Shown here piece after piece: positions 1-64,000 of a DNA stretch of 64,000 bases. The translations under genes were made by a program, and so were the position numbers. The stretch spans positions 10,277-74,276 of the forward strand of contig JAKBBP010000009.1 of assembly GCA_021808445.1 (NCBI GenBank), written 5' to 3'. This stretch comes from Pseudomonadota bacterium. Lineage in GTDB: Bacteria; Pseudomonadota; Gammaproteobacteria; Burkholderiales; Burkholderiaceae_C. Each line of letters starts with the position of its first letter. Within the stretch, counting starts at the first letter, position 1. The notes under the pieces were generated by a model that was not told where the DNA came from, did not search any database, and saw only the letters and a program-made list of their open reading frames with translations.

Positions 1-100
1 CTGGAATGTCGTTACGGAACGTGCCGGCGACATTCCAGGTCAAATCATAAATCTCCGAGGGGATTTCGCCGGACCCGCACCGCCGGTGCGGGCTTGATCC

Positions 101-1933
101 ATGACCTCCATTCGATCCCTCCAACCCCCCATCCCCCCGCGTTCCCCGGCTCGCCTGCGCGCCGGCACGGCGCTGCTCGCACTGGGCAGTGCGGGGCTGC
201 TCAATGCCTGCGGCGGCGGCTCCGCACCGGGCGCCTCGGCGGCGCCGGCGTCCGTGGCGCCGCACAAGGCTCCGCCGGGTCAGAGCGCCTCGCCGGGAAC
301 CTCGCACCATCCCGTGCTTACGCCCGAACAGGCTCCCGAACACGTGCCCGAACAGCCGCCCGAACCAACGCCCGCGCCGGCTCCGGGCTCGAATCCGGCC
401 GCTGCCGCTCCCCCCGGCGGCCCCTTCACGCCGGCCAGCGCTCCGTCGGGTCAGGGCAACGAGCTGCACATCCGGGTGCGCGGACTGCCGGATTCGAGCT
501 CGGTGCGCATCCTGGCCGGAGCGCGTGGTGCGCAGCTGAGAGGCTCCGGGGATTTCGAGCTTCGCCCTGCCTTCCCGGCGGGCAGCGTGCAGCGCCTGCG
601 CGTGGCCCGGCAGCCGCGCGCGGCCCAATGCCGCTTCGATACGGCGCAGGTCACGCTGGGGCGATCTCCGGGAACTCCGGCCCGGGCCGAGCTGCGCTGC
701 CAGGCTTCGCGGCGTGCCTTCGTGCTGCTTTCTGGCGGCTTCGTGCAAAGCTTCGCCGTCGGCCCCGGGGGCAGGCTCAAGGCCCTGTCCGGGCAAGCCC
801 TGGCGGTCGGCGCCCAGGCACGCGCGCTGGCGGTGTCGGCCGACGCGCGCCGGGTGTACGTCGCAGGAGGTGCCCAGGCCAACACCCTGAGCATCGTCGA
901 CGTGCGATCCGACGGAAGTCTGCGCCTGTTGCAGACCCTGGCGCTGCCCAGGCGCGCCACGCCGGTGGCGCTGGCCATGAGCCCCGACGGCAGCACGCTG
1001 TTCGCGGCCTGTTCGTGGGACCGGCGGGTGCTGTCCTTCGCCGTGAACCCGTCCACCGGGGCCCTGAGCGCGCTGGGCGCCGTCAGCACCGCCACGGCGG
1101 ACGGGCGCCTGCCGCGGCGATTCCTGCAAGCGCACCCTGACCAGGCCACGGGCGCGTCGACTCCGCCCGTGGTCGTGGATCCCTCGATGGTGCCGGACCG
1201 TCTGGCCGTCGATCCCCGGGGCCGCTATCTGTACGTGGGCGGACGCGATGGCAGCGTCGAGGCCTTCGGCATCGTGCCCGCCATGACGCGCTCACCCCGG
1301 CCGCCGACGGGTGACCGCCCCTGGGCGCTGCGCTGGCTGACCCGCGGCAAGCCCTTCGGAGCGCGAGGACGCCTGGCGCTGGCCTGCGACTCCGAGGGCA
1401 ATCTGCTGGTGGCCGACAGCGCGGACCCCGCGGTGAAATTCCTGGCCGCGCCCGGCGTGCCCGGCAGCTTGCCCGCCGCGTCCTCCCGAGGCGCTGCCCG
1501 GTACCCATGGAGGTCCGCCAGGGTGGGCACGGTCCTGCGCGGTGCAGCCCAGGGCCTGAGCTTCAACCCCCGCACCCGCAGCCTGTACGTGAGCGTCCTG
1601 GACGCTGCGAACGGCTGGAACAGCGCCATCCAGGTCTTCCGGGAGAGCCCTGGCGAAGGCGGCGAGCTGCAGGCCCTGACGCCCCCCACCACGCCCTGGG
1701 TCCGCCCTTCGGCCCTGGGCGCCATCGCGGTGGCCCCCGGAGGGGCCAGCGTGTACGCCCTCGATGCCGAGGGCCCGGACCTCGCGCAATACCGCGTTGC
1801 GGCGCCGGCGGGGGGGCCCGCGCTGCGCGGGCCCGGCGCCTCGCCCCCGCGGCTGCAGGGCCTGCCGCAGGCGATGTCGCCCGCCTCCGTCCCGACCCTC
1901 GCGGCCCCGGTGGCCATCGCGCTGCAACCCTGA
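101..1933 (+). CDS. Lipoprotein with Pro/Ala linker, Ig-like segment and lactonase-type beta-propeller
   Basis: Lipobox LLNAC, Pro/Ala-rich linker, repeated propeller blades (ALAVSADARRVYV, ALAMSPDGSTLFA, LAVDPRGRYLYV). Confidence 0.7.
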   Translation: MTSIRSLQPPIPPRSPARLRAGTALLALGSAGLLNACGGGSAPGASAAPASVAPHKAPPGQSASPGTSHHPVLTPEQAPEHVPEQPPEPTPAPAPGSNPAAAAPPGGPFTPASAPSGQGNELHIRVRGLPDSSSVRILAGARGAQLRGSGDFELRPAFPAGSVQRLRVARQPRAAQCRFDTAQVTLGRSPGTPARAELRCQASRRAFVLLSGGFVQSFAVGPGGRLKALSGQALAVGAQARALAVSADARRVYVAGGAQANTLSIVDVRSDGSLRLLQTLALPRRATPVALAMSPDGSTLFAACSWDRRVLSFAVNPSTGALSALGAVSTATADGRLPRRFLQAHPDQATGASTPPVVVDPSMVPDRLAVDPRGRYLYVGGRDGSVEAFGIVPAMTRSPRPPTGDRPWALRWLTRGKPFGARGRLALACDSEGNLLVADSADPAVKFLAAPGVPGSLPAASSRGAARYPWRSARVGTVLRGAAQGLSFNPRTRSLYVSVLDAANGWNSAIQVFRESPGEGGELQALTPPTTPWVRPSALGAIAVAPGGASVYALDAEGPDLAQYRVAAPAGGPALRGPGASPPRLQGLPQAMSPASVPTLAAPVAIALQP

Positions 1934-2059
1934 GCGGCAGCATGGCGGGCAGGGGCGGTGCCGAATTTGCGACAATCGTGTTTTCGCACGGTCCCTGCCC
2001 GCGCACCTCGCGTGCCGCGTGGCGGGCCGCCTGCTTTCCCGACGAACCTGCCGATTCCC

Positions 2060-2401
2060 ATGTTGATCGACCTGATTTCCACCGCCCACGCCGCCTCGGC
2101 CGCCCCCCAGGGCAACGCCGAGTCCACCCTGCTGAACGTGCTGCCGCTGGTGGTCATGTTCGTGATCCTGTGGCTGGTCATGATCCGCCCGCAGATGAAG
2201 CGCCAGAAGGAGGCCAGGGCGATGATCGCCGCGCTTTCCAAGGGCGACGAGGTCGTCACCAGCGGCGGCCTGGTGGGACGCGTGACACGCCTGGGCGAGA
2301 ACTACCTGTCCCTGGAAGTGGCCAGCAAGGTCGAAGTCCAGGTGCAGCGCTCGGCGGTCAGCACCGTGCTGCCCAAGGGCACGCTGAAGTTCGAATCCTG
2401 A
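2060..2401 (+). CDS. yajC: Preprotein translocase subunit YajC
   Basis: MIRPQMKRQKE...LSKGDEVVTSGGLVG; first gene of yajC-secD-secF; start moved to ATG 2060. Confidence 0.95.
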   Translation: MLIDLISTAHAASAAPQGNAESTLLNVLPLVVMFVILWLVMIRPQMKRQKEARAMIAALSKGDEVVTSGGLVGRVTRLGENYLSLEVASKVEVQVQRSAVSTVLPKGTLKFES

Positions 2402-2476
2402 TCCACGCGCGGCCCGCGGCCGCGCAACCCTCCGAACAGCACGCGCCGCGGCCCCGCCGGGGCGCCGGCCACCGCC

Positions 2477-4366
2477 ATGAACCGTTACCCGCTGTGGAAG
2501 TACCTCGTGATGGCCGCCGTCGTGGTGGTCGGCATCGTGTATGCGCTGCCGAACCTGTTCGGCGAGGCCCCGGCCGTGCAGATCACCTCGGCGCACGCCG
2601 GGCACGACCAGCCCGACCAGGCGCTGCTGCAGCGCGGTGAGGCCGCGCTGGCCCAGGCCGGCATCCACGCCGACCGCGCAGCCATCGACGGCGCGACCCT
2701 GAACTACAGCTTCTCCGGCACCGACGTGCAGTTGCGCGCGCGCGAGGTGCTGGCGCATGCGCTGAACACCAACCCGCAGTCTCCCTCCTACATCGTCGCG
2801 GTCAACCTGCTCAGCCGCTCGCCCGCCTGGCTGACCGCGCTGCATGCCCACCCCATGTACCTCGGCCTGGACCTGCGCGGCGGCGTGCACTTCCTGCTGC
2901 AGGTGGACATGCAGGCGGCCCTGGAGAAAAAGCTGGATTCGATCGCCGGCGAGCTCAAGTCCTCGCTGCGCGACAAGGACGTGCGCTACAGCGAGCTCAA
3001 GCGCGTCGGCGACGCCGTGCAGATGCAGTTCCACGACCCCGAGATGTTCCAGGCCGCGCTTCCGGTGGTCCGGGCCAACGCGGGCAATGCCCTCATCGAC
3101 GCCGACGCCGCCGCCGGGACCATCGCGCTGCGCCTGAGCCCCGCGACCATCCAGCAGACCGAGGATTACGCGATCAAGCAGAACATCACCACGCTGCACA
3201 ACCGGATCAACGAACTCGGCGTGGCCGAGCCCGTGATCCAGCAGCAGGGCAGGGACCGCGTGGTGGTCGAACTTCCCGGCATCCAGGACACCGCCCGAGC
3301 CAAGGACATCCTCGGACGCACCGCCTCGTTGGAGGTCCGCATGGTGGACGACAGCCCGGCCGCGCTCAGCGCGCTGGCGGGCAAGGGGCCCGCGCCCGAG
3401 GGCGACCAGAAGCTCTACGACCGTTCCGGCAACGCGCTGATGGTCAAGAGCGACGTGCTGCTCACGGGACAGGAACTGACCGATGCGCAGCCGGGCTTCG
3501 ATCCTCAGACCAACCAGCCGGCGGTGTTCCTCACCCTGGATTCGCGTGGTTCGCGCATCTTCGCCGATCTCACGCGCGCCAACGTTGGCAAGCGCATCGC
3601 CATGGTGCTCATCGACCGCCACCAGGCCCAGGTGGTGACCGCCCCGGTGGTACGCAGCGAGATCGACGGCGGCCGCGTGCAGATCTCCGGCAGCATGACC
3701 GTGCCGGAGGCCAATGACATCGCGCTGCTGCTGCGCGCCGGCGCCCTGGCTGCGCCCATGCAGATCATCGAGGAGCGCACCATCGGCCCCAGCCTGGGAC
3801 GCCAGAACATCGCGCAGGGCTTCCACTCGGTGACCTGGGGCTTCCTGGCCATCGTCGCGTTCATGTGCGTGTACTACCTGCTGTTCGGCGCGGTCTCCTC
3901 GATCTCGCTGGCGGTGAACCTGCTGCTGCTGGTGGCGCTGCTGTCGATGCTCCAGGCCACGCTGACCCTGCCCGGCATCGCCGCCATGGCCCTGGCGCTG
4001 GGCATGGCCATCGATTCCAACGTGCTGATCAACGAGCGCATCCGCGAGGAGCTGCGCAACGGCGCCGGCGCGCAGGCGGCGATCGCCGCCGGCTACGCGC
4101 GCGCCTGGGCCACCATCCTGGACTCCAACGTCACCACGCTGATCGCCGGCCTGGCGCTGCTGGTGTTCGGCTCCGGCGCGGTGCGCGGCTTCGCCATCGT
4201 GCACGTCCTGGGCATCCTCACGTCGATGTTCTCGGCGGTGTTCTTCTCGCGTGGACTGGTCAACCTCTGGTACGGCCGACGCCGGCGCCTGCAGTCGGTG
4301 TCCATCGGCCAGGTGTGGAAGCCCGGCGCGACCCCGTCCGACAAGGCGCCCGCGGGCAAGTCCTGA
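2477..4366 (+). CDS. secD: Protein translocase subunit SecD
   Basis: LGLDLRGGVHFLLQVD, RINELGVAEP, IDSNVLINERIREE, TILDSNVTT. Confidence 0.97.
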   Translation: MNRYPLWKYLVMAAVVVVGIVYALPNLFGEAPAVQITSAHAGHDQPDQALLQRGEAALAQAGIHADRAAIDGATLNYSFSGTDVQLRAREVLAHALNTNPQSPSYIVAVNLLSRSPAWLTALHAHPMYLGLDLRGGVHFLLQVDMQAALEKKLDSIAGELKSSLRDKDVRYSELKRVGDAVQMQFHDPEMFQAALPVVRANAGNALIDADAAAGTIALRLSPATIQQTEDYAIKQNITTLHNRINELGVAEPVIQQQGRDRVVVELPGIQDTARAKDILGRTASLEVRMVDDSPAALSALAGKGPAPEGDQKLYDRSGNALMVKSDVLLTGQELTDAQPGFDPQTNQPAVFLTLDSRGSRIFADLTRANVGKRIAMVLIDRHQAQVVTAPVVRSEIDGGRVQISGSMTVPEANDIALLLRAGALAAPMQIIEERTIGPSLGRQNIAQGFHSVTWGFLAIVAFMCVYYLLFGAVSSISLAVNLLLLVALLSMLQATLTLPGIAAMALALGMAIDSNVLINERIREELRNGAGAQAAIAAGYARAWATILDSNVTTLIAGLALLVFGSGAVRGFAIVHVLGILTSMFSAVFFSRGLVNLWYGRRRRLQSVSIGQVWKPGATPSDKAPAGKS

Positions 4367-4403
4367 AGCCCGCGACCGTCCAGCCTTCGACCAGGAGATC
4401 CTG

Positions 4404-5357
4404 ATGGAGTTCTTCCGTATCCGCCGCGACATCCCGTTCATGCGCTATGCGCCGGTGCTGAACGTGATCTCGGCCCTGCTGTTCGTCGCCGCCGTGTTCT
4501 TCCTGTTCACGCGCGGATTGCATCTATCCATCGAATTCACCGGCGGGACGGTCATGGAGGTGCATTACCCCCACGCGGCCGACCTGGATACGGTGCGCGC
4601 GGTGCCCAGGCGCCTGGGCTACGGCGACGTGCAGGTACAGACCTTCGGCAACGCTCGCGACGTGGTGATCCGACTGCCACTGCGGGCCGGCGAGAGCAGC
4701 GTGGCGCAAAGCGACCGCGTGATGAGCGCCTTGAAGTCGGCCGATCCCCAGGCGCAGCTGGCACGCACCGAGTTCGTGGGGCCGCAGGTAGGTTCCGAGC
4801 TGGCCACCGACGGCCTCAAGGCCCTGGCCTTCGTGATCGCCGGCATCATGCTGTACCTGGCGCTGCGCTTCGAGTGGAAGTTTTCCGTGGCGGCCATCGT
4901 GGCCAACCTGCACGACGTGATCATCGTGCTGGGCTTCTTCGCCTTTTTCCAGTGGGAGTTCTCGCTGCCCGTGCTGGCGGCCGTGCTGGCGGTGCTGGGC
5001 TACTCGGTGAACGAGTCGGTGGTGATCTTCGACCGGGTGCGGGAGAACTTCCGAAAGTACCGCAAGTACACCACGGTGCACGTGATCGACAGCGCGATCA
5101 CCAACACCATCAGCCGCACCATCATCACCCACGGCGCGACCCTGGCGATGGCCTTCTCGATGTTCCTGTTCGGAGGCCCCGCCCTGCATTATTTCGCGCT
5201 GGCGCTGATCATCGGCATCTCCATGAGCATCTACAGCTCCGTGTTCGTCGCCGCCGCGATCGCCATGTGGCTGCGCGTCAAGCGCGAGGATCTGCTCAAG
5301 TCCGGCCCGGGGCGCCCGAAAAACCCCAACGACCCGAACGCCGGCGCGGTGGTCTGA
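4404..5357 (+). CDS. secF: Protein translocase subunit SecF
   Basis: LSIEFTGGT, VGPQVGSEL, GYSVNESVVIFDRVRE; AGGAG RBS before ATG 4404. Confidence 0.97.
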   Translation: MEFFRIRRDIPFMRYAPVLNVISALLFVAAVFFLFTRGLHLSIEFTGGTVMEVHYPHAADLDTVRAVPRRLGYGDVQVQTFGNARDVVIRLPLRAGESSVAQSDRVMSALKSADPQAQLARTEFVGPQVGSELATDGLKALAFVIAGIMLYLALRFEWKFSVAAIVANLHDVIIVLGFFAFFQWEFSLPVLAAVLAVLGYSVNESVVIFDRVRENFRKYRKYTTVHVIDSAITNTISRTIITHGATLAMAFSMFLFGGPALHYFALALIIGISMSIYSSVFVAAAIAMWLRVKREDLLKSGPGRPKNPNDPNAGAVV

Positions 5358-5367
5358 GCCCGCCCCC

Positions 5368-5389
5368 GCCCGCGGCCTGCGCCGCGGGC
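5368..5389 (+). terminator. GC-rich hairpin after secF (no U tract)
   Basis: GCCCGCGGC-ctgc-GCCGCGGGC just after the secF stop. Confidence 0.35.
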
Positions 5390-5401
5390 ACGGCGTGACC
5401 A

Positions 5402-5419
5402 CGTCACGCCGCCGTCACG
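5402..5419 (+). promoter_or_regulatory. 11-bp-period direct repeat, Pho-box/OmpR-family-like
   Basis: GTCACG at 5403 and 5414, followed by TTGACA at 5423. Confidence 0.4.
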
Positions 5420-5477
5420 AGATTGACACCTTTGCGTGCGAGCCTCGCGTCTTCCTTCCAGGACGCGAGCACCGCAC

Positions 5478-6191
5478 ATGCTTCCCACCGATCCTGCGCC
5501 CGGCCCTGCGGGCGCCGGCGAGCCGACCACCAAGCACTCCGTGCTCTATGTCGGCTTCGGCCACTCGGCCGCACGTCCGCTGGACAACTCGCAGGAAGCC
5601 CAGCCTGAAGCCGCCCTGCGGCAACTCGTCGACGGGAGTTCCTGGGCAGTCGTGCTGCGCTGCGCCGAACAGGCGCGCGCCGCCACCGACTGGATCATGC
5701 GCGTACGCCACCACCCCGCGTCCTCGCAGGCGGTGGTGCTGGCGCTGGTCGAGGATCCCGGCGGCCCGCTGGCCCTGCAGGCGCTGCGCGCCGGCGCCGA
5801 CGCCGTCGTCGGCCTGCGCTGCATGCCGGCGCTGCTGCAGGCCCAGCTGGCGCGGCTTCGCCAGCGCGTGGCGCATGAACCCGCGGGCCAGCTGAACGTG
5901 GCCCCCGACACCACGCTGGACGCGCCCACGCGGGAGTTGCGCTGCGGCGACGAATGCCAGGCCCTGCAACCCCAGCTGTTCCGCCTCCTGTGGGCGCTGT
6001 GCGAGCGGCCCGGGCGCGTGCTCAGCCCCGCCAGCCTGCGCGTGGCGCTGGACATCCCGGCACGCGCCGACGCCCAGGCGCTGCATACCGCGGTCGGGCG
6101 ACTGCGCCGGCTGCTGCGCCAGCACGGCCTGGACGCGCATCTGCAGACCCTGCACGGAAGCGGCTACCGCTGGACCGGCACGCCCGACTGA
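5478..6191 (+). CDS. Atypical OmpR-type regulator (degenerate receiver plus winged helix)
   Basis: C-terminal FRLLWALCERPGRVLS...LHTAVGRLRRLL...LQTLHGSGYR; receiver-like ALRAGADAVV without the acidic pocket; start 5478 or 5436. Confidence 0.75.
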   Translation: MLPTDPAPGPAGAGEPTTKHSVLYVGFGHSAARPLDNSQEAQPEAALRQLVDGSSWAVVLRCAEQARAATDWIMRVRHHPASSQAVVLALVEDPGGPLALQALRAGADAVVGLRCMPALLQAQLARLRQRVAHEPAGQLNVAPDTTLDAPTRELRCGDECQALQPQLFRLLWALCERPGRVLSPASLRVALDIPARADAQALHTAVGRLRRLLRQHGLDAHLQTLHGSGYRWTGTPD

Positions 6192-6258
6192 ACTCCCCGG
6201 GGTGCATTTCGCCGGGAAACATTCCCGAACAACTCCGACAGGCCCGGTGAGATTTCGG

Positions 6259-6277
6259 ACAGGTTGACGCAACCTGT
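6259..6277. promoter_or_regulatory. Perfect palindrome upstream of the TonB-dependent receptor
   Basis: ACAGGTTG-acg-CAACCTGT. Confidence 0.5.
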
Positions 6278-6385
6278 TCATCACGAGCGGCCGTTGCAAT
6301 AGCGTCCAAGGTTGCGAGCGTGAATGCGCGCATCGACGACCAGGGCCTGAGAGCCCCCCGAATTCCAACGCCATCCGGAGCTGTC

Positions 6386-8758
6386 ATGAATCACCGCACC
6401 CCACCGCCGGCCCTGCGCCGCAATCTGCTGTCCCACGCCGTGCTGCTGGCGCTGTGCGCCGCACCGGGCGTCGCCTGCGCACAGGCGGCAAGCACCGATC
6501 TGGGCACGGTGCAGGCCGGCGCACAGGCCGCCGGCGGCACCACGGCTGCGAAGACCAGCCAGGAACGAAAGATCAGCAAGAAGCAGGTGTTCAAGTCGGG
6601 GGTGTCCACCACCGTGCTGGACCGCCAGCAGATCCAGACCGCGGGCGCCTTCGGCGGTGCCGCGCAGGCGCTGCAGGTGGCGCCCGGCGTGGCCGTCAGC
6701 GGCTACGGCTCCACCGGCAGCACCAAGAACCAGATCAGCGTCAACGGCATCAAGCAGGGCTGGGGCGGATTCAGCGGCTCGCAGATCGACAACGGCTCGA
6801 TTTCCATGACCTTCGACGGGGTGCCCATGGCCAACCCCTCGACCGGTCTGTGGCAAAGCGACCTGGTGCCGCAGCTGGGCATGATCCAGGGCATCGGCGT
6901 GACCTACGGCCCCGGCGAACCCGCGGATCGCTGGTTCAACAACGTGGGCGGCCAGATCGCCTTCGTTCCGGTGCAGCCCACCGACAAGTTCGGCGGCACG
7001 GTCGGGGTGAGCGTGGGCAGCGACAGCGCGCGCAACCTCGACTTCGTGCTCAACACCGGCAGACACGACGGCTGGTCCACCGTGGTCGCCGGCGGCACCG
7101 GCTCGGCCGACAGCTACCGCACGGCCAGCGACGGCTTCAACAGCCACGGCAGCAACGAGGCCTTTTTCCTGAAGACCCGCAAGGACTTCCAGAACGGCAA
7201 TTTCTCGCTCGGCCTGTACAACGCGCGCAGCACCGCCTACCGGCCCTTCGCCGTGCCCACGCAGACCGTGCCCGGCCTGACCCTGGACGGCACCGCGGGC
7301 ACGCCCCTGTACAGCCAGCAGGCCTCGGGCTTCTACAGCACGATTCCCGGCTCGGTGTGGAACAAGAACGACACCAACGAGCTGCGCATCCTCTACGGCA
7401 AGCTCAACGTCGGGCTGGACGACAACGCGCGCCTGCACAACCTGATGTGGTACGAGCTGGAGAAGCGCATCCACGACCACTACAACAACTACGGCCTGAG
7501 CAATCCGGGCAACCTGTACGAGCACAACAACCCGCGCACCAGCAGCTACGGCGACAAGCTGTGGGTGGACGTGGCGCTGCCGCACAACCTGGTGTCGGTG
7601 GGCGGCTTCGTGCTCAAGAGCACCTACAACACACGCAACGCCTTCTACAACCCGGCCGACCTGGTGGGCACCTCGACCACGGTGTACGGCAGCCAGACCA
7701 CGCCCAACGCGCACTACCGCAGCGACTACTTCGACCAGACCGACCTGGCGCTGTTCGCGCAGGACAAGATCAGCCCGATCCGGCGCCTGGACATCACCCC
7801 GGGCATCCGTTTCATCAACTACGACACCGTGTACTCGCCGGCCGGGGCCTCGGACTTCCCGATCTCCTACCAGTACGCCCCCGGCAATGATCAGGGCAGT
7901 CAGCCCGGCTCGACCGCCAGCCATCACAAGATCGAGACCTCGATCAGCGCCAACTACCGCGCCCTGCCCTGGCTGGCCCTGTTCGGCAACTTCGCCCAGG
8001 CCTACAAGGAACCCCAGGTCGGCGGCGGCGGCGGCCTGTTCCAGAGCACCGCGCCCATCTACAACCTGGAAAAGAGCACGGACTACACCCTGGGCTTCAA
8101 GATGCACGTGCGTCGCGCCCAGTACCTGCACGACTTCCTGTTGTCGGTCTCGTACTACCACCTGCACTTCCAGAACCAGTACATCCCGCTGAGCGACGCC
8201 AACGGCAATTACATCGGCGACGCCAACGGGGATTCGACCTACCACGGCCTGAACCTGTCGCTGTCCGACGAGGTCGCCTACAACCTGGACGTGTTTGCCA
8301 ACGCCAACTTCGAGAAGGCGGTGTTCGACAACTACGTCACCGGGGGGACCAGCTACGCCGGCCTGCCGGTGTCGAACGTACCCGACAAGACCTTCACGGT
8401 CGGCGCCAACTACAAGGTCTACGGCGGTGGCGTGCTGTGGGTGCCCGGCATCAACTACCAGTACACCGGCGCGCAGTACATGTGGAGCGACCAGAGCAAC
8501 TCGCCCACCAACCAGAAGGCCCCCGCCTACGGGCTGTGGAACCTCACGCTGGACGGCACGGTGCCCATGCACGACGCCACCATCACCGACCTGAAGTTCC
8601 ACCTCGGGGTGCTCAACGCGACCGACAAGCAATACAACAACAGCGAGTTCATCAGCTTCCCCGGCGACTGGCTGGGCGGGAACACCACCGGCACCTATGT
8701 CCTGGGCATGCCGGGTGCCCCGCGCACCTTCTACGCCGGACTGAGCGCCGACTTCTAA
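6386..8758 (+). CDS. TonB-dependent outer-membrane receptor
   Basis: Signal peptide, plug region (AAQALQVAPGV...DGVPM), beta-barrel ending PGAPRTFYAGLSADF; adjacent exbBD-tonB; GGAG RBS before ATG 6386. Confidence 0.92.
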   Translation: MNHRTPPPALRRNLLSHAVLLALCAAPGVACAQAASTDLGTVQAGAQAAGGTTAAKTSQERKISKKQVFKSGVSTTVLDRQQIQTAGAFGGAAQALQVAPGVAVSGYGSTGSTKNQISVNGIKQGWGGFSGSQIDNGSISMTFDGVPMANPSTGLWQSDLVPQLGMIQGIGVTYGPGEPADRWFNNVGGQIAFVPVQPTDKFGGTVGVSVGSDSARNLDFVLNTGRHDGWSTVVAGGTGSADSYRTASDGFNSHGSNEAFFLKTRKDFQNGNFSLGLYNARSTAYRPFAVPTQTVPGLTLDGTAGTPLYSQQASGFYSTIPGSVWNKNDTNELRILYGKLNVGLDDNARLHNLMWYELEKRIHDHYNNYGLSNPGNLYEHNNPRTSSYGDKLWVDVALPHNLVSVGGFVLKSTYNTRNAFYNPADLVGTSTTVYGSQTTPNAHYRSDYFDQTDLALFAQDKISPIRRLDITPGIRFINYDTVYSPAGASDFPISYQYAPGNDQGSQPGSTASHHKIETSISANYRALPWLALFGNFAQAYKEPQVGGGGGLFQSTAPIYNLEKSTDYTLGFKMHVRRAQYLHDFLLSVSYYHLHFQNQYIPLSDANGNYIGDANGDSTYHGLNLSLSDEVAYNLDVFANANFEKAVFDNYVTGGTSYAGLPVSNVPDKTFTVGANYKVYGGGVLWVPGINYQYTGAQYMWSDQSNSPTNQKAPAYGLWNLTLDGTVPMHDATITDLKFHLGVLNATDKQYNNSEFISFPGDWLGGNTTGTYVLGMPGAPRTFYAGLSADF

Positions 8759-8840
8759 GCGCCCATGGGGCCGCGCGGCGGGCCGGTTGCGGCCCCGCTG
8801 GCGCGGCCCGAGTCCTTGAGAGCCCACAGGAGCACCGCTC

Positions 8841-9560
8841 ATGATCTCCCTTCAGACCATCACCGATGCCGCGCAGAAATCCGGCGGCATCCTCTACATC
8901 ATGGCGCTGCTGCTGCTGGTGGCGCTGGCCGTGGCCATCGAGCGCTTCTGGGCGCTCGGCCGCATGCAGTCCCAGTGCCTGCGCTGGGTGCGCGAACTCA
9001 AGGCCCACGGCCATGTGGACACCAGCCTGCTGCACGAGCGCCTGCAGGGAGATGCGAAATCTCCCGCCGCGCAAGTCGTGGCCGTGGCCTTGAGCCACGA
9101 CCTGGGAGACACGCTGGACCATTTCAGCGATCGCCTGGAGGAGGCGGTGATGGACCAGGCGCCCCAGGTCGACCGCGGCCTGTGGATGCTCGACACCATC
9201 GTCACCCTGGCGCCGCTGCTGGGCCTGCTGGGAACCATCGTGGGCATGTTCAACACCTTCCAGGCGCTGTCCCACCCGGCCGCCGCCACCCAGGCGGTCA
9301 CGGGCGGGGTGGGCGAGGCCCTGCTGGCCACCGCAGCGGGCCTGTTCATCGCGGTGCTGGGCCTGGTCGCGTTCAACGCCCTGCACCAACGCGTGCGCCT
9401 GGTCATGCACCAGCTCGAGCGCATCAAGCTGATGCTGTCCAACCGCATGTATCCCCATTACCGTGGCTCGCAGCAGGCCGCGCGGGAGGCGCGCGACGCG
9501 GCCATGCGCCGCGCCGGCGCATCCGCCCCGCCTCCCGTCGCCTCGCCGCTGCTGCAGTAA
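8841..9560 (+). CDS. exbB: ExbB/MotA/TolQ proton channel
   Basis: LDTIVTLAPLLGLLGTIVGM...GVGEALLATAAGL. Confidence 0.92.
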   Translation: MISLQTITDAAQKSGGILYIMALLLLVALAVAIERFWALGRMQSQCLRWVRELKAHGHVDTSLLHERLQGDAKSPAAQVVAVALSHDLGDTLDHFSDRLEEAVMDQAPQVDRGLWMLDTIVTLAPLLGLLGTIVGMFNTFQALSHPAAATQAVTGGVGEALLATAAGLFIAVLGLVAFNALHQRVRLVMHQLERIKLMLSNRMYPHYRGSQQAAREARDAAMRRAGASAPPPVASPLLQ

Positions 9561-9611
9561 TCGCCCCGTAACGGACATCGTGAACGCGGGCAGCTCCGGC
9601 CGCCCGCTTGC

Positions 9612-9641
9612 GCCACGGCCTCGCTGTGGCATCCTTTTTTT
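9612..9641 (+). terminator. Intrinsic terminator-like hairpin between exbB and exbD
   Basis: GCCACGG-cctcg-CTGTGGC then ATCC and T7. Confidence 0.45.
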
Positions 9642-9652
9642 CCGACTCACCC

Positions 9653-10054
9653 ATGCGCTACTTCGAAACCCGCAAGGCCCGCATCGAGATCATTCCCATG
9701 ATCGACATCATGTTCTTTCTGCTGGTGTTCTTCATCATGGTGACCCTGCGCATGATCCCCGCCGACGGCATCGCCTCGCGACTGCCGACCAGCTCCACCG
9801 CCAAGACGCTGGCGCCCCCGCAGGTGACGGTGGTGGTCGACCGCGCGGGCGTGATCCACGTGGGCGCCCTGCAGCTCGATGAACAGCAGCTCACGAGACT
9901 GCTGGAGAACAAGCAGGACCCTTCGCATCTGCAAGTCGTGCTCGCCGGGGACCGTCACACGCCGCTGCAGTTGCTCATGCGCGTGATGGACGCATGCCGG
10001 CGCGCCGGCGTCACCCGCATCGGGCTGGCCGCGCAGCAGGCGAGCGGATCGTGA
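9653..10054 (+). CDS. exbD: ExbD/TolR biopolymer transport protein
   Basis: IEIIPMIDIMFFLLVFFIM; start ATG 9653. Confidence 0.93.
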   Translation: MRYFETRKARIEIIPMIDIMFFLLVFFIMVTLRMIPADGIASRLPTSSTAKTLAPPQVTVVVDRAGVIHVGALQLDEQQLTRLLENKQDPSHLQVVLAGDRHTPLQLLMRVMDACRRAGVTRIGLAAQQASGS

Positions 10055-10803
10055 GCGCCTTGGCGAGGCCCGGCGCAGGGGCTCGGGACATGGCCCTGCC
10101 CGACGACTCCTGGGAGGAGCCTGGCGGCCGCGGCCGCTGGCCCGTGGCGCTCGCGCTGGCCGTGTTGATCGAGGCCACGCTGCTGGCTGCGCTGGCCTGG
10201 CTGGGCACCCACCAGGCGGCTCCGCCTCCGCCGCCAGTGGAAATCACGCTGAGCCAGCCCAAGCCCCTGCCCAAGCCCCTGCCTAAACCGCTCACGCCCA
10301 AGCCGCCACCGCCCAAGCCCAAACCCCAACCCAAGCCCCAGCCCAAGCCGAAGCCTCGTCCGCTGCACCCGCTTCCCAGGCCGCTGCCCCCGCCGCCTCA
10401 ACCGCGCGCGCTCATCCCGCCGCCGTCGCCCCAGCCTGCCGCCAGGCCGGCGATGCCGGTGGCGCCGCCGCCTCCGCCACCTCCGGCACCGCGGCCGCAC
10501 CCCGATCTGGCGGCCACGCGCCTGAGTTTCGAGGGCGCGCTGCGCGAGGCCATCCAGGCGGCAGTGCGTTTCCCCGAGGCCGCGCGCCTCATGCATGTGG
10601 GCGGGCGCGTGCTGGTCAGCTTCGGGTTTCTCGACGGCAAGGTCAGCCAGGTACGGGTCGCCCAGTCCAGCTCGGTGCCCATGCTCGATGCCGCGGCCCT
10701 GGCCGCGGTGCGCGAGGCACCCTACCCACCCACGCCGGCCGCGCTGGCCTCCCAGCCCATGCGTTTTCGCATCTGGGTCCGTTTCCATCTCGAAGACCGC
10801 TGA
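10051..10803 (+). CDS. tonB: Energy transducer TonB
   Basis: N-terminal TM, Pro-Lys repeats, C-terminal domain (FPEAAR...SSSVPMLDAAAL); GTG overlaps exbD stop, ATG 10090 is the alternative. Confidence 0.88.
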   Translation: MSALARPGAGARDMALPDDSWEEPGGRGRWPVALALAVLIEATLLAALAWLGTHQAAPPPPPVEITLSQPKPLPKPLPKPLTPKPPPPKPKPQPKPQPKPKPRPLHPLPRPLPPPPQPRALIPPPSPQPAARPAMPVAPPPPPPPAPRPHPDLAATRLSFEGALREAIQAAVRFPEAARLMHVGGRVLVSFGFLDGKVSQVRVAQSSSVPMLDAAALAAVREAPYPPTPAALASQPMRFRIWVRFHLEDR

Positions 10804-11795
10804 TGATCCGACTCGCCTTCGTCCTTCTGCTCTGCGCGCTGTCCCTGGCCACGGCCCGGGCGCGCCCCCTGACGGTGTATGCCGCCTTCGGCTACGACCG
10901 TGCCGTGGCACAGGCCTTCACCCGCAGCACTGGCATCGCCGTCGACCTGGTCCACCTGAGCACCGGCCCCCTGCAGGCACGCGTGCAGGCCGAAGGCGCC
11001 AGGCCGCAGTGGGACGTGCTGTGGTTCGATGGGGACATGGCCATGCGCGACATGGCCGCTCGGCATCTGCTGGCCTGCGGCTGGCTCCCCGCGCTGGACT
11101 ATGACGCGCAGGGACGCGCCCTGCTGCCCGCCGATCGCTGCTATCTGCCGGTGGGCCTGACCTACGCGGGAGCCCTGCTGGTGAACACGCGGCGCCTGCA
11201 CCCGGTTCCTCGCAACTGGGCGGACCTGCTGGCGCCGAGCCTGCGCGGCAAGGTGGGCATGAACAATCCGGCCATCTCCGGCCCCACCTTCCCCTTCGTG
11301 GCAGGCATCCTGCAACACGATGGCATGCGCGCCGGCCAGGCCTGGTTCGAGCAACTGAAGGCCCATGGACTGAAGGTGTATCCGACCAACAGCGTGACCC
11401 TGCGTGCCCTGCAGTACGGTCAGATCGACGTGGCCGTGGTGCAGAGCTCGGCCGCGCTGGGCTTCGCACAACGCCAGCCGGGGCTGCGCATCGTCACCCC
11501 GCATCCCGTGGCCGAGCTGCCGTCGGACATCGCCATCGGGGCCCAGGTGCGCGGGCCCGAGCTGCAGCAGGCCCGGCGCTTTGTCGAATTCGTGTTGTCA
11601 GCGGCGGGCCAGCGTGCGATGCAGCATGGCGACCCCAGCGCGGATTCGAACTACCAGCCGCTGCTGCGCGGCGTCGCGCCACTGCCGGCGGTGGCGAGCC
11701 TGAAGCCGCGCGATGCCCAGCGCCTGGATCCGGGCCTCTGGGGCGCGCGCGAGGCCGCCGTGGACCTGTGGTTCAGCCAGCACGTACTGCATTGA
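10803..11795 (+). CDS. ABC substrate-binding protein (AfuA/PhnS/FbpA-like cluster)
   Basis: Signal peptide; LSTGPLQARVQAEGARPQWDV, MNNPAISG. Confidence 0.85.
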   Translation: MIRLAFVLLLCALSLATARARPLTVYAAFGYDRAVAQAFTRSTGIAVDLVHLSTGPLQARVQAEGARPQWDVLWFDGDMAMRDMAARHLLACGWLPALDYDAQGRALLPADRCYLPVGLTYAGALLVNTRRLHPVPRNWADLLAPSLRGKVGMNNPAISGPTFPFVAGILQHDGMRAGQAWFEQLKAHGLKVYPTNSVTLRALQYGQIDVAVVQSSAALGFAQRQPGLRIVTPHPVAELPSDIAIGAQVRGPELQQARRFVEFVLSAAGQRAMQHGDPSADSNYQPLLRGVAPLPAVASLKPRDAQRLDPGLWGAREAAVDLWFSQHVLH

Positions 11796-13549
11796 GCGCT
11801 CCCAGGACCTGGCTGCCCCTTGCACGGCGCGAGTTCGCGACCGAGGGCGCAGGCCTTGCAACCCCGGGCTCGGGGCGTGGCGCCGCCTTGCGGCGCATGC
11901 TCCGGCGCAGCTGCCAGCGTAGCGGCGGCGCGCTGGGCCCCGCGCTGCTCGCGCTGGCCGCGCTGGCCCTGTGGGGCTGGCCGCTCGGCGGATTCCTGGG
12001 CCAGGCCCTGCTGCCCGGCTTGTTGCGTGGCGGCCTGCATCCGAGCCTGGCCGCCTTCGGTCAGGCCTGGGCCGACGGCGGCGCCGGGGCGCTGCGCAAC
12101 AGCTGGCTGATCTCCATGCTGGCGAGTCTGCTCGCGCTGCCGCTGGGGGCCTGGCTGGCCTGGCTGCGCGAGCGCAGCCTGCTGGCGTGGCGGGGCTGGA
12201 TCGAAGCCGGCGTATGGCTGCTGCTCGTGCTCCCCGGCTATTTCGTCGCCTCGGGATGGATGTTGCTGGCCGCGCCGGTGGGCCCCCTGGCGCACTGGCC
12301 CTGGCTGCTGGCTCGCGCACAGGATCTGCTGGGGCCGCCAGGCATCGTCATCAGCCTGGCCTTCAAGGCGCTGCCCTACACCTTCCTGGCCCTGCAACTC
12401 AGCCTGCGCGCCATGTCGGCGGCGCCGCAGGAAGCCGCGCGCGTGCTCGGCCTGGGAAGGATGCATCGCCTGCGCCTGGCCCTGCAGGCACTGCTGCCGG
12501 CCCTGGCCGCCGGCTTCGCCGCCGCCTTCGCCGAATCGGCCAGTGACTTCGCCGTCGCCGCCACCCTGGGCGCGGGCAGCGGCACGATGATGGCCACCTA
12601 TGCCATCCAGCAGTCGGTGGCGGCGATGCCGGTGAACTTTCCGGCCGCGGCGGCCGGCTCCTGGATGCTGCTGGGCCTGGTGGCGCCCGCCTTGTGGCTG
12701 CAGGCGCAGGCGCGCCGCCGCTCGGTCGCCGCGCGCAGCGTGGGCTCGCGCCACCGCCCCGCGACACCCCGAGCGCTGAGCCCCGGACAGACCCTGGCCC
12801 ATGGCTGCGGCGCGGCCCTGCTGGGCCTGCTCGCGCTGGGGGTGCCCTTGTTCAGCGCCACCAGCCTGGCCTTGGGAGGCATCGGCCACGGGCACAGCTT
12901 CACGCGAGCCGCCGCGCAGGTGCTTCCGGCCTTCGGCTACTCGCTGCGCATGGCCCTGCTGGCCGCCAGCGCCGCCACCGCGCTGGCGTGGCCGATCGCT
13001 CGGGCGCTGGCCGCCGGCAGCCGCCTCGGGCGCTTCGTCGACCTCGGGCTCACGGCGGCCATGGCGCTGCCCGGCATCGTGCTGGCGGCCGCCTATGTGC
13101 AGATGTACAACCTGTCGGTCACGCCCTGGTATGGCGGCAGCGGGCTGCTGGCCATGGCCTACGTCGCGCTGGCGCTGCCGGCCGCGACCCGCCTGCTGCA
13201 GGGACCGGTGGCACAACTGCACGGCAGCCTGGGCGAGGCCGCACGCGTGCACGGCCTGTCGCGCCTGCAGGCGCTGCTGCGCGTGGAATGGCCGCTGCTC
13301 GCTCCGGCCCTGGGCGCCGCCTGGTTGATGGCCGCGCTGCATGTGGCCTTCGAACTTCCCGCATCGCAGCTGCTGTATCCGGCAGGGCATGCGCCGCTGG
13401 CGGTGGCCTTGCTGAACGCCGCCTCGGGCTTTCAGCTGCGCCTGCAGGCGCGACTGCAATTGCTGGGCATCGCGCTGCTGCTCGGCTTCGCGGCGCTGGC
13501 GCGCTGGACCTTCGCACGCGCGGCCCGGCGCCTGGGAGCCCCGCGATGA
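11792..13549 (+). CDS. ABC permease, duplicated domain (FbpB/AfuB type)
   Basis: Two EAA loops (EAARVLGLG, EAARVHGLS), about 12 TM; start uncertain (TTG 11792 overlapping SBP stop, or ATG 11897). Confidence 0.85.
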   Translation: MSAPRTWLPLARREFATEGAGLATPGSGRGAALRRMLRRSCQRSGGALGPALLALAALALWGWPLGGFLGQALLPGLLRGGLHPSLAAFGQAWADGGAGALRNSWLISMLASLLALPLGAWLAWLRERSLLAWRGWIEAGVWLLLVLPGYFVASGWMLLAAPVGPLAHWPWLLARAQDLLGPPGIVISLAFKALPYTFLALQLSLRAMSAAPQEAARVLGLGRMHRLRLALQALLPALAAGFAAAFAESASDFAVAATLGAGSGTMMATYAIQQSVAAMPVNFPAAAAGSWMLLGLVAPALWLQAQARRRSVAARSVGSRHRPATPRALSPGQTLAHGCGAALLGLLALGVPLFSATSLALGGIGHGHSFTRAAAQVLPAFGYSLRMALLAASAATALAWPIARALAAGSRLGRFVDLGLTAAMALPGIVLAAAYVQMYNLSVTPWYGGSGLLAMAYVALALPAATRLLQGPVAQLHGSLGEAARVHGLSRLQALLRVEWPLLAPALGAAWLMAALHVAFELPASQLLYPAGHAPLAVALLNAASGFQLRLQARLQLLGIALLLGFAALARWTFARAARRLGAPR

Positions 13550-14643
13550 ATGCCCTCGAACTGATCGGCGTGCGCAAACACTTCGGCGGGCATGCGGCCT
13601 TGAGCGGCCTGGATCTGCAGGTCGAGGCCGGGCGCATCGTATGCCTGCTCGGCGCATCCGGCTCGGGCAAGACCACCTTGCTGCGCATTGTCGCCGGGCT
13701 GGAAAGCCCCGACGACGGCACCGTGCGCATCGCCGGGTTGACGGTGGCAGCTCCAGGACAGGCGCCGCTGGCCCCGGAGCGCAGGGGACTGGGCATGGTG
13801 TTCCAGGACTACGCGCTGTGGCCGCACCTCAGTGCGCTGGACAACGTGGCGCTGCCGCTGCGGGCCCGGAGCCAGCCGCGGGCTGCGGAACAGGCGCTGG
13901 ACATGCTGCGCCGCGTGGGCCTCGAAGCCCAGCGCGACCGGCGCCCGCACGAACTCTCCGGCGGGCAGCAGCAGCGCGTGGCCCTCGCGCGGGCGCTGGC
14001 GGTGCGCCCGCGCCTGCTCCTGTGCGACGAGCCCCTGTCCAACCTGGACGCCGGCTTGCGCGAGGAACTGCGCGACCTGATCGGCGGCGTGGTGCGCGAG
14101 CATGGACTGTCGGCTCTGTACATTACCCACGACCATCGTGAGGCCTTTGCGCTCGGTGACCAGGTCGGTATCCTGGACGCTGGCGTGTTGCGCCAGATCG
14201 ATGCGCCTCGCCGCCTGCTGGCGAGCCCCTGCGACGAGCAGGTCGCGCGCTTCGTGCACGCGCCGGGGCCCTGGACGCTGCGCCGCGCGCATGCCACGCT
14301 GCGGGCCCCGTGGGGGCCCTTGCCTCCCGAGTCCGCAGGCCGGGGCGGCGACGGCGCACGGCTGTACCTGCCCGGCGCGGCGCTGCGCGCGGCCGACGGT
14401 CCGGCACGCGAAGGCGAGCGCATGGTGACGGCGCAGGTCTTGCGCTGCGTGGCCACGCCTCGCGGCGCCGAGCTGCAGGTCACGCTGCACGGCGTGGCGC
14501 TGCGGGTGATCAGCCCTGCATGGCATGCGCCGGGCGACCCTGTGGACCTGTACCTGGACCTGCGACAGGCGCTGATCTACGACGACGCACCCGCAGCCCA
14601 GCGGGCCTGCAACGACCAACCCGAAACGGAGAAGCAGATTTGA
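13546..14643 (+). CDS. ABC ATP-binding protein
   Basis: Walker A GASGSGKT, LSGGQQQR, CDEP; ATGA overlap with permease. Confidence 0.93.
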   Translation: MNALELIGVRKHFGGHAALSGLDLQVEAGRIVCLLGASGSGKTTLLRIVAGLESPDDGTVRIAGLTVAAPGQAPLAPERRGLGMVFQDYALWPHLSALDNVALPLRARSQPRAAEQALDMLRRVGLEAQRDRRPHELSGGQQQRVALARALAVRPRLLLCDEPLSNLDAGLREELRDLIGGVVREHGLSALYITHDHREAFALGDQVGILDAGVLRQIDAPRRLLASPCDEQVARFVHAPGPWTLRRAHATLRAPWGPLPPESAGRGGDGARLYLPGAALRAADGPAREGERMVTAQVLRCVATPRGAELQVTLHGVALRVISPAWHAPGDPVDLYLDLRQALIYDDAPAAQRACNDQPETEKQI

Positions 14644-15386
14644 TGAATTGGACACATTGGGGCGCTGCGGGCGCGATTTTCGCGGCCAGCGCCGTGGAAT
14701 GGGTGGAGGCCTTCACGATCGTGCTGGCCGTCGCCCTGAGCATCGGCTGGGCGCGCGCCACCAGCGCGGCGATCAGCGCGCTGGCCGTGGTGAGCCTGCT
14801 CGTGGCCGCGGGAGCCGCCGGACTGCGCTGGATCGACGGCGACATGCAACTCATGCGCGCCGCCATCGGCGTGTTCCTGCTGCTGTTCGGGTTGCGCTGG
14901 TACGTCAAGGCCGTGCGGCGCTACGCCGGACGCACCCGATTGCACGACGAACTCGAGGAATTCCGCGAAACTCGAGAGGCCCTGGATCACGCGGAGCTGC
15001 GCGCGGCCTGGCTGGTGGCTTTCAAGGGCGTGCTGCTCGAAGGCCTGGAAGTGTGGCTGCTGGTCGTGGCCATGGGCCACGGCCTCGACCTGGGCCAGTC
15101 GGCCGCGGCCGCGGTACTGGCGCTGCTGGTGGTGGTGCTGGCAGGCATGGCGCTGCGCGCGCCGCTGAGCGCGGTTCCGGAGAACACCCTGAAATTCCTG
15201 GTGGCCTGCGCCTTGCTGGCCTTCGGCAGTTTCTGGAGCCTGGCCGGCGTGCTGGGCGAAACCGCGGCCTGGCCCCTGGGAGACCTCAGCCTGCCGCTGC
15301 TGTTCCTCATCTACGCGGTCTGCGGCCGCCTGCTGGGCGCGCATCTGCGCCTGCCCGCCGCGACTGCCGTCGGGAGCCAGGCATGA
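14643..15386 (+). CDS. COG4280-like membrane protein
   Basis: Hydrophobic, two acidic motifs AVEWVEAFTIVLA and VLLEGLEV; start overlaps ATPase stop. Confidence 0.7.
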   Translation: MNWTHWGAAGAIFAASAVEWVEAFTIVLAVALSIGWARATSAAISALAVVSLLVAAGAAGLRWIDGDMQLMRAAIGVFLLLFGLRWYVKAVRRYAGRTRLHDELEEFRETREALDHAELRAAWLVAFKGVLLEGLEVWLLVVAMGHGLDLGQSAAAAVLALLVVVLAGMALRAPLSAVPENTLKFLVACALLAFGSFWSLAGVLGETAAWPLGDLSLPLLFLIYAVCGRLLGAHLRLPAATAVGSQA

Positions 15387-15547
15387 AGAAACTGCTGCAA
15401 TTGGTGTTCGGGGACTGGCGCAACGCCGGGGCGGTGGCCGCCTCGGCCCTCGCGGCCTACGGGGCGGCGCGAGCCTGGCCGGGCGTGGGTGCCTGGGTCC
15501 TGGTGCCCGCGCTGCTGCTGGCCGCGTGGTGGCAGGCCTCGGCCTGA
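15383..15547 (+). CDS. 54-aa hydrophobic membrane protein
   Basis: ATGA overlap with upstream gene; MKKLLQLVFGDWRNAG...; two hydrophobic segments. Confidence 0.65.
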   Translation: MKKLLQLVFGDWRNAGAVAASALAAYGAARAWPGVGAWVLVPALLLAAWWQASA

Positions 15548-15603
15548 TTCAGGCCTCGGCCAGCGCGAGTGCCCGATGCAGCGCGGGGCACTCGGCGCCC
15601 GCT

Positions 15604-16029
15604 TCAAGCCACCCGCAATCCTCCGCTGCCCGGCGTGCTCGAACGGCCGGAGGGCTGCCCCTCGGCGTCCAGATCGAGCATGCAGGCCTGCACCGTCTCG
15701 AGGTTGTTGTCGCGCGCGAAGCGCAGCACGAACTGGTAGGCCATGGGCTCGACATCGGCCAGCTCGCGGCTGACCACCACCGCCCGCACCCCATCGACCA
15801 GCGTGGGCATGCACAGCGGCGAGTAGCACAGATGGTCTTCGGCGTGGCCCGCCCCTACCGGGCGAAAGCGCGACATCACGCCGGCCAGGCGTTCCGCCCA
15901 GTCGCTGGGACGGAAGGCTCGTCCTTCGTGCGTGCGCCCCAGCACCAGGATTTCTCCAGGCTGGAGGTCACGGTTCAAGGCCCGTTGCACGGCGCGTTGT
16001 ACGGCCGCCGGATCGGTGGGATCAAGCAT
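15604..16029 (-). CDS. DUF3579-like protein
   Basis: GRTHEGRAFRPSDWAERLAGVM; start ATG 16029. Confidence 0.75.
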   Translation of the reverse strand: MLDPTDPAAVQRAVQRALNRDLQPGEILVLGRTHEGRAFRPSDWAERLAGVMSRFRPVGAGHAEDHLCYSPLCMPTLVDGVRAVVVSRELADVEPMAYQFVLRFARDNNLETVQACMLDLDAEGQPSGRSSTPGSGGLRVA

Positions 16030-16224
16030 CGGAGAAGCCTGCACGAAGGATGGTGTCCAGAACGTATTCTGCGCCTCACCAGCCCCCCTGGCAAACCCTG
16101 AGGCCCGTGGAACCCTCCCTGTCCGCCGCTGCGCAGGGGGACGGGCGCCGTGCGGGGCTACCATCCGTTGCATGCATACGTCGTTTTCCGGCTTTGCTGC
16201 CCGGCCCGCAAGCTCCCGCCGCGC

Positions 16225-16680
16225 ATGAGGGACACACTGAACCAGGGACGCCTGTGGGTGCTGGCCCAGTTCACCCTGGTCGCGCTGATGCTGGCGTGGC
16301 CGGCGCACTGGCGCCTTCCCGCGGCTGCGCTGGGCCTGGGCCTGGCTGCGCTGGCTCTGGGCCTCTGGGTGCTGGCGTGGAACCGCCCCGGCAATTTCAA
16401 CATCCACCCGCAACCCCGGCAGGCCGGGCGCCTGGTCACCGGCGGGCCCTACCGACGCATGCGCCATCCCATGTATACGTCGCTGCTGCTGCTGATGGCC
16501 GCGGTGGCCGTGGCCGCCGCCGACCTGCCCCGGCTGGCGGCCTGGGTGGCGCTGCTGCTGGTGCTGCAGGGCAAGTCGACCATGGAGGAGCGGCTGCTGC
16601 TGCAGCGCTGGCCCGAATACGCCGCCTACCGGGCGCGCACCTGGAAATTCATCCCTCGGCCAGGCCGGCTGGACCCCTGA
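16225..16680 (+). CDS. Isoprenylcysteine carboxyl methyltransferase (ICMT/PEMT) family membrane protein
   Basis: LVTGGPYRRMRHPMY, EERLL...Y..YR. Confidence 0.85.
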   Translation: MRDTLNQGRLWVLAQFTLVALMLAWPAHWRLPAAALGLGLAALALGLWVLAWNRPGNFNIHPQPRQAGRLVTGGPYRRMRHPMYTSLLLLMAAVAVAAADLPRLAAWVALLLVLQGKSTMEERLLLQRWPEYAAYRARTWKFIPRPGRLDP

Positions 16681-17509
16681 GCGCCATGCGCCGCACCCAG
16701 GCGGCGCCTGCGCCCAGCAGGAGCAGCACGCCCCAGCACGCCCCGGGCGCGGGACTTCCCAGCAGGGCCTGCAGCAGCAGGGCCGCACAGGCCGCCAGGG
16801 ACAGGCGCGCCGGCAAGGAGCCCTGAGGCGGCCTGCCGCGCGGAGCGATCCACAGCAGGGAAAGCGCGAGCACGCAGCATCCGACCTGCGCGGCCAGCGC
16901 CCACCACGCGCTGCCCGCCGGGCTGACCAGCCAGTTCTCGCCCGCCACCACGGAGGCGACGGGCAGGATCACGGCGGCGCCGATGAGCTGGTAGAACACG
17001 AACTGCTCGCCCGCGCACTGGTCCAGGCGCGGGTCGCGCAACAGGCGCTGCTGGGCCACCCAGGCCAGTGCCGCGCAGGCGGCCAGGGCCATGCCGGCCA
17101 GCGGCAAGGTGCCAGCCAGCACCAGCATCGCCAGCATGCCGGCCAGCGTCGCCGGCCACGCGCGCAGTCCACCGCGCAGCGCGGCCTGCAGCAACAGCGC
17201 GCCGGCGCTGAACTCCACCGCGGCGGCGGCGCCGATCCGGGGAACGGCCAGGTACAGCAAGGCCATGCGGGCGCTGAACAGAAGGCCCAGGCCCATGCCC
17301 GGGGTCAGCGTGGCGTCCTGGGCGAACACCGCGATGGGGCGCCAGCGGGTCCACAGCCACATCAGGAACAGCGAGGCCGTGCTGCTCAGCGTGGCCTGCA
17401 GCAAAGGTGGCACCCAGGGCAGCGCGACCGCCACCGCGACCAGCTGCACGCCCCACAGCATGGCCCCGGCGGCTTCGCCGCGTCCCGCCTCGAGCGAACT
17501 CGCGTCCAT
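16649..17509 (-). CDS. Divergent EamA/DMT family transporter
   Basis: About 9-10 hydrophobic segments; MLWGVQLVAV...PPLLQA, QFVFYQL; downstream of trpE. Confidence 0.6.
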   Translation of the reverse strand: MDASSLEAGRGEAAGAMLWGVQLVAVAVALPWVPPLLQATLSSTASLFLMWLWTRWRPIAVFAQDATLTPGMGLGLLFSARMALLYLAVPRIGAAAAVEFSAGALLLQAALRGGLRAWPATLAGMLAMLVLAGTLPLAGMALAACAALAWVAQQRLLRDPRLDQCAGEQFVFYQLIGAAVILPVASVVAGENWLVSPAGSAWWALAAQVGCCVLALSLLWIAPRGRPPQGSLPARLSLAACAALLLQALLGSPAPGACWGVLLLLGAGAAWVRRMALRGPAGLAEG

Positions 17510-17549
17510 GGGCCCGGGCGGTGTGCGGCGCGCGATGGCGTGCGCGTGC

Positions 17550-19046
17550 TCAGGCGTCCAGGCCCTGCTGCACCTGCTCGGCGGCGCGCAACACCGCGCG
17601 CGCCTTGGCCTCGGTCTCGCGCCATTCCATCTCGGGCACCGAGTCGGCCACCACCCCCGCGGCCGCCTGCACGTACAGCCAGCCTTCCTTGACGATGCCG
17701 GTGCGAATGGCGATGGCCAGGTCCATGTCCCCGGCGAAGCTCCAGTAGCCCACGGCTCCGCCGTACAGGCCGCGGCGCGTGGGCTCGAGCTCATCGATCA
17801 CTTCCATCGCGCGGATTTTCGGCGCCCCCGACAAGGTGCCTGCCGGGAAGGTGGCACGCATCACGTCCAGCGCGCCCAGACCGGGTTGCAGCAAGCCCTC
17901 CACGTTGCTGACGATGTGCATGACGTGGGAATAGCGTTCGATGGCGAAGGCCTCGGTCACCTGCACGGTGCCGATGCGGGCGATGCGCCCGAGGTCGTTG
18001 CGCGCCAGGTCGATGAGCATCAGGTGCTCGGCGCGCTCCTTGGGGTCGGCCAGCAGTTCGCGCTCATTGGCCAGGTCCCGCTCCTGGGTGTCTGCGCGCG
18101 GACGCGTGCCGGCCAGCGGGCGGATGGTGACCTTCTGGCCCTCGGGCGTGGCTTCCTGGCGCACCAGGATCTCCGGCGAGGAGCCGACCACCTGGAAATC
18201 GCCGAAGTTGTACAGGTACATGTACGGCGAGGGATTCAGGGTACGCAGCGCGCGGTACAGGGACAGGGGTGACTGCTCGAAACGCTTGCGCAGTCGCTGC
18301 CCCACCTGCACCTGCATGAAGTCGCCCGCGGCGATCAGTTCCTTGGCTCGCACGACCGCACGCAGATAGTCGGCATGCTCGAACTCATGCTCCACCGGCG
18401 TGACCTCGGCGGGCGGCATCGCGGGCGCCTTCACGCTGGCACGCAGCAGCTGGCGCAACTCGAGCAGGCGGGCCTGCGCGCGCGCATGCGCATCGGGCTG
18501 TGTCGGATCCGCGTAGACGATGAAGCTCAGGCGCCCCGACAGGTTGTCGATCACCGCCAGCTCCTCGCATTGCAGCAGCAGGATGTCGGGCAGGTCCAGG
18601 GGGTCCGGGCGCGGGTTGCGCCGCGCCGAGGCCTGCAGGCGAGGCTCGATGTAGCGCGCCGCGTCGTAGCCGAAGTAGCCCGCCAGCCCACCGCAAAAGC
18701 GCGGCATTCCCTGCGGCAGCGCCACCTTGTGGCGGGCGCGGAACGCCTCGATGAACGCCAGTGGGGGCTGCTCGGAACGCTCCACCTCGACTCCGCCGCG
18801 CAGCACGCGGGTGATGCCGCCTTTGACGCGCAGCTCGGTGCCCGCGGCCAGGCCGATGAAGGAATAGCGCCCGAAACGTTCTCCGCCCACCACGGATTCG
18901 AGCAGGAAGGTGTTGCGCGCGGCCCCGCCCTCGGTCAGCTTGAGGTACAGCGACAGCGGAGTCTCGAGGTCGGCGAAGGCCTGCGAAACCATCGCGATAC
19001 GGTTGTAGCCGGCGTCGGCCAGGGCCTGGAATTCGGATTCAGTCAT
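17550..19046 (-). CDS. trpE: Anthranilate synthase component I
   Basis: FLLESVVGGERFGRYSFIG, SPYMY, IRPLAGTRPR, EHLMLIDLARND, YVQAAAGVVADS. Confidence 0.97.
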   Translation of the reverse strand: MTESEFQALADAGYNRIAMVSQAFADLETPLSLYLKLTEGGAARNTFLLESVVGGERFGRYSFIGLAAGTELRVKGGITRVLRGGVEVERSEQPPLAFIEAFRARHKVALPQGMPRFCGGLAGYFGYDAARYIEPRLQASARRNPRPDPLDLPDILLLQCEELAVIDNLSGRLSFIVYADPTQPDAHARAQARLLELRQLLRASVKAPAMPPAEVTPVEHEFEHADYLRAVVRAKELIAAGDFMQVQVGQRLRKRFEQSPLSLYRALRTLNPSPYMYLYNFGDFQVVGSSPEILVRQEATPEGQKVTIRPLAGTRPRADTQERDLANERELLADPKERAEHLMLIDLARNDLGRIARIGTVQVTEAFAIERYSHVMHIVSNVEGLLQPGLGALDVMRATFPAGTLSGAPKIRAMEVIDELEPTRRGLYGGAVGYWSFAGDMDLAIAIRTGIVKEGWLYVQAAAGVVADSVPEMEWRETEAKARAVLRAAEQVQQGLDA

Positions 19047-19136
19047 GCTTGTCTCGCTGGCGGCCATGCGGCCACCGGATGGTCAGGTGCCGCCCGCGAC
19101 GGGCGGTCTCGGATGCGCGGCGCAGCGCGCCGCCAA

Positions 19137-19226
19137 TCACGCCGCGCAGCGGCGCAAGCAGCAGCGGCGCCAGGGCCAGGCTCCCCGGTCCACCGAACCC
19201 AATGCGTGCTTGCGAGAGACGAACAT
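19137..19226 (-). CDS. Putative trp leader peptide (29 aa, Trp-Pro-Trp)
   Basis: MFVSRKHALGSVDRGAWPWRRCCLRRCAA with TGG CCC TGG; ends about 90 nt before trpE; not in ORF track. Confidence 0.6.
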   Translation of the reverse strand: MFVSRKHALGSVDRGAWPWRRCCLRRCAA

Positions 19227-19260
19227 CGACGAGTACCCAGAAAGGGCGTGCAGGAGTCGG

Positions 19261-19290
19261 ACAATACCCAAGCTGCGCGAACTTTAGCAA
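19261..19290 (-). promoter_or_regulatory. Candidate sigma70 promoter for leader-trpE
   Basis: Minus strand TTGCTA-N18-TATTGT. Confidence 0.45.
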
Positions 19291-19379
19291 ATCCCCGCGC
19301 AGGCCTGCCCTTGTGGTTCGGCCGATTGCCAAGGCGCCGCGATGCAGGCACACTGCCGCCCCATGCGAACGATCGTTCG

Positions 19380-19411
19380 CTTTTCCGTCCACGAGCTTTT
19401 CCGTCCACGAG
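19380..19411. repeat. Perfect 16-bp tandem duplication
   Basis: CTTTTCCGTCCACGAG x2, running into the RBS of the next gene. Confidence 0.9.
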
Positions 19412-19419
19412 GAGCCCTG

Positions 19420-20112
19420 ATGCGCCTGCCCCGCCCATCCAGCCTTGCGCGCCGCGCCGCGCTGCCCCTGCTGCTGCCCCTGCTGCTGTCCCTGCCCATG
19501 TGCCTGGCGCTGCCGCGCGTGGCCTGCGCCGCGCAGGCCAGCCCGGCGCTGGCCGCGTCGCCCCCCAGCGCCGCGGGGGCGACTCCCCTGAAACTTCACG
19601 GCGTGGTCGTGCCTCCCGGCGCGCAGGTGGGCAGCAGCCCGTTGCGACTCAATGGTGCCGGGACGCGCTATTTCCTGATTTTCAAGGTCTATGTCGCGGA
19701 GCTGTACCTGCCGCGCACCACCCACAGCGCCAAGACGGCGCTGGGCATGGCCGGGCCCAAGCTGATGCGCCTGGTCATGCTGCGCGACGTCAGCGGCAAG
19801 GAGCTGGGCGACAAGCTCACCGAGGACATCAAGAACAACGTGCCCGCGGCCGACTTCGCCACCATGATCACGGGCCTGGCGCGCATGGGCGGCCTGTTTG
19901 CCGATCGCCACGAACTGCGCGAGGGCGATGTGGTCGAGCTGACCGACGTGCCCGGCAAGGGCATGCAGATCAGCATCAACGGACAGGTCGAGGGGGCGCC
20001 CTACGCCGACGCGAACTTTTTCGACAACCTTCTGCGCGTGTGGCTGGGGCCGCGGCCGGCCTCGCAGCGACTCAAGAAGGCCCTGCTGGGCCATTCCGAC
20101 GACTCGAACTGA
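19420..20112 (+). CDS. Chalcone-isomerase-like exported protein
   Basis: Signal peptide; LNGAGTRYFLIFKVYVAELYL, FDNLLRVWLG..P. Confidence 0.85.
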   Translation: MRLPRPSSLARRAALPLLLPLLLSLPMCLALPRVACAAQASPALAASPPSAAGATPLKLHGVVVPPGAQVGSSPLRLNGAGTRYFLIFKVYVAELYLPRTTHSAKTALGMAGPKLMRLVMLRDVSGKELGDKLTEDIKNNVPAADFATMITGLARMGGLFADRHELREGDVVELTDVPGKGMQISINGQVEGAPYADANFFDNLLRVWLGPRPASQRLKKALLGHSDDSN

Positions 20113-20122
20113 GCTGCGACGC

Positions 20123-20833
20123 TCAGGCCGGCTGCAGGGGCAGCAGGTCCAGGCGGTCGAAATAGGCCAGCGCGGGCGTGGCGCGGATGGGCTCGCCGTG
20201 GTTGTAGCCGTAGGTGGCGAGCACCGCGGGACAACCGGCCGCCGCGGCGGCGGCCGCGTCGTTCTGGGAGTCCCCTACCATCAAGGTGCGCTCGGGCGGC
20301 TGGCCCAGGCGCTCGCAGGTGCGCAGCAGCGGCAGCGGATCGGGCTTCTTGCGCTCGAAGGCGTCGCCACCGACGACTTCGGAGAAGAACTCCAGCAGGC
20401 CCTTGCGCTCGAGCAGTTCGCGCGCATGCACACCCGGTTTGTTGGTCACGCATGCCAGCGTCAGGCCCGCGCCGCGCAGGCGCTGCAGCCCCTCGACGAC
20501 CCCGGGAAACAGCTCGGAGTGACGGCCATTGGCCAGCGTGTAGTGCCGCTGGTACACGCGCAGCGCCTGCTCCTGCAGCGCGTCGGCCTGCTGCGCCGGC
20601 AGGTGCAGGCGCAGCACCTGGGCCACCAGGTGCTCGGAGCCCTTGCCCACACGCTGGGCGACCTGCTCGGGCGTGACGTCGCCCAGGCCGAGTTCGCGCA
20701 GCATGCCCCCCAGCGCCACCAGGAAGTCCCCCAGGGTATCGACCATCGTGCCATCGAGGTCGACGAGGGCCGCGCGCACCGCAACGCCGGCCACCAGGGG
20801 AGCGGCCCCTTGCGATCCTGGCACGGCCCTCAT
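20123..20833 (-). CDS. gph: Phosphoglycolate phosphatase (HAD)
   Basis: [29 protein letters not shown]; coupled to rpe. Confidence 0.92.
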
Positions 20834-21528
20834 GCCACCCGAGCCAGTTCGGCGCGCATCGAGTCGATGACGGCGCGGTAATCCTTCTGCCCGAAGATCG
20901 CACTGCCGGCCACGAAGGTGTCGGCCCCGGCCGCCGCGACCGCCGCGATGTTCTCGGCCTTGATGCCCCCATCGACCTCCAGCAGCACCTCGCGCCCGCT
21001 TTGCGCACGGTAGGCGTCCAGGCGCTGGCGCACCATGGCCGTCTTTCGCAGCGCCTCGGGGATGAAGCTCTGCCCGCCGAAACCGGGGTTGACGCTCATG
21101 ATCAGCACCAGGTCGACCTTGTCCATGACGTGGTCGAGGACGTCCAGGCCGGACGCGGGATTGAACACCAGCCCGGCGCGGCATCCCGCGTCGCGGATCA
21201 GCTGCAGGGTGCGATCGACATGGCGGCTGGCCTCGGGGTGGAAGCTGATGATGTCGGCCCCCGCCTTGGCGAACATCTGCGCCAGCGCGTCGACGGGCTC
21301 GACCATGAGGTGCACGTCCAGCGGGACCGGCGTGCCATCGGAGCGCTTGCAATACGGCTTGACGGCCTGCGCCACCAGCGGGCCCACCGTCAGGTTGGGC
21401 ACGTAGTGGTTGTCCATCACGTCGAAGTGGATGAAGTCGGCGCCGGCGTCGATGACGCTGCGGACCTCGTCGCCCAGACGGGCGAAATCGGCCGACAGGA
21501 TGCTGGGAGCGATGCGGTAGGTCGTCAT
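20830..21528 (-). CDS. rpe: Ribulose-phosphate 3-epimerase
   Basis: [37 protein letters not shown]. Confidence 0.97.
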
Positions 21529-21593
21529 GGTGAGCGCATTCTAGGAGGCGCCCCCTATCCCCGGAACGCGCCGTGTCTACAATCGACGCCACC

Positions 21594-21971
21594 ATGGATG
21601 CCTATCAATTCTCGGTGGCGGTGGAGCCGGCGTTCCTGCCCGAAGAGTCCGATGTCCAGCAGGGCATGTGGGCCTACAGCTACACCGTGCGCATCCGCAA
21701 CAGCGGCAGCCGCGCTGCCCAGCTGATTGCCCGGCATTGGGTGATCACCGACGAGTCGGGGCGTACCGAGGAGGTGCGCGGCCTCGGCGTGGTGGGCCAG
21801 CAGCCCCTGCTGCGCCCCGGCGAGGTGTTCGAGTACACCAGCTGGACGCGCCTGCGCACGCCCAGCGGCACCATGCGCGGCAGCTACCTGTGCGTGGCCG
21901 AGGACGGATCGCAGTTCGACGCGACCATCCCGGAATTCGCGCTGATCCCGCCGGGCGTGACCCTGCATTGA
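21594..21971 (+). CDS. apaG: ApaG Co2+/Mg2+ efflux-associated protein
   Basis: QLIARHWVITD, VRGLGVVGQQP, FEYTSW..L.TPSGTMRGSY. Confidence 0.95.
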   Translation: MDAYQFSVAVEPAFLPEESDVQQGMWAYSYTVRIRNSGSRAAQLIARHWVITDESGRTEEVRGLGVVGQQPLLRPGEVFEYTSWTRLRTPSGTMRGSYLCVAEDGSQFDATIPEFALIPPGVTLH

Positions 21972-21985
21972 AGCCTCGGCGGCGC

Positions 21986-23299
21986 ATGACCTGGCCTGCG
22001 CTGTCTTCGAGTGTCTCGCGCCGCGCGCGGCGCGTGGCCTGGCTGGCCGGCCTGTTGCCGAGCCTGCTGGGCGCTGGATTGCTGCTGGGATCCTGCGCGA
22101 CGGCGCCCGGGCCCGGCACGGGCCCGGCCCCAGTCAGCGCCGGCTCGGCGGCTTCAGTGGCTTCCGCGGCCGCGCCGGCCGCCTCCGCGGCCTCCGCCGC
22201 GCAGGTCCTGCCTCCCGCCGCGGTCGCCCCCGCCACGGCGCTGCCCCTGCGCGCGACCAGCTTCGCGCAGCTCCCAGGCTGGGATGCGGACGACTTCCAG
22301 GGGCTGTGGCAGGCCTGGCGCCGCGACTGCGGCGCCCGCGTGCCGCTGCTGGCGCGCGCCTGCGCGGCCTCGGCGGCGATCGGCGACTCCGATGTGGGGG
22401 CGCAGCGCGCCTTCTTCGAACAATGGTTCCAGCCCTGGCAGCTGCTGGCGCCCGACGGAGGCGACCACGGCCTGGTCACCGGCTATTACGAACCGGTGTT
22501 CGCCGGCTCGACCACCCGGGGCTGGCCCTACGTGGTGCCGCTCTGGGGCCTTCCCGACGACCTCGTGGATCTGCCGGCCAGCGCCGGCGGCCAGGTACGG
22601 CGCGGCCGCCGCGTGGACGACGGCGACGGGCAGGTGCACGTGGAGCCTTTCTGGAGCCGCGCCCAGATCCAGGCCGACGCCCAGGCGCGCCGACAGCTCG
22701 GGCGTCATGTGGTTGCCTGGCTGAGCAACCCGGTGGATGCGCTGTTCCTGCAGGTCCAGGGCTCCGGACTCCTGCGTCTGCCGGACGGATCCATGTTGCG
22801 CCTGAGCTACGCCGGCGACAACGGCTGGCCCTACAAGTCGGTGGGCCGCTGGCTGCTCGACCAGGGTGACCTGCGCGGCACCGTGACCATGCAGACCATC
22901 CGTGCCTGGGCGCAGCTGCACCCGGATCGGGTGCAGCAGATGCTGGACGCCAACCCGCGCGTGGTGTTCTTCCACGCCGCGCCCCTGCAGCAGCCGCAGC
23001 GCGGCCCTCTGGGCGCCCTGGGCGTTCCGCTGACCGCCCTTCGCAGCGTCGCCGTGGACCGGAAACTGCTGGCGCTGGGCATGCCCCTGTGGCTGAGCAC
23101 GCGCGTGGCCGGCCAGCCGCTGCGACGCCTGGTGTTCGCCCAGGACGTGGGGGGCGCCATCCAGGGCCCGATGCGCGCCGACCTGTTCTTCGGCACGGGC
23201 GACGCCGCCGGGGACGCTGCCGGACGCATGCAGTCGCCGGGCCGCATGTGGATCCTGCTGCCCCGCGCGCAGCCCGACACGACTGCCGCCGCACCCTGA
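21986..23299 (+). CDS. mltA: Membrane-bound lytic murein transglycosylase A
   Basis: Lipobox LLGSC; TGYYEP, LQVQGSG, NPRVVFF, 3D domain AQDVGGAIQG..RADLFFG. Confidence 0.93.
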   Translation: MTWPALSSSVSRRARRVAWLAGLLPSLLGAGLLLGSCATAPGPGTGPAPVSAGSAASVASAAAPAASAASAAQVLPPAAVAPATALPLRATSFAQLPGWDADDFQGLWQAWRRDCGARVPLLARACAASAAIGDSDVGAQRAFFEQWFQPWQLLAPDGGDHGLVTGYYEPVFAGSTTRGWPYVVPLWGLPDDLVDLPASAGGQVRRGRRVDDGDGQVHVEPFWSRAQIQADAQARRQLGRHVVAWLSNPVDALFLQVQGSGLLRLPDGSMLRLSYAGDNGWPYKSVGRWLLDQGDLRGTVTMQTIRAWAQLHPDRVQQMLDANPRVVFFHAAPLQQPQRGPLGALGVPLTALRSVAVDRKLLALGMPLWLSTRVAGQPLRRLVFAQDVGGAIQGPMRADLFFGTGDAAGDAAGRMQSPGRMWILLPRAQPDTTAAAP

Positions 23300-23345
23300 A
23301 CGTTCTGGTGTAATGCAGCCATCCGCCGCCAAGGAGTCCGCTTCG

Positions 23346-24032
23346 ATGCCCGTCTCGACCTCCCACACGAGAAAGCGCGCTGCGCGCAACGCACAGCGGC
23401 ACATTGCGCGCAATGCGCTGGCACTGGCCGCGGTGGCCGCCCTGGGCCTGTTGGGCGGCTGCGAGACCGTCTCGCTCAACGGCCCCGCGCCGGTGGTGGT
23501 GCTGCACCCGGCCTCGGCGCCCGCCCCCGCCGCGGCGGCCAGCGCCGCCAGCGTGCCCGCCCAGCCGGCGGCGCAGGCGCAGGGCCTGCAGCCCACGCCC
23601 GGCGTGGAGGTGCAGCCGCTGGCACCCGCCAGCGCCGCCAGCCTGCCGGCCCTTCCCGGGGCCTCCGCCCCGGCCGCGAGCTCGGCGCCCTTCGCCGCGT
23701 CGGCTCCGGCGGCACCCTCCGCCCCCGCGCCGGCCTCCGCCCCCTCCCTGCCCGCTTCGGCACCCGCCGCCTCGGCCTCGCAGCCCCAGGTGCTGCCCCC
23801 CGGGGCGACGCGCTACGTGTGCAACGACGGCACGTCCTTCCTGGCCAGTTTCGGCGACGTCAGCGTGACCATGAGCACGGCGCTGGGCGTGCTGCAGCTC
23901 GAACAGACGGTGGCCGCGGATGGCGCGCGCTACGCGAATGGCGAGGTGCAGGTGTGGTTCAAGGGCCGCCAGGCCACCATCACCAACCTGCGCAGCCCGG
24001 GCAGTGCGGTGCTGTGCCTGGAACAACGCTGA
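23346..24032 (+). CDS. Lipoprotein with long Ala/Pro linker and C-terminal MliC/PliC-like domain
   Basis: Lipobox LLGGC; YVCNDG...AADGARY...WFKG...C; AAGGAG RBS before ATG 23346. Confidence 0.75.
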   Translation: MPVSTSHTRKRAARNAQRHIARNALALAAVAALGLLGGCETVSLNGPAPVVVLHPASAPAPAAAASAASVPAQPAAQAQGLQPTPGVEVQPLAPASAASLPALPGASAPAASSAPFAASAPAAPSAPAPASAPSLPASAPAASASQPQVLPPGATRYVCNDGTSFLASFGDVSVTMSTALGVLQLEQTVAADGARYANGEVQVWFKGRQATITNLRSPGSAVLCLEQR

Positions 24033-24295
24033 GCGAACGTCCGGTTGCGCTGCTCCCGGGCAGGACCCCCGGCAGCACGACGTAGCACGACGGGGCTCCG
24101 GGTAGCCCTCCGGTTGGCAAGCGCCGGGCACCCGACTACGATGGCCGGCTGAGAGACGACCGCAGGGCAGGCCCACGAAGCCTGCCCCGTGGCGGGCCCG
24201 GCGCCACCCTGCCGAGCCAGTCGCGAACCAGCTGCCACCACCGTGGCGGCGGACGGCCGTTGCGCATCGAGTCGCACACTGAGGAGATAGGCGCC

Positions 24296-27200
24296 ATGAA
24301 CGCAGCGCTGCCCGAATCCGTCCGCCGGGCCCTGGAGACGATCCGTCTCGACGACAAATACACCCTGGAATCCGGCCGCGCCTTCATGAGCGGCATCCAC
24401 GCACTGGTTCGCCTGCCGCTGCTGCAGCGCAAGCGCGACCAGCTCGCGGGCCTGCACACCGCGGGCTTCATCAGCGGCTATCGCGGCTCGCCCCTGGGAG
24501 GCTATGACCAGGCGCTGTGGAAAGCGCGCAAGCTGCTGGCCGAGCACGACATCGTGTTCCAGCCCGGGGTCAACGAAGAGCTGGCCGCCACCGCGCTGTG
24601 GGGCAGCCAGCAGCTGGACCTGTATCCCCAGAGCAAGCGCTTCGACGGCGTGTTCGGCATCTGGTACGGCAAGGGGCCGGGCGTGGACCGGTGCGGCGAT
24701 GTGTTCAAGCACGCCAACATGGCCGGCACCGCGCGCCACGGCGGGGTCATCGCGGTGGCCGGCGACGATCACGTCGCCAAGAGCTCGACCGCGGCGCACC
24801 AGAGCGACCACGTGTTCAAGGCCGTGGGCTTCCCGGTGTTCTTTCCCAGCAACGTGCAGGACATCCTGGACCTGGGCCTGCATGCGCTGGCGATGAGCCG
24901 CTACAGCGGCCTGTGGGCCGGCATGAAGACCATCCAGGAAGTCGTGGAGTCCTCGGCCTCGGTCGACGTATCGGCCGAGCGGGTGCGCATCATCCTGCCC
25001 GAGGATTTCCCCATGCCCGAAGGCGGGGTGCACATCCGCTGGCCGGACGATGCTCTGAGCCAGGAAGCGCGCCTGATGGACGTGAAGTGGTATGCGGCGC
25101 TGGCCTACGTGCGTGCGAACCGCCTGAACCACACGGTGATCGACAGCCCGAACGCGCGACTGGGACTCATGGCCTCGGGCAAGGCCTACAACGACACCCG
25201 CCAGGCGCTGGCCGACCTCGGGCTGGACGAAGGCGCCTGCGCCCAGCTGGGCCTGCGCGTGCACAAGGTGGCGGTGGTGTGGCCCCTGGAAGCGCACATC
25301 ACGCGTGAATTCGCCACAGGGTTGCAGGAAATCCTGGTCATCGAAGAAAAGCGTCAGATCATCGAATATCAGCTCAAGGAGGAGCTGTACAACTGGCGGG
25401 AAGACGTTCGCCCGAACGTGATCGGCAAGTTCCAGGAAACCCCAGGCGACCGCAGTGGTGGAGAGTGGAGCCAGGCCAACCCCGGCGACAACTGGCTGCT
25501 TCCCGCCAAGGCCGACCTGAACCCCGCGGTGATCGCGCGTGCCATCGCCTCGCGCCTGGAGCGCCTGGGCCTGCTGGACCAGGCGCCGCGGGACCTGCAG
25601 CGCCGGGTGCGCGAACGCGTGGCGCTGATCGAGGCCAAGGAGCGCGCGCTGGCGGATGCGCCGCCCAGCGAGAAGCGCCCGCCATGGTTCTGCTCGGGCT
25701 GCCCCCACAACACCAGCACCCGCGTGCCGGAAGGCTCGCGCGCGATGGCCGGCATCGGCTGCCACTACATGGTGGTGTGGATGGACCGCTCCACCTCCAC
25801 CTTCAGCCAGATGGGAGGCGAAGGCGCCGCCTGGGTAGGCCAGGCCCCTTTCACCACCGACAAGCACGTGTTCGCCAATCTCGGCGACGGCACCTACTAC
25901 CACTCCGGGCTGCTGGCCATCCGCCAGGCCATCGCCAGCGGCGCGAACATCACCTACAAGATCCTCTACAACGGCGCCGTGGCGATGACCGGGGGCCAGC
26001 CCGTGGAGGGGCAGCTCAGCGTGGGGCAGATCAGCCGCGAACTGCACGCCGAGGGCGTGCGCGAGATCGTCGTGCTCAGCGACGAGCCCGGAAAGTACCG
26101 CGAGGTGCGCGACCTTGCCCCCGGCGTGAGCGTGCAGCACCGCGACGAGCTCGACCATGTGCAACGCCGGCTGCGGGAGGTCGCCGGCACCACGGTGCTG
26201 ATCTTCGACCAGACCTGCGCCACCGAGAAGCGCCGCCGGCGCAAGCGCGGAACCCTGGCCGAGCCCGACCGGCGCGTGGCCATCCACCCGCTGGTATGCG
26301 AGGGTTGCGGAGATTGCTCCGAGCAGAGCAACTGCCTGTCGGTCGAACCGCTGGAAACCGAGTTCGGGCGCAAGCGCACGATCAACCAGAGCAGTTGCAA
26401 CAAGGACTTTTCCTGCCTGAAGGGGTTCTGCCCGAGTTTCGTGTCCCTGGAGGGAGCCAAGCCTCGCAAGGCCGCCGCGGCCGCCGCGCCCAGCCTGGAG
26501 GCGCTGCCGCCGCTGGACGAGCCGCAGGTGCCGGACCCGGTGAAAGCCGACCGCGCCGGCGGTGGCAACTACGGCATCCTGGTGGCCGGCATCGGCGGCA
26601 CGGGGGTCATCACCATCGGACAGCTGCTGGGCGTGGCCGCGCACATCGAGGGCAAGGGCATCGTCACGCAGGACGCCGCAGGCCTGGCGCAAAAGGGCGG
26701 CGCGACCTGGAGCCACGTGCTCATCGCCGACGATCCCGCGCAGATCCACACCACGCGCATCGCGATGGCCGAGGCGGAGCTGGTGCTGGGTTGCGACCCC
26801 ATCGTCGCCGCCGACCGCGAGACCCTGGCGAGGGTGCGCAAGGACCGCACCTTCGTCGCGCTCAACACCCACGGCGCGCCCACCGCGGCGCTGGTGCATC
26901 AGCCGCAGTGGCAATTCCCGGAAGCCGCCTGCCACCAGGCGCTGGAACAGGCCGTGGGCGCGCAGCAGGTGGCCGGCTTCGATGCCGATGCGCTGGCACG
27001 GCGCGTGCTGGGAGACAGCATCTATGCCAACCCGATGATGCTGGGCTTCGCCTGGCAGAAGGGCTGGATCCCGCTGCGCCGCGAGTCGCTGCTCCGGGCC
27101 ATCGAGCTCAACGAGGTCGCAGTGGCGCAGAACAAGGCGGCCTTCGAGTGGGGCCGCCAGGCCGCGGCGCATCCGCAGCAACTGGCCGCGCTGGGTGCCA

Positions 27201-27916
27201 CCGAGCAGGTCATCGCCTTCGCGCGCCGCCCCGGGCTCGAGGAACTGGTGCGTACGCGCAGCGAATTCCTCGTCGGCTACCAGAACGCCGCCTATGCCAG
27301 CAGCTACCAGGATCTGGTCAGCCGCGTGGCCCAGGCCGAATCGGCGCTGGGCAGCAAGCGCCTGAGCGAGGCCGTCGCTCGCACCCTGTTCAAACTCATG
27401 GCCTACAAGGACGAATACGAGGTGGCGCGCCTGCACAGCGACCCCTCCTTCGCCAAGGCGCTGCGCGAACAGTTCGACGGCGATTTCAAGCTGCGCTATC
27501 ACATGGCGCCCCCGCTGTTCAGCCGGCCGGGACCCGACGGGCGCCCGCGCAAGATCGAGTTCGGCCCCTGGATGGGCTCCGTCATGCGCCTGCTGCGCCA
27601 CGGCAAGGTCTTGCGCGGCAGCGCCTTCGATCCCTTCGGGCGCAGCGAGGAGCGCCGCGCCGAACGCGCGCTGATCCAGCGCTACCGCGACACCATCGAG
27701 CAACTGCTGGGCCAGCTGCGCGCGGACAACCTGGACCTGGCCGTGCGCGTGGCCGAGCTGCCCTCGCGCATCGCCGGCTACGGGCCGGTGAAGCAGCGCA
27801 GCATGGAGCAGGTGCTGCCCCAGTGGGAGGCCTTGCTGCAGGAGTGGCGCGCCACCGCCCAGGGCGCGCCCGCCTCGCGGCCGGCCGCCCTGGGCGCGAC
27901 CATCGCGCAGGGATGA
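24296..27916 (+). CDS. Fused indolepyruvate ferredoxin oxidoreductase family protein
   Basis: SGYRGSPLG, FCSGCPHN, GDGTYYHSG, ferredoxin CEGCGDC, GIGGTGV, AYKDEYEVARL; GAGGAG RBS. Confidence 0.93.
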   Translation: MNAALPESVRRALETIRLDDKYTLESGRAFMSGIHALVRLPLLQRKRDQLAGLHTAGFISGYRGSPLGGYDQALWKARKLLAEHDIVFQPGVNEELAATALWGSQQLDLYPQSKRFDGVFGIWYGKGPGVDRCGDVFKHANMAGTARHGGVIAVAGDDHVAKSSTAAHQSDHVFKAVGFPVFFPSNVQDILDLGLHALAMSRYSGLWAGMKTIQEVVESSASVDVSAERVRIILPEDFPMPEGGVHIRWPDDALSQEARLMDVKWYAALAYVRANRLNHTVIDSPNARLGLMASGKAYNDTRQALADLGLDEGACAQLGLRVHKVAVVWPLEAHITREFATGLQEILVIEEKRQIIEYQLKEELYNWREDVRPNVIGKFQETPGDRSGGEWSQANPGDNWLLPAKADLNPAVIARAIASRLERLGLLDQAPRDLQRRVRERVALIEAKERALADAPPSEKRPPWFCSGCPHNTSTRVPEGSRAMAGIGCHYMVVWMDRSTSTFSQMGGEGAAWVGQAPFTTDKHVFANLGDGTYYHSGLLAIRQAIASGANITYKILYNGAVAMTGGQPVEGQLSVGQISRELHAEGVREIVVLSDEPGKYREVRDLAPGVSVQHRDELDHVQRRLREVAGTTVLIFDQTCATEKRRRRKRGTLAEPDRRVAIHPLVCEGCGDCSEQSNCLSVEPLETEFGRKRTINQSSCNKDFSCLKGFCPSFVSLEGAKPRKAAAAAAPSLEALPPLDEPQVPDPVKADRAGGGNYGILVAGIGGTGVITIGQLLGVAAHIEGKGIVTQDAAGLAQKGGATWSHVLIADDPAQIHTTRIAMAEAELVLGCDPIVAADRETLARVRKDRTFVALNTHGAPTAALVHQPQWQFPEAACHQALEQAVGAQQVAGFDADALARRVLGDSIYANPMMLGFAWQKGWIPLRRESLLRAIELNEVAVAQNKAAFEWGRQAAAHPQQLAALGATEQVIAFARRPGLEELVRTRSEFLVGYQNAAYASSYQDLVSRVAQAESALGSKRLSEAVARTLFKLMAYKDEYEVARLHSDPSFAKALREQFDGDFKLRYHMAPPLFSRPGPDGRPRKIEFGPWMGSVMRLLRHGKVLRGSAFDPFGRSEERRAERALIQRYRDTIEQLLGQLRADNLDLAVRVAELPSRIAGYGPVKQRSMEQVLPQWEALLQEWRATAQGAPASRPAALGATIAQG

Positions 27917-27996
27917 GGGGAAGCATGACGGGCGGCTCTGCGCTCGTCTGAGGGAGGCAGGCCCCGGGGCGACGCCGCGCCGGGCGTCGCGGAGGC

Positions 27997-30363
27997 TCAG
28001 AATTCAGTGGGGTCGACGTCGATCGCCCAACGCACGCCGCCCCGCAGTGCGTGCAAGGCCTCGCGCCAGCGCGCCAGGAAGGCGTGCAGCACCGCGCGGC
28101 GCGGGGCCTCCACGAGCAGTTGCAGGCGGTGGACACCCGCCAGCCGGGCCAGGCTGGCAGGCACCGGGGGATACACCGTGGGCGTGGGCGATCCCTCGGC
28201 TGCGAGCTCCGCAGCCAGCGCGGCCGCCTGCTCCGCGAACTCCTGCACGCGCTGCTCGCGCGCATGCTCGGCGCGCAGCAGGGCCTGGAAACTGAAGGGC
28301 GGCATTGCGGCACGCTTGCGTTCCAGCAGTTCGCGTTGCGCGAACCCCGCGTAGTCGTCCCGCTGCAGCGCCTGATACAGGGGATGCTCCGGATAGGCCG
28401 TCTGCACCAGCATCTCCGGCGCCAGCGTGGAGCCGGCTGCGCGCCCGGCGCGCCCGGCCGCCTGGACGAGTTGCGCGAACAGGCGCTCGGGCGCCCGCGG
28501 ATCGTGGCTGAACAGGCCGGCATCGGGGTTGAGCGCTGCAACCAGGCTGACGCGCTGGAAGTCATGGCCCTTGGTCACCATCTGGGTGCCCACCAGAATG
28601 TCCACTTCGCCGGCATGGACCTGCGCGAAGCCTGCTTCCGCCTGGCCCTTGCGCGAGGCGGTGTCGGCGTCGATGCGTGCGATGCGAGCCTGCGGGAACA
28701 GCGCCGCCAGCGCCTCCTGCACGCGCTGGGTCCCGCGGCCCAGGGGTTGCAGATCGAGACTGCCGCAATCGGGACAGGCGCGCGGCACGGCTTCGCGGTG
28801 TCCGCAGTGATGGCAGCGCAGGCTGCGGTCATTGCGGTGGTAGACCAGATGTGCATCGCAATGCGGGCAGTCGGACTTCCACCCGCAGTCGGGGCAGCAC
28901 ATCACCGGGGCGTAGCCGCGGCGGTTGAGAAACAGCAGGCTCTGCTCGCCCTGCTGCAGGCGCTGCGTGATGGCCTCGAACAGGATCTGCCCGATCGGCC
29001 CGCCGGCGCGCAGAAGAGGGTCATGGTGGCTGGGCAGCAGGCGTACGCGGGGCAGCACGCCGCTGGCGCGCTGCTGCATGCGCAACAGGCCGTAGCGCCC
29101 CTGGGCCGCGGCGTGCCAGGACTCCAGCGAAGGCGTGGCCGATCCCAGCAGCACGGGCACCCCGCTCTGGCGCGCACGCCAGACCGCGAGGTCGCGCGCG
29201 GAATACCGAGCCCCCTCCTGCTGCTTGTAGGAGGGGTCGTGCTCCTCGTCGACCACCACCAGCGCCAGTCCCGGCAGACTGGCCAGCACCGCCAGGCGGG
29301 TGCCCAGGACGATGCGGGCGCGCCCGTGGTGGGCGGCGGCCCAGTGGTCGAAGCGCTCGGCCTCGGCCAGGCCGCTGTGCAACAGGGCCAGACGCTCGCC
29401 GGGGAAGCGCTCGGCGAAGCGCCGCAGCAACTGGGGGGTCAGGTTGATTTCCGGCGTGAGGACCAGGGCCTGGGCGCGGGGGTCGCGCTCGAGCACGCGC
29501 TGCACCGCGCGCAGGTAGACCTCGGTCTTGCCGCTCCCCGTCACCCCGAACAGCAGCTGCGCGCCGAAACCCTGCTGCTGCGCCAGCACGCGCAGGGCCT
29601 GCTCCTGCTCGGCGTGCAGGCTGAGGGCCGCGCCGGCGGACTCGGCCGGGGAGGCCTGGGGGAGCCGTTCGACCAGCCAGCCCTTCAGCGCCCATTCGCG
29701 CAGCAAGGTCGCGCCGCGTGGATGCAGGCGACGCGCCCCGGCCTCGTCGAGCATGCGCACCCCAGGCTCTGGGCTCTCGGACTGCGCTTGCCCCTCGGCA
29801 CTGCCGGGAGCCTGCCCGGGCGATGGCCCCACCTCGCCCCTCGGCGCGGGCAGCCCCAGCGCCTCGGCCAGGCGCCACAGCGCCGTGCTGCGCCGGCCCA
29901 GGCTGCGCGGCAACTGCTCCCGGCCCGCGGTGCTCAGCGCATAGCGCAGGCCCGCCCGGCTCGCGGCCTGCAGTCGGCGCTGCACGGCCTGGGCACCCTG
30001 TTCGCGCAACCAGCCTGGCAGCGCCGCGGCCATCAGTTCACCCAGCGGGCGCTGGTAGTAATCGGCGGCAAAACGCAGGAGCTCCCGCCAGTCCGCACCG
30101 AGCGGGGCCAGCGCATCGCAGGCCTCCCGCACGAGCTTCAAGCCGGCGGCATCTCCGGCGGCCAGGGGCTGCGCCTGAAGCACGATGCCGCAGACCAGCT
30201 GGCGCCCCAGGGGCACGCGGACCACGGTGCCGGGTGCGAGTTCGCGTTCCGACGCATAGTCCAGCGCGCCCCAGATCGGGGCATCGACCGCGACCTGCAC
30301 GCGCCAGGCGGCGGCCCCCTGCGGCGACTCCGGGAGAAGCCCCGCCGCCTGCGGGTTTACCAC
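27997..30363 (-). CDS. priA: Primosomal protein N' (replication restart helicase)
   Basis: GVTGSGKT, DEEHD, SATPS, Zn-binding CxxC pairs, GTQMVTKG, WAIDVDP; start uncertain (GTG 30363). Confidence 0.95.
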   Translation of the reverse strand: MVNPQAAGLLPESPQGAAAWRVQVAVDAPIWGALDYASERELAPGTVVRVPLGRQLVCGIVLQAQPLAAGDAAGLKLVREACDALAPLGADWRELLRFAADYYQRPLGELMAAALPGWLREQGAQAVQRRLQAASRAGLRYALSTAGREQLPRSLGRRSTALWRLAEALGLPAPRGEVGPSPGQAPGSAEGQAQSESPEPGVRMLDEAGARRLHPRGATLLREWALKGWLVERLPQASPAESAGAALSLHAEQEQALRVLAQQQGFGAQLLFGVTGSGKTEVYLRAVQRVLERDPRAQALVLTPEINLTPQLLRRFAERFPGERLALLHSGLAEAERFDHWAAAHHGRARIVLGTRLAVLASLPGLALVVVDEEHDPSYKQQEGARYSARDLAVWRARQSGVPVLLGSATPSLESWHAAAQGRYGLLRMQQRASGVLPRVRLLPSHHDPLLRAGGPIGQILFEAITQRLQQGEQSLLFLNRRGYAPVMCCPDCGWKSDCPHCDAHLVYHRNDRSLRCHHCGHREAVPRACPDCGSLDLQPLGRGTQRVQEALAALFPQARIARIDADTASRKGQAEAGFAQVHAGEVDILVGTQMVTKGHDFQRVSLVAALNPDAGLFSHDPRAPERLFAQLVQAAGRAGRAAGSTLAPEMLVQTAYPEHPLYQALQRDDYAGFAQRELLERKRAAMPPFSFQALLRAEHAREQRVQEFAEQAAALAAELAAEGSPTPTVYPPVPASLARLAGVHRLQLLVEAPRRAVLHAFLARWREALHALRGGVRWAIDVDPTEF

Positions 30364-30463
30364 GAGGAGCGCCCCGCTCCGACGGCCCCATGTGAGTGGC
30401 GACTCGCCTTGCAGGAGGCTTCGCAGCGTGCGGGCCCTGCGAAGATCAGGGGAATCCCCAATC

Positions 30464-30651
30464 TGTGGATAACTTTGTGCATAGAGCGAAGTCTGATCAT
30501 GTCGAGATCTGTGGATAACCGCAGGCACACATCATGTCGCTCCGCACAAATGAAGGAAAAATCCTTCTTGATCAATAAGTTGAATGACCCATCCTGAAGT
30601 AAGGTCTGGAATCTGGCGTCTATGTCCTAAAAACGGGCACGGTGTGTATAA
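30464..30651. promoter_or_regulatory. DnaA-box cluster with IHF-like site
   Basis: TGTGGATAA at 30464 and 30510, TGTGTATAA at 30643, near-match TGTGCATAG at 30476, ATCAAtaagTTG at 30571. Confidence 0.7.
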
Positions 30652-30715
30652 ATCGGTGCCTCAGGCTTGACAACAGGGCCAATTTGGGTCGCTACCGTCG
30701 CCTTCGCGCGTCGAT

Positions 30716-31813
30716 TCACGCTCCGGCCCGGTGCAGGCCGCGACTGTGCGAGTGCACGGTCTCCACGAGCACGCCCACATGCTCGGGCGGGGTGAACTGC
30801 GAAATGCCGTGCCCGAGGTTGAACACATGCCCGGCCGATTCGCCCGACGCGATCGGGCCGAAACTGTCCAGGACCGCGCGCACCTCGCGTTCGATGCGCT
30901 GCGGCGGCGCGAACAAGACCGCCGGGTCCAGATTGCCCTGCAGCGCCACGCGCTGGCCCACCAGCTCACGCGCCCGGGCCAGGTTGACGGTCCAGTCCAC
31001 CCCCAGCGCATCCGCGCCCGACTCGCTCATCTCCCGCAGCCAGGCTCCTCCCCCCTTGGTGAACAGGATCGCGGGGACACGGCTTCCCTCGTGCTCACGC
31101 CGCAGGGCGGCCAGCACCTGCCGGCTGTACTGCAACGAGAATTCCTGGAACGCGCCGTCCGCCAGGGCACCCCCCCAGGAATCGAACACCATCACGGCCT
31201 GCGCGCCGGCCTCGATCTGGGCGTTCAGATAGGCGGCCACCGCCTGCGCATTGATCCGCAGGATGTGGTGCATCAGGTCCGGGCGGGAGTACATCAGGGT
31301 CTTGGTCTGGCGCCAGTCGTCGCTGCCCTGGCCCTCCACCATGTAGCAGGCCAGGGTCCACGGGCTGCCGGCAAAGCCGATCAGGGGGACTCGCTGCACG
31401 CCGTCGCTCGTGAGTGCGCGGCGAATCTGCGCAACGGCGTCGAACACATAACGCAGGCGCTCGAGATCAGGCACCTGCAGGGCCCGGATCTGGGCCTCGG
31501 TGCGCAGCGCATGTTCGAAGCGCGGGCCTTCGCCGGCGGCGAAGCGCAGCCCAAGTCCCATCGCGTCGGGCACGGTGAGAATGTCGGAGAACAGGATCGC
31601 CGCATCCAGGCCCCAGCGCTCCAGGGGCTGCAGGGTCACCTCGGTGGCCAGCTCCGGGCTGGTGGCCAGCCCCAGGAAACTGCCGGCGCGAGAGCGTGTG
31701 GCGTTGTATTCGGGCAGGTAGCGCCCGGCCTGGCGCATCAACCATACAGGGGTGAATTCGGTGGGCTGGCGCAGCAGCGCCCGCAGGAAGGTGTCGTTCG
31801 CGATCGAGCTCAT
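30716..31813 (-). CDS. hemE: Uroporphyrinogen decarboxylase
   Basis: [32 protein letters not shown]. Confidence 0.97.
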
Positions 31814-31858
31814 GGGGGTATTGTCGCAAAGCCCGCGTCTGGCGCGACCGCGACACTT

Positions 31859-31877
31859 TATGCAATCGGCTTGCATT
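31859..31877. promoter_or_regulatory. Zur-box-like palindrome
   Basis: tATGCAA-tcggc-TTGCATt abutting TATGAT (-10) upstream of metal ABC genes. Confidence 0.55.
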
Positions 31878-31948
31878 ATGATCGACGCTCCGCGCCCCGA
31901 AGCATCCCGAAGCGTCCCCACGCGCCCCCGACACCCCGCTCGCCCCGC

Positions 31949-32983
31949 ATGGCCGCCGCGCCTGCCCTCGATCCCGAAGCCGTTCCAGCCGTGCTGGCCC
32001 GGAGCCTGCATCTTGCGCGTGGGGCGCGCGAGGTGCTGTCCGGGCTCGAGTTGCGCATCGCGCCAGGCCAGGTGGTGGGCCTGTTCGGCAGCAACGGCGC
32101 GGGCAAGACGTCCCTGCTGCAGGCACTGGCCGGGCTGCTGCCCGTGCGCCACGGAGATCTGCGGCTGTTCGGCGGCACGCCGGCGCAGGCGCGGCGCAGC
32201 ATCGCTTACGTGGCGCAGGGTGTTCCCGACGGCGCCTACTCGCGCCTGCGGGCCTGCGATTTCGTGGCCAGCGCCTGGCAAGGCGAACGCTGGGGCCTGA
32301 GCCTGTCGCCCGCCCTGCGCGCGAGGCGCGCGAACGCGGTGTCCAGGGCCCTGGATGCGACGGCCGCCGCGCACCTGGCAGGGCGTGGCATGGACGAGCT
32401 CTCGGGCGGTGAGCGCCAGCGGGTATGCATCGCCCAGGCCCTGGTGAACCCGGTGCGCATGCTGCTGCTCGACGAGCCGCTGGCCAATCTCGACCCGCGA
32501 TCCCAGCGCAGCGTGCTCGACCTGGTGCGCGAGCTGCGCGACCGGCAGGGCCTGACCGTGCTGCTCAGCGCGCACGACGTCAACCCCCTGCTGGGCGTGA
32601 TGGACCGCGTGCTCTACCTGGCGGGCGGACGCGGGCGCCTGGGCAGCGTGGACGAAGTCATCGAACCCGTCGCGCTCAGTGCCCTGTACGGCCTTCCCAT
32701 GCGGGTGGCGCGCCACGACGGCTACCTGTTCATCCACCCGGCGCGCGGCTTCATGGCGGAGGAAGGGGGACATTGCCACCACGGCGACACCGGCACCGGG
32801 GACCCGCAGGGCCACGGCCACGAGCATCGCCACGAGCACCCGCACGAGCACCCGCACGAGCACCCGCACCAGCACTCGCCGGAGCCCCCGTCCGAACACC
32901 CGTCCGAGCACCGGCCCGAGCAGGAGTGCGAACACCTGCCCGCGCCATCGCAGCCGGGGCGCTCCAAGGGGAATGCGCCTTGA
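31949..32983 (+). CDS. Zn/Mn-type ABC ATPase with His-rich tail (ZnuC-like)
   Basis: [26 protein letters not shown]-terminal HCHH...[12 protein letters not shown]. Confidence 0.85.
32819..32878 (+). repeat. Five 12-bp tandem units encoding HEHP-like repeats
   Basis: CACGAGCACCCG x3 perfect plus two degenerate flanking units. Confidence 0.9.
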
Positions 32984-33789
32984 TCCTCGGGCTCGACTAT
33001 GCCTTCATGCGCCAGGCCCTGCTGGCCTCCGGCAGCATCGGCGCGGCGGCGGCCGCCGTGGGCTATTTCGTCACGCTGCGGCGCCAGACCTTCGCCGCCC
33101 ACGCGCTGTCGCATATCGGCTTCGCCGGCGCCGCCGGTGCCATCGTGCTCGGCCTGAGTCCCTACCTGGGCTTGTTCAGCTTCACGCTGGCGGCCGGCGT
33201 GGCGCTGGCCCTGGCCGGCAGGCGCCTGCGCCAGCGCGACGTGGGCATCGGCATGGTGCTGATGTTCGCGCTGGGCCTGGGGGTGCTGTTCCTCAGCCTG
33301 TATACGCGCAACGCGCAATCGGCCATGAGCATTCTCTTTGGCAGCATCGTGGGCATCAGCTCCGGCCAGGCGCGCCTGTCCCTGCTGGTGGCGGCCGGGG
33401 CGCTGCTCGGCCTGGCGCTGGTGTACCGGCCCCTGTGCCTGGCCAGCCTGAACCCCGACATGGCGCGCACCCGCGGCGTGCCGGTGAACCTGCTCGACCT
33501 GCTGTTCGCGCTGCTGCTGGCGGCCACCGTGGCGGTGGCCGTGCCGGTGATCGGCGCGCTGCTGATCTTCGCCTTCCTGGTCGGACCGCCCGCCGCGGCC
33601 CAGGCGTTGACCCGCCGGCTGGGCGCCGGCGTGCTGCTGTCCATGCTGCTCGGCCTGGGCATCGCCTGGACGGGCCTGGAAGCCTCCTACGCCATCGGCT
33701 GGCCCGCCAGCACATGGATCGCCGCGCTCAGCTTCGCGCTGTACCTGGGGGCGCAGGCCTGGCGCGCATGGCGCGAGAACGCCCGTTGA
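32980..33789 (+). CDS. Zn/Mn-type ABC permease (ZnuB-like)
   Basis: [36 protein letters not shown] overlaps ATPase stop. Confidence 0.88.
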
Positions 33790-33968
33790 TGCGACGCAGC
33801 ATGCCCAGCGCGTTCCCGATGCTGCATGCGCAGTCTGGTGTCTAATATCGGACTGGAACGTTCCGTGGCGGGACTACCGTCGACCCGACACGGCGGCGCC
33901 GCGCCGGCGCCCCTTGGGACACGATCTGTCCCGACCATACCTAAGAGATCGAAACCCTGGAGATTCGC

Positions 33969-35555
33969 ATGCAGCACCCCCAACTGCCGGCGGGCGTGAC
34001 CATCACGGCACCGCACAACCCTGAATTCGATTCCGTGCTCAGCGCCGAGGCGCTGGGCTTCGTCGCCACGCTGCACCGAACATTCGAGGCTCGGCGCCAG
34101 CAACTGCTGGCCGCGCGCGTCGAGCGCGCCAAGCGACTGGACGCCGGCGAGCGCCCCGACTTCCTGGCCGAGACCCGCTCGGTGCGCGAAGGCGACTGGC
34201 GCATCGCGCCGGTGCCGCCCGCGCTGCAGACCCGCCGCGTGGAAATCACCGGCCCGGTCGACCGCAAGATGATCATCAACGCCTTCAACTCCGGGGCCGA
34301 CAGCTACATGGCGGACTTCGAGGACGCCAACACCCCGAACTGGGACAACCAGGTCCGCGGCCAGCTCAACCTGTCGCAGGCCGTGCGCCGCGAGATCTCG
34401 CTGGAGCAGAACGGCAAGACCTACCGTCTGGCCGACAAGATCGCCGTGCTGCAGGTGCGCCCACGCGGCTGGCACCTGGACGAGAAGCATGTGCTGGTCG
34501 ACGGCCAGCGCGTCAGCGGCGGCCTGTTCGATTTCGGCCTGTTCCTGTTCCACAACGCCCGCGAACAACTCGCGCGCGGCGCGGGCCCGTACTTCTACCT
34601 GCCCAAGATGGAAAGCCATCTGGAAGCGCGCCTGTGGAACGACGTGTTCGTGGCCGCGCAGGATGCGCTGGGCCTGCCGCGGGGCACCATCAAGGCCACC
34701 GTGCTGGTGGAAACCATCACCGCGGCCTTCGAAATGGACGAGATCCTGTACGAACTGCGCGAGCACAGCGCCGGACTGAACGCCGGGCGCTGGGACTACA
34801 TCTTCAGCGCCATCAAGAAGTTCAAGAGCAATCGCGACTTCTGCCTCGCGGACCGCGCGCTGATCACCATGACCGCGCCGTTCATGCGCGCCTATGCGCT
34901 GCTGCTGCTCAAGACCTGCCACCATCGCGGTGCGCCCGCCATCGGGGGCATGAGCGCGCTGATCCCGATCAAGAACGATCCGGAGAAGAACGCCAAGGCC
35001 ATGGAGGGCATCCGCGCCGACAAGCGCCGCGATGCCACCGACGGCTACGACGGGGGCTGGGTGGCGCACCCGGGGCTGGTGGGCCCGGCCATGGAAGAGT
35101 TCGTCGCCGTGCTGGGCGACAAACCCAACCAGTTCTCCAAGACCCGCGAGGACGTGAAGGTCAGCGCCGCCGACCTGCTGGATTTCCGTCCCGAATCGCC
35201 GATCACCGAAGCGGGCCTGCGCAACAACGTCAACGTGGGCATCCACTATCTTGGCGCCTGGCTCGCCGGCAGCGGCGCGGTGCCCATCCACAACCTGATG
35301 GAAGACGCCGCCACGGCCGAGATCTCGCGCAGCCAGGTCTGGCAATGGATCCACAGCCCCAAGGGCGTGCTGGACGACGGCCGCAAGGTGAGCGCGGACA
35401 TGGTGCGCGCCCTCATCCCCGAGGAACTGGCGAAGGTCAAGGCCACCGGCGCCGAGGGCCACTTCGACAAGGCCGCGCGCATTTTCGAGCACATGGCCAC
35501 GTCGAAGGACTTTGTCGAATTCCTGACCCTTCCGCTGTACGAGGAACTCGGCTGA
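33969..35555 (+). CDS. aceB: Malate synthase A
   Basis: RRVEITGP, YMADFED, VRPRGWH, YFYLPK, LNAGRWDYIFS, MEDAATAEISR. Confidence 0.97.
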   Translation: MQHPQLPAGVTITAPHNPEFDSVLSAEALGFVATLHRTFEARRQQLLAARVERAKRLDAGERPDFLAETRSVREGDWRIAPVPPALQTRRVEITGPVDRKMIINAFNSGADSYMADFEDANTPNWDNQVRGQLNLSQAVRREISLEQNGKTYRLADKIAVLQVRPRGWHLDEKHVLVDGQRVSGGLFDFGLFLFHNAREQLARGAGPYFYLPKMESHLEARLWNDVFVAAQDALGLPRGTIKATVLVETITAAFEMDEILYELREHSAGLNAGRWDYIFSAIKKFKSNRDFCLADRALITMTAPFMRAYALLLLKTCHHRGAPAIGGMSALIPIKNDPEKNAKAMEGIRADKRRDATDGYDGGWVAHPGLVGPAMEEFVAVLGDKPNQFSKTREDVKVSAADLLDFRPESPITEAGLRNNVNVGIHYLGAWLAGSGAVPIHNLMEDAATAEISRSQVWQWIHSPKGVLDDGRKVSADMVRALIPEELAKVKATGAEGHFDKAARIFEHMATSKDFVEFLTLPLYEELG

Positions 35556-35573
35556 TTCGCCGCGCTGCTCGGG

Positions 35574-35599
35574 AAAGCCGCCCGCAGGGCGGCTTTTTT
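35574..35599 (+). terminator. Intrinsic terminator after aceB
   Basis: AAAGCCGCCC-gca-GGGCGGCTTT then TTT. Confidence 0.9.
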
Positions 35600-35735
35600 C
35601 CGCCTCCCGCGCACGCACGGCGGATCCTGCGAAGCGCGTGAGGGCGTCCAGAAGCAGGTCCGTTTCCGGCCAGCCCCCGGGGCCGGCACGCACTACAGTG
35701 CGGCTTCCAACAACGAAGCCGTCCCGATTCGCACC

Positions 35736-36611
35736 ATGGCGCTCCTCGAACTCCTGCTGCTCGCCGCCATCTGGGGTGGCTCCTTCCTGTTCCTGCGCCT
35801 GTGCGCGCCGGTGCTCGGCGCGCTGCCTCTGATCGAGCTTCGCGTGGGCATCGCCGCGCTGGTCCTCCTGCCCGTGCTGCGCAGCCCGCGCAGGCGCGAG
35901 CAACTGCGGCGCCACTGGCGGGCGCTGGCCATCGTGGGCCTGAGCAACTCGGCCCTGCCCTTTTCCTTGTTCGCAGCCGGCGCCGTGCACCTGGGCGCGG
36001 GCTACGAGTCCATCCTCAACGCCACCACCCCCCTGTGGGCAGCCCTGCTGGGAGCGCTGGCCTTCGCGGCTGCCGTGTCGCGCGCGCAAATGCTCGGGCT
36101 GGCGATCGGCCTGGGCGGCGTGGTGCTGCTGGTCGCAGGCCAGGCCGACACGGGTCCCCCGGGCTCCCTGTTCACCGCTGGTTTCGTGTTGCTGGCCCCT
36201 GTGTCCTACGGCTTCGCTGCGCAATACGCCCGGCGCCACCTGAGCCAGGTGGACCCGGTGCTGATCGCCTTCGCCAGCCAGGGCTTCGCCTCGCTGATGC
36301 TGGCCCTGCCCGCGGCGGCGCTGTGGCCCAGCGCTCCCGTGCCGCCAGCCATCTGGATCTACGTGCTGGCGCTGGGCGTGCTGTGCACCGCGGTGGCCTA
36401 TGCCTTGTACTTTCGCCTGCTGGTGCAGGTGGGCGCGGCCTACGCGGCCTCGGTGACCTTCCTCATCCCGGTATTCGGCATGCTGTGGGGCCGTCTGTTC
36501 CTGCATGAAGCGATTACCCTGGCGATGCTGCTGGGCTGCGCCACCATCCTGGCTGGTACCGCGCTGGCGGGCGGCCAGTGGCAGCGCCTGCTGCGGCGCC
36601 GCCCGGCCTGA
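35736..36611 (+). CDS. EamA/DMT family transporter
   Basis: IWGGSFLF, NSALPFSLF, NATTPLW, TFLIPVFG. Confidence 0.9.
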   Translation: MALLELLLLAAIWGGSFLFLRLCAPVLGALPLIELRVGIAALVLLPVLRSPRRREQLRRHWRALAIVGLSNSALPFSLFAAGAVHLGAGYESILNATTPLWAALLGALAFAAAVSRAQMLGLAIGLGGVVLLVAGQADTGPPGSLFTAGFVLLAPVSYGFAAQYARRHLSQVDPVLIAFASQGFASLMLALPAAALWPSAPVPPAIWIYVLALGVLCTAVAYALYFRLLVQVGAAYAASVTFLIPVFGMLWGRLFLHEAITLAMLLGCATILAGTALAGGQWQRLLRRRPA

Positions 36612-36658
36612 TCGCAGTCACGCCGGCGCCGCGCTGCGGCCTGCCGGACGCGCGCCGC

Positions 36659-38008
36659 TCAGCGCAGCAGGCTGGGCCGCCTGGGATCGAAGCGCCAGCC
36701 CGGAATCAGGAACTGCATGGCCGCGGCGTCGTCGCGAACCCCTTCGCCCAGGCGCAGGTAGGCCTCGTGGGCGCCTTGCAGCTCGGTCTCGTCCATCTGC
36801 ACACCCAGCCCCGGTCCCACGGGCACGCGAATGCGACCATCCTCGATGCGCGGGGGCTCGAGGGTCAGGCGCTGTCCGTCCTGCCAGATCCAGTGCGTGT
36901 CGATGGCGGTGACCCGCCCGGGCGCCGCCGCGGCCACGTGGGTGAACATGGCCAGCGAGATGTCGAAATGATTGTTGGAGTGCGAACCCCAGGTGAGCCC
37001 GAACATGTCGCAGAGCTGGGCCACGCGCACCGAGCCCTGCAGGGTCCAGAAATGGGGATCCGCCAGGGGAATGTCCACCGATTGCAACTGGATGGAATGG
37101 GCCATCTGGCGCCAGTCGGTGGCCACCATGTTGGTGGCCGTGGGCAGGCCGGTGGCACGACGGAACTCCGCCATCACCTCGCGCCCCGAGTAGCCGTTCT
37201 CGGCCCCGCAGGGGTCCTCGGCGTAGGCCAGCACCTCCCGGCGGTCGCGGCACAGCCGGACCGCCTGCGCCAGCGACCAGGCTCCGTTGGGATCGAGGGT
37301 GACGCGCGCCTCGGGAAAGCGCTCGTGCAGCGCCACCGCCGCCTCCATCTCGGCGGCGCCGTCGAATACGCCGCCCTTGAGCTTGAAGTCCCGGAACCCG
37401 TAGCGAGCCTGCGCGGCTTCGGCCAGGCGCACCACGGCCTGTGCGTCCAGCGCAGGCTCGTTGCGCAGGCGCAGCCAGTCGTCCTCGGCATCGGGCTCGG
37501 CACGGTAGTCCAGCGGGGTGCGCGCGCGCTCCCCCACGAAGAACAGGTAACCCAGCACGTCCACCGCTTCGCGTTGCTGCCCGTCGCCGAGCAACGCGGC
37601 CACAGGCACCCGCAGGAACTGGCCCAGCAGGTCCAGTAGCGCCGACTCTACCCCCGTGACGGCGTGGATGGCCACGCGCAGGTCGAAGGTCTGTGCTCCC
37701 CTGCCACCATGGTCGCGCCCCGCAAAGGCGACGCGCATGGCCTGCAGCATCGTGGCGTACTCGCCGATCGGTCGCCCCAGCAGGATGGATCGCGCATCCT
37801 CCAGCGTGCGCCGGATGGGCTCCCCACCCGGCACCTCGCCCAGCCCGGTGCGCCCGGAGTCGTCGCGCAGCAGCACCACGTTGCGGGTGAACCATGGAGC
37901 GTGCGCACCGCTGAGATTGAGCAACATGCTGTCGCGTCCCGCGACGGGCACGACCCGCAATTCGGTCAGCACGGGGGTGCGGGAGGGCGTGGCGGATGCA
38001 GCAGGCAT
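36659..38008 (-). CDS. gudD: Glucarate dehydratase
   Basis: [39 protein letters not shown]. Confidence 0.9.
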
Positions 38009-38046
38009 GGCTTCAGGATCGTGGAAAAGCGGGAGGATGGAAGGGC

Positions 38047-39381
38047 TCAGCGCAGCATGGCGGGACGCTTGCGGTCGAAGGTCCAGCCGGGAAGGAGTTG
38101 GCGCATGGCCGCGGCGTCGTCGCGCCCGCCTGCCGGCAGGCTGCGGTACAGCTGGTGGGCCTGCTCGACGCGCTGCATGTCCAGCTCGACGCCCAGGCCC
38201 GGACGCCGCGGCACCTGGATGCGCCCACCCTCGATGCGCAGGGGCTCGCGGGTCAGCGCCTGGCCCTCCTGCCAGATCCAGTGGGTGTCGATGGCCGTGG
38301 GCCGCCCCGGAACCGCGGCGCCCACATGCGTGAACATGGCCAGCGAGACGTCGAAGTGGTTGTTGGAATGGCAGCCCCAGGTCAGGCCCCAATCATCGCA
38401 GAGCTCGGCCACCCGCACGGCACCCGACAAGGTCCAGAAATGGGGATCGGCCAGCGGGATGTCCACCGCGTCGAGCATCGAGGCGTGGCGCAGCTCGCGC
38501 CAGTTGGTGGCCACCATGTTGGTGGCCACCGGCAGGCCGGTGGCGCGACGGAACTCGGCCATCACCTCCCGACCGCTGTAGCCTTCCTCGGCGCCGCAGG
38601 GGTCTTCCGCATAGGCGAGCACGCCGCGCAAGGGTCGGCAAAGCTCCACGGCCTCGCGCAGCGACCATGCGCCGTTGGGGTCGATGGTCACGCGGGCCTC
38701 GGGAAAACGCCGCGCCAGCTCGGCCACCGCGGCGATTTCCTCGGGTCCGGCCAGCACGCCGCCCTTGAGCTTGAAATCCCGGAACCCATACAGGTCCTGA
38801 GCGGCTTCGGCCAGTCGCAGCACCGAGCGGCCGTCCATGGCCGGCTCGCGACGCAGGCGGTACCAGTCATGCCCCTGGCTCGCAGCGCCTTCGTAGGGCA
38901 GGTCGGTGCGCCGCGCATCGCCGACGAAGAACAGGTAGCCCAGCACCGTCACGTGCTCGCGCTGCTGCCCCGGGCCGAGCAACTCGGCCACCGGCACGCC
39001 CAGGCACTGCCCGAGCAGGTCGAGCAGTGCGGCCTCCAGCGCCGCCACCGCATTGACCCGCAGCTCGAAGGTCCAGGCGCCGCGGCCGAAGGATTCGAAG
39101 TCCGCAGCCTGATGGTCGGCACGAAACGCCGACACCAGGCTGCGCATGCGCGCGACCGGCTGCCCCAGCACCTGCGCGCCAGCGGCCTCCAGCGCCTGGC
39201 GGATCAGCTCGCCGCCGGGAGCCTCGCCCACGCCCTGGTGCCCGGCATCATCCTCCAGCAGCACCAGGTTGCGGGTGAAGCAGGGCGCATGCGCGCCACC
39301 GATGTTGAGCAGCATGCTGTCGTACCCGGCGACCGGGATGACACGCATGCGCACAAGCAGGGGACCTGAGGAAAGGGACAT
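38047..39381 (-). CDS. gudX: Glucarate dehydratase-related protein
   Basis: [21 protein letters not shown]; paralogue directly upstream of gudD. Confidence 0.8.
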
Positions 39382-39445
39382 GGAACGAGGCTGGACGGGG
39401 ACCGGCGACGCTGCGCTCGCCTGGCGGATGACCTGCCTGCATTCT

Positions 39446-39465
39446 TCGGGAACATCGATTCCCGA
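39446..39465. promoter_or_regulatory. Palindrome upstream of gudX
   Basis: TCGGGAA-catcga-TTCCCGA. Confidence 0.4.
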
Positions 39466-39536
39466 TCAATTCAAAGACTGGTGCCATTCATGCCGTTCAT
39501 GCATGGATGGCCCGCCGTGCCAGCGGAGGCCGTGCC

Positions 39537-39866
39537 TCAGCGCGGCAAGGCGATGGTCACCAGCGCCGAGGCATCCTCGGTGGCGAGCAGGCCGTGCATG
39601 CAATCGCCCTGCAGGTACATCAGCTGCCGCGCGCGCATCGGGTGTTCCCTGCCGTCGGCGCTGACGCTCAGCGCGCCTTCCAGGCAGTGGATGGTGATGT
39701 CGCCAGGAACCTTGTGCGGCGCGAGGCCCTCCCCCTTGCGCAACACCAGCCGGACGACTTCCAGGTCCCGGGCCTTAAACAGCGCCTTGCTGCGCTCGCC
39801 CCGCACATCCTCCCCGAGGGGGCGAACGTCGACGGCTTCGCCGGGACGCGCATGATCGATGGCCAT
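39537..39866 (-). CDS. Small cupin-domain protein
   Basis: PHKVPGDITIHCLEG...HGL; GGAG RBS. Confidence 0.8.
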   Translation of the reverse strand: MAIDHARPGEAVDVRPLGEDVRGERSKALFKARDLEVVRLVLRKGEGLAPHKVPGDITIHCLEGALSVSADGREHPMRARQLMYLQGDCMHGLLATEDASALVTIALPR

Positions 39867-39926
39867 GGAGATCTCCTTGACTGTGAGAGGTGGATGGAAT
39901 GGTCCGGCCAGGTCGGCGGGACTGGC

Positions 39927-41045
39927 TCAATCCGCGCCCGCGCCAAGCCCTTCCCCGGTCAGTAGACGGAAGAGTGGCTCGTTGATGTAGTAATTCGACC
40001 GTCCGATCTTGTGCTTGCGCACGAACCCGCCGGCCACGAGTTGGTCGAGATAGCTGGTCGCGGTGAGGCGGCTGACTCCGAGTTCGTGCTGGATGAATTC
40101 GATCTTCGTATAGGGGTGCGAGAACAGGTTGTTGATCAGGTCCTGGCTGTAGAAACGATACGCATCACGGATGCGGTGCTTGTAGTCCATCACCAGGGCG
40201 CGGATCGCCTTCACAGTCTCGATGGTTTCCATGGCCGTCTGCTCGACCGCCCGCAGCATGTACAGAACCCAGTCTTCCCACAGATCGTCGTCGCGCACCC
40301 CCTGCAGCAGGCGGTAGTAGTCGCCCTTGTTCCGCACGATGGCGCGGCTGAGGTACAGGACCGGGATGTCGAGCAGTCCCTGGCGCACGAGGTAGAGAAC
40401 GTTGATGATGCGGCCGGTGCGGCCGTTGCCGTCGTAGAAGGGGTGGATGGTTTCGAACTGGTGGTGGATCAACGCCATCTTGACCAACGGATCGGCCGGG
40501 TACATCGCGTCGTCGTTGATGAAGCGCTCGAGGTCGCCCATCAGCGCAGGCAGATGCTCCGGCGAAGGCGGCGTATAGACGACCCGACCCGCACCATCCT
40601 GCAAAGCCGTCCCGGTCATCTGGCGCAACCCCGCTCGGTTGCGCTCGAGTGCCTCCTGGATCTGCAGGATGTGGGCCAGGGTCAACAGCCCCCGCTGGCG
40701 TACCGCGTCGAAGCCGACGCGCAGCGCCTGGGCATAGCGCGAGACCTCCTTCGCTGCCTGTCCACCGCCTGCGCCGAAGTGTGCGACTTCGCGAAAGAGT
40801 TCGTCATGGGTCGTGACGATGTTCTCGACTTCGGAACTGTCCTTGGCCTCCTGCAGCACGAGCGTGTTGATCAGGATGCCCTGATTGGGCATGGACATGG
40901 CCACGCCCTTGAGTTCGGCCAATTGGCGATGCGAAGCGACCAGCTGCTTCAGGATCGCGGCAGTCTCGAATCGGGCCGGATCAAGGCCTTGCAACGGCAC
41001 CGGAAGACATGGCATGGAAGCAGGCGTAGGAGCTGCGATGTGCAT
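39927..41045 (-). CDS. Fic family AMPylase with C-terminal HTH
   Basis: HPFYDGNGRTGR; inhibitory motif SSEVEN; C-terminal VSRLTATSYLDQL. Confidence 0.92.
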   Translation of the reverse strand: MHIAAPTPASMPCLPVPLQGLDPARFETAAILKQLVASHRQLAELKGVAMSMPNQGILINTLVLQEAKDSSEVENIVTTHDELFREVAHFGAGGGQAAKEVSRYAQALRVGFDAVRQRGLLTLAHILQIQEALERNRAGLRQMTGTALQDGAGRVVYTPPSPEHLPALMGDLERFINDDAMYPADPLVKMALIHHQFETIHPFYDGNGRTGRIINVLYLVRQGLLDIPVLYLSRAIVRNKGDYYRLLQGVRDDDLWEDWVLYMLRAVEQTAMETIETVKAIRALVMDYKHRIRDAYRFYSQDLINNLFSHPYTKIEFIQHELGVSRLTATSYLDQLVAGGFVRKHKIGRSNYYINEPLFRLLTGEGLGAGAD

Positions 41046-41230
41046 AGAAAACGTGGATTCTTATACACAATCGGGCGATCTGTATAGCACTCGCCTCTTG
41101 TCCATGCAGGTCTCCCGCCGATGCGCTCGACTCTCTCCGACGGCCCACCGCGGCGACGTCTGCGAGGCGTCAGCCGCGATCCACGCGACACCAAATGGAA
41201 AATCGCACCTCTTCTTCCGCTAAAATTGAG

Positions 41231-41313
41231 TCAACTTCGCTAATTTTTCATTCACTTCGCGATGTCGACTGCTATAGTCTCGCCGTCTTCGCTATAGTCT
41301 CATTCACTTCGCG
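41231..41313. repeat. Degenerate AT-rich short repeats
   Basis: CTTCGC at 41235, 41255, 41287, 41307; GCTATAGTCTC x2; CATTCACTTCGCG x2. Confidence 0.7.
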
Positions 41314-41322
41314 TCGGTGACA

Positions 41323-42273
41323 TCAGACCCCGGCTTCGCGCGCCTGAGCATCGGCGTGGTAGCTGGAGCGCACCATCGGGCCGACCGCGGCGTGGCTGAA
41401 CCCCAGGGACTGGGCCTCGCGCTCCAGCGCGGCGAAACCGTCCGGATCCACGTAGCGCAGCACCGGCAGGTGGTGGTTGCTGGGCGCCAGGTACTGGCCG
41501 ACGGTGAGCATGTCCACCTGATGCTCGCGCAAGTCGCGCATGACCTGCACGATCTCCTCGTCGGTCTCGCCCAGGCCGACCATCAATCCGCTCTTGGTGG
41601 GTACCTGGGGGTGGGCCTGCTTGAACTGCTGCAGCAGCTTGAGCGAATGCGCGTAGTCGGCGCCGGGACGGGCCTGGCGATACAGGCGCGGCACGGTCTC
41701 GAGGTTGTGGTTCATCACGTCGGGCGGCGCGGCGTCGAAGACCTCGAGCGCACGTTCCAGGCGCCCGCGGAAGTCCGGCACCAGGACCTCGATCTGCGTG
41801 GCCGGCGAGCGCTCGCGGATGGCGCGGATGCAGTCCACGAAATGCTGCGCGCCGCCGTCCCGCAGGTCATCCCGGTCCACGCTGGTGACCACCACGTAGC
41901 GCAGGCGAAGGCGCGCGATGGTGTCGGCCAGGCGCTGCGGCTCCTGGGCATCCAGCGGATCGGGACGGCCATGACCGACGTCGCAGAAGGGGCAGCGCCG
42001 GGTGCACTTGTCCCCCATGATCATGAAGGTGGCCGTGCCATGGCCGAAGCATTCGCCGATGTTCGGGCAGCTGGCCTCCTCGCACACCGTGACCAGCGAC
42101 TGCTCGCGAAGAATGCCCTTGATCTCGTTGAAGCGCGACGAGGCCGGCGGCGCCTTCACACGGATCCACTGCGGCTTCTTGAGCGCGGGCGTGTCGGAGA
42201 CGACCTTGATGGGAATGCGCGCGGTCTTGGATTCGCCTTTCTGCTTCTGGCGCGGATCGATGGCTTGGCTCAT
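41323..42273 (-). CDS. lipA: Lipoyl synthase
   Basis: [12 protein letters not shown] and [14 protein letters not shown]. Confidence 0.97.
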
Positions 42274-43139
42274 GAGCTTCGGGGTTGGGGGTGGCCGCCG
42301 TGGCATGGGCTCGCGGCCTGCGCGCGCTCGATGTCCTCGGCCAGCATCGCCAGTTCGGTGGCGAAACACATGGCCACCGCGTCGGGCAGCGCGTGCACGC
42401 CCAGCGTGGCGAGGTCGACGCTGTCCAGGCCGCGGTAGCCGCAGGGGTTGATGCCCGCGAAGGGGCGCAGGTCCATGTCGACATTGATCGACACGCCGTG
42501 GTAGGTGCAGCCGTTGCGCACCTTCAGGCCCAGCGCGGAGACCTTCGCGCCGGCGCGCGCATGCGGCGCGCCGACGTAGACGCCGGGCGCGCTCGGGCGA
42601 CGCAAGCCGACCACGCCGTGGCGCGCCAGGGTGCGGATCACCGCCTCTTCCAGGCGCTGCACGGTCTCGCGCACCATCCAGCGGCGGCGCCGAAGATCGA
42701 ACAGGCAGTACACCACCGCCTGCCCGGGCCCGTGGTAGCTGACCTGGCCGCCGCGGTCGGTGGGTACGACGGGAATGGCGCCGGGATCCAGGACATGCGA
42801 GGGATCGGCGGCCTGGCCCAGGGTGTAGACGGGCAGGTGCTCGAGCAGCCAGATCTCGTCGGGGGTGTCCGGGCCGCGCGCATCGGTGAAGGCGCGCATG
42901 GCGCGCCAGGTCGGCAGGTAGGACTGCAGGCCCAGGCTGCGCAGCAGGAAGCCACCGGGCAGGGTCTGCGCCGGCCGGGCCAGCGCGCGCTGCAGCGCCT
43001 GTTCGTCCGCGTGGGCGATGGAGGGAGCGGCATCCCGCGCCAGAAACGCGGCGGACGATGCGCGACCGGGGCCCGGCGCGTCGGCCAGGCTGGCCTTGCC
43101 GTCGATCAGAGGGGAGCCCGGATGGAATGAGGCGACCAT
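42270..43139 (-). CDS. lipB: Octanoyltransferase
   Basis: [40 protein letters not shown]; start uncertain. Confidence 0.93.
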
Positions 43140-43331
43140 GCTCCCCATCCTAGCGCGAGAATCCGGGTTTCCCCGGATTTTTGGCATTGACCATGCACCG
43201 ACTGGGCCAATCGAGCGACCCACCGGCAGCCCCAACGGGCGCCCCGCCTGGAGCTCCATCGGGCAAGCCGGCGGGCGCTGGCCGGGTGTTCATGGCCGGG
43301 GGGCACGGGGTGCGCGCCACGGCATCGACCT

Positions 43332-43859
43332 TCAGGCCTGTCGCTGCACCAGCTGGCCGATCATGGCCTGCAGTTCGCCCATGTTGGGCGGGCCCACGTA
43401 CTGCTTGACGATCCGCCCGGAGCGGTCGATCAGGAAGCTGGTCGGAGTCAGGCGCACGTTGCCGAAGGCCTTGGCGACGTCGCCGGAGCGGTCCATCGCC
43501 ACCGGGAAGGGCAGCCTGCCCACCGGCCCGGATCGCGCGAAATTCTCCACGTACTGCGGGTTGTCGTAGGACATGGACACCGCGACCAGGTCGAAACCCT
43601 TCGGCGCGAAGGTATCGTAGGTGTGCACCATGTTGCGCATGTCGCCGACACAGGTGGTGCAGCTGGTGGCCCAGAATTCGACCAGCACGACCTTGCCGCG
43701 CAGGTCCTGGGAGCTCAGCGTGCTGCCTCCGACCAGGTGGTAGTCCACGCTGGGGGCCTTCGGGTCGCGACCGAAGGCATTCCACGCCAGCACGCCAGCC
43801 GCCGCGACGAGCACGACGCCGGCGATCGCGCCCCACAGACTCTTGTTGGATGCTTGCAT
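43332..43859 (-). CDS. TlpA-like disulfide reductase
   Basis: N-terminal TM; FWATSCTTC; TPTSFLID. Confidence 0.88.
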   Translation of the reverse strand: MQASNKSLWGAIAGVVLVAAAGVLAWNAFGRDPKAPSVDYHLVGGSTLSSQDLRGKVVLVEFWATSCTTCVGDMRNMVHTYDTFAPKGFDLVAVSMSYDNPQYVENFARSGPVGRLPFPVAMDRSGDVAKAFGNVRLTPTSFLIDRSGRIVKQYVGPPNMGELQAMIGQLVQRQA

Positions 43860-44050
43860 CGCAAACCCCTTGCCATTGCTTCGGACCGCTGCGCGGGGAT
43901 CACGGCGCATGCGCCGGGCGCTCGCGGTCCCGGGCCCCAAACAGGCCATCGGTACGCAAAGAGGCCATAGTTTACGCCGCGGCGAGCGCGTGCGGGGCTG
44001 CGGGGTTCGGGCCGTCCGCGCGGCACGAGGCCGCGCGCGACGCGCCAGGC

Positions 44051-44350
44051 TTACTTCAGGTGGGCGTTGATCAGCTTGGTCATCTCGAACATGGTGACCT
44101 GCGCCTTGCCGAAGACCGCGCGCAGCTTGTCGTCGGCGTTGATCATGCGCTTGTTGCTCGCATCCTGCAGCTTGGCCGCCTTGATGTGCTCCCACACCTT
44201 CTTGACCACCTCGGTGCGGGGCAATGGGGAGGCGCCGACCACGGCGGCAAGCTGCGGGCTGGGCGTCAGCGGCTTCATGAACGCCGCGTTGGGCGTCCGG
44301 GCGGGTTTGGCGGCGGCCTTTTTCGCGGGGGCCGGTTTTGCAGTTGCCAT
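44051..44350 (-). CDS. Stand-alone SWIB/MDM2 domain protein
   Basis: Lys/Ala-rich N-terminus; PSPQLAAVVG..PLPRTEVVKKVWEHIK...LQD..NKRMINAD. Confidence 0.9.
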   Translation of the reverse strand: MATAKPAPAKKAAAKPARTPNAAFMKPLTPSPQLAAVVGASPLPRTEVVKKVWEHIKAAKLQDASNKRMINADDKLRAVFGKAQVTMFEMTKLINAHLK

Positions 44351-44585
44351 GTCTTGTACTCCGTGAGATGCCTGAGGTGGTCGCCGCCCTCGCTCCGGAA
44401 TGCGGTCCGGAGGCGCGCGGCGGCCCTGCTCGGCGCCCGCCCGTGAACATTCGCCCGGACGGGCCCCGTGCGCGCATCTTATAGCCCCCCGGGCGCCAGG
44501 CAAGAGTGCAGGTGCCGGGCGGGCGGCTCGCCGGCGGGAAAACGTCGGCCCGCTCCGCTGTCCCGGGACCTGCCCCAGGCCTGTC

Positions 44586-45896
44586 TCAGGCCTGTCTCAG
44601 GCGATCCAGGCGTAAGGGCACGAAGCGCCGGCCGGGCTCACGCCCGGAGCCCCTCCGGCCCCCGATGGGGGCCTGGGTCGCGGCTCCCAGCAGGCCGGCG
44701 AGCCGCGCCACGCAAGGCTCCACGGCCCGCAGGGGCAGGCCGGCGAAACCCAGGCGCAGGGCATTGCGCACCGGCTCCGCGCCCGCGGGATCGTCGGCGA
44801 AGCGGCATTGGGCGCAGTCGCCGAAACTCACGCAGCCTCCGGCGCCGACGTCGAACAGGCGCCCGGGCAGCAGCGGCAGGCCCTCCCTGTCGACCTGCCC
44901 GAGCATCTCGGCGGCATCCAGGCCCTGGGGCAGGTTCAGCCAGACATGCGCGCCTCCCCGCGGCCGGGTCCAGGCGACGCCGTCGGGCATGTGGCGCCGC
45001 AAGGCATCGAGCAGAGCATCGCGGCGCTCGCGATAGCGCTTGCGCAAGCCGGGAAGCTGGCTTTGCACGAAGCCCTCGCGCAACATGTGCAGCAGCACCC
45101 ACTGGCTGAGGCTGCAGGCTTGCGGTTCGGCTGCGCGCTGCGCCTGGGCCAGCCTGGCGATCAGGCGGGGATGCCCGGCCACCCAGCCCAGGCGCAGGCC
45201 GGGGAACACGAGCGCGGAAAAGCTGCCCACGACCACGCCGTGCTCCACCCCCCGCGCCAGCAGGCCCGGCACGGGCGGCGTGTCGAACCAGAACTCGCCG
45301 TAGGTCTGGTCCTCGACCAGCCAGCACTGCGAGGCGGCGAGCTGGCGGGCCAGCTCGCGGGCGCGCGCCTCCCCGATGAGCTGCCCGGTGGGATCGTCGA
45401 AGCGTGGTTGCAGATAGGCCATGCGCGCTCCGGGCAGGGCATTGGCGAAGGCATCGGGCTCGGGGCCCTCCCGGTCGCAGCGCAGGCCGACCAGGCGCGG
45501 GCCGTAGGGGCGCAGCGCACGCAGTGCCCCCAGGCGTGTCGGGCGCTGTACCAGCACCGGGCTGGCGGGGTCGAGCAGCACCTTGCCCAGCAGGTCCAGC
45601 GCGTGGCGGGAGCCGGAGCTGATCAGGACCTGCGGGGGTTCCAGGCGCAGCCCCTGGGCCTCCAGGTGGGCACACACCCATTCGCGCAGGGGCTCGAGGC
45701 CCTCGCAGGGGCCGTATTGCAGGGCCTGGGGCGCGCGGCGCGACAGCACGCGGCGCATGGCCCGGTCCACGGCCGCGACGGGGAGGAGATCGAGGTCGCG
45801 GCCCTCGCCGCAGCCGAAGGGATCGTCCCGGCCTTCGCCGGTCTCGAGCAAGGTCGCGCGCTGCGCCATCGGGGGAAGGGTGGTGTACAGGGACAT
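44586..45896 (-). CDS. Class I aminotransferase-like protein lacking the PLP lysine
   Basis: QYGPCEG, VEDQTYGE, GSFSALVFPGLRLGW, LRLGF; no HTH. Confidence 0.8.
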   Translation of the reverse strand: MSLYTTLPPMAQRATLLETGEGRDDPFGCGEGRDLDLLPVAAVDRAMRRVLSRRAPQALQYGPCEGLEPLREWVCAHLEAQGLRLEPPQVLISSGSRHALDLLGKVLLDPASPVLVQRPTRLGALRALRPYGPRLVGLRCDREGPEPDAFANALPGARMAYLQPRFDDPTGQLIGEARARELARQLAASQCWLVEDQTYGEFWFDTPPVPGLLARGVEHGVVVGSFSALVFPGLRLGWVAGHPRLIARLAQAQRAAEPQACSLSQWVLLHMLREGFVQSQLPGLRKRYRERRDALLDALRRHMPDGVAWTRPRGGAHVWLNLPQGLDAAEMLGQVDREGLPLLPGRLFDVGAGGCVSFGDCAQCRFADDPAGAEPVRNALRLGFAGLPLRAVEPCVARLAGLLGAATQAPIGGRRGSGREPGRRFVPLRLDRLRQA

Positions 45897-46056
45897 GCGT
45901 AGCCTCCGGCTGGTGGCGGCCCCGCCTGCGGCCTGACGGGATACCCCGGGCCGCCGCGTGGTCACAAATTGACACACCTTCAGCCTAGACCGACACTGCC
46001 AGCCCCACCAGCACAGAGGCCGGCCCTTCGCCGTTTGCTGATCTGGTCGTTTCGCC

Positions 46057-47535
46057 ATGTCACACGCACACCCAGCCCCCCGGCCGCGCGAAGCCGAGGC
46101 ACAGGCCCTGCACCTGCGGCTCGCCCAGCGCCTGCGCGAGCAGATCCGCCAGCAAGGCACCCCACCCGGAACCCGGCTGGCCTCGGTGCGCGCATGCGCG
46201 CACGAGCACGGGGTGAACCCGCAGACCGTGGTCGCCGCCTACGATCTGCTGCAGGCCCAGGGCCTGGTCGAGGCCCGGGCGCGCCAGGGGTTTTTCGTGC
46301 GCGGCCCGGCCCACGGCGCCCCGGGAGCCGGGGCGGAGCCCGGCGGCGCGCCTGCAGCCCGCGAGCCGCGTGGCGCGAGGCAGTCGCGTCTCGCGCCGCC
46401 CACCCAGGCCATCGCCATGCTGCGCGCCGGGCTGGCAGGGGCCGAGCAGCCCAGCCCCGCGCGCTCCATGCCCGGCTGCGGGAGCCTGCCCGTCGAGTGG
46501 CTGCAGGCCTCCCCGCTGGCGCAGGCCTTGCGCAGGCTGCTGCGGGAAGGCGGCACCCTGCAGGCGGCGCAGGGCTACGGCTGCCCCGAGGGCGACCCGC
46601 GACTGCGCACGCAACTGGCCCGCCTGCTGGCCGAGCAGGAAATCGCCGTCCCGGCCTCGCAGCTCTTGCTGTGCAACGGCGCCACGCAGGCGCTGGACCT
46701 GGTCGCTCGCAGCCTGCTGCGCCCCGGAGACGCGGTGATGGTCGAACAGCCAGGCCCGCCGCTGGCCTTCCAGCAACTGGCGCGCCAGGGCCTGCGTCTG
46801 CTGCCGGTTGCGCGCGGCCAGCAGGGGCCCGATCTGTCCCGGGTCTCGCAGTGGGCACGCAACCGCAAGCCTCGCCTGATGGTGGTGGCCGCGCGCATGC
46901 ACAACCCCACGGGCGGCGACATCGCCACCGGCTGCGCGCATCAGTTGCTGGAGCTGGCGCGGGAGCACGACTTCCTGATCGCCGAGGACGATGGCTACGC
47001 GGCGCTGTGCGACCGCGGCCCGCCCCTGCTTTCGGCTATGGACGGACTGCGTCGCACGCTGCTGCTGGGAAGCCTGTCGCAGCTGCTGGCCCCCGGCTGG
47101 CGCGTGGGCTTCCTGGCCGCGCCAGCCGCGCTGGTGGAGCGGCTGCTGGAGACCAAGCTGCTCGCCGGCCTGGCCTCGCCGGCGCTCACCGAGCGCGCGC
47201 TTGCGCTGTTGTTCGAGCGAGGCTCGGTGCCGCGCCAGGCGGCCGCATTGCGCGAGCGCCTGGCGCGCGCACGCCGACAGGCGGTGCAGGCGGCGCGGCA
47301 GCGCGGCTGCCGTTTCGAGCTGCCGCCTCGCGGTCTGTTCGGCTGGGTGGACACCGGCGTCGACACCGAGCCTCTGGCCCTGCGCCTGCACGAAAGCGGC
47401 TGGCTGATCGCACCCGGGCGCCTGTTCGACCCGGAGGCCCGCCCCAGCACGCGCATGCGCCTGAACTTCGCCCACGCGCAGGACCCCGCCTTCTGGTGCG
47501 ACTACGCGCGCGCGCTTCGCGCATGCGCCGACTGA
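46057..47535 (+). CDS. MocR/GntR-family regulator lacking the PLP lysine
   Basis: HTH (LASVR..A.EHGVNPQTVVAAYDLLQAQG); HNPTG, EDDGY, GSLSQLLAPGWRVGF. Confidence 0.88.
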   Translation: MSHAHPAPRPREAEAQALHLRLAQRLREQIRQQGTPPGTRLASVRACAHEHGVNPQTVVAAYDLLQAQGLVEARARQGFFVRGPAHGAPGAGAEPGGAPAAREPRGARQSRLAPPTQAIAMLRAGLAGAEQPSPARSMPGCGSLPVEWLQASPLAQALRRLLREGGTLQAAQGYGCPEGDPRLRTQLARLLAEQEIAVPASQLLLCNGATQALDLVARSLLRPGDAVMVEQPGPPLAFQQLARQGLRLLPVARGQQGPDLSRVSQWARNRKPRLMVVAARMHNPTGGDIATGCAHQLLELAREHDFLIAEDDGYAALCDRGPPLLSAMDGLRRTLLLGSLSQLLAPGWRVGFLAAPAALVERLLETKLLAGLASPALTERALALLFERGSVPRQAAALRERLARARRQAVQAARQRGCRFELPPRGLFGWVDTGVDTEPLALRLHESGWLIAPGRLFDPEARPSTRMRLNFAHAQDPAFWCDYARALRACAD

Positions 47536-47637
47536 GCGCCCCTTGCGCGGGGTCAACACCTGGGGAGCCCTGCTTGCCTAGGCTGCTACGGCGACCGGCG
47601 CGATCCCCGCGCCGGCCCTGAATCCAGGAGAAATTCG

Positions 47638-47820
47638 ATGCAATCGGCGTGGACCAGCTTGCTCACCACCGATTACGGGTGGATGACCGTGGCCGTATTC
47701 GTGTTCATGCTCGGCATGGGCGTGTTTTTCGTCCTGTTCTTCCGGCGCAGGATTCGCGACGAGGAAGCGGGAGCGCGCGCCAGGAACTCCGAGGCCTTGA
47801 AACAACACCGCCCGGGCTGA
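47638..47820 (+). CDS. DUF3149-like small membrane protein
   Basis: LLTTDYGWMTVAVFVFMLGMGVFF; AGGAG RBS. Confidence 0.75.
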   Translation: MQSAWTSLLTTDYGWMTVAVFVFMLGMGVFFVLFFRRRIRDEEAGARARNSEALKQHRPG

Positions 47821-47867
47821 GCCGGGCGGCGAGAATCGGACGGCGAGAATCGGGCGGTCGGGGGAAC

Positions 47868-48143
47868 TCAGGCCGCTCGAGGGCCCTGCGAGGAGGCTTC
47901 GGCCACCCAGCGCTCGCCCATGACCGAGCCCAGGTAGTCGACCAGCAGCGGATGCTGCTGCATGGGCACGTCGGTCTCGACCGCGTAGATGGCGATGCCG
48001 TACTCGCCATGCCGGCGTGCATGCTCGCTGCGCGCCAGGCCCTGCACGGACTCCAGGCTGCCCACGGCGACCACGTAACTGTGACGCTCGGGTTCCCCAT
48101 GCTCGAAGGCCTGGGCCAGGTAGAGATCTCGCGTCGCGTTCAT
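47868..48143 (-). CDS. Hypothetical protein (91 aa)
   Basis: GGAG RBS; balanced amino-acid composition unlike shadow ORFs. Confidence 0.6.
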   Translation of the reverse strand: MNATRDLYLAQAFEHGEPERHSYVVAVGSLESVQGLARSEHARRHGEYGIAIYAVETDVPMQQHPLLVDYLGSVMGERWVAEASSQGPRAA

Positions 48144-48171
48144 GTCGCTCTCCAGGGTCGGGGCACGCAGC

Positions 48172-48199
48172 CCGCTCGCGGGCCGCGGCCCGCGAGCGG
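48172..48199. terminator. Long GC hairpin after cyc2-like gene
   Basis: CCGCTCGCGGGCC-gc-GGCCCGCGAGCGG. Confidence 0.5.
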
Positions 48200-48215
48200 C
48201 TTCAGATGACCGTCT

Positions 48216-49706
48216 TCAGATGGCCGTCCACAGGTACACGTACAGACTGTTGTTGGCACTGGCCCCTTGCGCGGAACCGGCGAACTTGTTGTAGGTCGTG
48301 TACTGCACCCCCACGCGAAGGTTCTTCTCCGGATCCACCCAGCTCTTGCCGAAGGGGTTCCAGTCCAGCTCCCAGGTCACGCCCGAAGTCTGCGGGCTGG
48401 AGGCGGGGTTGTAAAGGTAGGGGTCGTTGCTTCCCGTGGTGTTGAAGAACTGGATGGTCGCGCCATAGGTGTTCTGGTACCAGTAGGCCGCGTTCACGTT
48501 CATCGCGTTGAGCGTGTCACTGGAGTTCGACGTCGCCCCGGTCAGGTAGCTCTGCGTGAAACTCTGGCGCTCGTGGATGTACAGGCCGTTGACCGACCAG
48601 ATCCCGTTTTCACCAAAGTACTGGTAGCTGGCGTCCAGACCGATGTCGCGGTAGGTCTCGTCGGGCCCGTTGCCGGCCAGGGTGGGATCGAGGTTGTCGG
48701 CCACCTGGGAGTTCGGGTTCTGCGGGTTCAGCTTGGTCTGCATTCCCAGCACGCCGAACTCATAGTTGTTCGCGCCGATGGTGTTGGAGTAATTGAAGCG
48801 CAAGTAAGGGGCATAGCCCGAGACCACCCCGCCGCCGGCGCTCAGATCCGCGTTGGCCCCACCGGCGCTGTTGATCGGGTCGGCCGGGCCGCCAGCGTGC
48901 AGCTGGTTACCCCACCAGTTGGACATCTGGTGATACAGACCCAGCTCTGCGTACCAGTGGTTGTCCACCAGGGTGTAGAAGGATGCGCCGATCACGTGTT
49001 CGCCCAGGTCCTCGATGACCGGGGTCTGGCCATAGCCCGAGCCGAAGGGGCTGGTCATGAAGCCGAACTGCCAGGCCGGCACGGTGTTCCATACGTCGGA
49101 CACGGTCGGGTTGTTGTTCAGCGACACCCCGAAGATGCCGGTGGTGGACCCGATCTTGTAGGTGTTGGCGAAACGCAGGTCGGAGTTGTCCCAGGCGAGG
49201 TTCTGCGAACCCGGATCCGAGTAGGTGGCCTGGGCCAGTACGCCCACATGGTCGCTCAGGCGGCCCGCCAGGAACACGGAGGCCTGTTGCAGCGCGGTGA
49301 CGTTGTCGTTGGCGTTGAAGCCGACCGGCGGGGCGCTGTTGTCGCCGGTGGTGTGGGTGTAGGAAGCCACCAGCATCGCCGACAGGGGAATGTCATGCTT
49401 GGCGCTGCCGCCCTTCAGGGTGTAGCCCCCGAGCTTGAAGGCCCGGCCGAAGGGCGTGAGCTGCGGGCCGAAGCCCCCGACGTGGCAGGCCACGCAATCC
49501 TGTCCGGTCTGGCGTGCGAAGGCGGGGACCGCATGGGCTGGCGAGGCCGTCAGGCCGATGAAGGCCAGGACGCCCAGCCCCTGCAGCAGGCCGCGCGCGC
49601 GGGCCAGTGAGCGGGCCAGCGGGCGAGCGCAAGAGCGATGGTCGGATGGGTCGAGCGGTCCGCCGTTCGACGGCCGCCGGAAGGCAGGTGCGAGTCTGTT
49701 TGTCAT
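48216..49706 (-). CDS. cyc2: Cyc2-like cytochrome c-porin fusion
   Basis: Signal peptide then VPAFARQTGQDCVACH...PQLTPFGRAFKLGGY; single CxxCH; beta-barrel C-terminus LYVYLWTAI. Confidence 0.85.
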   Translation of the reverse strand: MTNRLAPAFRRPSNGGPLDPSDHRSCARPLARSLARARGLLQGLGVLAFIGLTASPAHAVPAFARQTGQDCVACHVGGFGPQLTPFGRAFKLGGYTLKGGSAKHDIPLSAMLVASYTHTTGDNSAPPVGFNANDNVTALQQASVFLAGRLSDHVGVLAQATYSDPGSQNLAWDNSDLRFANTYKIGSTTGIFGVSLNNNPTVSDVWNTVPAWQFGFMTSPFGSGYGQTPVIEDLGEHVIGASFYTLVDNHWYAELGLYHQMSNWWGNQLHAGGPADPINSAGGANADLSAGGGVVSGYAPYLRFNYSNTIGANNYEFGVLGMQTKLNPQNPNSQVADNLDPTLAGNGPDETYRDIGLDASYQYFGENGIWSVNGLYIHERQSFTQSYLTGATSNSSDTLNAMNVNAAYWYQNTYGATIQFFNTTGSNDPYLYNPASSPQTSGVTWELDWNPFGKSWVDPEKNLRVGVQYTTYNKFAGSAQGASANNSLYVYLWTAI

Positions 49707-49753
49707 GATGGCCCCCTCTGGGCACGAGCTGGGGAAAACCCCCTTTGCAACTC

Positions 49754-49796
49754 ATGCTAGGGAACCACCTGGGGTCCGGCGCTTGACCGACATCAA
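49754..49796 (-). promoter_or_regulatory. FNR-type class II promoter of cyc2-like gene
   Basis: Minus strand TTGAT-gtcg-GTCAA (49796-49783) and -10 TAGCAT (49759-49754). Confidence 0.65.
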
Positions 49797-49820
49797 AGGA
49801 TGCCAATACGCCAGCGACGC

Positions 49821-50237
49821 TTACAAGCCGGCCCAGCGCGTGATCTCTCGTGCGGGCACCACGCCGCTATGACGCCGGATTTCCTGTCCGTTGCGAAAAA
49901 GCAGCAAGGTGGGGATGCTGCGGATCCGGTGGCGCACCGAAGCCTGGGGGTTGTCGTCCGAATTCACCTTGGCCAGCACGGCGCGGCCCTGCAGCTGTTG
50001 CGCAGCCTGCTCGAACTGCGGCGCCATCATGCGGCAGGGCCCGCACCACGGAGCCCAGAAATCGACCAGCAGGGGCAAGTCGCTGCGCGCGACGAAGCGT
50101 TCGAAGTCGGCGTCGCCCAGTTGCAGGGGCGCGGGGCCGAACAGGGCCTGGTGGCAGCTTCCGCATTGCGGATGCTGCTGCAGGCGTTCCTCGGGCACAC
50201 GGTTGATGGCCGAGCAATGAGGGCAGACGACATGCAT
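49821..50237 (-). CDS. trxC: Thioredoxin 2
   Basis: Zn-binding CPHC/CGSC plus WCGPC. Confidence 0.95.
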   Translation of the reverse strand: MHVVCPHCSAINRVPEERLQQHPQCGSCHQALFGPAPLQLGDADFERFVARSDLPLLVDFWAPWCGPCRMMAPQFEQAAQQLQGRAVLAKVNSDDNPQASVRHRIRSIPTLLLFRNGQEIRRHSGVVPAREITRWAGL

Positions 50238-50411
50238 GGTGACTCCCGCTGGGCGAGGACGCCGGCCCCCAGGGCCGGCCAACAATACTCCGCTACGTAT
50301 ATGGGCGCCGCGAGGCCGGCTTCAAGACCTGGCGCTCAAGTCGTCGCTCCTTGCCGGCTACGCTACGCTGCGGGCGCAAGCCTTCCCCCCTCGCCAGGAG
50401 ACTCGACCACC

Positions 50412-50957
50412 ATGCCCCGCATCGCCTATCTGCCCTCCGACCTTGCCGAACCCGCCGAACTGGTGGCGGCGATCCGCAGGCGGCGGGGAGGGGAGCTGCT
50501 CAAGCTCGACCGCATGCTGCTGCACAGTCCGGAATTCGCGGCAGGCTGGAACGCCTTGCTGGGAGCCGTACGCGCACGACTGCACCTGGACCCCCGGCTG
50601 CGCGAGCTGGCGATCTGCGCGGTGGCGCGGCTCAATGACGCTGCCTACGAGTTCGAACAACATGCCCCCGAGTTTCTCGCCGCCGGCGGCACGCAGGAAC
50701 AGCTCGACGCGCTCGACGACGTGGATGCCGCCAGCCGCGACGAGGCCCGCTTCGACCCGCGCGAACGCGCTGCCCTGCGCCTGACCCGCGGCATGACCCG
50801 CGACGTACGTCCTTCGGAGCAGGATTTCGAGGCCGCTGCCGCCCTGCTGCCCCGCCAGGAATTGGTGGAACTGGTCGGCGTCGTGGCCTGCTACAACATG
50901 GTGTCGCGCTTCCTGGTCGCGCTGGGCGTGCACAGCGAGATCGACGAGGCCGGCTGA
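50412..50957 (+). CDS. Carboxymuconolactone decarboxylase/AhpD-like protein
   Basis: RMLLHSP, LRELAICAVA......YEFEQH, YNMVSRFL. Confidence 0.85.
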   Translation: MPRIAYLPSDLAEPAELVAAIRRRRGGELLKLDRMLLHSPEFAAGWNALLGAVRARLHLDPRLRELAICAVARLNDAAYEFEQHAPEFLAAGGTQEQLDALDDVDAASRDEARFDPRERAALRLTRGMTRDVRPSEQDFEAAAALLPRQELVELVGVVACYNMVSRFLVALGVHSEIDEAG

Positions 50958-50979
50958 GCCGCGACCCGCAGGCGAGGAT

Positions 50980-51816
50980 TCAGGAAGGGTCGTCCTCGGG
51001 CGCGCGCCGGGGCTTGCGCCCATGCACACCCGCCACGCGATCCCACAGCCAGCGCGGCAGGACGTGCAGCAGCTTGCTGAGCACCGCCATGGGCCAGGGA
51101 ATGGTGGCGTAGGCACGGCCACGATCGATGGCACGCAGCGCACGCCGCGCGAAAGCCGGCGCGTCCAGCAGGAAGGGCATGGGAAAGGGATTGCCGGCCG
51201 TCATGGGCGTGGCGATGAATCCCGGGCTGACGGTGACCACGCGCACCCCGCTGCCGCGCAGCTCGACGCGCAGGCTCTCCATGGAATGGATCAGCGCCGC
51301 CTTGCTGGCGCTGTAGGCCGCGTGGCCCGGCAGGCCGCGCACCCCTGAGACGCTGGCGATGGCCGCCAGGGTGCCGGAGCCGCGCGCTCGCATCGGCGCG
51401 ATGAAGGGAGACAGGGTGCCCAGCGCGGCCAGCCAGTTGCTGTGCATGATCTCGCCGGCCACCTGCAGGTCCGGCCCATGCGAGAGGTCGATACCGTGGC
51501 TGATGCCGGCCGCGGCCACCACCACCTGGGGGCAGCCCCAGTCCTGCAGCAGCCGCACTGCCTGCTCGTACCAGGCCTGGGTGTCGCGCAGATCCACGCT
51601 GATCAGGCGCAGGCGAGCCGGATCCACCACCTGCAGGCCCTGGGCCTGCGCGCAGCTCATCGCGGTCGCGTCCAGCGCGCTGCCACGGCGTCCCACCAGC
51701 ACCACGCGCCAGCCTCGCGCAGCATAGGCCTGGGCCAGCGCCGCGCCGATGCCGCTGGAGGCACCGGTGACCACGGCCACCGAAGCCTCCCCTCGGGCCT
51801 CGGCACCGCTGGTCAC
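50980..51816 (-). CDS. SDR family oxidoreductase
   Basis: TGASSGIG, YSASK; GTG overlaps lptC stop. Confidence 0.9.
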   Translation of the reverse strand: MTSGAEARGEASVAVVTGASSGIGAALAQAYAARGWRVVLVGRRGSALDATAMSCAQAQGLQVVDPARLRLISVDLRDTQAWYEQAVRLLQDWGCPQVVVAAAGISHGIDLSHGPDLQVAGEIMHSNWLAALGTLSPFIAPMRARGSGTLAAIASVSGVRGLPGHAAYSASKAALIHSMESLRVELRGSGVRVVTVSPGFIATPMTAGNPFPMPFLLDAPAFARRALRAIDRGRAYATIPWPMAVLSKLLHVLPRWLWDRVAGVHGRKPRRAPEDDPS

Positions 51817-52457
51817 GAGCCCGCTCCCTGGCGCAGATGGCCGCGTACGGCGCCGTGCATGGTGAAGGTGCCGTCCAGGCCGTTCATCTGCAGATCGTTG
51901 CCCGAGAATTCCGAGTTGCCCTGCTGCACGGTGCTGGGGCGATTGGAACTGATGCGGCGTTCCTGCGGAAACACGTTCAGGAAACTGCTGCGCACGGTGA
52001 TGGTCTGCGCCTTCGGGGCCTCGCGTTGCAGCACGGCCTGGCCATACAACTGCACATTGCTGCCGTCCGCGTTGCTCAGGCCCACGTCGGCACTGGCCAG
52101 GGTCACCGCCCCCTGGGCGTCGTGTACCCGCAGGCGCGGCTGCACGATACGTACCGTCTGGTTGCCGGGAATATGTTCCATCGCGGCCCCGCTGAGTTCC
52201 GCGCTGGATCGCCCGAGGGAGTCGAAATTGCGGGTCTGGAAGTCCCTCAGGAAATAGTCGGGCTTTTGCGGAGCCGCGGCGGAAGTCCCTGCGCGATGGA
52301 TGGCCAGCAGGGCCTCGCGCGCCACCCAGGCGCTGAAACCCGCCAGCATGAGCATGAGCGCCAGCGGCAGCATGGTGGACACGCGGCGCCACCACAGGAA
52401 CAGATTCAGGCGCGGGCGCCCCGCGCCCCGGCGTGCGGCAGGCTGCGGCGGCGTCAT
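51813..52457 (-). CDS. lptC: LPS export protein LptC
   Basis: N-terminal TM, PDYFLRDF, beta-jellyroll; follows kdsD-kdsC. Confidence 0.85.
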   Translation of the reverse strand: MTPPQPAARRGAGRPRLNLFLWWRRVSTMLPLALMLMLAGFSAWVAREALLAIHRAGTSAAAPQKPDYFLRDFQTRNFDSLGRSSAELSGAAMEHIPGNQTVRIVQPRLRVHDAQGAVTLASADVGLSNADGSNVQLYGQAVLQREAPKAQTITVRSSFLNVFPQERRISSNRPSTVQQGNSEFSGNDLQMNGLDGTFTMHGAVRGHLRQGAGS

Positions 52458-52462
52458 GGCGC

Positions 52463-53041
52463 TCACTCCTCGCGCACGGCCTGCTCCAGCAGGGCGGCGT
52501 AGGCGCCCTGCGCGCACAGCAGCAGGTCGCAGAGTTCGCGCACCGCGCCGGCGCCCGCGCCGGCACGGGTGCGGTAATGCACCCGCGCCAGCACCTCGGC
52601 GTGGGATTGCGGCGGGCAGGCCGCCAGGCGCGCGCGCACCAGCAAGGGCAGGTCGGGCCAGTCATCACCGATCACGGCCGCCTGCTCCCACTCCAGGCCC
52701 AGCGCGCGCAGCACGCCCTGGGCGCCCGGCAGCTTGCGGCTGCGCCCGAGCACCGAGTGCTCGAGCAGGCCCAGTTCGCGCAGGCGCGCCCGCAAGGCGG
52801 GGCTGTCGCGCCCGGACACCACCACGGGACGCACCCCGCAGGAGGCCAGCAGCTTGAGGCCGTGGCCGTCCAGGGTGCTGAAACGCTTGAGCTGCTCGCC
52901 CTCGGCGCCCACCAGCAGGTCGCCGGGCGTGAGCACGCCGTCCACGTCGAGCAGGAGCACGCGCACGGGCTGGGCGCGAAGCAGGATTTCGGGATCGAAA
53001 GCGACCCGGGGGGCCATGTCGAACATAGGGGAATCGGTCAC
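52463..53041 (-). CDS. kdsC: KDO 8-phosphate phosphatase
   Basis: DVDGVLT, DGHG, IGDDWPD, GAGAVRELCD. Confidence 0.92.
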   Translation of the reverse strand: MTDSPMFDMAPRVAFDPEILLRAQPVRVLLLDVDGVLTPGDLLVGAEGEQLKRFSTLDGHGLKLLASCGVRPVVVSGRDSPALRARLRELGLLEHSVLGRSRKLPGAQGVLRALGLEWEQAAVIGDDWPDLPLLVRARLAACPPQSHAEVLARVHYRTRAGAGAGAVRELCDLLLCAQGAYAALLEQAVREE

Positions 53042-53049
53042 GCGGGGAA

Positions 53050-54048
53050 TCAGACCACCTTGGCGTCGAACAGGTCGTGCATGTGCAGCGCGCCGATCAC
53101 CTGGCCGTGCTCATCGACCACCAGCATCTGGCTGATGCGATGGCGCTCCATGCGCTGCACCGCCTCCACCGCCAGCGCCTGCGCGTCGATGGTGCGCGGG
53201 TTCGGGTGCATGGCCTCCCCGGCGGTGAGGCTGCGCAGGTCCACGCCGCGCTCGACCAGGCGGCGCAGGTCCCCGTCGGTGATCACGCCGCGCAGGCGCT
53301 GCCCGGCATCGACCACGGCGGTCATGCCCAGGCCCTTGCGGGTCATCTCCAGCAGCGCCTCGGAGAAGGGCACGGTTTCGGCCACCCGGGGGATGCGCTC
53401 GCCGCTGCGCATGACGTCGGCCACGTGGGTCAGCAGCCGCCGCCCCAGCGCGCCGCCGGGGTGGGTGCGCGCGAAATCCTCGGCGCCGAAGCCGCGCGCG
53501 TCCAGCACCGCCACCGCCAGCGCGTCGCCCAGCGCGAGTTGCGCGGTGGTGCTGGTGGTAGGGGCCAGGCGCAGCGGGCAGGCCTCGCGCTCGACGGCAC
53601 AATCGAGATGGATGTCGGCATAGCGCGCCAGGGTGGAATCGGCACGGCCGGTGATGGAAATCAGCTGCGTGCCCATGCGCTTGACCAGGGGCACGATGCG
53701 CGTGAGTTCCTCCACCTCTCCCGAGTTGGACATGGCGATGAACACATCCTGCTCGGTGACCATGCCCAGGTCTCCGTGGCTGGCCTCGGCCGGGTGCACG
53801 AAATACGCGGGCGTTCCGGTGGAAGCGAGCGTGGCAGCCAGCTTGCGCGCAACATGGCCGCTCTTGCCCATGCCGGAGACGACCACGCGCCCCTTGCAGT
53901 CCAGCAAGGTTCGCACGGCCTTCGCGAAAGCCGAGGCCAGGGGCTCGCGTTCCACGCGCTCGGCCAGAGCCTGCACGGCGGCGGCCTCGATCTGCAGGGT
54001 TTCGCGCGCCAGGCGCAGGACCTTGTCAGGGGAAAATTCCGATCTCAT
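53050..54048 (-). CDS. kdsD: Arabinose 5-phosphate isomerase (SIS+CBS)
   Basis: GMGKSGHV, HPAEASHGDLG, HPGGALG, CBS pair. Confidence 0.95.
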   Translation of the reverse strand: MRSEFSPDKVLRLARETLQIEAAAVQALAERVEREPLASAFAKAVRTLLDCKGRVVVSGMGKSGHVARKLAATLASTGTPAYFVHPAEASHGDLGMVTEQDVFIAMSNSGEVEELTRIVPLVKRMGTQLISITGRADSTLARYADIHLDCAVEREACPLRLAPTTSTTAQLALGDALAVAVLDARGFGAEDFARTHPGGALGRRLLTHVADVMRSGERIPRVAETVPFSEALLEMTRKGLGMTAVVDAGQRLRGVITDGDLRRLVERGVDLRSLTAGEAMHPNPRTIDAQALAVEAVQRMERHRISQMLVVDEHGQVIGALHMHDLFDAKVV

Positions 54049-54125
54049 CGGCCGCAGTATAGGCAGCGGGACGGCCAGGGTCCCCCGGCAGGCATCCAGC
54101 CGCCGCCCGGTGCGGGGCAGAGGCG

Positions 54126-55544
54126 TCAGGCAGCCGGCCGCAAAGGCTGGTCACGCTGTTCGACCAGCCGGCGCAGCGCCAGCAGCATCAGCAGGCCGGG
54201 AGCGGCGCTGGCCACGCTGAACAGGTAGAAGCCGGGCCAGCCCAGGTGCTGCGCCAGGTAGCCGCTGAGCGGACCCACGTACACCCGGCCCACCGCCGAC
54301 AGCGCCGACAGCAGCGCGAACTGGGTGGCCGAGTAGCGCGTGTCGCACAGCGCCGACAGGAAGGCGACGAAGGCCGCCGTACCCATGCCCGCCGTGAAAT
54401 TCTCCACCCCGACCGCGCCGGCCATCAGCGGCAGCGAGGCCGGCAGCACCGCCAGGCCCCAGTAGGCCAGGTTGGACAGCCCCTGGGCCAGGCCGAACAG
54501 CATCAGCGAGCGCCACAGTCCCAGGCGCGCCAGCCAGGCCCCGCCCAGCAGCGCGCCGACGATGGTGGCCAGCAGCCCCATGCTTTTGTAGACCAGGCCG
54601 ACCTGCGCGGGGCTGTAGCCGGCGCCACGGATCAGGAAGGTCGTGGACAGGGCCCCCGCGAAGGCATCGCCCAGCTTGTACAGCACGATGGCCACCAGCA
54701 GCGCGACGGCCTGCGGGCGCCCGAAGAACTCCCTCGCCGGCTCCAGCACCGCGGCGCGCAGCGTGGGCGGCGCCGCAAGCCCCGCGGGCGGGCGCGGCGC
54801 CCACAACGTGGCCAGCATGCACAGGGCCATCACGCCCGCCATGGCCGCGTACATGCCGCGCCAGCCCAGCCACTCGGCTGCCAGCCACAGCGCCAGGCCG
54901 CCCGACACCACCATGCCCAGGCGGTAGCCGAGCACGACCACTGCCGCCCCGGCGCCGCGCTGCTGCGGCGGCAGCAGATCGGTGCGGTAGGCGTCGATGA
55001 CCACGTCCTGCGAGGCCGACACGAAAGCCAGCGCCACCGCCAGGATCACCACCGGCAGCAGGCGTGCCTGCGCGGCAGGCATCGCGCCGGTGAATACACC
55101 CAGCCAGGGGGGCAGGGCCCCGGCCTGCGGGATGCCCGACCAGGCCATCGCCCCCAGCAGCAGCGCCAGTCCCGCCTGCAGGGGAAGCAGCCAGGCCCGC
55201 CGGCGACCCAGGCGGGGAGCCAGGCCGGGCAGCTCGATGCGGTCCATCAGCGGCGCCCACAGGAACTTGAACACGTAGGCCTGGCCGATCAGCGTGGCCA
55301 GGCCGATGGCCTCCAGGCTGGCGCCGCGTACCGTCAGCCAGGCCTGCAGGGTGCCGGAACTCAGCGCCAGCGGAAGCCCCGAGGAAAAGCCCAGGAACAG
55401 CATGGAGGCCACGCCCCGATTGGCGAACACCGCGCGCAGCGTGGTCGCGGCTGGGGACGTGGATCGGGAAGTGCTTCGGGACGTGCTTCGGGACGTGCTT
55501 CGGGACGTGCTGCGGGGAGCGGGGGTGGGCGCGGGCATGGGCAT
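54126..55544 (-). CDS. ampG: Muropeptide MFS permease
   Basis: LGFSSGLP, KFLWAPLMD, SASQDVVIDAYR, ATQFALLSAL; start uncertain. Confidence 0.93.
   Translation of the reverse strand: MPMPAPTPAPRSTSRSTSRSTSRSTSRSTSPAATTLRAVFANRGVASMLFLGFSSGLPLALSSGTLQAWLTVRGASLEAIGLATLIGQAYVFKFLWAPLMDRIELPGLAPRLGRRRAWLLPLQAGLALLLGAMAWSGIPQAGALPPWLGVFTGAMPAAQARLLPVVILAVALAFVSASQDVVIDAYRTDLLPPQQRGAGAAVVVLGYRLGMVVSGGLALWLAAEWLGWRGMYAAMAGVMALCMLATLWAPRPPAGLAAPPTLRAAVLEPAREFFGRPQAVALLVAIVLYKLGDAFAGALSTTFLIRGAGYSPAQVGLVYKSMGLLATIVGALLGGAWLARLGLWRSLMLFGLAQGLSNLAYWGLAVLPASLPLMAGAVGVENFTAGMGTAAFVAFLSALCDTRYSATQFALLSALSAVGRVYVGPLSGYLAQHLGWPGFYLFSVASAAPGLLMLLALRRLVEQRDQPLRPAA
55454..55513. repeat. Five 12-bp tandem units encoding STSR repeats at AmpG N-terminus
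   Basis: GGGACGTGCTTC consensus x5. Confidence 0.9.
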
Positions 55545-55689
55545 TTCGGGCAGGCGCCACGGCCTGCCCTCGCCGATGCGCGGGGGTGGCGGGCAGGCCT
55601 TAGCATAGCGGCCTGTCGCGTCGCCGCAGGGGCGTTCGCCTCCAGGAAACGCCGGGCGGTCCGCCCGGTTCGCGCCGTCATTGCCCGCC

Positions 55690-56367
55690 ATGTCCGAACC
55701 CAGCAGCATTGCCCAGGAATTCGTCCGCTTCGCCGTCGACAGTGGAGTCATCCGCTTCGGCTCCTTTGTCACCAAGGCCGGACGCCAGACCCCCTATTTT
55801 TTCAACGCCGGACTGTTCAACGACGGCGAGCGCCTGGGGCGCCTGGCCGGCTTCTACGCCGACGCGCTGCTGGCCAGCGGCATCGAGTTCGACATGCTGT
55901 TCGGTCCCGCCTACAAGGGCATCGCGCTGGCGGCCGCGCTGTCGGTGGAACTGGCGCGCCGCGGCCGCAACGTGGGCTTCGCCTACAACCGCAAGGAGGC
56001 CAAGGACCACGGCGAGGGCGGCCACCTGGTCGGCGCCCCCGTGAAGGGTCGGGTGGTGATCGTCGACGACGTGATCTCCGCCGGTACCGCGGTGGGGGAA
56101 TCCCTGCGCCTGCTGCGCAGCGCCGGCGCCCAGCCCGCGGCCGTGCTGATCGCGCTGGACCGCCAGGAGAAAGCTGCCGTGGCCGGCAGCACCCTGCCCC
56201 ACTCCGCCGTGCAGCATGTGCAGACCGAACATCACCTCCCCGTGGTGGCGATCGCCGACCTGGACGCGCTGCTCGCCGTGCTCGACGCCGCGCAGGACCC
56301 GGAACTCGCCCGCTGGCTGCCCGAGGTGCGCGACTACCGCGCCCGCTACGGCGTCAGCCGCGCCTGA
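55690..56367 (+). CDS. pyrE: Orotate phosphoribosyltransferase
   Basis: PYFFNAG, FGPAYKGI, RKEAKDHGEGG, VDDVISAGT. Confidence 0.97.
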   Translation: MSEPSSIAQEFVRFAVDSGVIRFGSFVTKAGRQTPYFFNAGLFNDGERLGRLAGFYADALLASGIEFDMLFGPAYKGIALAAALSVELARRGRNVGFAYNRKEAKDHGEGGHLVGAPVKGRVVIVDDVISAGTAVGESLRLLRSAGAQPAAVLIALDRQEKAAVAGSTLPHSAVQHVQTEHHLPVVAIADLDALLAVLDAAQDPELARWLPEVRDYRARYGVSRA

Positions 56368-56666
56368 GCCCAGGCCTCCGGGGCGGCAGCCCTCCCTTGT
56401 CGCCAGGGGACGACAGCGTCCGAGCACGGTTTTGCGGGCTTCCAAGAGCAAGCGCGGCGTGGTCTGTCGCCGCCCGGCGACGGCGAGGGGCTGAAATACC
56501 CCGCGAGGCCGTGGGCCTTCGGCTTCGGGGCGGCGCCTGCGTGCGCATTTTTCCCTGCCACACCGGGCACTTGCGCGAAACGCGCGGATCAGGCCCAGGC
56601 GTTAGCACGACAATTGCTCCAGTCCCCGGGAAGGCGCGGCAGGACGCCGCCATCCAGGAGAACGAC

Positions 56667-56870
56667 ATGAGCACGAATTCACGCCCCGGACGCAGCCGCA
56701 GCATCGACCACGACGCGATGTTCGCCCTCGCGCTGCAACGCGCCAGCGACTGCGAGCCGGCCCATGTCGTCCAGGAGCCCTGCGCGGCAAGCGTGCTGCT
56801 GGCCCGAGCCGGGCGCGTGTTCCCCTGCCCCTCGGGGGCGGCCGGTCGCGATCAGGTCCCGCCCACGTAG
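56667..56870 (+). CDS. Possible 67-aa hypothetical protein
   Basis: AGGAG RBS 6 nt before ATG; no recognised family. Confidence 0.4.
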   Translation: MSTNSRPGRSRSIDHDAMFALALQRASDCEPAHVVQEPCAASVLLARAGRVFPCPSGAAGRDQVPPT

Positions 56871-57490
56871 GGATTGCTGCGGCGCTCGACCCCGAATGTC
56901 GACTCCGGCCCGTGGCCGGGAATGAACACGGTCTCGTCGCCCATGGGCCACAGGCGCCCGACGATGCTGTCGATCAGCTGCTGGTGATTGCCGCGCGGAA
57001 AGTCGGTGCGCCCGATGGAACCGGCGAACAGCACGTCACCCACCCAGCAGCGCCGGGCCGGCGCATGGTGGAACACCACGTGCCCGGGCGTGTGCCCCGG
57101 GCAGTGCCGCACCTCGAACTCCAGCTCCCCGAGCCGCAGCTGGTCGCCGTCGACCAGCCAGCGCGCGGGCGTGAAGGCCTGCGCGGGCGGAAAGCCGAAC
57201 ATGCGCGACTGCTGAGGCAGCATGTCGATCCAGAACTGGTCGTCGCGGTGCGGCCCGATGATGGGCACCTCCAGGGTCTGCGCCAGTTCGCCGGCAGCGC
57301 CGGCATGGTCGATATGCGCATGGGTGAGCCAGATCGCACCCACGCGCAGATCTCGGCTACGGGCCTCCTCCACCAGGCGCTCGATCTCCCCCCCGGGATC
57401 CGTGAACACCGCCTCGCCGGTGGCGTCGTCCCAGAGCAGGCAGCAATTCTGGGCGAAGGGTGTGACGGGGAGGATCTGGTAGCGAAGCAT
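56852..57490 (-). CDS. MBL-fold metallo-hydrolase (YcbL/GloC-like)
   Basis: THAHIDH, PGHTPGH, GDVLF.GSIGRTD, PGHG. Confidence 0.92.
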   Translation of the reverse strand: MLRYQILPVTPFAQNCCLLWDDATGEAVFTDPGGEIERLVEEARSRDLRVGAIWLTHAHIDHAGAAGELAQTLEVPIIGPHRDDQFWIDMLPQQSRMFGFPPAQAFTPARWLVDGDQLRLGELEFEVRHCPGHTPGHVVFHHAPARRCWVGDVLFAGSIGRTDFPRGNHQQLIDSIVGRLWPMGDETVFIPGHGPESTFGVERRSNPYVGGT

Positions 57491-57505
57491 GGGGGTGAAA
57501 GGAAT

Positions 57506-57539
57506 CGGACAACAAAGTGCGAAAACGGACAACAAAGTG
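57506..57539. repeat. 14-bp direct repeat, 20-bp period
   Basis: CGGACAACAAAGTG at 57506 and 57526. Confidence 0.9.
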
Positions 57540-57932
57540 TAGAAGTCGACAGGCCGGCGCGCGCGAGGCCTCACGACAGAGTTCAGAAGCGCGTTGATTC
57601 TGCGGAACATTTTGCACGCGGCGCGTGGACTTCGCGACCGGCTGGGCGGCCGCATGCTGCGCAGTGGGCACGACGACTGGCTCGTCCTGCACCGCAATCG
57701 GGCGATAGCGGTGCCTACCGTTGTCAACGCTCCGCCCTCTCAGGCCCGGAGCGCTACTCGGCACGACCCATCCGGAACATGTTGCGGTTGCTGGAGAGCG
57801 GCACCTCGGCCAAAGCGGGCACTGGAATCAGCTAGTGACTGCGACCGCAATGCCACTGGCAGCGGTCGTCGACCTTGCCAGAATCCTTGCCAGCCTGGCC
57901 ATCCGCCCAGCCTGACTCGAGCCTAGCGGGAT

Positions 57933-59234
57933 CTACGGAACGCGAGGCGGTTCGGGCAGATCCACGCGCAGAACCAGACCGCTCCCGCTGTCGGGGCGAT
58001 CATGCAGGGAGATCTCCGCGCCGATTCGTCGCGCCGCCTCGCGTGCGATGGCCAGCCCCAGGCCCGTGCCCTGGCCCCCCCGCTCGTCGATGCGGTGGAA
58101 GGGCTTGAAGGCATCATCGCGCTGCTCCGGAGCAATCCCGGGGCCGCTGTCGACAACCTCGCAGCGTGCGCCTGCGCCAAGCGCTTCGATGCGCAGGGTC
58201 ACCTCGCCGCCGCCAGGCGTGTACTTCAGCGCGTTGTCGATCGCATTGCTCAGGATGGTGCGCAGCAACGCCGAGGAACTTTGCACCCTTACCGCGGCGG
58301 GCGCGTGCATGCCCAAGTCGATTCCCCGACCTTCGGCCACCGGGAAGTACGTCCCCAGCAACTCCCGCCCCAGCGCCACGAGGTCGATGCCATGCCTCGG
58401 CGCATCGGCGCTTTCGATGCGCGCGAGATCCAGCAGCTGCTCGCTCAGCCTGCTCGCGCGCTCGATGCCTTGCTCCAGCGGGAGCAGGCGCTGCCGAGCC
58501 TCCCCCAGGCTCCGCGCATGGCGCACGTTGCGCGCCTGCAGCGCGAGCGCCGTCAACGGCGAGCGCAGTTCGTGGGCGGCATCGGCGACGAAGCGCTGTT
58601 GTTGGTGCATCAGCTCGCGTGTGCGCTGCAGCAGCCCCTCGATGGCGTCGACGAACGGCTGGATCTCTGCCGGCATGGGGCCCAATTCCAGCGCGGGTCC
58701 TTCCAGGGCCGAGCGCGTCTCCAGGTGGCTGGCGGCGCGCGCGACCGGCTCGAACTCCCTGCGCACACCGCGGCCGATCAGCCAGATCAGCAGCGGCACA
58801 AGCAGCAGTGACGGCAGCAGCGCGCGAAGCGCACCGTTCCAGGCCAGTTCGTCCCTGGCGTCCGTGGCCTGGGCAACCACCGCGGTGTAGGGACCACGGG
58901 GTTGCACGAACACCCGCATACGGCCGGTGGGGCCGTCGACCGTGCTCAAGCCAGGGGGCGCCGCCGCGCTCAGCCACGAGGGTGTGGGATCGAGGGGCAG
59001 CATCGCCACGTGGATGCGCGAGTCGTGATCGTCGATGCCCGCACGCCACGGGGCCGCCAGTTCGTGACCAGGGTGCTGCAGCGCAAGCGCGGCCACCTGA
59101 CGCAGCATGTCGTCCTGCGACTCGCGCAGTTCGCGCCAGGCCAGCACGAACTGGGCCGCGGCCGCGAGCAGGCCCAGGCCCACGACGGCGATTCCGAGGT
59201 GCAGCAGAAGGCGTCGTTGGAAGGAGCTTTTCAT
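57933..59234 (-). CDS. Sensor histidine kinase (QseC/BasS-like)
   Basis: FVADAAHELRSP, NAIDNALKY, DSGPGI, GTGLGL; two TM. Confidence 0.93.
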   Translation of the reverse strand: MKSSFQRRLLLHLGIAVVGLGLLAAAAQFVLAWRELRESQDDMLRQVAALALQHPGHELAAPWRAGIDDHDSRIHVAMLPLDPTPSWLSAAAPPGLSTVDGPTGRMRVFVQPRGPYTAVVAQATDARDELAWNGALRALLPSLLLVPLLIWLIGRGVRREFEPVARAASHLETRSALEGPALELGPMPAEIQPFVDAIEGLLQRTRELMHQQQRFVADAAHELRSPLTALALQARNVRHARSLGEARQRLLPLEQGIERASRLSEQLLDLARIESADAPRHGIDLVALGRELLGTYFPVAEGRGIDLGMHAPAAVRVQSSSALLRTILSNAIDNALKYTPGGGEVTLRIEALGAGARCEVVDSGPGIAPEQRDDAFKPFHRIDERGGQGTGLGLAIAREAARRIGAEISLHDRPDSGSGLVLRVDLPEPPRVP

Positions 59235-59893
59235 CGCGCCTTGTCCACCATCCATCCCGCGCCGCGCACGTTCTTGATCATGTCGGCCCCGAGCTTCCTG
59301 CGCACGCCGTGGATCAGGAAGTCGACCGCGCTGCTCTCGACCTCCTCGTTCCAGCCGTACAGCCGGTCCTCGAGTTGGGCGCGGGTGAGAATGGTGCCCG
59401 GGCGCAGCAGCAGCGCATGCAGCAGCGCGAACTCGCGCGCGGTCAGCACTACGCGCACATCGCCGCGCCGTGCCTCGCGCGTCGCCGGATCGAGGCCCAC
59501 GTCGCCGTTGCCCAGCTCGGTGGCCGCCTGGCCGCCGTGGCGGCGCACTACGGCGCGCATGCGCGCCAGCAGTTCGTCCATGTCGAACGGTTTGACCACG
59601 TAGTCGTCGGCTCCGAGGTCGAGCCCGCGTACCCGGTCGGCGGCCGCGTCGCGGGCGGTGATCAGCAGCACCGGCACGCGGTCGCCCCGCTCGCGCAGGC
59701 GCTGCAGCACACTGAGGCCGTCGCGCCCGGGAAGCCCTATGTCGAGCAGCACGATCTGATGCTGGCCGTCGCGCAGCACGCGGTCGGCGGCTTCGCCGTC
59801 GCGCACGATGTCGACCGCGTAGGCGGCGTCGCGCAGCGCGACCTCAATCGCCGCCGCGATCATCGGGTCGTCCTCGATCAGCAGCGCGCGCAT
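59231..59893 (-). CDS. OmpR-family response regulator
   Basis: LLIEDD, LLDIGLP, GADDYVVKPF, NVRGAGW. Confidence 0.95.
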   Translation of the reverse strand: MRALLIEDDPMIAAAIEVALRDAAYAVDIVRDGEAADRVLRDGQHQIVLLDIGLPGRDGLSVLQRLRERGDRVPVLLITARDAAADRVRGLDLGADDYVVKPFDMDELLARMRAVVRRHGGQAATELGNGDVGLDPATREARRGDVRVVLTAREFALLHALLLRPGTILTRAQLEDRLYGWNEEVESSAVDFLIHGVRRKLGADMIKNVRGAGWMVDKAR

Positions 59894-59910
59894 CGTCCTT
59901 GCCTCGTGGC

Positions 59911-60672
59911 TCAGTGCGCGACGGCCGCGGCGCGCTGCGGCAGCAGGCGAAGCACGATCACCATGCCTCCGAGCAGAACGGCCGAGGCCGCGAACCGGCT
60001 GAGCTCGAGCCCTCCGGAGGCGATCGGCTTGTCGAGGAAATCCCCCAGTACGGCGCCCAACGGACGGGTCAGGATGAAGGCGGCCCAGAACAGCGCGGTG
60101 CGCGATGCGGCGGTGCGCCAGTACAGCAGCGCGACCACGGCCAGCGCCGAGCCGAACACCACGGCAGCACCCTGGTAGCCAAGCCCCGCCGTGTCGGCGC
60201 TCCAGTCGCCCAGGGCGGTACCCAGGGTCTGCGAAAACATGATGGTCACCCAGTAGAACACTTCGGCCTTGCCTGATTGCACACTGCCCACCGCGACACT
60301 GCCGGTGGAACGCTGCCAGAGCAGCAGCGAGGCGCCCAGCAGAGCCAGCAGCAGGCTCGTACCGCCAGCGTAGCCGATGCCCAGCGAGCGGTCGGCAAAA
60401 TCGGCCAGGGTGGTGCCCACCGTGGTCGTGGCGATGATGGTCGACCAGTACAAAACGGGGTGAAAGCGAATGGCGCGCATTTGCGCGAAAACCAGCGCGG
60501 CGAACAGAGCCGCGAAAATCCCCGTGGCGGCCAGGTAGCCCAGGTGCAGGGACATCGACACGGCGTCCCCGGCCGTCTCTCCGAGGGTCGTCGCGGCGAT
60601 CTTGAGCAGCCAGAAACCCAAAGTGGCTTCGGGGACCTTGGCAAGGACGGATTCAACGCTTGTGGTTGTCAT
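59911..60672 (-). CDS. COG4705-like membrane protein (internally repeated)
   Basis: KVPEATLGFW.LKI.ATTLGETAGD and repeat FYW.TI..SQTLGTALGD; ILTRPLGA..GD. Confidence 0.8.
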   Translation of the reverse strand: MTTTSVESVLAKVPEATLGFWLLKIAATTLGETAGDAVSMSLHLGYLAATGIFAALFAALVFAQMRAIRFHPVLYWSTIIATTTVGTTLADFADRSLGIGYAGGTSLLLALLGASLLLWQRSTGSVAVGSVQSGKAEVFYWVTIMFSQTLGTALGDWSADTAGLGYQGAAVVFGSALAVVALLYWRTAASRTALFWAAFILTRPLGAVLGDFLDKPIASGGLELSRFAASAVLLGGMVIVLRLLPQRAAAVAH

Positions 60673-60732
60673 GGGTCGGGAGGTGATCGAGGCGAGGGGC
60701 GGGCCCCGGCATCCGCCGGGGCCGCTTCGGGC

Positions 60733-61047
60733 TCAGTCCTTGTTCGCTCCCTCGACGCTGTCCTCGAGCACCTTGCCCGTCCTGGCGTCGACGCCGACTT
60801 CCCGTTCCCCCTGGGGAGTCTTCAGGTCGAAGGAATAGCGCAGTCCGCTACCGCCCTTTTCGCGTTCGAGTTCGCGATCGGTGATGGTCGCCCCGGGAAC
60901 GGCCTCGAGGGCGATCTGCGAAGCCTGCTCCATGGTGATGGCTGCGTCCTTCGCATACTTCTGGCCGTCGTAGGCATGCGCCGCGGTCGCGGCGATCAGG
61001 GCTGCGCCGGCGGCGCCGACGATGGCCAGGGTCTTGTGCAATTTCAT
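60733..61047 (-). CDS. Exported PepSY domain protein
   Basis: Signal peptide; ITMEQASQIAL..VPG...ELERE...YSFD...VDARTGKVL; AGGAG RBS. Confidence 0.9.
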   Translation of the reverse strand: MKLHKTLAIVGAAGAALIAATAAHAYDGQKYAKDAAITMEQASQIALEAVPGATITDRELEREKGGSGLRYSFDLKTPQGEREVGVDARTGKVLEDSVEGANKD

Positions 61048-61135
61048 GGAAACACTCCTGAGGATGATGGGCTCGACGGCCGGTTGGCCGTGGGCAGCGC
61101 CGATGCAGCGCATGAGCAGGAGTGTGCGCAGACAG

Positions 61136-61153
61136 ATTTAGCCCACATTTAGC
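61136..61153 (-). promoter_or_regulatory. 11-bp-period direct repeat upstream of PepSY operon
   Basis: Minus strand GCTAAAT-gtgg-GCTAAAT. Confidence 0.55.
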
Positions 61154-61517
61154 GCGAGGCGCGTCGTCGAGATGCGCCACGGTCAGGCGGTCTCGGTCAG
61201 GTCTGATTCGTAAGCGTATGTCAGCCTCAGGCGATTTGTCGGGGCATGGCGACACTGGAAAGCCGCGCAATTGCGAGGTTTGTCGCTTCAGCGAGCCACT
61301 TTTGTCCCGAATCAGCGACGCTTTCAGGCCCACGGCCCGGAATCGAGAGGACTCGAGGCTCCATCAAGGCCGGGATCCTGCTGATAACTCCTTGAAATCA
61401 AATGGGTATTTTCTTGTGGCACGCCGGTTGCGTTGTGCTCGGCAGGGTCCGACGCCCGGACCCTGCGGCCGCCATCGGCTGTGCCGTCTTGTAGAAACCT
61501 TCAAGAGGAGTTTTTCG

Positions 61518-61670
61518 ATGACTGCTTCCCGTACATTCGCCCGCCTGATCGTCGCCGCCGCCGCACTGTCCGCGCTGGCCAGCCCGCTGCTTGCCAACGC
61601 CGCGACCATGGCCCACCACCATGGCAAAACCGGCGCAGCCGCTCAGCAGTCGAAGGCCGCGAAGAAGTAA
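61518..61670 (+). CDS. 50-aa secreted His/Lys/Ala-rich peptide
   Basis: AAGAGGAG RBS; signal peptide ending ANA; mature ATMAHHHGKTGAAAQQSKAAKK; followed by terminator. Confidence 0.75.
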   Translation: MTASRTFARLIVAAAALSALASPLLANAATMAHHHGKTGAAAQQSKAAKK

Positions 61671-61689
61671 TCGCAGGCGAGCTCCAAGC

Positions 61690-61722
61690 AAGGCCGGTGG
61701 CGTTTGGCGCCCCGGCCTTTTT
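61690..61722 (+). terminator. Intrinsic terminator
   Basis: AAGGCCGG..GGCG/CGCC..CCGGCCTT then TTT. Confidence 0.8.
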
Positions 61723-61801
61723 CATGGCCGCGCGCCGCGCCTGCTATGTCGACGCTAAGAATGGGCGGGGATACTCGGCGAGTCCCATACCCTACTTGAC
61801 G

Positions 61802-62404
61802 ATGTACGCGATCCAGAATCTCAATCACACCTTGTTCCTGCTGCTCAATGCCGGCGCGGCCACGCCACGCTGGTGGATCGACCTGGCGGTCTTCGTCGCC
61901 AACGACCTCGTCTACGGCGTACCCGTGCTGCTGCTCGGACTGTGGCTTGCAGGTGGTACGTCGCGTCGCGGTGCCGCTCTCCTGGCCTTTGCGATCTCCA
62001 TGGTCGCGCTCGGGGCCAATCAGCTCATCGGACTCGCCTGGTACCAGCCTCGTCCCTTCGTGATCGGGCTGGGCCACACCTGGACGTCCCATGTGCCTGA
62101 CGCATCGTTTCCCAGCGACCACCTGACGCTTTTCACCTCCATCGGGCTGGGGCTGCTCCTCGGCGGGCTCAAACGCGTCGGCGCGGCGACCCTCGTCGTC
62201 GGACTGCTCGTCGGCTGGGCGAGGGTCTACGTCGGTTTGCACTTCCCGCTGGACATGGCAGGGTCGTTGATGGTCGCGACCCTGTGCAGCGCCGTCATCG
62301 TGCCGCTGTGGCAGAGCATCGGGGTGGCCTGCACGACTCGCCTCCAGAGCGTCTACAGGATGCTGTTGGCGCGCCCGATTGCCAGGGGCCTGCTGCGCGC
62401 CTGA
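61802..62404 (+). CDS. PAP2 undecaprenyl-diphosphatase (BcrC/YbjG-like)
   Basis: YQPRPF, SFPSDH, RVYVGLHFPLD. Confidence 0.9.
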   Translation: MYAIQNLNHTLFLLLNAGAATPRWWIDLAVFVANDLVYGVPVLLLGLWLAGGTSRRGAALLAFAISMVALGANQLIGLAWYQPRPFVIGLGHTWTSHVPDASFPSDHLTLFTSIGLGLLLGGLKRVGAATLVVGLLVGWARVYVGLHFPLDMAGSLMVATLCSAVIVPLWQSIGVACTTRLQSVYRMLLARPIARGLLRA

Positions 62405-62578
62405 CGAGAACCGATCAGTGCGCTTCGAATCCTCGCGAGCGCCACCCGGCCCGGGGGCAGGCGCAGCAGCCTCAGTCGAGGCTAAGTCGCTCCTGGTAGG
62501 GTCTCGCCGCTTTCATCCCCGCGCGGACCGTCCGTCTCCGTGGCCGTGCGTTGTTCGCCCGCTTGCTCAAGGCTTCGC

Positions 62579-63652
62579 ATGACATCCTCGATCTCCCGTC
62601 TTCTGTCTGGCCTCATCCTCCTGGCATGTGTCGCTGGCATGGTGCAGGCAGCGCCCATTTCCCAGCAAGTTCGTACGATCCACGTGCCCGGCCATTCCTT
62701 GCGGAGTTTCGATATCGGCTACGCACAGGACGGCGTGTACGCCTTCGCCGACCGTTCCAACCACGGTATAGACCTGATCGACACACGTACCTTGCGATTC
62801 CTGGGCCGTGTGCCTGGCTTCGCAGGGCCGAGGAGCGGGGGCGAAGGTGGTCCCAACGGCGTGCTCATCGCGCAGGGAAAGCAAGTCTGGGCAGGTGACG
62901 GTGCCAGCCGGGTTCGCGTGGCGGACATTGCTTCGCGCCGCATCGTCGCCACCATCTCGACCGGCGGCAAAAAGCGCGTGGACGAACTCGCATACGACCC
63001 GCGGGACCATCTGGTGATCGCCGCGAATAACGCGGATCATCCGCCCTTCCTCAGCTTCATCTCCACCCGAGCTCCCTACCGCGTTCGCGCTCGCCTGATG
63101 CTGCCTCAGGCCACCGACGGATTGGAGCAGCCGCTATGGGATGCGCGCAGCGGCATGGTGTACGTGGCCGTTCCGCAATGGAGCGACATTGCGGCCCAAG
63201 GAGGGGTTGCGGTGATCGACCCGCGCAGCGCACGCCTGGTGGGCATGCACGAGCTGAGTCGATGCATGCCCGCGGGACTGGCGCTCGGTCCTGGCGGCAA
63301 GCTGCTGGTCGGCTGCAGCGACGACGCGGTCGCTGCCGGCTTCGAGGCGAAGACCCTTCTGATCGACCCCGCCTCCGGCAAGCTCCTGCGGACCTACGAT
63401 CAAGTCGGCGGGTCCGACGAGGTCTGGTACGACCGGGCGCTTGGCGACTTCCTGCTCGCGGCCGTGGCCAACCCGGGTGGGCCGGTGCTGGGGGTGATCG
63501 ATGCGCGCGATGGGCGCTGGATCGCCAACCTTCCCAGCGGCCGTCATGCCCATTCCGTGGCAGCGGATCCGATCGACGGACGCGCCTTCGTTCCGGTGGC
63601 TGCGGGCGACAGCGCCTGCGCCGACGGTTGCGTGAAAGTGTTCGGGAAGTGA
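62579..63652 (+). CDS. Secreted beta-propeller protein (YncE-like)
   Basis: Signal peptide; SFDIG, GPNGV, RVDELAYD, GSDEVWYD, HAHSVAAD. Confidence 0.7.
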   Translation: MTSSISRLLSGLILLACVAGMVQAAPISQQVRTIHVPGHSLRSFDIGYAQDGVYAFADRSNHGIDLIDTRTLRFLGRVPGFAGPRSGGEGGPNGVLIAQGKQVWAGDGASRVRVADIASRRIVATISTGGKKRVDELAYDPRDHLVIAANNADHPPFLSFISTRAPYRVRARLMLPQATDGLEQPLWDARSGMVYVAVPQWSDIAAQGGVAVIDPRSARLVGMHELSRCMPAGLALGPGGKLLVGCSDDAVAAGFEAKTLLIDPASGKLLRTYDQVGGSDEVWYDRALGDFLLAAVANPGGPVLGVIDARDGRWIANLPSGRHAHSVAADPIDGRAFVPVAAGDSACADGCVKVFGK

Positions 63653-63683
63653 CGTCTCCCTACGCCTGCATCTTGGAATCATC

Positions 63684-64000
63684 GTGAAGCTGTTGCTCGT
63701 GGAAGACGACGAGATGATCGCCGAGGCGGTCAGCACGGCGCTCGGGGATGCGGGCTATGACGTGCAGGTCGCCCGAGACGGCGACAGCGCCAATAGCGCA
63801 CTGCGTGAGCACGCCTACCAGATGGTCCTGCTGGACATCACGCTGCCGCGGGTAGATGGACTGAGTCTGCTGCGCCTGCTGCGCCTTCGAGAAGACTGGG
63901 TCCCGGTGATCCTCATCACGGCACGTCACGAAGTCGTGCACCGGGCCGAGGGCCTGGATCTTGGAGCCGACGACTACGTCGTCAAGCCCTTCGACATCGT
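63684..64000 (+). CDS. Second OmpR-family response regulator, truncated by window end
   Basis: GTG-KLLLVEDDEMIAEAV...LLDITLP...GADDYVVKPFDI; not in ORF track. Confidence 0.9.
   Translation, partial: MKLLLVEDDEMIAEAVSTALGDAGYDVQVARDGDSANSALREHAYQMVLLDITLPRVDGLSLLRLLRLREDWVPVILITARHEVVHRAEGLDLGADDYVVKPFDI

Follow-up and report, generated by a model that had tools for sequence, protein, structure and literature searches.

The locus described here encodes a TonB-dependent receptor (TBDR) with its own energiser, an ABC importer and two further membrane proteins, and the question it raises is whether this apparatus imports iron or a different compound. It lies in a 64,000-nucleotide stretch of DNA, hereafter the window, from an acid-mine Thiomonas-like bacterium (genome 3.38 Mb, 92% complete). 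An earlier note had described eleven genes on one strand; all those that it named are present in the order claimed, as judged from Pfam matches and coordinates (Table 1), but we count ten, the permease being one fused two-domain protein. The dedicated energiser is likewise borne out, with ExbB, ExbD, TonB_C and TBDR families all matched above the Pfam cut-offs. We found no publication on the locus, on COG4280, on PF16955/OFeT_1 or on TonB-linked phosphate uptake in Thiomonas.

Table 1. Features of the import locus (window coordinates; TBDR, TonB-dependent receptor; SBP, substrate-binding protein).
Feature	Position	Strand	Evidence or remark
Pho box array, three phased half-sites	5401-5429	+	77 nt upstream of regulator ATG
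Regulator (OmpR/PhoB-family)	5478-6191	+	Trans_reg_C, E 3.9e-11 (Pfam)
Conserved operator/promoter region before TBDR	6238-6300	+	conserved across 11 diverged loci
TBDR, 790 aa	6386-8758	+	Plug + TonB_dep_Rec_b-barrel (Pfam)
ExbB	8841-9560	+	MotA_ExbB, E 9e-29 (Pfam)
ExbD	9653-10054	+	ExbD, E 2.5e-27 (Pfam)
TonB, Pro-rich linker + TonB_C	10051 (GTG) or 10090 (ATG) to 10803	+	TonB_C, E 1e-12 (Pfam)
SBP	10803-11795	+	SBP_bac_8/11/6/1 (Pfam)
Fused permease	~11897 (or GTG 11768) to 13549	+	two BPD_transp_1 stretches (Pfam)
ABC ATPase with C-terminal regulatory domain	13546-14643	+	ABC_tran, E 4e-35 (Pfam)
COG4280-like membrane protein	14643-15386	+	relatives match PF16955 (OFeT_1)
54-aa membrane peptide	15383-15547	+	conserved partner of COG4280

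Coupling of the genes from exbD onwards by overlaps of 1-4 nt, also claimed previously, holds at five junctions: 4 nt at exbD/tonB (GTGA, the GTG start of tonB lying on the exbD stop, an overlap called in locus L002 as well), permease/ATPase and COG4280/peptide (both ATGA), and 1 nt at tonB/SBP and ATPase/COG4280. At the SBP/permease junction the spacing depends on which of the two possible permease starts is used. At least 12 Thiomonas-like genomes share the entire locus in the same gene order, and this synteny, together with conservation of the peptide and its ATGA coupling across phyla, indicates that the arrangement is not due to chance. A search for RNA elements (Rfam, E<=1) returned none between positions 4300 and 17000 except one chance lncRNA match, and none were found in seven Gram-positive or other loci.

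Consistent with the earlier statement that a Fur box is absent, nothing between positions 5300 and 15700 matched one with six or fewer mismatches of 19; Fur, IdeR and Zur boxes were found neither at this locus nor in 29 others (for Fur and IdeR, upstream of the SBP), and the window locus yielded no Zur or ModE-type box. The promoter of the regulator carries the array ACGTCAC-gccg-CCGTCAC-gaga-TTGACAC. With at most one mismatch, CYGTCAY-N4-CYGTCAY occurs ten times in the 3.38-Mb genome, this site included, and arrays of at least three phased units are found at only four places genome-wide, i.e. the window promoter, an olsB-like GNAT gene (adjoining a probable ppx, judged from the ppx N-terminal sequence), a plcP-like metallophosphoesterase with GT4 (plcP-agt-like), and one tandem repeat. 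Genes of the olsB and plcP-agt types are members of PhoB lipid-remodelling regulons in other bacteria. The pstS gene of the same genome has a Pho box with two mismatches.

Orthologous loci of Burkholderiales, of a Paracoccaceae MAG and of Actinobacteria are likewise preceded by Pho or PhoP boxes. A box with no more than two mismatches occupies the same position and strand in 10 of the 12 orthologous loci despite diverged flanks, and the regulator-less loci L020-L022 carry one ~126-135 nt before the TBDR. All three Pho-box matches in 21 kb of the Paracoccaceae locus (L034) fall within 320 nt before the SBP, and in Actinobacteria the stretch immediately before the SBP shows a 47-fold (up to two mismatches) or 13-fold (up to three) excess of the PhoP box GTTCACC-N4-GTTCACC over the remainder of the loci. 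In Alicyclobacillus, 19 kb of sequence contain only two TTHACR-N4-6-TTHACR matches, one of them 131 nt ahead of the SBP, a weak signal. Neither locus L058 nor the stand-alone COG4280 loci gave a clear Pho box, a point against Pho control, and the latter have no Fur box either. From these motifs the promoter looks to be controlled by phosphate starvation, although the repeats could instead be an autoregulatory site of the PhoB-like regulator.

That regulator is, on alignment, an atypical member of the OmpR/PhoB family with a pseudo-receiver domain that lacks the phospho-acceptor. Relative to the genome's own PhoB, D53 is replaced by R, E9/D10 by G/F and K105 by L, and the orthologues are altered likewise; the winged helix is intact, and the best NCBIfam match is PhoB, far below cut-off. 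Its putative binding site is the conserved region before the TBDR (GGTGAG-N5-GGACAGGTT-N5-AACCTG..CATCAC..TGCAAT), which is kept in loci including those of T. delicata and T. bhubaneswarensis. A sigma-54 promoter before the TBDR was checked by eye and rejected, the spacing being wrong. Among PhoB-dependent promoters and PhoB-controlled secondary regulators, a comparable case is the vreAIR / exbB2-exbD2 region of Pseudomonas aeruginosa, which is reported to be PhoB-dependent (PMC4971064, PMC7035377). The common feature is phased 11-bp Pho half-sites before the regulator of a cell-surface/TonB-linked gene set, but the secondary regulator in the window is a non-phosphorylatable OmpR-type protein rather than an ECF sigma factor, and the genes controlled form a complete import pathway.

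The SBP has the FbpA/AfuA/PhnS fold (class II, cluster D) and belongs to a tyrosine-less clade. By sequence its best PDB matches are FbpA/HitA (1e-14 to 1e-24, phmmer and profile search), whereas its AlphaFold model (pLDDT 91.6) gives Foldseek TM scores of 0.81 to P5PA, 0.80 to AfuA-G6P and 0.74-0.75 to FbpA. Where FbpA reads NNYYW the family has an invariant VQSSA, placing S-S/A after Q214 (Q-S-S) at the position of FbpA/HitA Tyr195/Tyr196; His9 is replaced by Gly30, and the sole FbpA iron ligand kept is Glu57, as Asp76, the other three of the four being missing. The family-invariant anion loops S-T-G (53-55) and I-S-G-P-T (158-162) match the phosphate-binding S139-G140-A141 of FbpA and S37 and T150 of AfuA, the phosphate-binding residues of that protein (PMC4546632). 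Since the promoter looks phosphate-starvation controlled and the SBP is without the iron tyrosines, the locus most likely scavenges a phosphate-bearing compound. With moderate confidence, we therefore favour a system of the Pho regulon that scavenges a phosphate-bearing ligand, possibly in complex with a metal, over a Fur-controlled ferric-iron system.

The proposal of the earlier note that a phosphorylated compound is imported, and not iron, thus finds support in the missing Fur box, the Q-S-S replacement, the recurring Pho boxes and the retained phosphate-binding loops, and also in PhoD and phosphoesterase genes that adjoin the locus in two Thiomonas species. Immediately after the locus, T. 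bhubaneswarensis has genes for a PF04185 phosphoesterase, a TBDR and PhoD, and T. delicata has those for the same phosphoesterase and TBDR. The window genome contains three paralogues of the receptor (29-33% identity), and on contig C20 two of them lie on either side of a similar phosphoesterase. The TBDR has no PDB relative by sequence, and the closest relative found outside the orthologous loci (43% over 792 aa, locus L072) immediately precedes a COG4280-peptide pair that stands alone, with no ABC genes.

Two ABC systems that had been mis-annotated as transporting iron, AfuABC, a sugar-phosphate importer (PMC4546632), and that of P5PA, a pyridoxal-5-phosphate binding protein (PMC8427247), have SBPs that bind phosphorylated organic compounds. 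The locus might be a plain importer of an organophosphate (sugar phosphate, PLP, 2-aminoethylphosphonate or similar) resembling AfuABC, P5PA or PhnSTUV, with COG4280 and the peptide as an unrelated passenger. AfuA and P5PA are the structures most similar to the SBP and share its Ser/Thr phosphate-binding loops; the best NCBIfam matches of the SBP, the FbpB/PhnU2-like fused permease and the ATPase are PhnS2, PhnU2 and PhnT2; and an RpiR/SIS regulator (phosphosugar-sensing type) is inserted in the Paracoccaceae cassette, while GntR/UTRA regulators adjoin five actinobacterial cassettes. We nevertheless judge this explanation quite improbable. The Phn scores fall far below their cut-offs (55.5 bits against 392.8, 57.5 against 593.3 and 233.7 against 457.7, respectively), and in the genome (92% complete) PhnJ is absent and nothing reaches the cut-off for PhnW. 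In AfuA the sugar is held by the triad His205/Asp206/Glu229 (PMC4546632), and the corresponding 'HD', aligned from the G6P-binding VcA0625, falls on the S-S/A of the SBP family. AfuABC is further unlike the window locus in being without a TonB-dependent receptor, an FTR1-like partner or known Pho control, and a passenger role would explain neither why three phyla couple COG4280 and the peptide so strictly to the ABC genes nor why the system is restricted to acidophiles. A separate observation, which counts against the scavenging system that we favour, is that the cassette encodes no enzyme to free phosphate from an organic cargo.

The COG4280 protein has seven predicted transmembrane (TM) helices (model pLDDT 82.7) and two motifs, VEWVEA in TM1 and LEGLEV in TM4, in which E-x-x-E is invariant. 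Relatives of the protein carry the name 'COG4280 domain-containing protein' and match PF16955 (OFeT_1); the window protein itself falls below the Pfam cut-off (17.3 against 26.9 bits). Aligned by hhalign, the COG4280 family matches FTR1 over TM3-TM5 (93.7%, E 1.9e-7) with LEGLE falling on the REGSE motif, which identifies the protein as a distant FTR1/EfeU homologue. No solved structure has a similar fold (Foldseek against PDB, best TM 0.28), and phmmer against PDB gave noise only, including a chance PhnG match at E 0.5. Seven TM helices and paired E-x-x-E motifs in TM1 and TM4 are features of the ILT superfamily (FTR1/EfeU/FtrC; PF03239, PF16955), from which the window system differs in the missing Arg of the REXXE motif, in having no ferroxidase, EfeO, P19 or cupredoxin partner, and in its 54-aa peptide. 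Given this resemblance to metal permeases, the transported cargo may yet include a metal.

The peptide has an N-terminal (F/L)xGD(D/W) motif, after which come hydrophobic segments with the potential for one or two membrane passages. Among 26 loci examined, spanning Proteobacteria, Actinobacteria and Firmicutes, it is joined to COG4280 by the same 4-nt overlap in 20, lies within 2-11 nt in three, has a GTG start in two and is missing from one, a pattern that marks it as an obligate partner of COG4280. SBP, permease, ATPase, COG4280 and peptide together form a cassette conserved in three phyla, nearly all of whose sources are acid, iron-rich habitats, and the stand-alone COG4280 pairs adjoin FecI/FecR/TBDR clusters.

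These neighbours and the FTR1-like partner point to metal, classically iron, and count against the phosphate-scavenging reading, as do the two features of the SBP noted above, namely that its closest solved relatives by sequence are true ferric-binding proteins and that Asp76 takes the place of Glu57, an iron ligand of FbpA. All four would fit an acid-adapted ferric-iron importer, in which the receptor takes Fe(III) or an Fe(III) chelate and the ABC transporter and COG4280 serve as parallel iron routes. The SBP would bind Fe3+ through the carboxylates Asp76, Asp281 and Glu317 with Tyr31, carboxylates having replaced tyrosinates that would fail to hold iron at low periplasmic pH. The iron-rich acid habitats of nearly the whole family and the JGI name of the SBP ('iron(III) transport system substrate-binding protein') agree with this, and the window locus shares with FbpABC/HitABC/SfuABC the fused 12-TM permease, a PotA/FbpC-type ATPase, the conserved phosphate (synergistic anion) loop on a common SBP fold, and a TonB-dependent receptor upstream in the pathway (TbpA/LbpA in Neisseria). 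We consider such an importer unlikely, however. Unlike FbpABC-type systems, the locus has Pho boxes and no Fur box, an SBP without Tyr195/Tyr196 and His9, two additional membrane genes, a dedicated ExbBD-TonB set and a regulator with a pseudo-receiver domain. Across ~30 loci neither a Fur nor an IdeR box was found, several lineages share Pho/PhoP boxes, the SBP is without three of the four iron ligands of FbpA, and a canonical FTR1 is already present in the genome. Iron is abundant and soluble in these acid habitats, so that a high-affinity, TonB-energised iron route would be without obvious use.

ChrB_N-only proteins adjoin seven actinobacterial cassettes and hint at another oxyanion, a further observation counting against the favoured reading. 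Import of an oxyanion or trace element scarce at low pH (molybdate, tungstate, vanadate or a chromate-like anion) would also accord with an SBP_bac_11 (ModA family) match as strong as that to SBP_bac_8 and with a permease resembling ModB/CysT. We regard it as very improbable, given that no ModE-type box was found at the window locus, that the regulatory motifs found are of the Pho type and that the nearest solved relatives of the SBP are FbpA/AfuA/PhnS, with ModA reached only at E 9e-6.

On the phosphate-scavenging reading, phosphate limitation would cause PhoB to act at the three-unit Pho box, as the motif suggests, and switch on the first gene, whose non-phosphorylatable PhoB-like product would in turn activate the conserved TBDR promoter. 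The receptor, energised by the locus's own ExbB-ExbD-TonB, a role assigned from the protein families, would deliver the cargo to the periplasm, where the tyrosine-less FbpA/AfuA-type SBP, to judge from its family and binding-site make-up, would grip it by a phosphoryl (anion) group and hand it to the fused-permease ABC importer. The FTR1-like seven-helix protein, with its two ExxE motifs, and the 54-aa peptide would constitute a separate cation-permease module, probably for the metal that comes with the phosphate ligand in acidic water rich in iron. The cargo could be ortho- or pyrophosphate in complex with Fe(III) or Al(III), or else a phosphorylated organic molecule. A more specific proposal, which we offer tentatively and with considerable doubt, is that the system imports phosphate locked in metal complexes, either the phosphate or pyrophosphate of Fe(III) or Al(III) or a metal-bound organophosphate. 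Such complexes are probably the form in which most phosphorus is dissolved where water is acid and iron-rich. The TBDR would import the complex, which would be split in the periplasm between two inner-membrane routes, the ABC importer taking the phosphoryl part and COG4280 with the peptide moving the metal in or back out.

New here are the Pho array, the tyrosine-less SBP, the three-phylum cassette, the homology of COG4280 to FTR1 and the downstream phosphoesterase, TBDR and PhoD neighbours. Were metal-complexed phosphate the cargo, the locus would represent a way of acquiring phosphorus not known before and give the COG4280 family its first function. If the broader reading is correct, the lesson of AfuABC would apply again, i.e. 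that ligand residues should be checked before FbpA-like SBPs are called iron transporters, and the Pho regulon would gain a complete TonB-energised import pathway with a non-phosphorylatable PhoB paralogue as an intermediate switch. COG4280/PF16955, with its thousands of members, and the conserved 54-aa partner would acquire a testable function, whilst this gene set, which annotation of acid-mine and acid-soil bacteria regularly labels 'iron(III) transport', would belong to the phosphate-starvation response, and metagenomes from acid habitats would read differently for iron and phosphorus cycling.

In a window of about 70% G+C, the + strand between 5478 and 15547 is occupied by ten genes, all in one direction, for eight of which Pfam gives an identity (see table). 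The gene order and the 1-4 nt overlaps described in the earlier note are borne out, with ten genes rather than the eleven that it counted. Overlaps occur at exbD/tonB (GTGA), tonB/SBP, permease/ATPase (ATGA), ATPase/COG4280 and COG4280/peptide (ATGA); the SBP/permease junction was left out of this list, the start of the permease being uncertain. Because the next downstream gene is convergent, the operon is taken to end at 15547. The peptide gene and this convergent DUF3579 gene are 56 nt apart, and an inverted repeat in the space between may be a bidirectional terminator. The two long open reading frames that overlap on opposite strands beyond it are probably both real, the DUF3579 gene then being shorter than its reading frame. 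Terminator-like sites are no more numerous in the region than in shuffled sequences; the hairpin between exbB and exbD may be a chance occurrence, or could set the ExbB:ExbD ratio.

Features of the locus, its genome (G000) and the comparison loci (window positions unless a contig or locus is named)
Feature	Position	Strand	Assignment
Gene 1		+	OmpR-type winged-helix regulator (Pfam)
Gene 2		+	TonB-dependent receptor (TBDR), Plug and barrel (Pfam)
Genes 3-5		+	ExbB, ExbD, TonB (Pfam)
Gene 6		+	periplasmic substrate-binding protein (SBP); Pfam matches SBP_bac_8/11/6/1
Gene 7		+	permease, two fused BPD_transp_1 domains (Pfam)
Gene 8		+	ABC ATPase (Pfam)
Gene 9	14643-15386	+	COG4280-like protein, 247 aa; weak match to PF16955 (OFeT_1)
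Gene 10	15383-15547	+	hydrophobic peptide, 54 aa
Hairpin between exbB and exbD	9612-9640		terminator-like, with T-run (GCCACGGCCTCGCTGTGGC ATCCTTTTTT)
Inverted repeat after operon	15568-15598		8 bp, G+C-rich, no T-run (GAGTGCCC...GGGCACTC)
Long reading frame	15604-16788	-	DUF3579 domain at about 15687-15951
Long reading frame	16150-16680	+	PEMT-like phospholipid methyltransferase
Second cluster	63687-64000 and beyond (G000:C35:73963-79158)		full OmpR/PhoB-family response regulator, then, outside the window, TBDR and ExbD homologue
FTR1-family permease	G000:C33:33679-34464		canonical, two REXXE motifs
Phased array 1			promoter of the locus regulator
Phased array 2			promoter of olsB-like GNAT gene adjoining a probable exopolyphosphatase gene (N-terminal sequence only)
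Phased array 3			promoter of plcP-like metallophosphoesterase and GT4 glycosyltransferase pair
Phased array 4	C18:730-760		11-bp simple tandem repeat (CCTTCATTCCA)n mimicking a Pho array
Direct repeat, L004	about 9925-9950		TCCTGAC-N4-TCCTGAC upstream of COG4280
Direct repeat, L072	about 4035-4060		TCCTGAC-N4-TCCTGAC upstream of TBDR-COG4280
SBP leader hairpin, L055 (Alicyclobacillus tolerans)	about 8900-8960		G+C-rich, followed by TTTTG

Synteny of the entire gene string extends to Thiomonas sp. FB-6, T. delicata, T. bhubaneswarensis and many acid-mine MAGs, with SBP identities from 61% to 92%. A five-gene core (SBP, permease, ATPase, COG4280 and small peptide) is found in other groups at SBP identities of 36-50%, these being Actinobacteria (Streptomyces, Actinacidiphila, Acidimicrobiia, Solirubrobacterales), the Firmicute Alicyclobacillus tolerans, one Paracoccaceae MAG and one unplaced lineage; more distant actinobacterial loci, e.g. 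in Acidithrix ferrooxidans, contain the three ABC genes, with no COG4280 match within the DNA fetched. Across loci the peptide has a conserved (F/L)xGD(D/W) motif at its N-terminus, and of 26 loci examined 20 show a 4-nt overlap between its ATG and the COG4280 stop. Its synteny marks the locus as a conserved system rather than a fortuitous grouping of genes. The SBP forms a small clade of 108 clusters (E<=1e-20), occurring in 3/301 sampled genomes of the order and 2/143 genera, and its named carriers are almost all acidophiles or from acid, iron-rich sites. COG4280 is present in 26/29 genomes of the window's own genus.

No Fur box was found anywhere in 5300-15700, a further 29 loci were free of Fur, IdeR and Zur boxes ahead of the SBP, and no riboswitch was detected in 4300-17000 or in seven Gram-positive or other loci; in its predicted control, the locus is not a classical ferric-iron system. 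The sequence ACGTCAC-gccg-CCGTCAC-gaga-TTGACAC at 5401-5429, 77 nt before the regulator, comprises three half-sites with 11-bp phasing. The genome contains a canonical pstS...phoU-phoB region, with CTTTCAC-caaa-ATGTCAT in the pstS promoter. CYGTCAY-N4-CYGTCAY at no more than one mismatch has only ten occurrences in 3.38 Mb, and at least three phased units are found in only four places in the genome (see table); in other Proteobacteria, PhoB is well known to control genes for ornithine-lipid and glycolipid remodelling. Of 12 orthologous loci, 10 retain the Pho box with position and strand unchanged, within flanking sequence that has diverged, and boxes closer to canonical occur in comparison loci L017 (GTTTCAT-gatg-CTGTCAT) and L010 (CTGTCAC-gccg-CTGTCAC).

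Similar sites accompany the core elsewhere. All three Pho-box matches in 21 kb of the Paracoccaceae locus fall no more than 320 nt upstream of the SBP, and in Actinobacteria the stretch immediately before the SBP exceeds the other 412 kb of the loci in its density of the PhoP box GTTCACC-N4-GTTCACC, by 47-fold at up to two mismatches and 13-fold at up to three (e.g. GTTCGCC-aaag-GTTCACC-tcga-CTACACC in locus L029). The Alicyclobacillus PhoP-like match is weak; the hairpin in that SBP leader, placed between PhoP-like TTTACA repeats and the start codon, has no Rfam match and may be an attenuator. Directly 3' of the locus, T. bhubaneswarensis carries a PF04185 phosphoesterase, a second receptor and PhoD, and T. 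delicata the same phosphoesterase and receptor, a neighbourhood that agrees with phosphate-starvation control.

Relative to the genome's own PhoB, the regulator has an intact winged helix and a receiver in which Arg replaces the phospho-acceptor Asp53, Gly-Phe the acidic pair and Leu Lys105; these receiver substitutions are common to the orthologues, so that the protein cannot be a response regulator of the conventional kind. Before the receptor gene, in 6238-6300, GGTGAG-N5-GGACAGGTT-N5-AACCTG...CATCAC forms a strongly conserved element, just upstream of a TGCAAT hexamer, that is likely to be the binding site of this regulator. We infer a cascade in which PhoB would turn on the pseudo-receiver regulator, which in turn would activate the transport operon. 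The Pho-like array could conceivably be the regulator's own autoregulatory site, but Pho boxes are present even in loci without the regulator: in L020-L022 a box with two mismatches precedes the receptor by about 126-135 nt.

By sequence, the nearest solved relatives of the SBP are FbpA and HitA. In pairwise and profile alignments, however, their N-N-Y-Y-W segment, containing both iron tyrosines, aligns to a family-invariant V-Q-S-S-A; the FbpA His9 position is Gly30 and, of the iron ligands, only Glu57 is retained, as Asp76. In the glucose-6-phosphate binders VcA0625 and AfuA, an "HD" in that segment binds sugar (PMC4546632). Since the segment holds the iron tyrosines in one case and the sugar-binding HD in the other, it appears to be a specificity switch of the fold, of which the SBP clade would have its own version. 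Two phosphate-holding loops, S-T-G and I-S-G-P-T, are invariant in the SBP family and correspond to AfuA Ser37 and Thr150. Their counterpart in FbpA is the phosphate loop Ser139-Gly140-Ala141. Residues Y31, W70, W74, D76, N155, Q214, D281 and E317 of the SBP are likewise invariant. The confident AlphaFold model (pLDDT 91.6) has its closest superpositions with P5PA and AfuA (TM 0.80-0.81), FbpA following at 0.74, a gap due partly to open and closed conformations. The SBP looks to have lost iron coordination and to bind a ligand carrying a phosphoryl group.

Relatives of the COG4280 protein match PF16955 and bear the names "COG4280 domain-containing protein" or "high-affinity Fe2+/Pb2+ permease"; with more than 5,900 matches, the family is far larger than the SBP clade and also occurs alone. 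Its alignment has as invariants E19 and E22 (VEWVEA), E133 and E136 (LEGLEV), an H-D-E loop and a P-E-N-T-x-K motif. The model (pLDDT 82.7), for which no similar solved structure was found, shows seven TM helices, the first and fourth of which contain the two ExxE motifs. FTR1/EfeU proteins have this same layout, and profile-profile comparison with FTR1 proteins of related genomes places LEGLE on REGSE (93.7% probability, E 1.9e-7). On account of this layout and match, we read COG4280 and the peptide as a putative FTR1-superfamily cation permease. COG4280 is not the sole ILT-type protein of the genome, where a canonical FTR1-family permease is encoded as well.

In Steroidobacteraceae-like contigs the COG4280-peptide pair adjoins FecI-FecR-TBDR clusters. 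In locus L072, where the ABC genes are absent, the pair lies directly 3' of a receptor with 43% identity over 792 residues to that of the window, closer than any own-genome paralogue (best 39%, the value for the TBDR of the second cluster). The direct repeat common to the stand-alone loci L004 and L072 suggests control by another OmpR-type factor. That receptor, ABC importer and COG4280-peptide pair are linked pairwise across lineages argues that they handle the same cargo or parts of it.

As to that cargo, the predicted regulation and the neighbourhood point to phosphorus, the SBP would bind a phosphoryl group, the attached COG4280 permease looks like a metal transporter, and the carriers live in acidic, iron-rich places. 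All four points would be covered by the import of a phosphate-bearing ligand travelling with a metal. Candidate inorganic ligands are Fe(III)- or Al(III)-phosphate or pyrophosphate, which would need no dedicated catabolic enzyme, matching the absence of one from the cassette. Hints of an organic ligand come from an RpiR/SIS regulator gene lying within the Paracoccaceae cassette and from GntR/UTRA regulators beside five actinobacterial cassettes. ChrB_N-only proteins adjoin seven other actinobacterial cassettes; next to such genes, L026, L028 and L030 (Streptomyces, Actinacidiphila) have in common a conserved inverted repeat, CTAACCGTCGTTAC...GACGGTTAG, that immediately precedes the ribosome-binding site and lies about 80-150 nt ahead of the SBP start. 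2-Aminoethylphosphonate is an unlikely cargo: the scores against the Phn equivalogs fall far short of their cut-offs, and the genome yielded neither a PhnJ nor a PhnW that exceeds its cut-off.

We found no paper on the locus, COG4280 or PF16955. With regulation and cargo assigned from sequence, we rate the system as a TonB-dependent receptor and ABC importer in which the SBP clade and the accessory permease module are new, under putative Pho control.

Follow-up and report, generated by a model that had tools for sequence, protein, structure and literature searches.

Organization of the trpE upstream region

The analysed stretch of DNA, called the window below, comprises 64,000 nucleotides from the genome of a bacterium of the order Burkholderiales. 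Its minus strand carries the gene trpE, which is preceded by a short open reading frame (ORF) containing two tryptophan codons. GC-rich hairpins are located between the two reading frames, and a promoter box lies upstream of the short ORF. The features of the locus are listed from the promoter towards trpE:

19281..19289, minus strand: conserved promoter box TGCTAAAGT, consisting of TGn and the −10 hexamer TAAAGT, found by the comparison of leaders.
19261..19266, minus strand: TATTGT, earlier proposed as the −10 element, present only in the near-identical genomes L001–L005.
19137..19226, minus strand: trpL-like leader ORF of 29 codons and a stop codon, with the product MFVSRKHALGSVDRGAWPWRRCCLRRCAA, identified by ORF reading and conservation.
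19168..19191, minus strand: predicted Trp hairpin, from the minimum free energy (MFE) fold and the RNAalifold consensus (pairs 37–44 with 52–58).
19168..19190, minus strand: near-invariant 23-nt core GACCGGGGAGCCTGGCCCTGGCG, encoding DRGAWPWR, defined by codon usage over 119 leaders.
19170..19178, minus strand: regulatory codons TGG-CCC-TGG (Trp17, Pro18 and Trp19), read from the sequence, with the TGG codons at 19178–19176 and 19172–19170.
19117..19153, minus strand: two GC hairpins flanking the stop codon of the leader (19153–19141 and 19133–19117), from the MFE fold of the spacer.
19090..19106, minus strand: hairpin h4, a perfect 7-bp stem CCGCCCG-UCG-CGGGCGG with no U tract after it, from the sequence and the fold.
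19059..19076, minus strand: hairpin h5, GGUGGCC-GCAU-GGCCGCC, ending 12 nt before the AUG of trpE, from the RNAalifold consensus.
17550..19046, minus strand: trpE, anthranilate synthase component I (Pfam PF00425, Chorismate_bind, and PF04715, Anth_synt_I_N), with the start codon ATG at 19046.

The leader ORF starts with the ATG at 19226 and ends with the TGA at 19139–19137, and trpE, whose product has the N-terminus MTESEFQALADAGYNRIAM, is located 90 nt downstream. The arrangement is of the trpL type, since the ORF is short, contains at least two tryptophan codons near its end, and is positioned directly upstream of a trp gene. No TrpR was found in the genome of the window. The preliminary description of the locus had reported a hidden leader peptide with tryptophan codons before trpE, and the ORF is both present in the window and conserved upstream of trpE among relatives. 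The perfect hairpin CCGCCCG/CGGGCGG that the same description had noticed is also present on the minus strand, at 19106–19090.

The leader ORF is conserved within the genus

TrpE was searched for among about 40 relatives and was found in 36 of them, with orthologues that are 58–98% identical. The upstream regions of 23 congeners, picked via TrpE alone, were aligned, and 15 of the 23 have the leader before trpE. Its 20 N-terminal codons encode MF[VI]xRKHxxGSxDRGAWPWR wherever it occurs in the genus. Synonymous changes occur at Ser11 (TCG, TCC or TCA), His7 (CAC or CAT), Lys6 (AAG or AAA), Ala8 (GCA, GCT or GCC), and Arg14 (CGG or CGA). Past WPWR, the peptide tail is variable in both sequence and length; the flanking DNA of the congeners cannot be aligned. 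The combination of synonymous changes, conserved codons, and diverged surroundings is the signature of an ORF that is translated and under selection.

The remaining eight of the 23 congeners do not have the leader, despite their TrpE being about 90% identical to that of the window. No Trp-rich frame was found between the promoter box and trpE in these congeners, in which the box is located 51–73 nt before trpE. The leader is therefore dispensable in the genus, since eight congeners have lost it entirely.

The leader belongs to a family found in several Burkholderiales families

The distribution of the leader was determined by a species-wide scan with one genome per species and the pattern GAYCGNGGNGCNTGGCCNTGGCG, which identified at least 120 loci. 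In about 110 of 120 loci among the matches listed, the motif is part of a short ORF located 57–390 nt upstream of trpE. The scan answers the proposal that the upstream regions of trpE in Burkholderiales should be searched for the WPW peptide: the motif precedes trpE in more than 100 species, and the family consensus of the peptide is MF[ILV]xRKxxxGSxDRGAWPWR. No leader was found that lacks either of the UGG codons, so that the lack of conservation that would have spoken against the proposed tryptophan sensing does not occur. The genera with the leader include Burkholderia, Paraburkholderia, Caballeronia, Trinickia, Pandoraea, Acidovorax, and Delftia, as well as Comamonas, Rhodoferax, Roseateles/Pelomonas, Rubrivivax, Ideonella, Aquabacterium, and Sphaerotilus.

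An even, order-wide sample of 401 genomes was searched with up to three mismatches to the motif, together with a reversed-pattern control, which produced matches in four of the 401 genomes. The motif was detected in all ten genomes of the family of the window and in five of about eleven genomes of a large-genome family, the leaders of which are of the Burkholderia type. A third family contributed one genome with the motif, and a fourth has a variant of it. All of the exact and one-mismatch matches that were tested are positioned before trpE. Most of about 60 other families in the sample do not contain the motif at up to three mismatches. Other families carry different Trp leaders, for example MLHILNRMAGWWRW, which is accompanied by a GUAAUC/GAUUAC-U6 terminator. 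By these comparisons, the locus in the window is a genuine member of a trpE leader family that is common to several Burkholderiales families.

The predicted fold of the whole 226-nt leader is no better than that of shuffled sequences (z = −1.0), which is weak evidence alone at 69% GC, and the case for the leader therefore rests on comparison. Open frames and hairpins are common at this GC content, and together with the z-score of just −1.0 they would fit a chance reading frame followed by chance GC hairpins. The presence of the same ORF with an invariant 23-nt core before trpE in more than 100 species from at least three families refutes this explanation, the probability of which we consider negligible.

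None of the Pfam and NCBIfam models matches the leader peptides. Eight loci of the family, including those of the Burkholderia type, have no match in Rfam, with the Trp_leader model RF00513 examined at E ≤ 0.1, and the same model has no match at E ≤ 10 in the region of the window. When seven exact leader peptides were compared with 15 billion proteins, one was present, and it was unnamed. No description of the leader was found in the searchable literature; an earlier mention in Merino et al. 2008 or Xie et al. 2003 is possible.

The nucleotide sequence of the core is constrained

The 23-nt core is present in a single copy in the genome of the window. Its codon usage was evaluated over 119 leaders. 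The Asp codon is GAC in 118 of them, and the Arg codon of the DRG segment is CGG in 117 and CGA in two. Glycine is encoded by GGA in 102 leaders and by GGG in 17, and never by GGC or GGT. The Ala codon is GCC, GCT, or GCA, but never GCG, and the Pro codon is CCC in 114 leaders and CCT in five, with CCG never used. The Arg codon that immediately follows WPW uses all four CGN codons freely. The codons excluded from the core rank among the commonest in such GC-rich genomes. The constraint on the core therefore does not act on the peptide alone.

The core is predicted to fold into a local hairpin. The 5′ arm of the hairpin is CG[A]CCGGGG at 19191–19183, the loop AGCCUGG at 19182–19176 contains UGG17, and the 3′ arm CCCUGGCG at 19175–19168 contains UGG19. 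The third bases of the Asp, Arg, and Pro codons are all paired in this model, and the predicted CCGGGG/CCCUGG hairpin thus fits the synonymous-site constraint observed at the three codons. One locus combines CGA with CCT, which forms an A–U pair, and one combines CGA with CCC, which results in a mismatch. The stem is otherwise invariant, and the evidence for the hairpin is therefore one of consistency and not a proof by covariation. No extension of the Trp hairpin in a fixed register was found.

Among 100 distinct leader peptides, 82 have their first tryptophan at codon 17, and the number of codons after the second tryptophan varies from 1 to 18. The invariant DRGAWPWR, the N-terminal segment with a fixed length of 16 residues, and the variable tail of 1–18 residues would fit the pattern of arrest peptides of the SecM and TnaC type, but the synonymous sites are constrained too. 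A variant from a divergent family, GCTCCGGGAGCCTGGCCCTGGCG, encodes a peptide ending in ...VWSAAPGAWPWRS by the codons GCT CCG GGA GCC TGG CCC TGG. In this variant, DR is replaced by AP and the N-terminus is unrelated, but a CCGGG/CCUGG pairing is possible in a shifted register, and the position of the first tryptophan at codon 17 is kept. Since both the pairing of the RNA and the position at codon 17 persist in this variant despite the exchange of DR for AP, the constraint appears to act at the level of the RNA rather than that of the peptide.

The conserved promoter box is an extended −10 element

The preliminary description had placed a promoter at TTGCTA (19290–19285 of the minus strand) and TATTGT (19266–19261), which are separated by an 18-nt gap. 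Both hexamers are present, but they do not hold as a −35/−10 pair. TATTGT at such spacing is absent from congeners other than the near-identical genomes L001–L005, and a promoter scan gave no call for the two hexamers. TATTGT is probably not a conserved promoter element, as judged from the alignment. The sole conserved promoter stretch in the genus is TTTGCTA[A/C]AGT. A box of the form TG[CA]TA[AC]A[GT]T was identified in 16 of 16 leaders of the genus and its near relatives, 38–65 nt before the leader ATG, and in the window this distance is 54 nt. Of 83 leaders from other genera in the family, 74 have a −10-like hexamer that ends 6–10 nt ahead of the leader ATG; in 40 of the 83 the distance is exactly 6 nt, and the hexamer typically lies within TGCTACACT. 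Because of this short distance in the sister genera, the conserved box is an extended −10 element and not a −35 element. Transcription in the window most likely starts near 19274, about 7 nt past TGCTAAAGT, according to this promoter model.

The leaders of the sister genera are probably leaderless or nearly so, as indicated by promoter predictions. A leaderless start of the sensory ORF is thus predicted for the sister genera and not for the genus of the window, where no Shine–Dalgarno (SD) sequence was found before the leader ATG. An upstream in-frame start, which would make the leader of the genus leaderless, was considered and rejected, since it is not conserved and three congeners contain in-frame stop codons.

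The changed promoter distance bears on the possibility that the leader in the genus is a decaying relic, in which an insertion of about 45 nt split the leader from its promoter and abolished the leaderless start predicted for the sister genera, the terminator eroded, and trpE became constitutive or otherwise controlled. Such decay would be in agreement with the loss of the leader from eight of 23 congeners, with a leader ATG that lacks an SD sequence and lies 38–65 nt from the promoter box instead of the 6–10 nt of the sister genera, and with the fact that no output structure was found. Nevertheless, the ORF is intact in 15 congeners, and its 20 N-terminal codons are conserved with synonymous changes next to flanks that have diverged beyond alignment. 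The identity of TrpE within the genus is as low as about 80%, which implies that there was ample time for decay. We consider it quite improbable that the leader is a relic.

The spacer contains conserved hairpins and no intrinsic terminator

The 90-nt spacer between the leader ORF and trpE has a GC content of about 77% and folds into four hairpins. An alternative 8-bp pairing of GCGCGGCG with CGCCGCGC, read from the sequence, is possible near the leader stop codon and has no statistical support. Congeners form a hairpin at the position of h4 from different sequences, namely GCGGCC/GGCCGC, CGCCGGC/GCCGGUG, and CGGCCGGC/GCCGGCCG. Hairpin h5 displays compensatory changes: pair 195:214 is GC in nine sequences and AU in two, and pair 194:215 is GC in eleven and CG in one. 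A weak SD-like GAGA follows h5.

No terminator-like site was detected on the leader strand of the window. The runs of T between the Trp codons and trpE are at most two nucleotides long in the window and at most three in all 16 spacers of the genus, and the earlier remark that trpE is not preceded by a U tract thus applies to the window and the whole genus. Of 83 loci from other genera within the family, just nine combine a strong hairpin with a T4 run downstream of it. The genome of the window contains 127 sites in which a hairpin is followed by a T run, compared with 43 in reversed-sequence controls, and some of these sites have runs of T7–8. The missing U tract is therefore not a general property of the organism, since canonical terminators occur elsewhere in its genome.

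The arrangement is different in the Burkholderia type of the family. The leader MFLNKKRSLSSIDRGAWPWRRWSR is followed there by a small hairpin CCUCnnnnGAGG, then by the hairpin CGCUGAAG...CUUCAGC, and finally by a T run. The T run was found in 20 of 20 loci of this type; it is T5–6 in 18 of them and TTTCTT in two from Pandoraea. The segment GAGGU(A)CGC belongs to both the small hairpin and the terminator base, and the 5′ arm of the small hairpin overlaps the stop codon. The Burkholderia branch, including Paraburkholderia and Pandoraea, has a classical attenuator, since it contains the canonical hairpin and U6 terminator. From the shared segment and the overlap with the stop codon, we infer that this branch would follow the classical logic of attenuation.

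Classical transcription attenuation could also operate in the genus of the window if h4 or h5 terminated transcription despite the missing U tract, perhaps with the help of NusA or NusG. Two GC hairpins are positionally conserved between the leader and trpE, and the sister branch of the leader family has a real terminator at the equivalent place. On the other hand, the spacers of the genus have only the short T runs described above, the terminators of the organism itself have T7–8 tails, and no antiterminator competing with h4 or h5 was found. Hairpins without a U tract are poor terminators of bacterial RNA polymerase in vitro, which also counts against this explanation. We regard a terminator of this kind as improbable. 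Since the U tract is missing from the genus and from most of the family, the output step in the genus is probably not intrinsic termination.

Candidate mechanisms of the output step

The occlusion of the ribosome-binding site (RBS) of trpE was evaluated by partition-function folding of about 100 loci with a ribosome footprint placed on Trp17, Trp19, or the stop codon. The mean probability that the start region is unpaired in the free RNA and with the ribosome on Trp17, Trp19, and the stop codon was 0.47, 0.49, 0.52, and 0.47 in the genus, and 0.43, 0.44, 0.43, and 0.42 in 81 other loci. In the window, the accessibility of the start region was 0.36 in all ribosome states. The effect of ribosome placement was also inconsistent in a subset of loci focused on the SD sequence. 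Duplexes of the Trp motif with the start region of trpE scored no better than expected by chance (z = −0.35 and −0.45), which gives no support to a mechanism of the mycobacterial kind, with the Trp motif directly masking the trpE start.

Several other structures were rejected as candidates. The MFE fold and RNAalifold pointed to a long-range helix between the 5′ end of the leader (AUGUUCGUCUC, GGGUUCGGU) and the start region of trpE, for which comparison of RNAduplex energies with those of dinucleotide shuffles gave a mean z of +0.17 over 114 loci. Pairing of leader codons 2–12 with the sequence following the Trp codons has support in the Burkholderia branch only, with a mean z of −1.16, as opposed to +0.17 in the genus and −0.38 in the other genera. 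No conserved, mutually exclusive helices that would tie the position of the ribosome to h4, h5, or the trpE start were found; alternative GC pairings are numerous, and none is conserved or better than shuffled sequences. A second small ORF coupled to trpE via an overlapping ATGA or GTGA has no conserved frame. A search of the genome of the window for sites complementary to the core, which might serve as targets in trans, gave only chance-level matches, 12–14-mers that are numerous and located in ordinary coding DNA.

In a model of translational attenuation, the position of the ribosome on the leader would remodel the spacer, hiding the RBS of trpE when tryptophan is plentiful and opening it upon stalling, with effects on transcription being secondary. 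This alternative is compatible with the lack of an intrinsic terminator, with the end of h5 only 12 nt before the AUG, and with the weak SD sequence of trpE, and a precedent is available from mycobacteria (bioRxiv 10.1101/834739). Modelling of the three closest relatives, L002–L004, showed an increase in the accessibility of the start region from 0.32–0.33 to 0.48–0.61 with the ribosome on Trp19. In L084, a locus of the Comamonadaceae type, the motif pairs beside the SD sequence, the modelled accessibility of which increases from 0.40 to 0.60 with the ribosome on Trp17. However, the effect vanishes across loci and is missing from the window, and both the Trp motif and the 5′ end of the leader are complementary to the start region only at the level of chance. 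Therefore, we consider translational attenuation to be unlikely. The earlier proposal of a non-classical output, by Rho-dependent termination or RBS occlusion in place of an intrinsic terminator, is plausible given the lack of such a terminator in the genus, but its RBS-occlusion option gains no support from the modelled start region, which does not open consistently, or from the chance-level complementarity of the motif and the start.

The spacer has a skew of C over G of +0.04 in the window and +0.10 on average in the genus, compared with +0.05 in the trpE coding sequence; of 118 loci, 105 have a small excess of C. With this weak rut-like skew of just +0.10, the GC-rich and highly structured spacer would make a poor classical rut site.

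Discussion

Based on the comparison of the leaders, a regulatory mechanism can be proposed. It is probable that a Trp-sensing, trpL-like leader controls trpE, with Rho-dependent termination or polarity as the most likely output and translational control as the next. The sensing half of the mechanism, composed of the translated leader, its Trp codons, and the hairpin, is well supported, and we infer that the ribosome stalls, what the hairpin contributes, and how the output is achieved. A ribosome would translate the 29-codon leader and, when charged tRNA-Trp is scarce, would stall at UGG17 or UGG19, both of which are inside the local hairpin. The stalled ribosome would leave the hairpin and the following RNA folded differently than a ribosome that reaches the stop codon, and this difference in folding would decide the expression of trpE. 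In the genus of the window, poor translation of trpE on the structured spacer may lead to Rho-dependent termination or polarity as the output. Our choices among the outputs are guesses: Rho-dependent termination or polarity is a tentative first choice, RBS occlusion is rather doubtful, a terminator without a U tract has a small probability, and the loss of function in the genus has a slightly smaller one.

Attenuation of trp genes by leader peptides is textbook knowledge, documented and curated mainly for gamma- and alphaproteobacteria and for actinobacteria. The leader family described here resembles trpL of E. coli and other enterobacteria (RF00513) in that a short ORF with two Trp codons near its stop codon directly precedes the first trp gene. 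The Trp codons are located in a hairpin-forming segment in both systems, and the Burkholderia branch also has the hairpin and U-tract terminator. Unlike in E. coli, the Trp codons are separated by a proline and belong to a self-contained local hairpin instead of the 1:2 helix, the 23-nt core and the fixed N-terminal length of 16 codons are conserved across families, and the genus of the window lacks the U-tract terminator.

The leaders tnaC of E. coli and mgtL/mgtA of Salmonella control Rho-dependent attenuators, which have defined, C-rich, and unstructured rut sites beside the leader. By analogy, the read-through in the genus of the window may be decided by the position of the ribosome on a short leader in the absence of an intrinsic terminator. 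The spacer differs from those of tnaC and mgtL by its GC content of about 77%, its four hairpins, and its weak C over G skew.

The trpE(G) attenuator of Sinorhizobium meliloti (trpL/rnTrpL/peTrpL; PMC6614838, PMC7298713) is similar to the leader family in its position before a stand-alone trpE in a genome with split trp genes. Conservation beyond the needs of sensing is common to both, and raises the question of additional functions of the RNA or peptide. The sequence of the peptide differs from that of peTrpL. The trpL of S. meliloti contains a canonical terminator, and its functions in trans were shown experimentally (PMC6614838, PMC7298713). By analogy, the released leader RNA or peptide of the Burkholderiales family might act in trans.

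Leaderless short ORFs encoding polycysteine in mycobacteria (Ms5788A; bioRxiv 10.1101/834739) are another related system, which senses an amino acid, functions without a terminator, and operates in a high-GC host. The predicted leaderless start is a similarity limited to the sister genera and does not extend to the genus of the window. In the mycobacterial system, a duplex masks the RBS downstream, and ribosome stalling blocks this duplex (bioRxiv 10.1101/834739), whereas an RBS-masking duplex is not supported in the leader family described here.

We speculate, with low confidence, that the 23-nt core forms an independent sensor module, more than a pair of Trp codons, which can be coupled to interchangeable output platforms. 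The module would place UGG17 in the loop of the hairpin and UGG19 in the 3′ arm, with a constant distance of 48 nt to the start codon, which in the sister genera is predicted to be the 5′ end of a leaderless transcript. The core hairpin could be an element for pausing and synchronisation of RNA polymerase, or it could enhance stalling together with the DRGAWP nascent chain. The output platform would be an intrinsic terminator in the Burkholderia branch, and a terminator-less platform, probably based on Rho or translation, in the family of the window. If true, the arrangement would be comparable to that of riboswitches, in which an aptamer is combined with various expression platforms.

Judged from sequence, the locus is a lineage-specific form of trp attenuation, here without the usual terminator. 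As far as could be searched, the invariance of the core at the nucleotide level, the fixed position of codon 17, and the exchange of output platforms between families have not been described before. The peptide is absent from Pfam and NCBIfam and the RNA from Rfam, a gap in annotation that is easy to close. The family offers a natural comparison for amino-acid-sensing leaders of GC-rich bacteria that do not use a U-tract terminator, and it is a testable case of what a leader needs beyond its regulatory codons, such as a pause hairpin, fixed spacing, or a leaderless start. A large part of the Burkholderiales, including much-studied genera, has one unannotated trpE leader that combines a sensor core with a frozen nucleotide sequence and an output part that varies by family.

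Gene neighbourhood of trpE

The usual gene order in Burkholderiales is rpe-gph-trpE, and in most cases gph is located immediately 5' of trpE in the same orientation. In the window, the adjacency of gph and trpE is interrupted by a chalcone-isomerase-like gene, oriented opposite to trpE, and trpG is not present after trpE. The features upstream of and including the inserted gene are:

19365-19380, plus strand: palindromic hairpin GCGAACGATCGTTCGC, then TTTTCC
19380-19411: tandem duplication of 2 × 16 nt (CTCGTGGACGGAAAAG), adjoining the hairpin
19420-20112, plus strand: chalcone-isomerase-like gene (PF16036), divergent from trpE, between gph and trpE

The hairpin, which lies approximately 40 nt 5' of the divergent gene (ATG at 19420), is kept in several congeners, and the duplication is exclusive to the window's genome.

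Loss and variation of the leader among relatives

The whole leader, the counterpart of window positions 19290-19047, is absent from eight of the 23 congener species (relatives' loci L006-L012 and L016). These eight retain the promoter box TTTGCTACAGTG, the extended -10 element, 51-73 nt upstream of trpE. The 5' UTR of one of them, L012, contains TGGCCGTGG immediately 3' of the promoter box. This sequence is either a chance occurrence or possibly a scar left by deletion of the Trp motif. The Trp repressor (PF01371) was not detected in the window's own genome, G000, which is 92% complete.

In several genera, represented by loci of Comamonadaceae type (L074, L064, L084, L118, and L142) and by congeners (L013 and L017-L020), the last hairpin of the spacer between leader and trpE is immediately preceded by a recurrent short A-rich linker with the sequence (U)GAAUGAA(U/C)C or GAUGAAC. 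The window carries CACCUGACCAUCC in its place.

Alternative leader designs

Trp leaders of different sequence precede trpE in other families of the order. The leader of L030 encodes the complete peptide MLHILNRMAGWWRW and has a canonical GUAAUC/GAUUAC-U6 terminator. That of L023 encodes MFPDIKRLAITPGTFEAWLWRCWQST and forms a local hairpin, CCAGGC/GCCUGG, whose 3' arm holds the first UGG, a placement of a UGG codon common to L023 and the window's leader family. Within the window's family, some Rubrivivax/Ideonella-type loci (L041, L123, L048, L057, and L047) have the leader stop codon inside a U-rich stretch (UUUUAGUUUGCC, UUUUUGUGU), preceded by a hairpin whose 5' arm is the Trp-codon region itself. 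This arrangement is a more compact leader design.

In Burkholderia-type loci within L031-L135 (for example L037, L097, and L051), the terminator U tract (CCGUUUUUU) is complementary to leader codons 4-7 (AAUAAAAAACGG). Co-varying versions of this pairing occur in Pandoraea (CAAGAAACGG / CCGUUUCUUG) and Caballeronia (ACAGAAAACGG / CCGUUUUUUGU). Because of this complementarity, the 5' and 3' ends of the terminated leader RNA would be paired, an arrangement resembling that of a stable small RNA.

Follow-up and report, generated by a model that had tools for sequence, protein, structure and literature searches.

A conserved DnaA-box and IHF-site module of putative datA/DARS class upstream of priA in a Thiomonas-like member of the Burkholderiales

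Chromosomal sites other than the origin can switch the initiator DnaA off, as datA does through IHF-dependent hydrolysis of the ATP bound to it, or on, as DARS1 and DARS2 do by promoting the release of ADP. Nearly all that has been established about them comes from E. coli, where box I is essential for DARS and Gln208 of DnaA is needed for DARS action. In the MG1655 record DARS1 consists of TTATCCACT, 5 bp, TGTGGATAA, 3 bp and TGTGTATTA, and DARS2 of TTATCCCAG, 5 bp, TGTGGATAA, 3 bp and GGTGTAAGA; they lie upstream of uvrB and mutH. At both sites box I is opposed to boxes II and III, from which a 5-bp space separates it, the spacing being the same at DARS1 and DARS2 (PMC6868365, PMC5742627). 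Conservation of the DARS2 core has been reported only among gamma-proteobacteria related to E. coli (Kasho 2014, PMC4245941). The datA site is non-origin and non-coding, and its boxes, a co-oriented tandem pair 3 bp apart (box 7 and box 2) and a single box 3, flank one IHF site (PMC10380432). Published analyses of Burkholderia cenocepacia (c1) and Cupriavidus metallidurans (CHR1) place two or more DnaA-box clusters near the origin and leave the true origin uncertain (PMC4948915 and its S1 Fig; PMC2864759). For Burkholderia and the betaproteobacteria at large, our literature search found no account of DARS or datA, nor of DnaA boxes in front of priA.

Here we compare with these systems the spacer between hemE and priA in a Burkholderiales draft genome. 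Comparative analysis firmly supports viewing this spacer as a conserved, putative non-origin assembly site for DnaA and IHF. Our preferred reading, to which we assign a probability of roughly 55%, is that it carries a conserved non-origin DnaA-IHF module of the datA/DARS class, placed ~100 bp in front of priA, which may also influence priA expression. A preliminary description of the same DNA had offered either a datA/DARS-like site or DnaA control of priA; the comparative evidence supports this pair of candidates.

DnaA and IHF sites in the hemE-priA spacer

The window, the whole stretch of 64,000 nucleotides that was analysed, corresponds to C35:10277-74276 of a 3.38-Mb, 115-contig draft of 69% G+C. 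Its hemE is 92-95% identical to that of Thiomonas sp. FB-6 and related metagenome bins, and on this basis we regard the organism as a Thiomonas-like member of the Burkholderiales. On the minus strand lie hemE, encoding uroporphyrinogen decarboxylase (30716-31816; Pfam URO-D, 1e-128, and translation), and priA, encoding the replication-restart helicase (27997 to ~30363; Pfam PriA_3primeBD, DEAD, Zn_ribbon_PriA and PriA_C, and translation), whose start is provisionally a GTG at 30363. The 350-bp spacer between them is thereby downstream of hemE, the stop codon of which adjoins the module, and upstream of priA.

Going towards priA, one meets in turn a GTCAAG motif, a distal DnaA box, an AT-rich tract with an IHF core, an extra consensus box, box III, 3 bp, box II and a palindrome, with the priA start ~100 bp further on. 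Box II, named after its place in the family-wide core, is a consensus box TTATCCACA (30464-30472, minus strand; pattern TTATNCACA) lying inside an exact 13-mer repeat, ATCTGTGGATAAC. Box III is a one-mismatch box, CTATGCACA (plus-strand letters TGTGCATAG; 30476-30484, minus), 3 bp from box II and co-oriented with it. A further consensus box TTATCCACA (30510-30518, minus) stands 46 bp from box II, and the distal box TTATACACA (30643-30651, minus) 179 bp from it, both again co-oriented. The three exact boxes, at 30464, 30510 and 30643, are all on the minus strand, the direction of priA and hemE, and the preliminary description was right both about them and about a near-match 3 nt after the first. 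The IHF-like site that it had noted within an AT-rich patch is also present (gATCAAtaagTTG, 30570-30582, unstranded); it contains ATCAAtaagTTG at 30571-30582, a core match (ATCAAnnnnTTG) to the IHF consensus WATCAANNNNTTR, lies 110 bp upstream of box II and has G at the W position (30570). The GTCAAG motif (30666-30671, minus), invariant among relatives, is found just past the distal box, and in Burkholderia-type loci forms part of a palindrome, GTCAAGaCTTGAC. A different palindrome, GGGGAATCCCC (30449-30459, unstranded), occupies the place that the inverted DnaA box I takes in other lineages; it is conserved only among the closest relatives and reads, with its flanks, AGATTGGGGATTCCCCTGATCT on the minus strand.

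These boxes are far from a random sample of the genome. Four TTATNCACA sites occur in the window as against 0.11 expected, a count reached by 0 of 100 shuffles, and the whole 3.38-Mb assembly holds only 10, three of which fall within 188 bp of the spacer. Simple arithmetic from these counts puts the chance of such a trio at ~1e-6, and the spacer is the sole cluster of perfect boxes in the assembly. The module also occupies a patch of ~250 bp, directly upstream of priA, that is 45-46% G+C, whereas the genome stands at 69% and 150-bp windows below 45% make up 0.016% of it. That the motifs cluster here by chance and have no function is a reading to which we attach practically no weight, given the shuffles and the preservation of boxes and spacing to the base pair across an order; the one point in its favour is the ordinary count of GATC. 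All four GATC sites of the preliminary description were located by pattern search (30444, 30495, 30506 and 30570), and they carry no weight, the tetranucleotide being common genome-wide. Its density is 5.8 per kb, and four copies within 135 bp occur at 571 places, 11 of them on the contig that holds the window. No Dam-type (D12-class) methylase (PF02086) was found in the assembly, and on this ground and that of the ordinary GATC frequency we reject GATC/Dam-type control.

A structured RNA was likewise considered and is disfavoured. The spacer has a fold z-score of -2.7, owed mostly to the GGGGAATCCCC hairpin, which is the strongest predicted in the priA leader, and no Rfam family scores above threshold in the spacer (twister-sister reaches 21.7 bits against a cutoff of 34); the conserved columns look more like those of a protein site than like paired ones. 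Aligning ten genus-level relatives shows invariance chiefly at the boxes, at the TTG of the IHF site and at GTCAAG, a pattern that fits protein-binding DNA, not structured RNA.

The proteins that would occupy such sites are encoded in the genome. Local DnaA, in its domain IV, is identical to that of E. coli at the box-contact residues R399, P423, D433, H434, T435 and H439, and R285 and L290 are identical as well. IHF alpha, IHF beta and HU are encoded, along with a Fis homologue of 42% identity; DARS2 in E. coli has Fis sites.

Conservation and linkage to priA

Conservation was surveyed in 80 hemE-anchored Burkholderiales loci from Thiomonas, Burkholderia, Paraburkholderia, Caballeronia, Trinickia, Cupriavidus, Massilia, Duganella, Hydrogenophaga, Roseateles, Rubrivivax and others. 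Nearly all of them have consensus boxes immediately beyond hemE and in no other part of the 9 kb. With the proximal pair as its anchor, a scan recovers the module in 71 of the 80, with a common layout in which the distal box lies 177-199 bp upstream and is followed by the weaker box, 3 bp and the consensus box; 42 of the 71 have the full IHF consensus 109-111 bp upstream of that consensus box. Box II is found in essentially every locus that bears a module. Box III is nearly invariant within the alignment of the clade, and the extra box at 30510 is confined to the present genus-level clade, in which the 133 + 46 bp box spacing recurs in the near-complete same-genus genomes G141 and G149.

The search was then widened to PriA itself, with a single genome from each of 120 families in the class, and the best 29 loci were taken. 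Among these best other-family loci hemE is adjacent to priA in none (0/29), and the module stands upstream of priA, in the same orientation, in 20. On the evidence of these alignments and scans, the linkage of the module is to priA, not hemE. The preliminary description had named a lack of conservation, together with a lack of DnaA or IHF binding, as what would refute its proposal, and both surveys found the module conserved (71/80 hemE-anchored loci and 20/29 best other-family loci).

Such fixity of position and orientation in front of priA, retained though the upstream neighbour varies, is also what would be seen if the module were purely cis-regulatory, with DnaA, helped by IHF looping, as a transcription factor that fixes how much of the restart helicase is made, and no effect on the DnaA cycle. 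We treat a purely transcriptional priA element as the main rival to a datA/DARS-class module, and as an unlikely but serious one. Strict linkage to priA across distant families is the expectation for a plain cis element, the other local DnaA-box sites also precede genes of DNA metabolism (dnaA, parE and xseA), and the same holds for DARS1 and DARS2 in front of uvrB and mutH. Against this, a simple sigma-70 scan finds no sigma-70-like promoter in the hemE-priA spacer and a terminator scan of the spacer finds no terminator-like hairpin after hemE; with neither in place, priA may be read through from hemE. Moreover, a 180-190 bp architecture, together with an exact DARS-type triple box in other families, exceeds known DnaA-repressed promoters in complexity. 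The two roles are compatible, and our preferred reading of a datA/DARS-class module allows for both.

Position relative to replication origins

The left half of E. coli oriC (R1, IBS, R5M/I-sites) shares with the module its co-oriented boxes, an IHF site between a high-affinity box and further boxes, and an AT-rich tract. In favour of the idea that the module is the chromosomal oriC of the genus are the AT-rich tract and IHF-like site, the status of the module as the only cluster of perfect boxes in the assembly and in two near-complete same-genus genomes, and the fact that no other candidate was found in the assembly. The module nonetheless differs from E. coli oriC in that it has no duplex-unwinding 13-mers, lies off the skew switch, is duplicated in the genome and is tied to priA. 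No repeated AT-rich 13-mers stand beside the boxes, the only repeat being the 13-mer that contains a DnaA box itself, and two copies of the module per genome in the genus also speak against an origin. The gene map agrees with the preliminary description, which had argued against oriC from flanking genes that mostly converge on the locus and from the absence of dnaA in the window; dnaA is on another contig beside rpmH, and the rpmH-dnaA spacer has one DnaA box.

Nucleotide skew points the same way. As a measure we used a strand-balanced skew, the mean of the values for genes on the plus and on the minus strand, which at contig scale accords with raw skew and with the KOPS motif GGGNAGGG. The balanced skew is -0.014 to -0.030 over contig 20-80 kb where computable, on both sides of the module (40.8 kb), a weak signal, as skew generally is in this genus, from a contig of 92 kb. 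A skew inversion would, by the preliminary description, have turned the locus into oriC; the skew is instead negative on both flanks. G141, a same-genus genome with a circular chromosome of 4.64 Mb, has dnaA at 405 kb and the module 276 kb from it, at 681.6 kb; its balanced skew is already positive from ~520 kb, with no V-shaped minimum at the module. In G149, also of this genus, 48 kb separate the module from dnaA.

More distant relatives place the homologous module clearly off the skew switch in three instances, which carries the earlier argument against oriC further. In Duganella the cumulative and strand-balanced skew minimum coincides with at least 5 consensus boxes at 4.4176 Mb, and the module is 160 kb away at 4.257 Mb. 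In the complete genome of Roseateles noduli, skew and KOPS remain positive for hundreds of kb either side of the module (5.4506 Mb), and the skew switch falls at ~4.93-4.98 Mb, beside other boxes and ~470-520 kb from the module. The Caballeronia skew minimum, at 840-880 kb, is beside boxes at 870 kb, and the module is ~45 kb away at 915 kb. We therefore regard an oriC at the module as very improbable. This exclusion draws on the relatives and on weak skew along one 92-kb contig, since the draft's own oriC was not located: a search through low-GC windows, contig-internal polarity switches, synteny on the Duganella glmS/asnC side and the Roseateles queE side, and the TTGTCCACA...CTACTA signature described below found none, and the oriC of the present genome may lie in an assembly gap.

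The signature in question is shared by sites at the skew minima of Roseateles (G001:C1 4,983,080-4,983,180 and 4,985,165-4,985,250) and Caballeronia (G003:C1 870,503-870,570), and consists of TTGTCCACA, 10-20 nt, CTACTAA or CTACTAC and an AT-rich run. It is a plausible candidate for an origin unwinding region, and the present assembly has no counterpart of it. A separate observation in Duganella concerns five TTATCCACA boxes in one orientation within 700 bp (G002:C1 6,251,591-6,252,281), far from the predicted origin at 4.4176 Mb.

Over shorter distances the polarity markers require caution. Across the whole assembly KOPS is antisense to genes in 70% of cases (239 vs 104), so its orientation mirrors gene direction over tens of kb, and only at contig scale can it be relied on to mark replication. 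At window 40-43 kb, where a fourth box stands at 41061, polarity seems to switch; this candidate was rejected, the place being the upstream region of a Fic gene with no box cluster; the flip of raw skew and KOPS sign there follows from all genes at 42-56 kb being on the minus strand. The gene is a lower-GC, SoFic-like member of the Fic/DOC family (372 aa, minus strand; window 39927-41340), inserted beside lipA and lipB, and its upstream spacer has a lone TTATACACA at 41061 and 20-27-nt direct repeats at 41215-41313.

Two sets of published origins bear on the locus by position. The hemE-adjacent origin of Caulobacter and Rickettsia is an alphaproteobacterial oriC from which hemE is transcribed away. 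Adjacency to hemE is its only likeness to the module, which lies at the end of hemE, is tied to priA, and in other families has parted from hemE. Three perfect boxes within 213 nt, at about 3,837,500, have been described beside a skew transition in C. metallidurans CH34 (PMC2864759), a region that would count in favour of an origin at the module if the two loci were the same. The papers on B. cenocepacia and C. metallidurans clusters do not name the hemE-priA spacer, and the module may be one of those clusters. It may likewise account for competing DnaA-box clusters that come from origin-prediction programs and appear in Burkholderia and Cupriavidus genome papers.

Relation to datA and DARS, and a second module

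In its local make-up the module is closer to datA, judging from the arrangement of its boxes. Like datA it is a putative non-origin, non-coding site with a co-oriented tandem pair 3 bp apart and a single box on opposite sides of one site for IHF, here an IHF-like one, and its span of 179 bp compares with 174 bp (PMC10380432). With respect to box direction, however, tandem pair and single box have exchanged sides, and the extra consensus box is present only in the window's module. The surroundings differ too, datA being downstream of tRNA genes and the module in front of priA.

Its wider family has the build of a DARS core. Of the 20 priA modules from other families, 15 show the exact geometry of DARS1 and DARS2 (box I inverted and 5 bp from box II, with box III 3 bp beyond), which Duganella also has twice; one example reads TTATCCACA-aaacc-TGTGGATAA-ctt-TGTGGAAca. 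A strict scan for this geometry recovered DARS1 as a control and, in 1.6 Mb of relatives' DNA, only the priA locus. The family further resembles DARS2 in having an IHF site about 100 bp from the core, and DARS sites in general in lying upstream of a DNA-repair or DNA-replication gene. In the window, by contrast, the opposed box pair that defines DARS is missing: no inverted box I stands at the 5-bp position, where 7 of 8 scored bases mismatch, and box I is likewise unrecognisable in Burkholderia-type loci. The window's clade has lost the inverted box I and gained an extra co-oriented consensus box, and this loss and gain leave four co-oriented boxes around the IHF-like site.

The local DnaA also departs from that of E. 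coli. Where E. coli has Gln208 the local protein has Ser, and Arg227 is replaced by His. Residue 208 shows no covariation with box I across 36 genomes, being mostly Ala or Gly even where box I is perfect, and an E. coli-style head-to-head DnaA mechanism is not supported by these sequences. The loss of box I and the Ser at 208 together argue against an E. coli-style DARS mechanism in the present genome.

Under our preferred reading of a datA/DARS-class module, DnaA would occupy the high-affinity boxes and IHF would bend the intervening DNA, so that DnaA on the distal box could meet the oligomer on the proximal boxes, as proposed for boxes 2 and 3 of datA. The looped complex would titrate DnaA or alter its nucleotide state and, because the module is located in the priA leader or promoter region, could make the transcription of priA depend on its occupancy by DnaA. 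In its ancestral form, where an inverted box I stands 5 bp from box II, the module has the build of a DARS core and might have served reactivation. With box I lost in the present clade, hydrolysis or titration in the manner of datA, or a role in regulation alone, seems likelier here than ADP release of the DARS type.

The exact DARS core in many betaproteobacterial families, the conserved IHF site and distal box, and the lineage-specific loss of box I would together make the module a testable handle on how general the recharging and discharging of DnaA by chromosomal DNA may be, and on how such sites evolve. Its linkage to priA also prompts one to ask whether initiator status and replication restart are coupled.

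DnaA boxes occur at two further places of interest in the draft. A cluster directly upstream of parE (C50 (L197), contig coordinates ~84542-84632) comprises TGTGGATAA, TGTGGACAA and a convergent pair 5 bp apart, TTATCCCCA-tcgga-TGGGGATAG; this box region is incomplete because, 250 bp further, the contig runs out in a tandem repeat of GCATCCGAGTTCC. The other place holds a second complete DnaA/IHF module, between xseA and exbB-exbD-lpxK (C92 (L196), 4879-5078), with a distal box cTGTCCACA, a perfect IHF consensus CAAGTAGTTGATT and the core TTACCCACA-ttg-TTATCCACA-gattt-TCGGGATAA. At C92:5044 this is the only full I-5-II-3-III core in the present genome.

The presence of that core, alongside a priA copy in which box I is beyond recognition, admits two further readings. 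In one, the priA module would be a decaying relic, an ancestral DARS-like element minus box I that is inactive on DnaA, with the xseA-exbB copy doing the work. Although box I is unrecognisable here and in Burkholderia-type loci, and the only full core is the one kept with xseA, we consider this improbable: the clade shows no variation in the boxes that are left, in their spacing or in the IHF site, and a new consensus box was gained and then kept, which indicates selection, not decay. In the other, lineages would have switched the module between a DARS type (with box I) and a datA type (box I lost, co-oriented boxes gained), so that it would be a betaproteobacterial counterpart of the E. coli DnaA-cycle sites, the xseA-exbB copy playing the part of the DARS in this genus and the priA copy that of datA; we offer this as a doubtful, though somewhat less remote, extension of the datA/DARS-class reading. 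The xseA-exbB module itself, whose neighbour xseA encodes the exonuclease VII large subunit, is kept in 25 of 25 genomes of the genus, and in G141 the two modules lie 1.8 Mb apart on the circular chromosome.

Follow-up and report, generated by a model that had tools for sequence, protein, structure and literature searches.

In the 64,000-nucleotide stretch of DNA analyzed here (the window), an aminotransferase-like protein and a divergently encoded MocR-type regulator both lack the lysine that forms the Schiff base with pyridoxal 5'-phosphate (PLP). Lysine loss in both proteins is far from chance, and both genes are under purifying selection across related species; because selection has been maintained in several of those species, the pair has most likely taken on a new role and is not simply broken. 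We lean toward the explanation that the aminotransferase-like protein has lost transaminase activity and is retained for a role tied to its cysteine loop, that the regulator acts independently of a Schiff base, and that the aminotransferase-like gene is the regulator's target.

The gene pair and its reading frames

The window sequence contains two intact open reading frames (ORFs) in divergent orientation (Table 1), as the original prediction had stated for both genes. The aminotransferase-like gene likely starts at the ATG at position 45896, which is preceded by a GGAGG ribosome-binding site, and the resulting length of 436 aa matches the gene-caller calls for orthologues in four relatives. 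A 524-aa ORF starting at 46160 was rejected as the coding sequence of this gene on both of these grounds.

Table 1. Features of the divergent gene pair and its surroundings, by position in the window.
Feature	Positions	Strand	Remarks
Aminotransferase-like gene	44586..45896	-	436 aa plus stop; LysN/KAT-II-type class I fold, PLP site dismantled
Arg/Pro-rich C-terminal tail, aa 409-436	44589..44672	-	Predicted disordered; conserved end ...R[LM][RS][QP]A
22-residue insertion, aa 353-374, GGCVSFGDCAQCRFADDPAGAE	44775..44840	-	Clade-specific; just before the carboxylate-binding Arg381
Ala228 codon GCG	45213..45215	-	Schiff-base Lys column of the aminotransferase-like protein
Divergent control region	45897..46056	.	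160 bp; conserved core 45960-46019
MocR-type regulator gene	46057..47535	+	492 aa plus stop; GntR winged helix, linker, aminotransferase-like domain
GntR-type wHTH DNA-binding head	46117..46299	+	Pfam GntR match
Pro234	46756..46758	+	Stands where Lys-keeping orthologues have a ring-stacking Trp
Gln342 codon CAG	47080..47082	+	Schiff-base Lys column of the regulator
DUF3149 membrane-peptide ORF, 60 aa	47638..47820	+	100 bp downstream of the regulator, same strand

Fold and cofactor site of the aminotransferase-like protein

Pfam assigned the aminotransferase-like protein to Aminotran_1_2 (PF00155; E = 2e-23), and HMMER matched it to LysN (PDB 2egy; E = 1.7e-58). The AlphaFold2 (AF2) model has a pLDDT of 82, and its best Foldseek match is also LysN (TM 0.78-0.87); the group of LysN, kynurenine aminotransferase II and PH0207 (PDB 2egy, 1x0m and 3aov) thus provides the best sequence and fold matches, at TM ~0.8. 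In the HMMER alignments, GSFS-A-LVFPGLR of the aminotransferase-like protein and GSLS-Q-LLAPGWR of the regulator fall over LGSFS-K-VLSPGLR of 2egy, with Ala228 and Gln342 in the lysine column, which bears out the original prediction that both proteins lack this residue. A direct BLASTP alignment of the two proteins (28% identity) also pairs A228 with Q342.

As in the LysN group, the aminotransferase-like protein retains the PLP ligands Asp196, Tyr199, Ser225/Ser227 and Arg235, as well as Arg381. The DxxY and arginine residues that the original prediction had described as kept were found in both proteins (D196/Y199 and R235/R381 in the aminotransferase-like protein; D311/Y314 and R349/R468 in the regulator), as was a cysteine in the YG..EG segment (C64 and C176, respectively). 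Unlike the LysN group, the protein has lost not only the lysine but also the ring-stacking Tyr (now R121), the Asn (now D168), the GSQQ loop (now GSRH) and, by deletion, the N-terminal GGLP lid, and it has gained a CX5CX2C loop and a C-terminal tail. It therefore has the fold and family of a competent aminotransferase and lacks the Schiff-base lysine and the full set of PLP ligands. Because several ligands beyond the lysine are gone, sensing of PMP or of a PLP adduct by this protein, which had been among the suggestions of the original prediction, appears unlikely.

No substitute lysine was found in either protein. Of the only two lysines in the aminotransferase-like protein, K105 is conserved throughout the family and K286 is not conserved (it is Ala in the orthologue P0001); the regulator likewise contains two lysines only, and the lysine-less lineage shares no gain of one. 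Judged from sequence positions, K105, K286 and both regulator lysines would lie outside the pocket.

The MocR regulator

Pfam identified a GntR domain (PF00392) at residues 21-81 of the regulator and an Aminotran_1_2 domain (PF00155) at residues 165-473, and NCBIfam ranks the PdxR, YczR, EhuR and MocR models highest, none of which reaches its equivalog cut-off. The protein thus shares with the MocR/GabR subfamily (GabR, PdxR, EnuR/EhuR, PtsJ and TauR) the arrangement of a GntR winged helix, a linker and a fold-type I aminotransferase-like domain in one chain. Like members of that subfamily, it is transcribed divergently from an aminotransferase gene, and the ancestral form of its regulon is of a catalogued type, that of MocR regulons with a DMT transporter, an aminotransferase and PhzF (PMC5320631). 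Unlike them, it lacks the Schiff-base lysine, with Gln in place of Lys and Pro in place of the ring-stacking aromatic residue, both fixed in seven species.

The DNA-binding head is nearly invariant over 10 orthologues (SVRxCAxxxxVxPQTVVAAYDxLQAxG). Within the branch in which the aminotransferase-like protein carries Ala, Thr or Pro in its lysine column (the A/T/P branch), Gln342 is fixed in all seven species, encoded by CAG in five and by CAA in two; elsewhere the column holds Arg in the P0006 lineage and Lys (AAG) in all other orthologues. The regulator glutamine has thus been held through synonymous change, whereas the corresponding column of the aminotransferase-like protein drifts among Ala, Thr and Pro. 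Further pocket residues are fixed in the Gln clade alongside Q342, namely C141, S143, P234, A237 and A309.

Characterized members of the MocR/GabR subfamily require the Schiff-base lysine. The regulator of the window most likely functions independently of a PLP Schiff base, with the caveat that the lysine is chemically dispensable if a regulator takes up a PLP-amine adduct formed beforehand.

Rarity of lysine loss

The lysine is missing from none of ~100 homologues outside the clade that carries the insertion, and from one of the 148 nearest 50%-cluster representatives (P0234, a protein of MocR length with Ser in the column). In the same genome, it has been retained by both further MocR paralogues and by all four class I aminotransferases. 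In EnuR, the lysine is present in 278 of 278 sequences, and a Lys302His variant is PLP-free, still dimerizes and acts as a constitutive repressor (PMC8739950). We found no naturally lysine-less MocR regulator in the open literature searched, outside which an earlier mention may exist, and our literature search found nothing relevant on GabR K312A.

Inheritance of the locus and order of the losses

The locus is syntenic throughout the GTDB genus of Thiomonas delicata, and it is orthologous and vertically inherited in this Thiomonas-type genus. In the ancestral layout, the MocR gene diverges from a series encoding an EamA transporter, a LysN-like aminotransferase with the lysine and a PhzF-like isomerase. 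The divergent aminotransferase-like gene is conserved at all orthologous loci; EamA and PhzF were lost in a derived clade of 13 species, and no homologue of either is left in the window's genome.

Trees indicate that the insertion was gained once (clade support 100/100). The lysine was lost from the aminotransferase-like protein at least twice, giving rise to Ala, Thr or Pro in one branch and to Arg or Asp in another (the R/D branch). Counted by species, its column holds Ala (GCG) in four, Thr (ACC) in two, Pro (CCC) in one, Lys (AAG) in three (plus P0006), Arg (CGC) in two (plus P0009, P0010 and P0012) and Asp (GAT) in one; that of the regulator holds Gln in seven, Arg in one and Lys in the rest.

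The original prediction had taken the parallel loss as the sign of a repurposed pair. The coupling between the two losses, however, is not strict. The aminotransferase-like protein of the R/D branch has lost its lysine, and additionally the DxxY Tyr and the phosphate-binding Arg, whereas the regulator of that branch keeps its lysine. In the P0006 lineage, the regulator carries Arg while the aminotransferase-like protein still has Lys, despite which its stacking Tyr, Asn and DxxY Tyr are already gone. Only in the window's branch has the regulator lost the Schiff-base lysine and the ring-stacking Trp in addition to the changes in its neighbor. The notion of repurposing itself stood up better, given the intact frames, the selection estimates below and the clade-fixed replacement residues that occupy the old cofactor pockets of both proteins and fit such a change of role.

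Selection

Frames are intact in all 10 lysine-less species representatives, and no orthologue contains a stop codon. Among lysine-less pairs, pairwise dN/dS is 0.20-0.32 for the aminotransferase-like gene and 0.17-0.28 for the regulator, with all bootstrap 95% intervals below 0.42 and thus excluding 1; lysine-keeping pairs at similar dS give 0.18-0.23. The original prediction had proposed this comparison as a check for decay, and relatives outside the clade do keep the lysine, but the dN/dS values are well below 1. We therefore rejected decay to pseudogenes. Constraint on the aminotransferase-like gene is nevertheless moderate, since it evolves faster than its housekeeping neighbors (82-86% versus 92-98% identity; dN/dS of 0.2-0.3 versus 0.03-0.13).

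It is very improbable that both genes are functionless relics decaying slowly after the loss of EamA and PhzF: although these pathway partners are gone, catalytic residues have been lost repeatedly and the aminotransferase-like gene outpaces its neighbors, dN/dS matches that of lysine-keeping relatives, and invariance has been maintained in the inserted loop as well as in the DNA-binding head and Gln342 of the regulator.

Cysteine loop and C-terminal tail

The inserted CVSFGDCAQC reported by the original prediction is present in the aminotransferase-like protein, and the insertion holds three invariant cysteines, C355, C361 and C364 (CX5CX2C). It is missing from the sister clade and from every other homologue compared. 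The loop is more conserved than the average of the protein, with 11 of 26 positions invariant in region 351-376 versus 119 of 436 overall (16 sequences). AF2 confidence at the insertion is low (pLDDT ~57), and the loop sequence by itself, queried against Pfam in three clade variants at E values up to 10, gave no match. A further cysteine, C191, is also invariant in the clade, yet it occurs in unrelated homologues too. The loop is older than the lysine loss, as it is also found in L133-L135, members of the clade with a complete PLP site. The C-terminal tail is restricted to the insertion clade, and its residues 412-436 have pLDDT <50 in the AF2 model.

FNR- and WhiB-type sensory [4Fe-4S] motifs consist of CX2CX5C and a distant cysteine. 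The aminotransferase-like protein has this spacing in reverse, with the fourth invariant cysteine (C191) elsewhere, a likeness that might serve as a lead; however, it shares neither fold nor sequence similarity with FNR or WhiB, and any cluster in it is putative. The three invariant cysteines hint faintly at metal or redox sensing, and the loop could also bind Zn for structural purposes or form a disulfide, without any part in sensing.

Proposed function and alternative explanations

Under the explanation toward which we lean, the aminotransferase-like protein would have lost transamination and probably no longer holds PLP, and it would be retained for a non-catalytic or different function with the cysteine loop as its key feature. 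Most plausibly, this loop would bind a metal or an iron-sulfur cluster, being placed on the small domain beside the entrance of the old active site. The regulator, through its unchanged DNA-binding head, would still bind the conserved divergent control region, and the aminotransferase-like gene would be its target. Since the regulator is unable to form an internal aldimine, it should either be effector-blind and constitutive, by analogy with the EnuR Lys302His mutant, or sense a non-covalently bound ligand in a rebuilt, enlarged pocket. The fixation of Gln342 favors the second option.

It is also conceivable, if improbable, that the aminotransferase-like protein has remained an enzyme, one of the lysine-less E1/SpnQ type, with non-covalent PMP and a cluster on the cysteine loop. 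E1 (CDP-6-deoxy-L-threo-D-glycero-4-hexulose-3-dehydrase) and SpnQ offer a precedent, as they have an aminotransferase fold in which the lysine is replaced and a [2Fe-2S] cluster sits on four cysteines around PMP (PMC8987622). ColD, too, has this fold without the Schiff-base lysine. E1 and SpnQ added cysteine ligands for a cluster near the cofactor, and in the window's protein C355, C361, C364 and C191 are clade-invariant, the cluster itself being putative. Because L133-L135 unite the cysteine loop with a complete PLP site, an enzyme with both PLP and a metal probably existed, and the PLP ligands and Arg381 that the window's protein still keeps would suit such a descent. However, E1 and ColD keep a conserved catalytic His in the lysine position (PMC8987622), whereas the column of the aminotransferase-like protein offers no conserved catalytic base (Ala, Thr, Pro, Arg or Asp, never His). 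E1, SpnQ and ColD are DegT/DnrJ/EryC1 proteins that retain their PMP ligands, whereas the window's protein belongs to the LysN group of PF00155, outside the E1 family, and has lost further cofactor ligands: the stacking Tyr, Asn, GSQQ loop and GGLP lid in the window's branch, and the DxxY Tyr and phosphate-binding Arg in the R/D branch.

An equally speculative possibility is that the aminotransferase fold has been turned into an iron-sulfur or metal sensor, with CX5CX2C beside a rebuilt basic pocket, and that it works with the Schiff-base-independent MocR regulator through contact or a common new ligand. We regard this combination as a long shot. If true, it would constitute a new redox- or iron-responsive switch in Cyc2-carrying, probably iron-oxidizing relatives of Thiomonas.

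Slightly more doubtful still is the proposal of the original prediction, in which the aminotransferase-like protein is an anti-regulator or co-sensor that acts on the aminotransferase-like domain of MocR, as a heterodimer or complex, and relays a metal or redox signal. Both proteins have the same dimer-forming fold, the divergent pair is conserved in 13 of 13 species, in the window's branch both pockets were remodeled and have since stayed fixed, and the conserved C-terminal tail, disordered in the model, could be an interaction peptide. At 28% identity, however, the two are ancient paralogues rather than products of a recent duplication, their lysine losses are uncoupled in other branches, and MocR regulators usually target a divergently transcribed aminotransferase gene, for which physical interaction is unnecessary (PMC5320631). 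For the same low identity, and because it is closer to LysN, we rejected an origin of the aminotransferase-like gene as a recent duplicate of the regulator's sensor domain.

On the current view, MocR regulators depend on a strictly conserved lysine that carries PLP as a Schiff base, and a natural lineage with a Gln-fixed regulator under purifying selection and a rebuilt pocket raises the question of how such a regulator senses. The aminotransferase-like gene is a clear case of an enzyme fold that persisted although its cofactor site was taken apart in two independent events, with a new three-cysteine loop held invariant. The scope is narrow, one genus-level clade of ~13 species; within it, the genus provides a natural series of intermediates, comprising PLP plus the loop, a dead enzyme only, a lysine-less regulator only, and both. 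Since all of these states are represented and cultured relatives carry the ancestral operon (Thiomonas delicata DSM 16361), the order of pseudoenzyme evolution can be reconstructed and tested.

Control region and neighboring genes

An alignment of nine orthologous intergenic regions identified blocks conserved in both lysine-keeping and lysine-less lineages. Within the conserved core, a TTGACA at 45969-45974 faces the regulator, and two GTGTC-type elements approximately two helical turns apart may be candidate MocR boxes. Because a consensus sigma-70 promoter scan of the control region returned nothing significant and a repeat search found no clear repeat in it, we only infer the promoter and operator assignments.

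A Cyc2-like gene is adjacent to the locus, which we take as no more than co-occurrence in the one clade. Downstream of the regulator, the DUF3149 ORF is probably co-transcribed with it, and the same arrangement is found in L001, L003, L010, L012 and L015. A terminator-like hairpin is located at 47806-47831.

Loss of PLP-site residues in the divergent pair

We used HMMER to align both window proteins to T. thermophilus LysN (2egy); the enzyme-like protein reads GSFS-A-LVFPGLR and the regulator GSLS-Q-LLAPGWR over LGSFS-K-VLSPGLR. Direct BLASTP of the two proteins (28% aa identity) paired A228 of the enzyme-like protein with Q342 of the regulator. Along with the codons, these alignments bear out the original prediction that Ala and Gln replace the PLP lysine; the retained DxxY motif, both Arg residues, the Cys of the YG..EG segments, and the CVSFGDCAQC stretch are also as it described. 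Losses at the PLP site exceed those described there: the enzyme-like protein has Arg in place of the ring-stacking Tyr, Asp in place of Asn, and GSRH in place of GSQQ, and has lost the N-terminal GGLP lid by deletion, and the regulator has Pro at the stacking Trp position of Lys-keeping orthologues. Each protein contains two lysines. Comparison with orthologues identified no gain among them common to the Lys-less lineage, the enzyme-like protein's K286 varies (Ala in homologue P0001), and, judged by sequence position, none of these lysines would lie in the pocket, which argues against substitution by a nearby lysine.

Features of the locus in the window
Feature	Position	Strand	Basis or detail
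Aminotransferase-fold gene, longest ORF	44586-46160	-	ORF reading
Enzyme-like gene, likely start ATG 45896, 436 aa	44586-45896	-	GGAGG ahead of ATG; length as in relatives
MocR-type regulator, 492 aa	46057-47535	+	GntR residues 21-81, Aminotran_1_2 165-473
Lys-column codon, enzyme-like gene: GCG	45213-45215	-	codon reading
Lys-column codon, regulator: CAG	47080-47082	+	codon reading
C-terminal tail of enzyme-like protein	44589-44672	-	conserved end
DUF3149 membrane-peptide ORF, 60 aa	47638-47820	+	100 bp 3' of MocR gene
Cyc2-like porin-cytochrome gene and 91-aa ORF	47868-49706	-	between trx2 and MocR gene
Fic-motif protein (HPFYDGNGRTGR)	39927-41045	-	after lipA

The start of the enzyme-like gene is likely because GGAGG precedes it and the resulting length is that assigned by gene callers in four relatives; the two genes are 160 bp apart. 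AlphaFold2 modeled the enzyme-like protein from a 34-sequence alignment (pLDDT 82, pTM 0.82), with low confidence at the N-terminus (residues 1-33), in the Cys loop (~57), and in the tail (412-436), and the top Foldseek matches to this model were LysN chains (TM ~0.8). By fold, the enzyme-like protein is a member of the LysN group, but it fails the catalytic hallmarks of that group; by architecture, the regulator is a MocR-family member, but it fails the mechanistic hallmark of that family.

Evolution of the pair within the clade

GTDB places the window's genome in the same genus as Thiomonas delicata DSM 16361. T. delicata (contig L020, which contains locus L098 of genome G047) and five other species have the arrangement MocR <-> EamA-aminotransferase(Lys)-PhzF, and regulons of this type are on record for MocR factors (PMC5320631). 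All relatives examined share the locus in synteny, with trx2/CMD/SDR/lptC on one flank and SWIB/tlpA-like/lipB/lipA on the opposite flank. A derived clade of 13 species representatives and metagenomic variants (support 100/100) lacks EamA and PhzF at the locus, and a genome-wide search identified neither in the window's genome.

The aminotransferase of this clade has a C-terminal tail and, immediately ahead of the carboxylate-binding Arg, a 22-residue insertion (GGCxxFGxCxxCR[FY]...). Three loop cysteines (C355, C361, and C364) and C191 are invariant in 16/16 sequences, and invariant positions make up 11/26 of the loop vs. 119/436 of the whole protein. The loop matches no Pfam family and is absent from all other homologues among the nearest 50%-identity cluster representatives. 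The tail ends in ...R[LM][RS][QP]A in the window's branch and in homologue P0006, and in ...VSHA or ...SRA in other branches; the conserved end might serve as a tag for recognition or degradation.

Within the clade, one branch (L133-L135) retains the lysine and a complete set of PLP ligands. The P0006 lineage also retains the lysine but no longer has the stacking Tyr, the Asn, or the DxxY Tyr; its sister, seven species including the window's, has Ala (four), Thr (two), or Pro (one), with other ligands as in the window. A separate branch (L136, L137, P0009, P0010, P0012, and L147) has Arg or Asp and has also lost the DxxY Tyr and phosphate Arg. These states indicate that the PLP site of the enzyme-like protein was dismantled at least twice and that the old Lys column then drifted. 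One MAG (G167) carries two enzyme-like copies with a partner regulator, of the Arg and Asp types (L137 and L147); these may come from a mixed bin and not from a duplication, since contamination of G167 is listed as 6%.

Among the regulators, Gln is confined to the seven Ala/Thr/Pro species, all of which have it; the P0006 lineage has Arg, and all other orthologues, including partners of the Arg/Asp enzyme-like proteins, have Lys. Loss in the two genes is parallel in the window's branch, but the coupling is not obligatory.

Among 120 homologues from a search of 5.8 billion proteins, all Lys-less sequences fall within the query's own clade. The nearest 149 cluster representatives (50% identity, of 1.84 billion) comprise 147 with Lys, one fragment, and one with Ser; the last, P0234, is a MocR-length protein (499 aa) from an unrelated cluster and the only further one to lack Lys among the nearest 148 representatives. 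Within the window's genome, the lysine is retained in both of the other MocR paralogues and in four class I aminotransferases. A search of the open literature turned up no account of MocR regulators that naturally lack the lysine. The finding is confined to one genus-level clade, which provides a clean natural series suited to experimental work.

Selection on the Lys-less genes

Based on pairwise NG86 estimates with bootstrap 95% intervals, on a 75% G+C background, dN/dS between Lys-less pairs was 0.20-0.32 for the enzyme-like gene and 0.17-0.28 for the regulator, with upper limits never >0.41; Lys-keeping pairs at similar dS gave 0.18-0.23, and housekeeping neighbours evolve slower (0.03-0.13). 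The regulator keeps Gln despite synonymous codon change (CAG in five species and CAA in the other two), whereas codons in the old Lys column of the enzyme-like gene are GCG, ACC, or CCC. Pocket replacements that are invariant in the branch and that no Lys-keeping relative has are C141, S143, P234, A237, A309, and Q342 in the regulator and include R97, H98, R126, D168, Q197, S264, and H317 in the enzyme-like protein. This is the pattern of repurposing, as originally predicted, and not of decay, which we reject because dN/dS is far below 1 and similar to that of Lys-keeping pairs, and because Gln and the pocket residues are held.

Possible functions

The enzyme-like protein has most likely lost transamination, and probably PLP binding too; selection would have preserved the fold together with a rebuilt basic pocket and the three-Cys loop that lies next to the former entrance of the active site, most simply read as a metal or Fe-S site. 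The winged helix of the regulator hardly varies across all orthologues, and intergenic blocks are conserved in Lys-keeping and Lys-less lineages alike. The regulator would still bind the shared control region, with its putative promoters and operators, without the capacity for an internal aldimine, and the enzyme-like gene would most simply be its target. The regulator may be effector-blind, by analogy with EnuR Lys302His, a PLP-free, still dimeric constitutive repressor (PMC8739950), or may use an enlarged pocket to sense a ligand non-covalently, an option favoured by the fixed Gln and the further pocket changes that are fixed.

The originally proposed heterodimer or anti-regulator may exist but gained no support; the proteins' identity of 28% and the uncoupled Lys losses elsewhere in the clade count against it. 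A Lys-less PMP-plus-Fe-S enzyme resembling E1 or SpnQ is possible among loop-bearing members with intact PLP sites (PMC8987622), but is unlikely for the window's protein, because no catalytic base replaces the lysine and further cofactor ligands are gone.

Other features of the locus

The DUF3149 ORF, on the same strand as the MocR gene, is probably in the regulator's transcription unit, and this arrangement is kept in Lys-keeping (L015) and Lys-less loci. The Cyc2-like gene and the 91-aa ORF occur in loop-clade loci L001, L003, L008, L010, and L016 and not in L006, L013, or L015; the link to the clade is one of co-occurrence only. In L001, a close relative, a cupin gene takes the place of the Fic-motif protein. 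In loci L018 (1935-3461) and L134, the reading frame that is open ahead of the enzyme-like gene contains a (PHPPHP)n repeat before the conserved start region.
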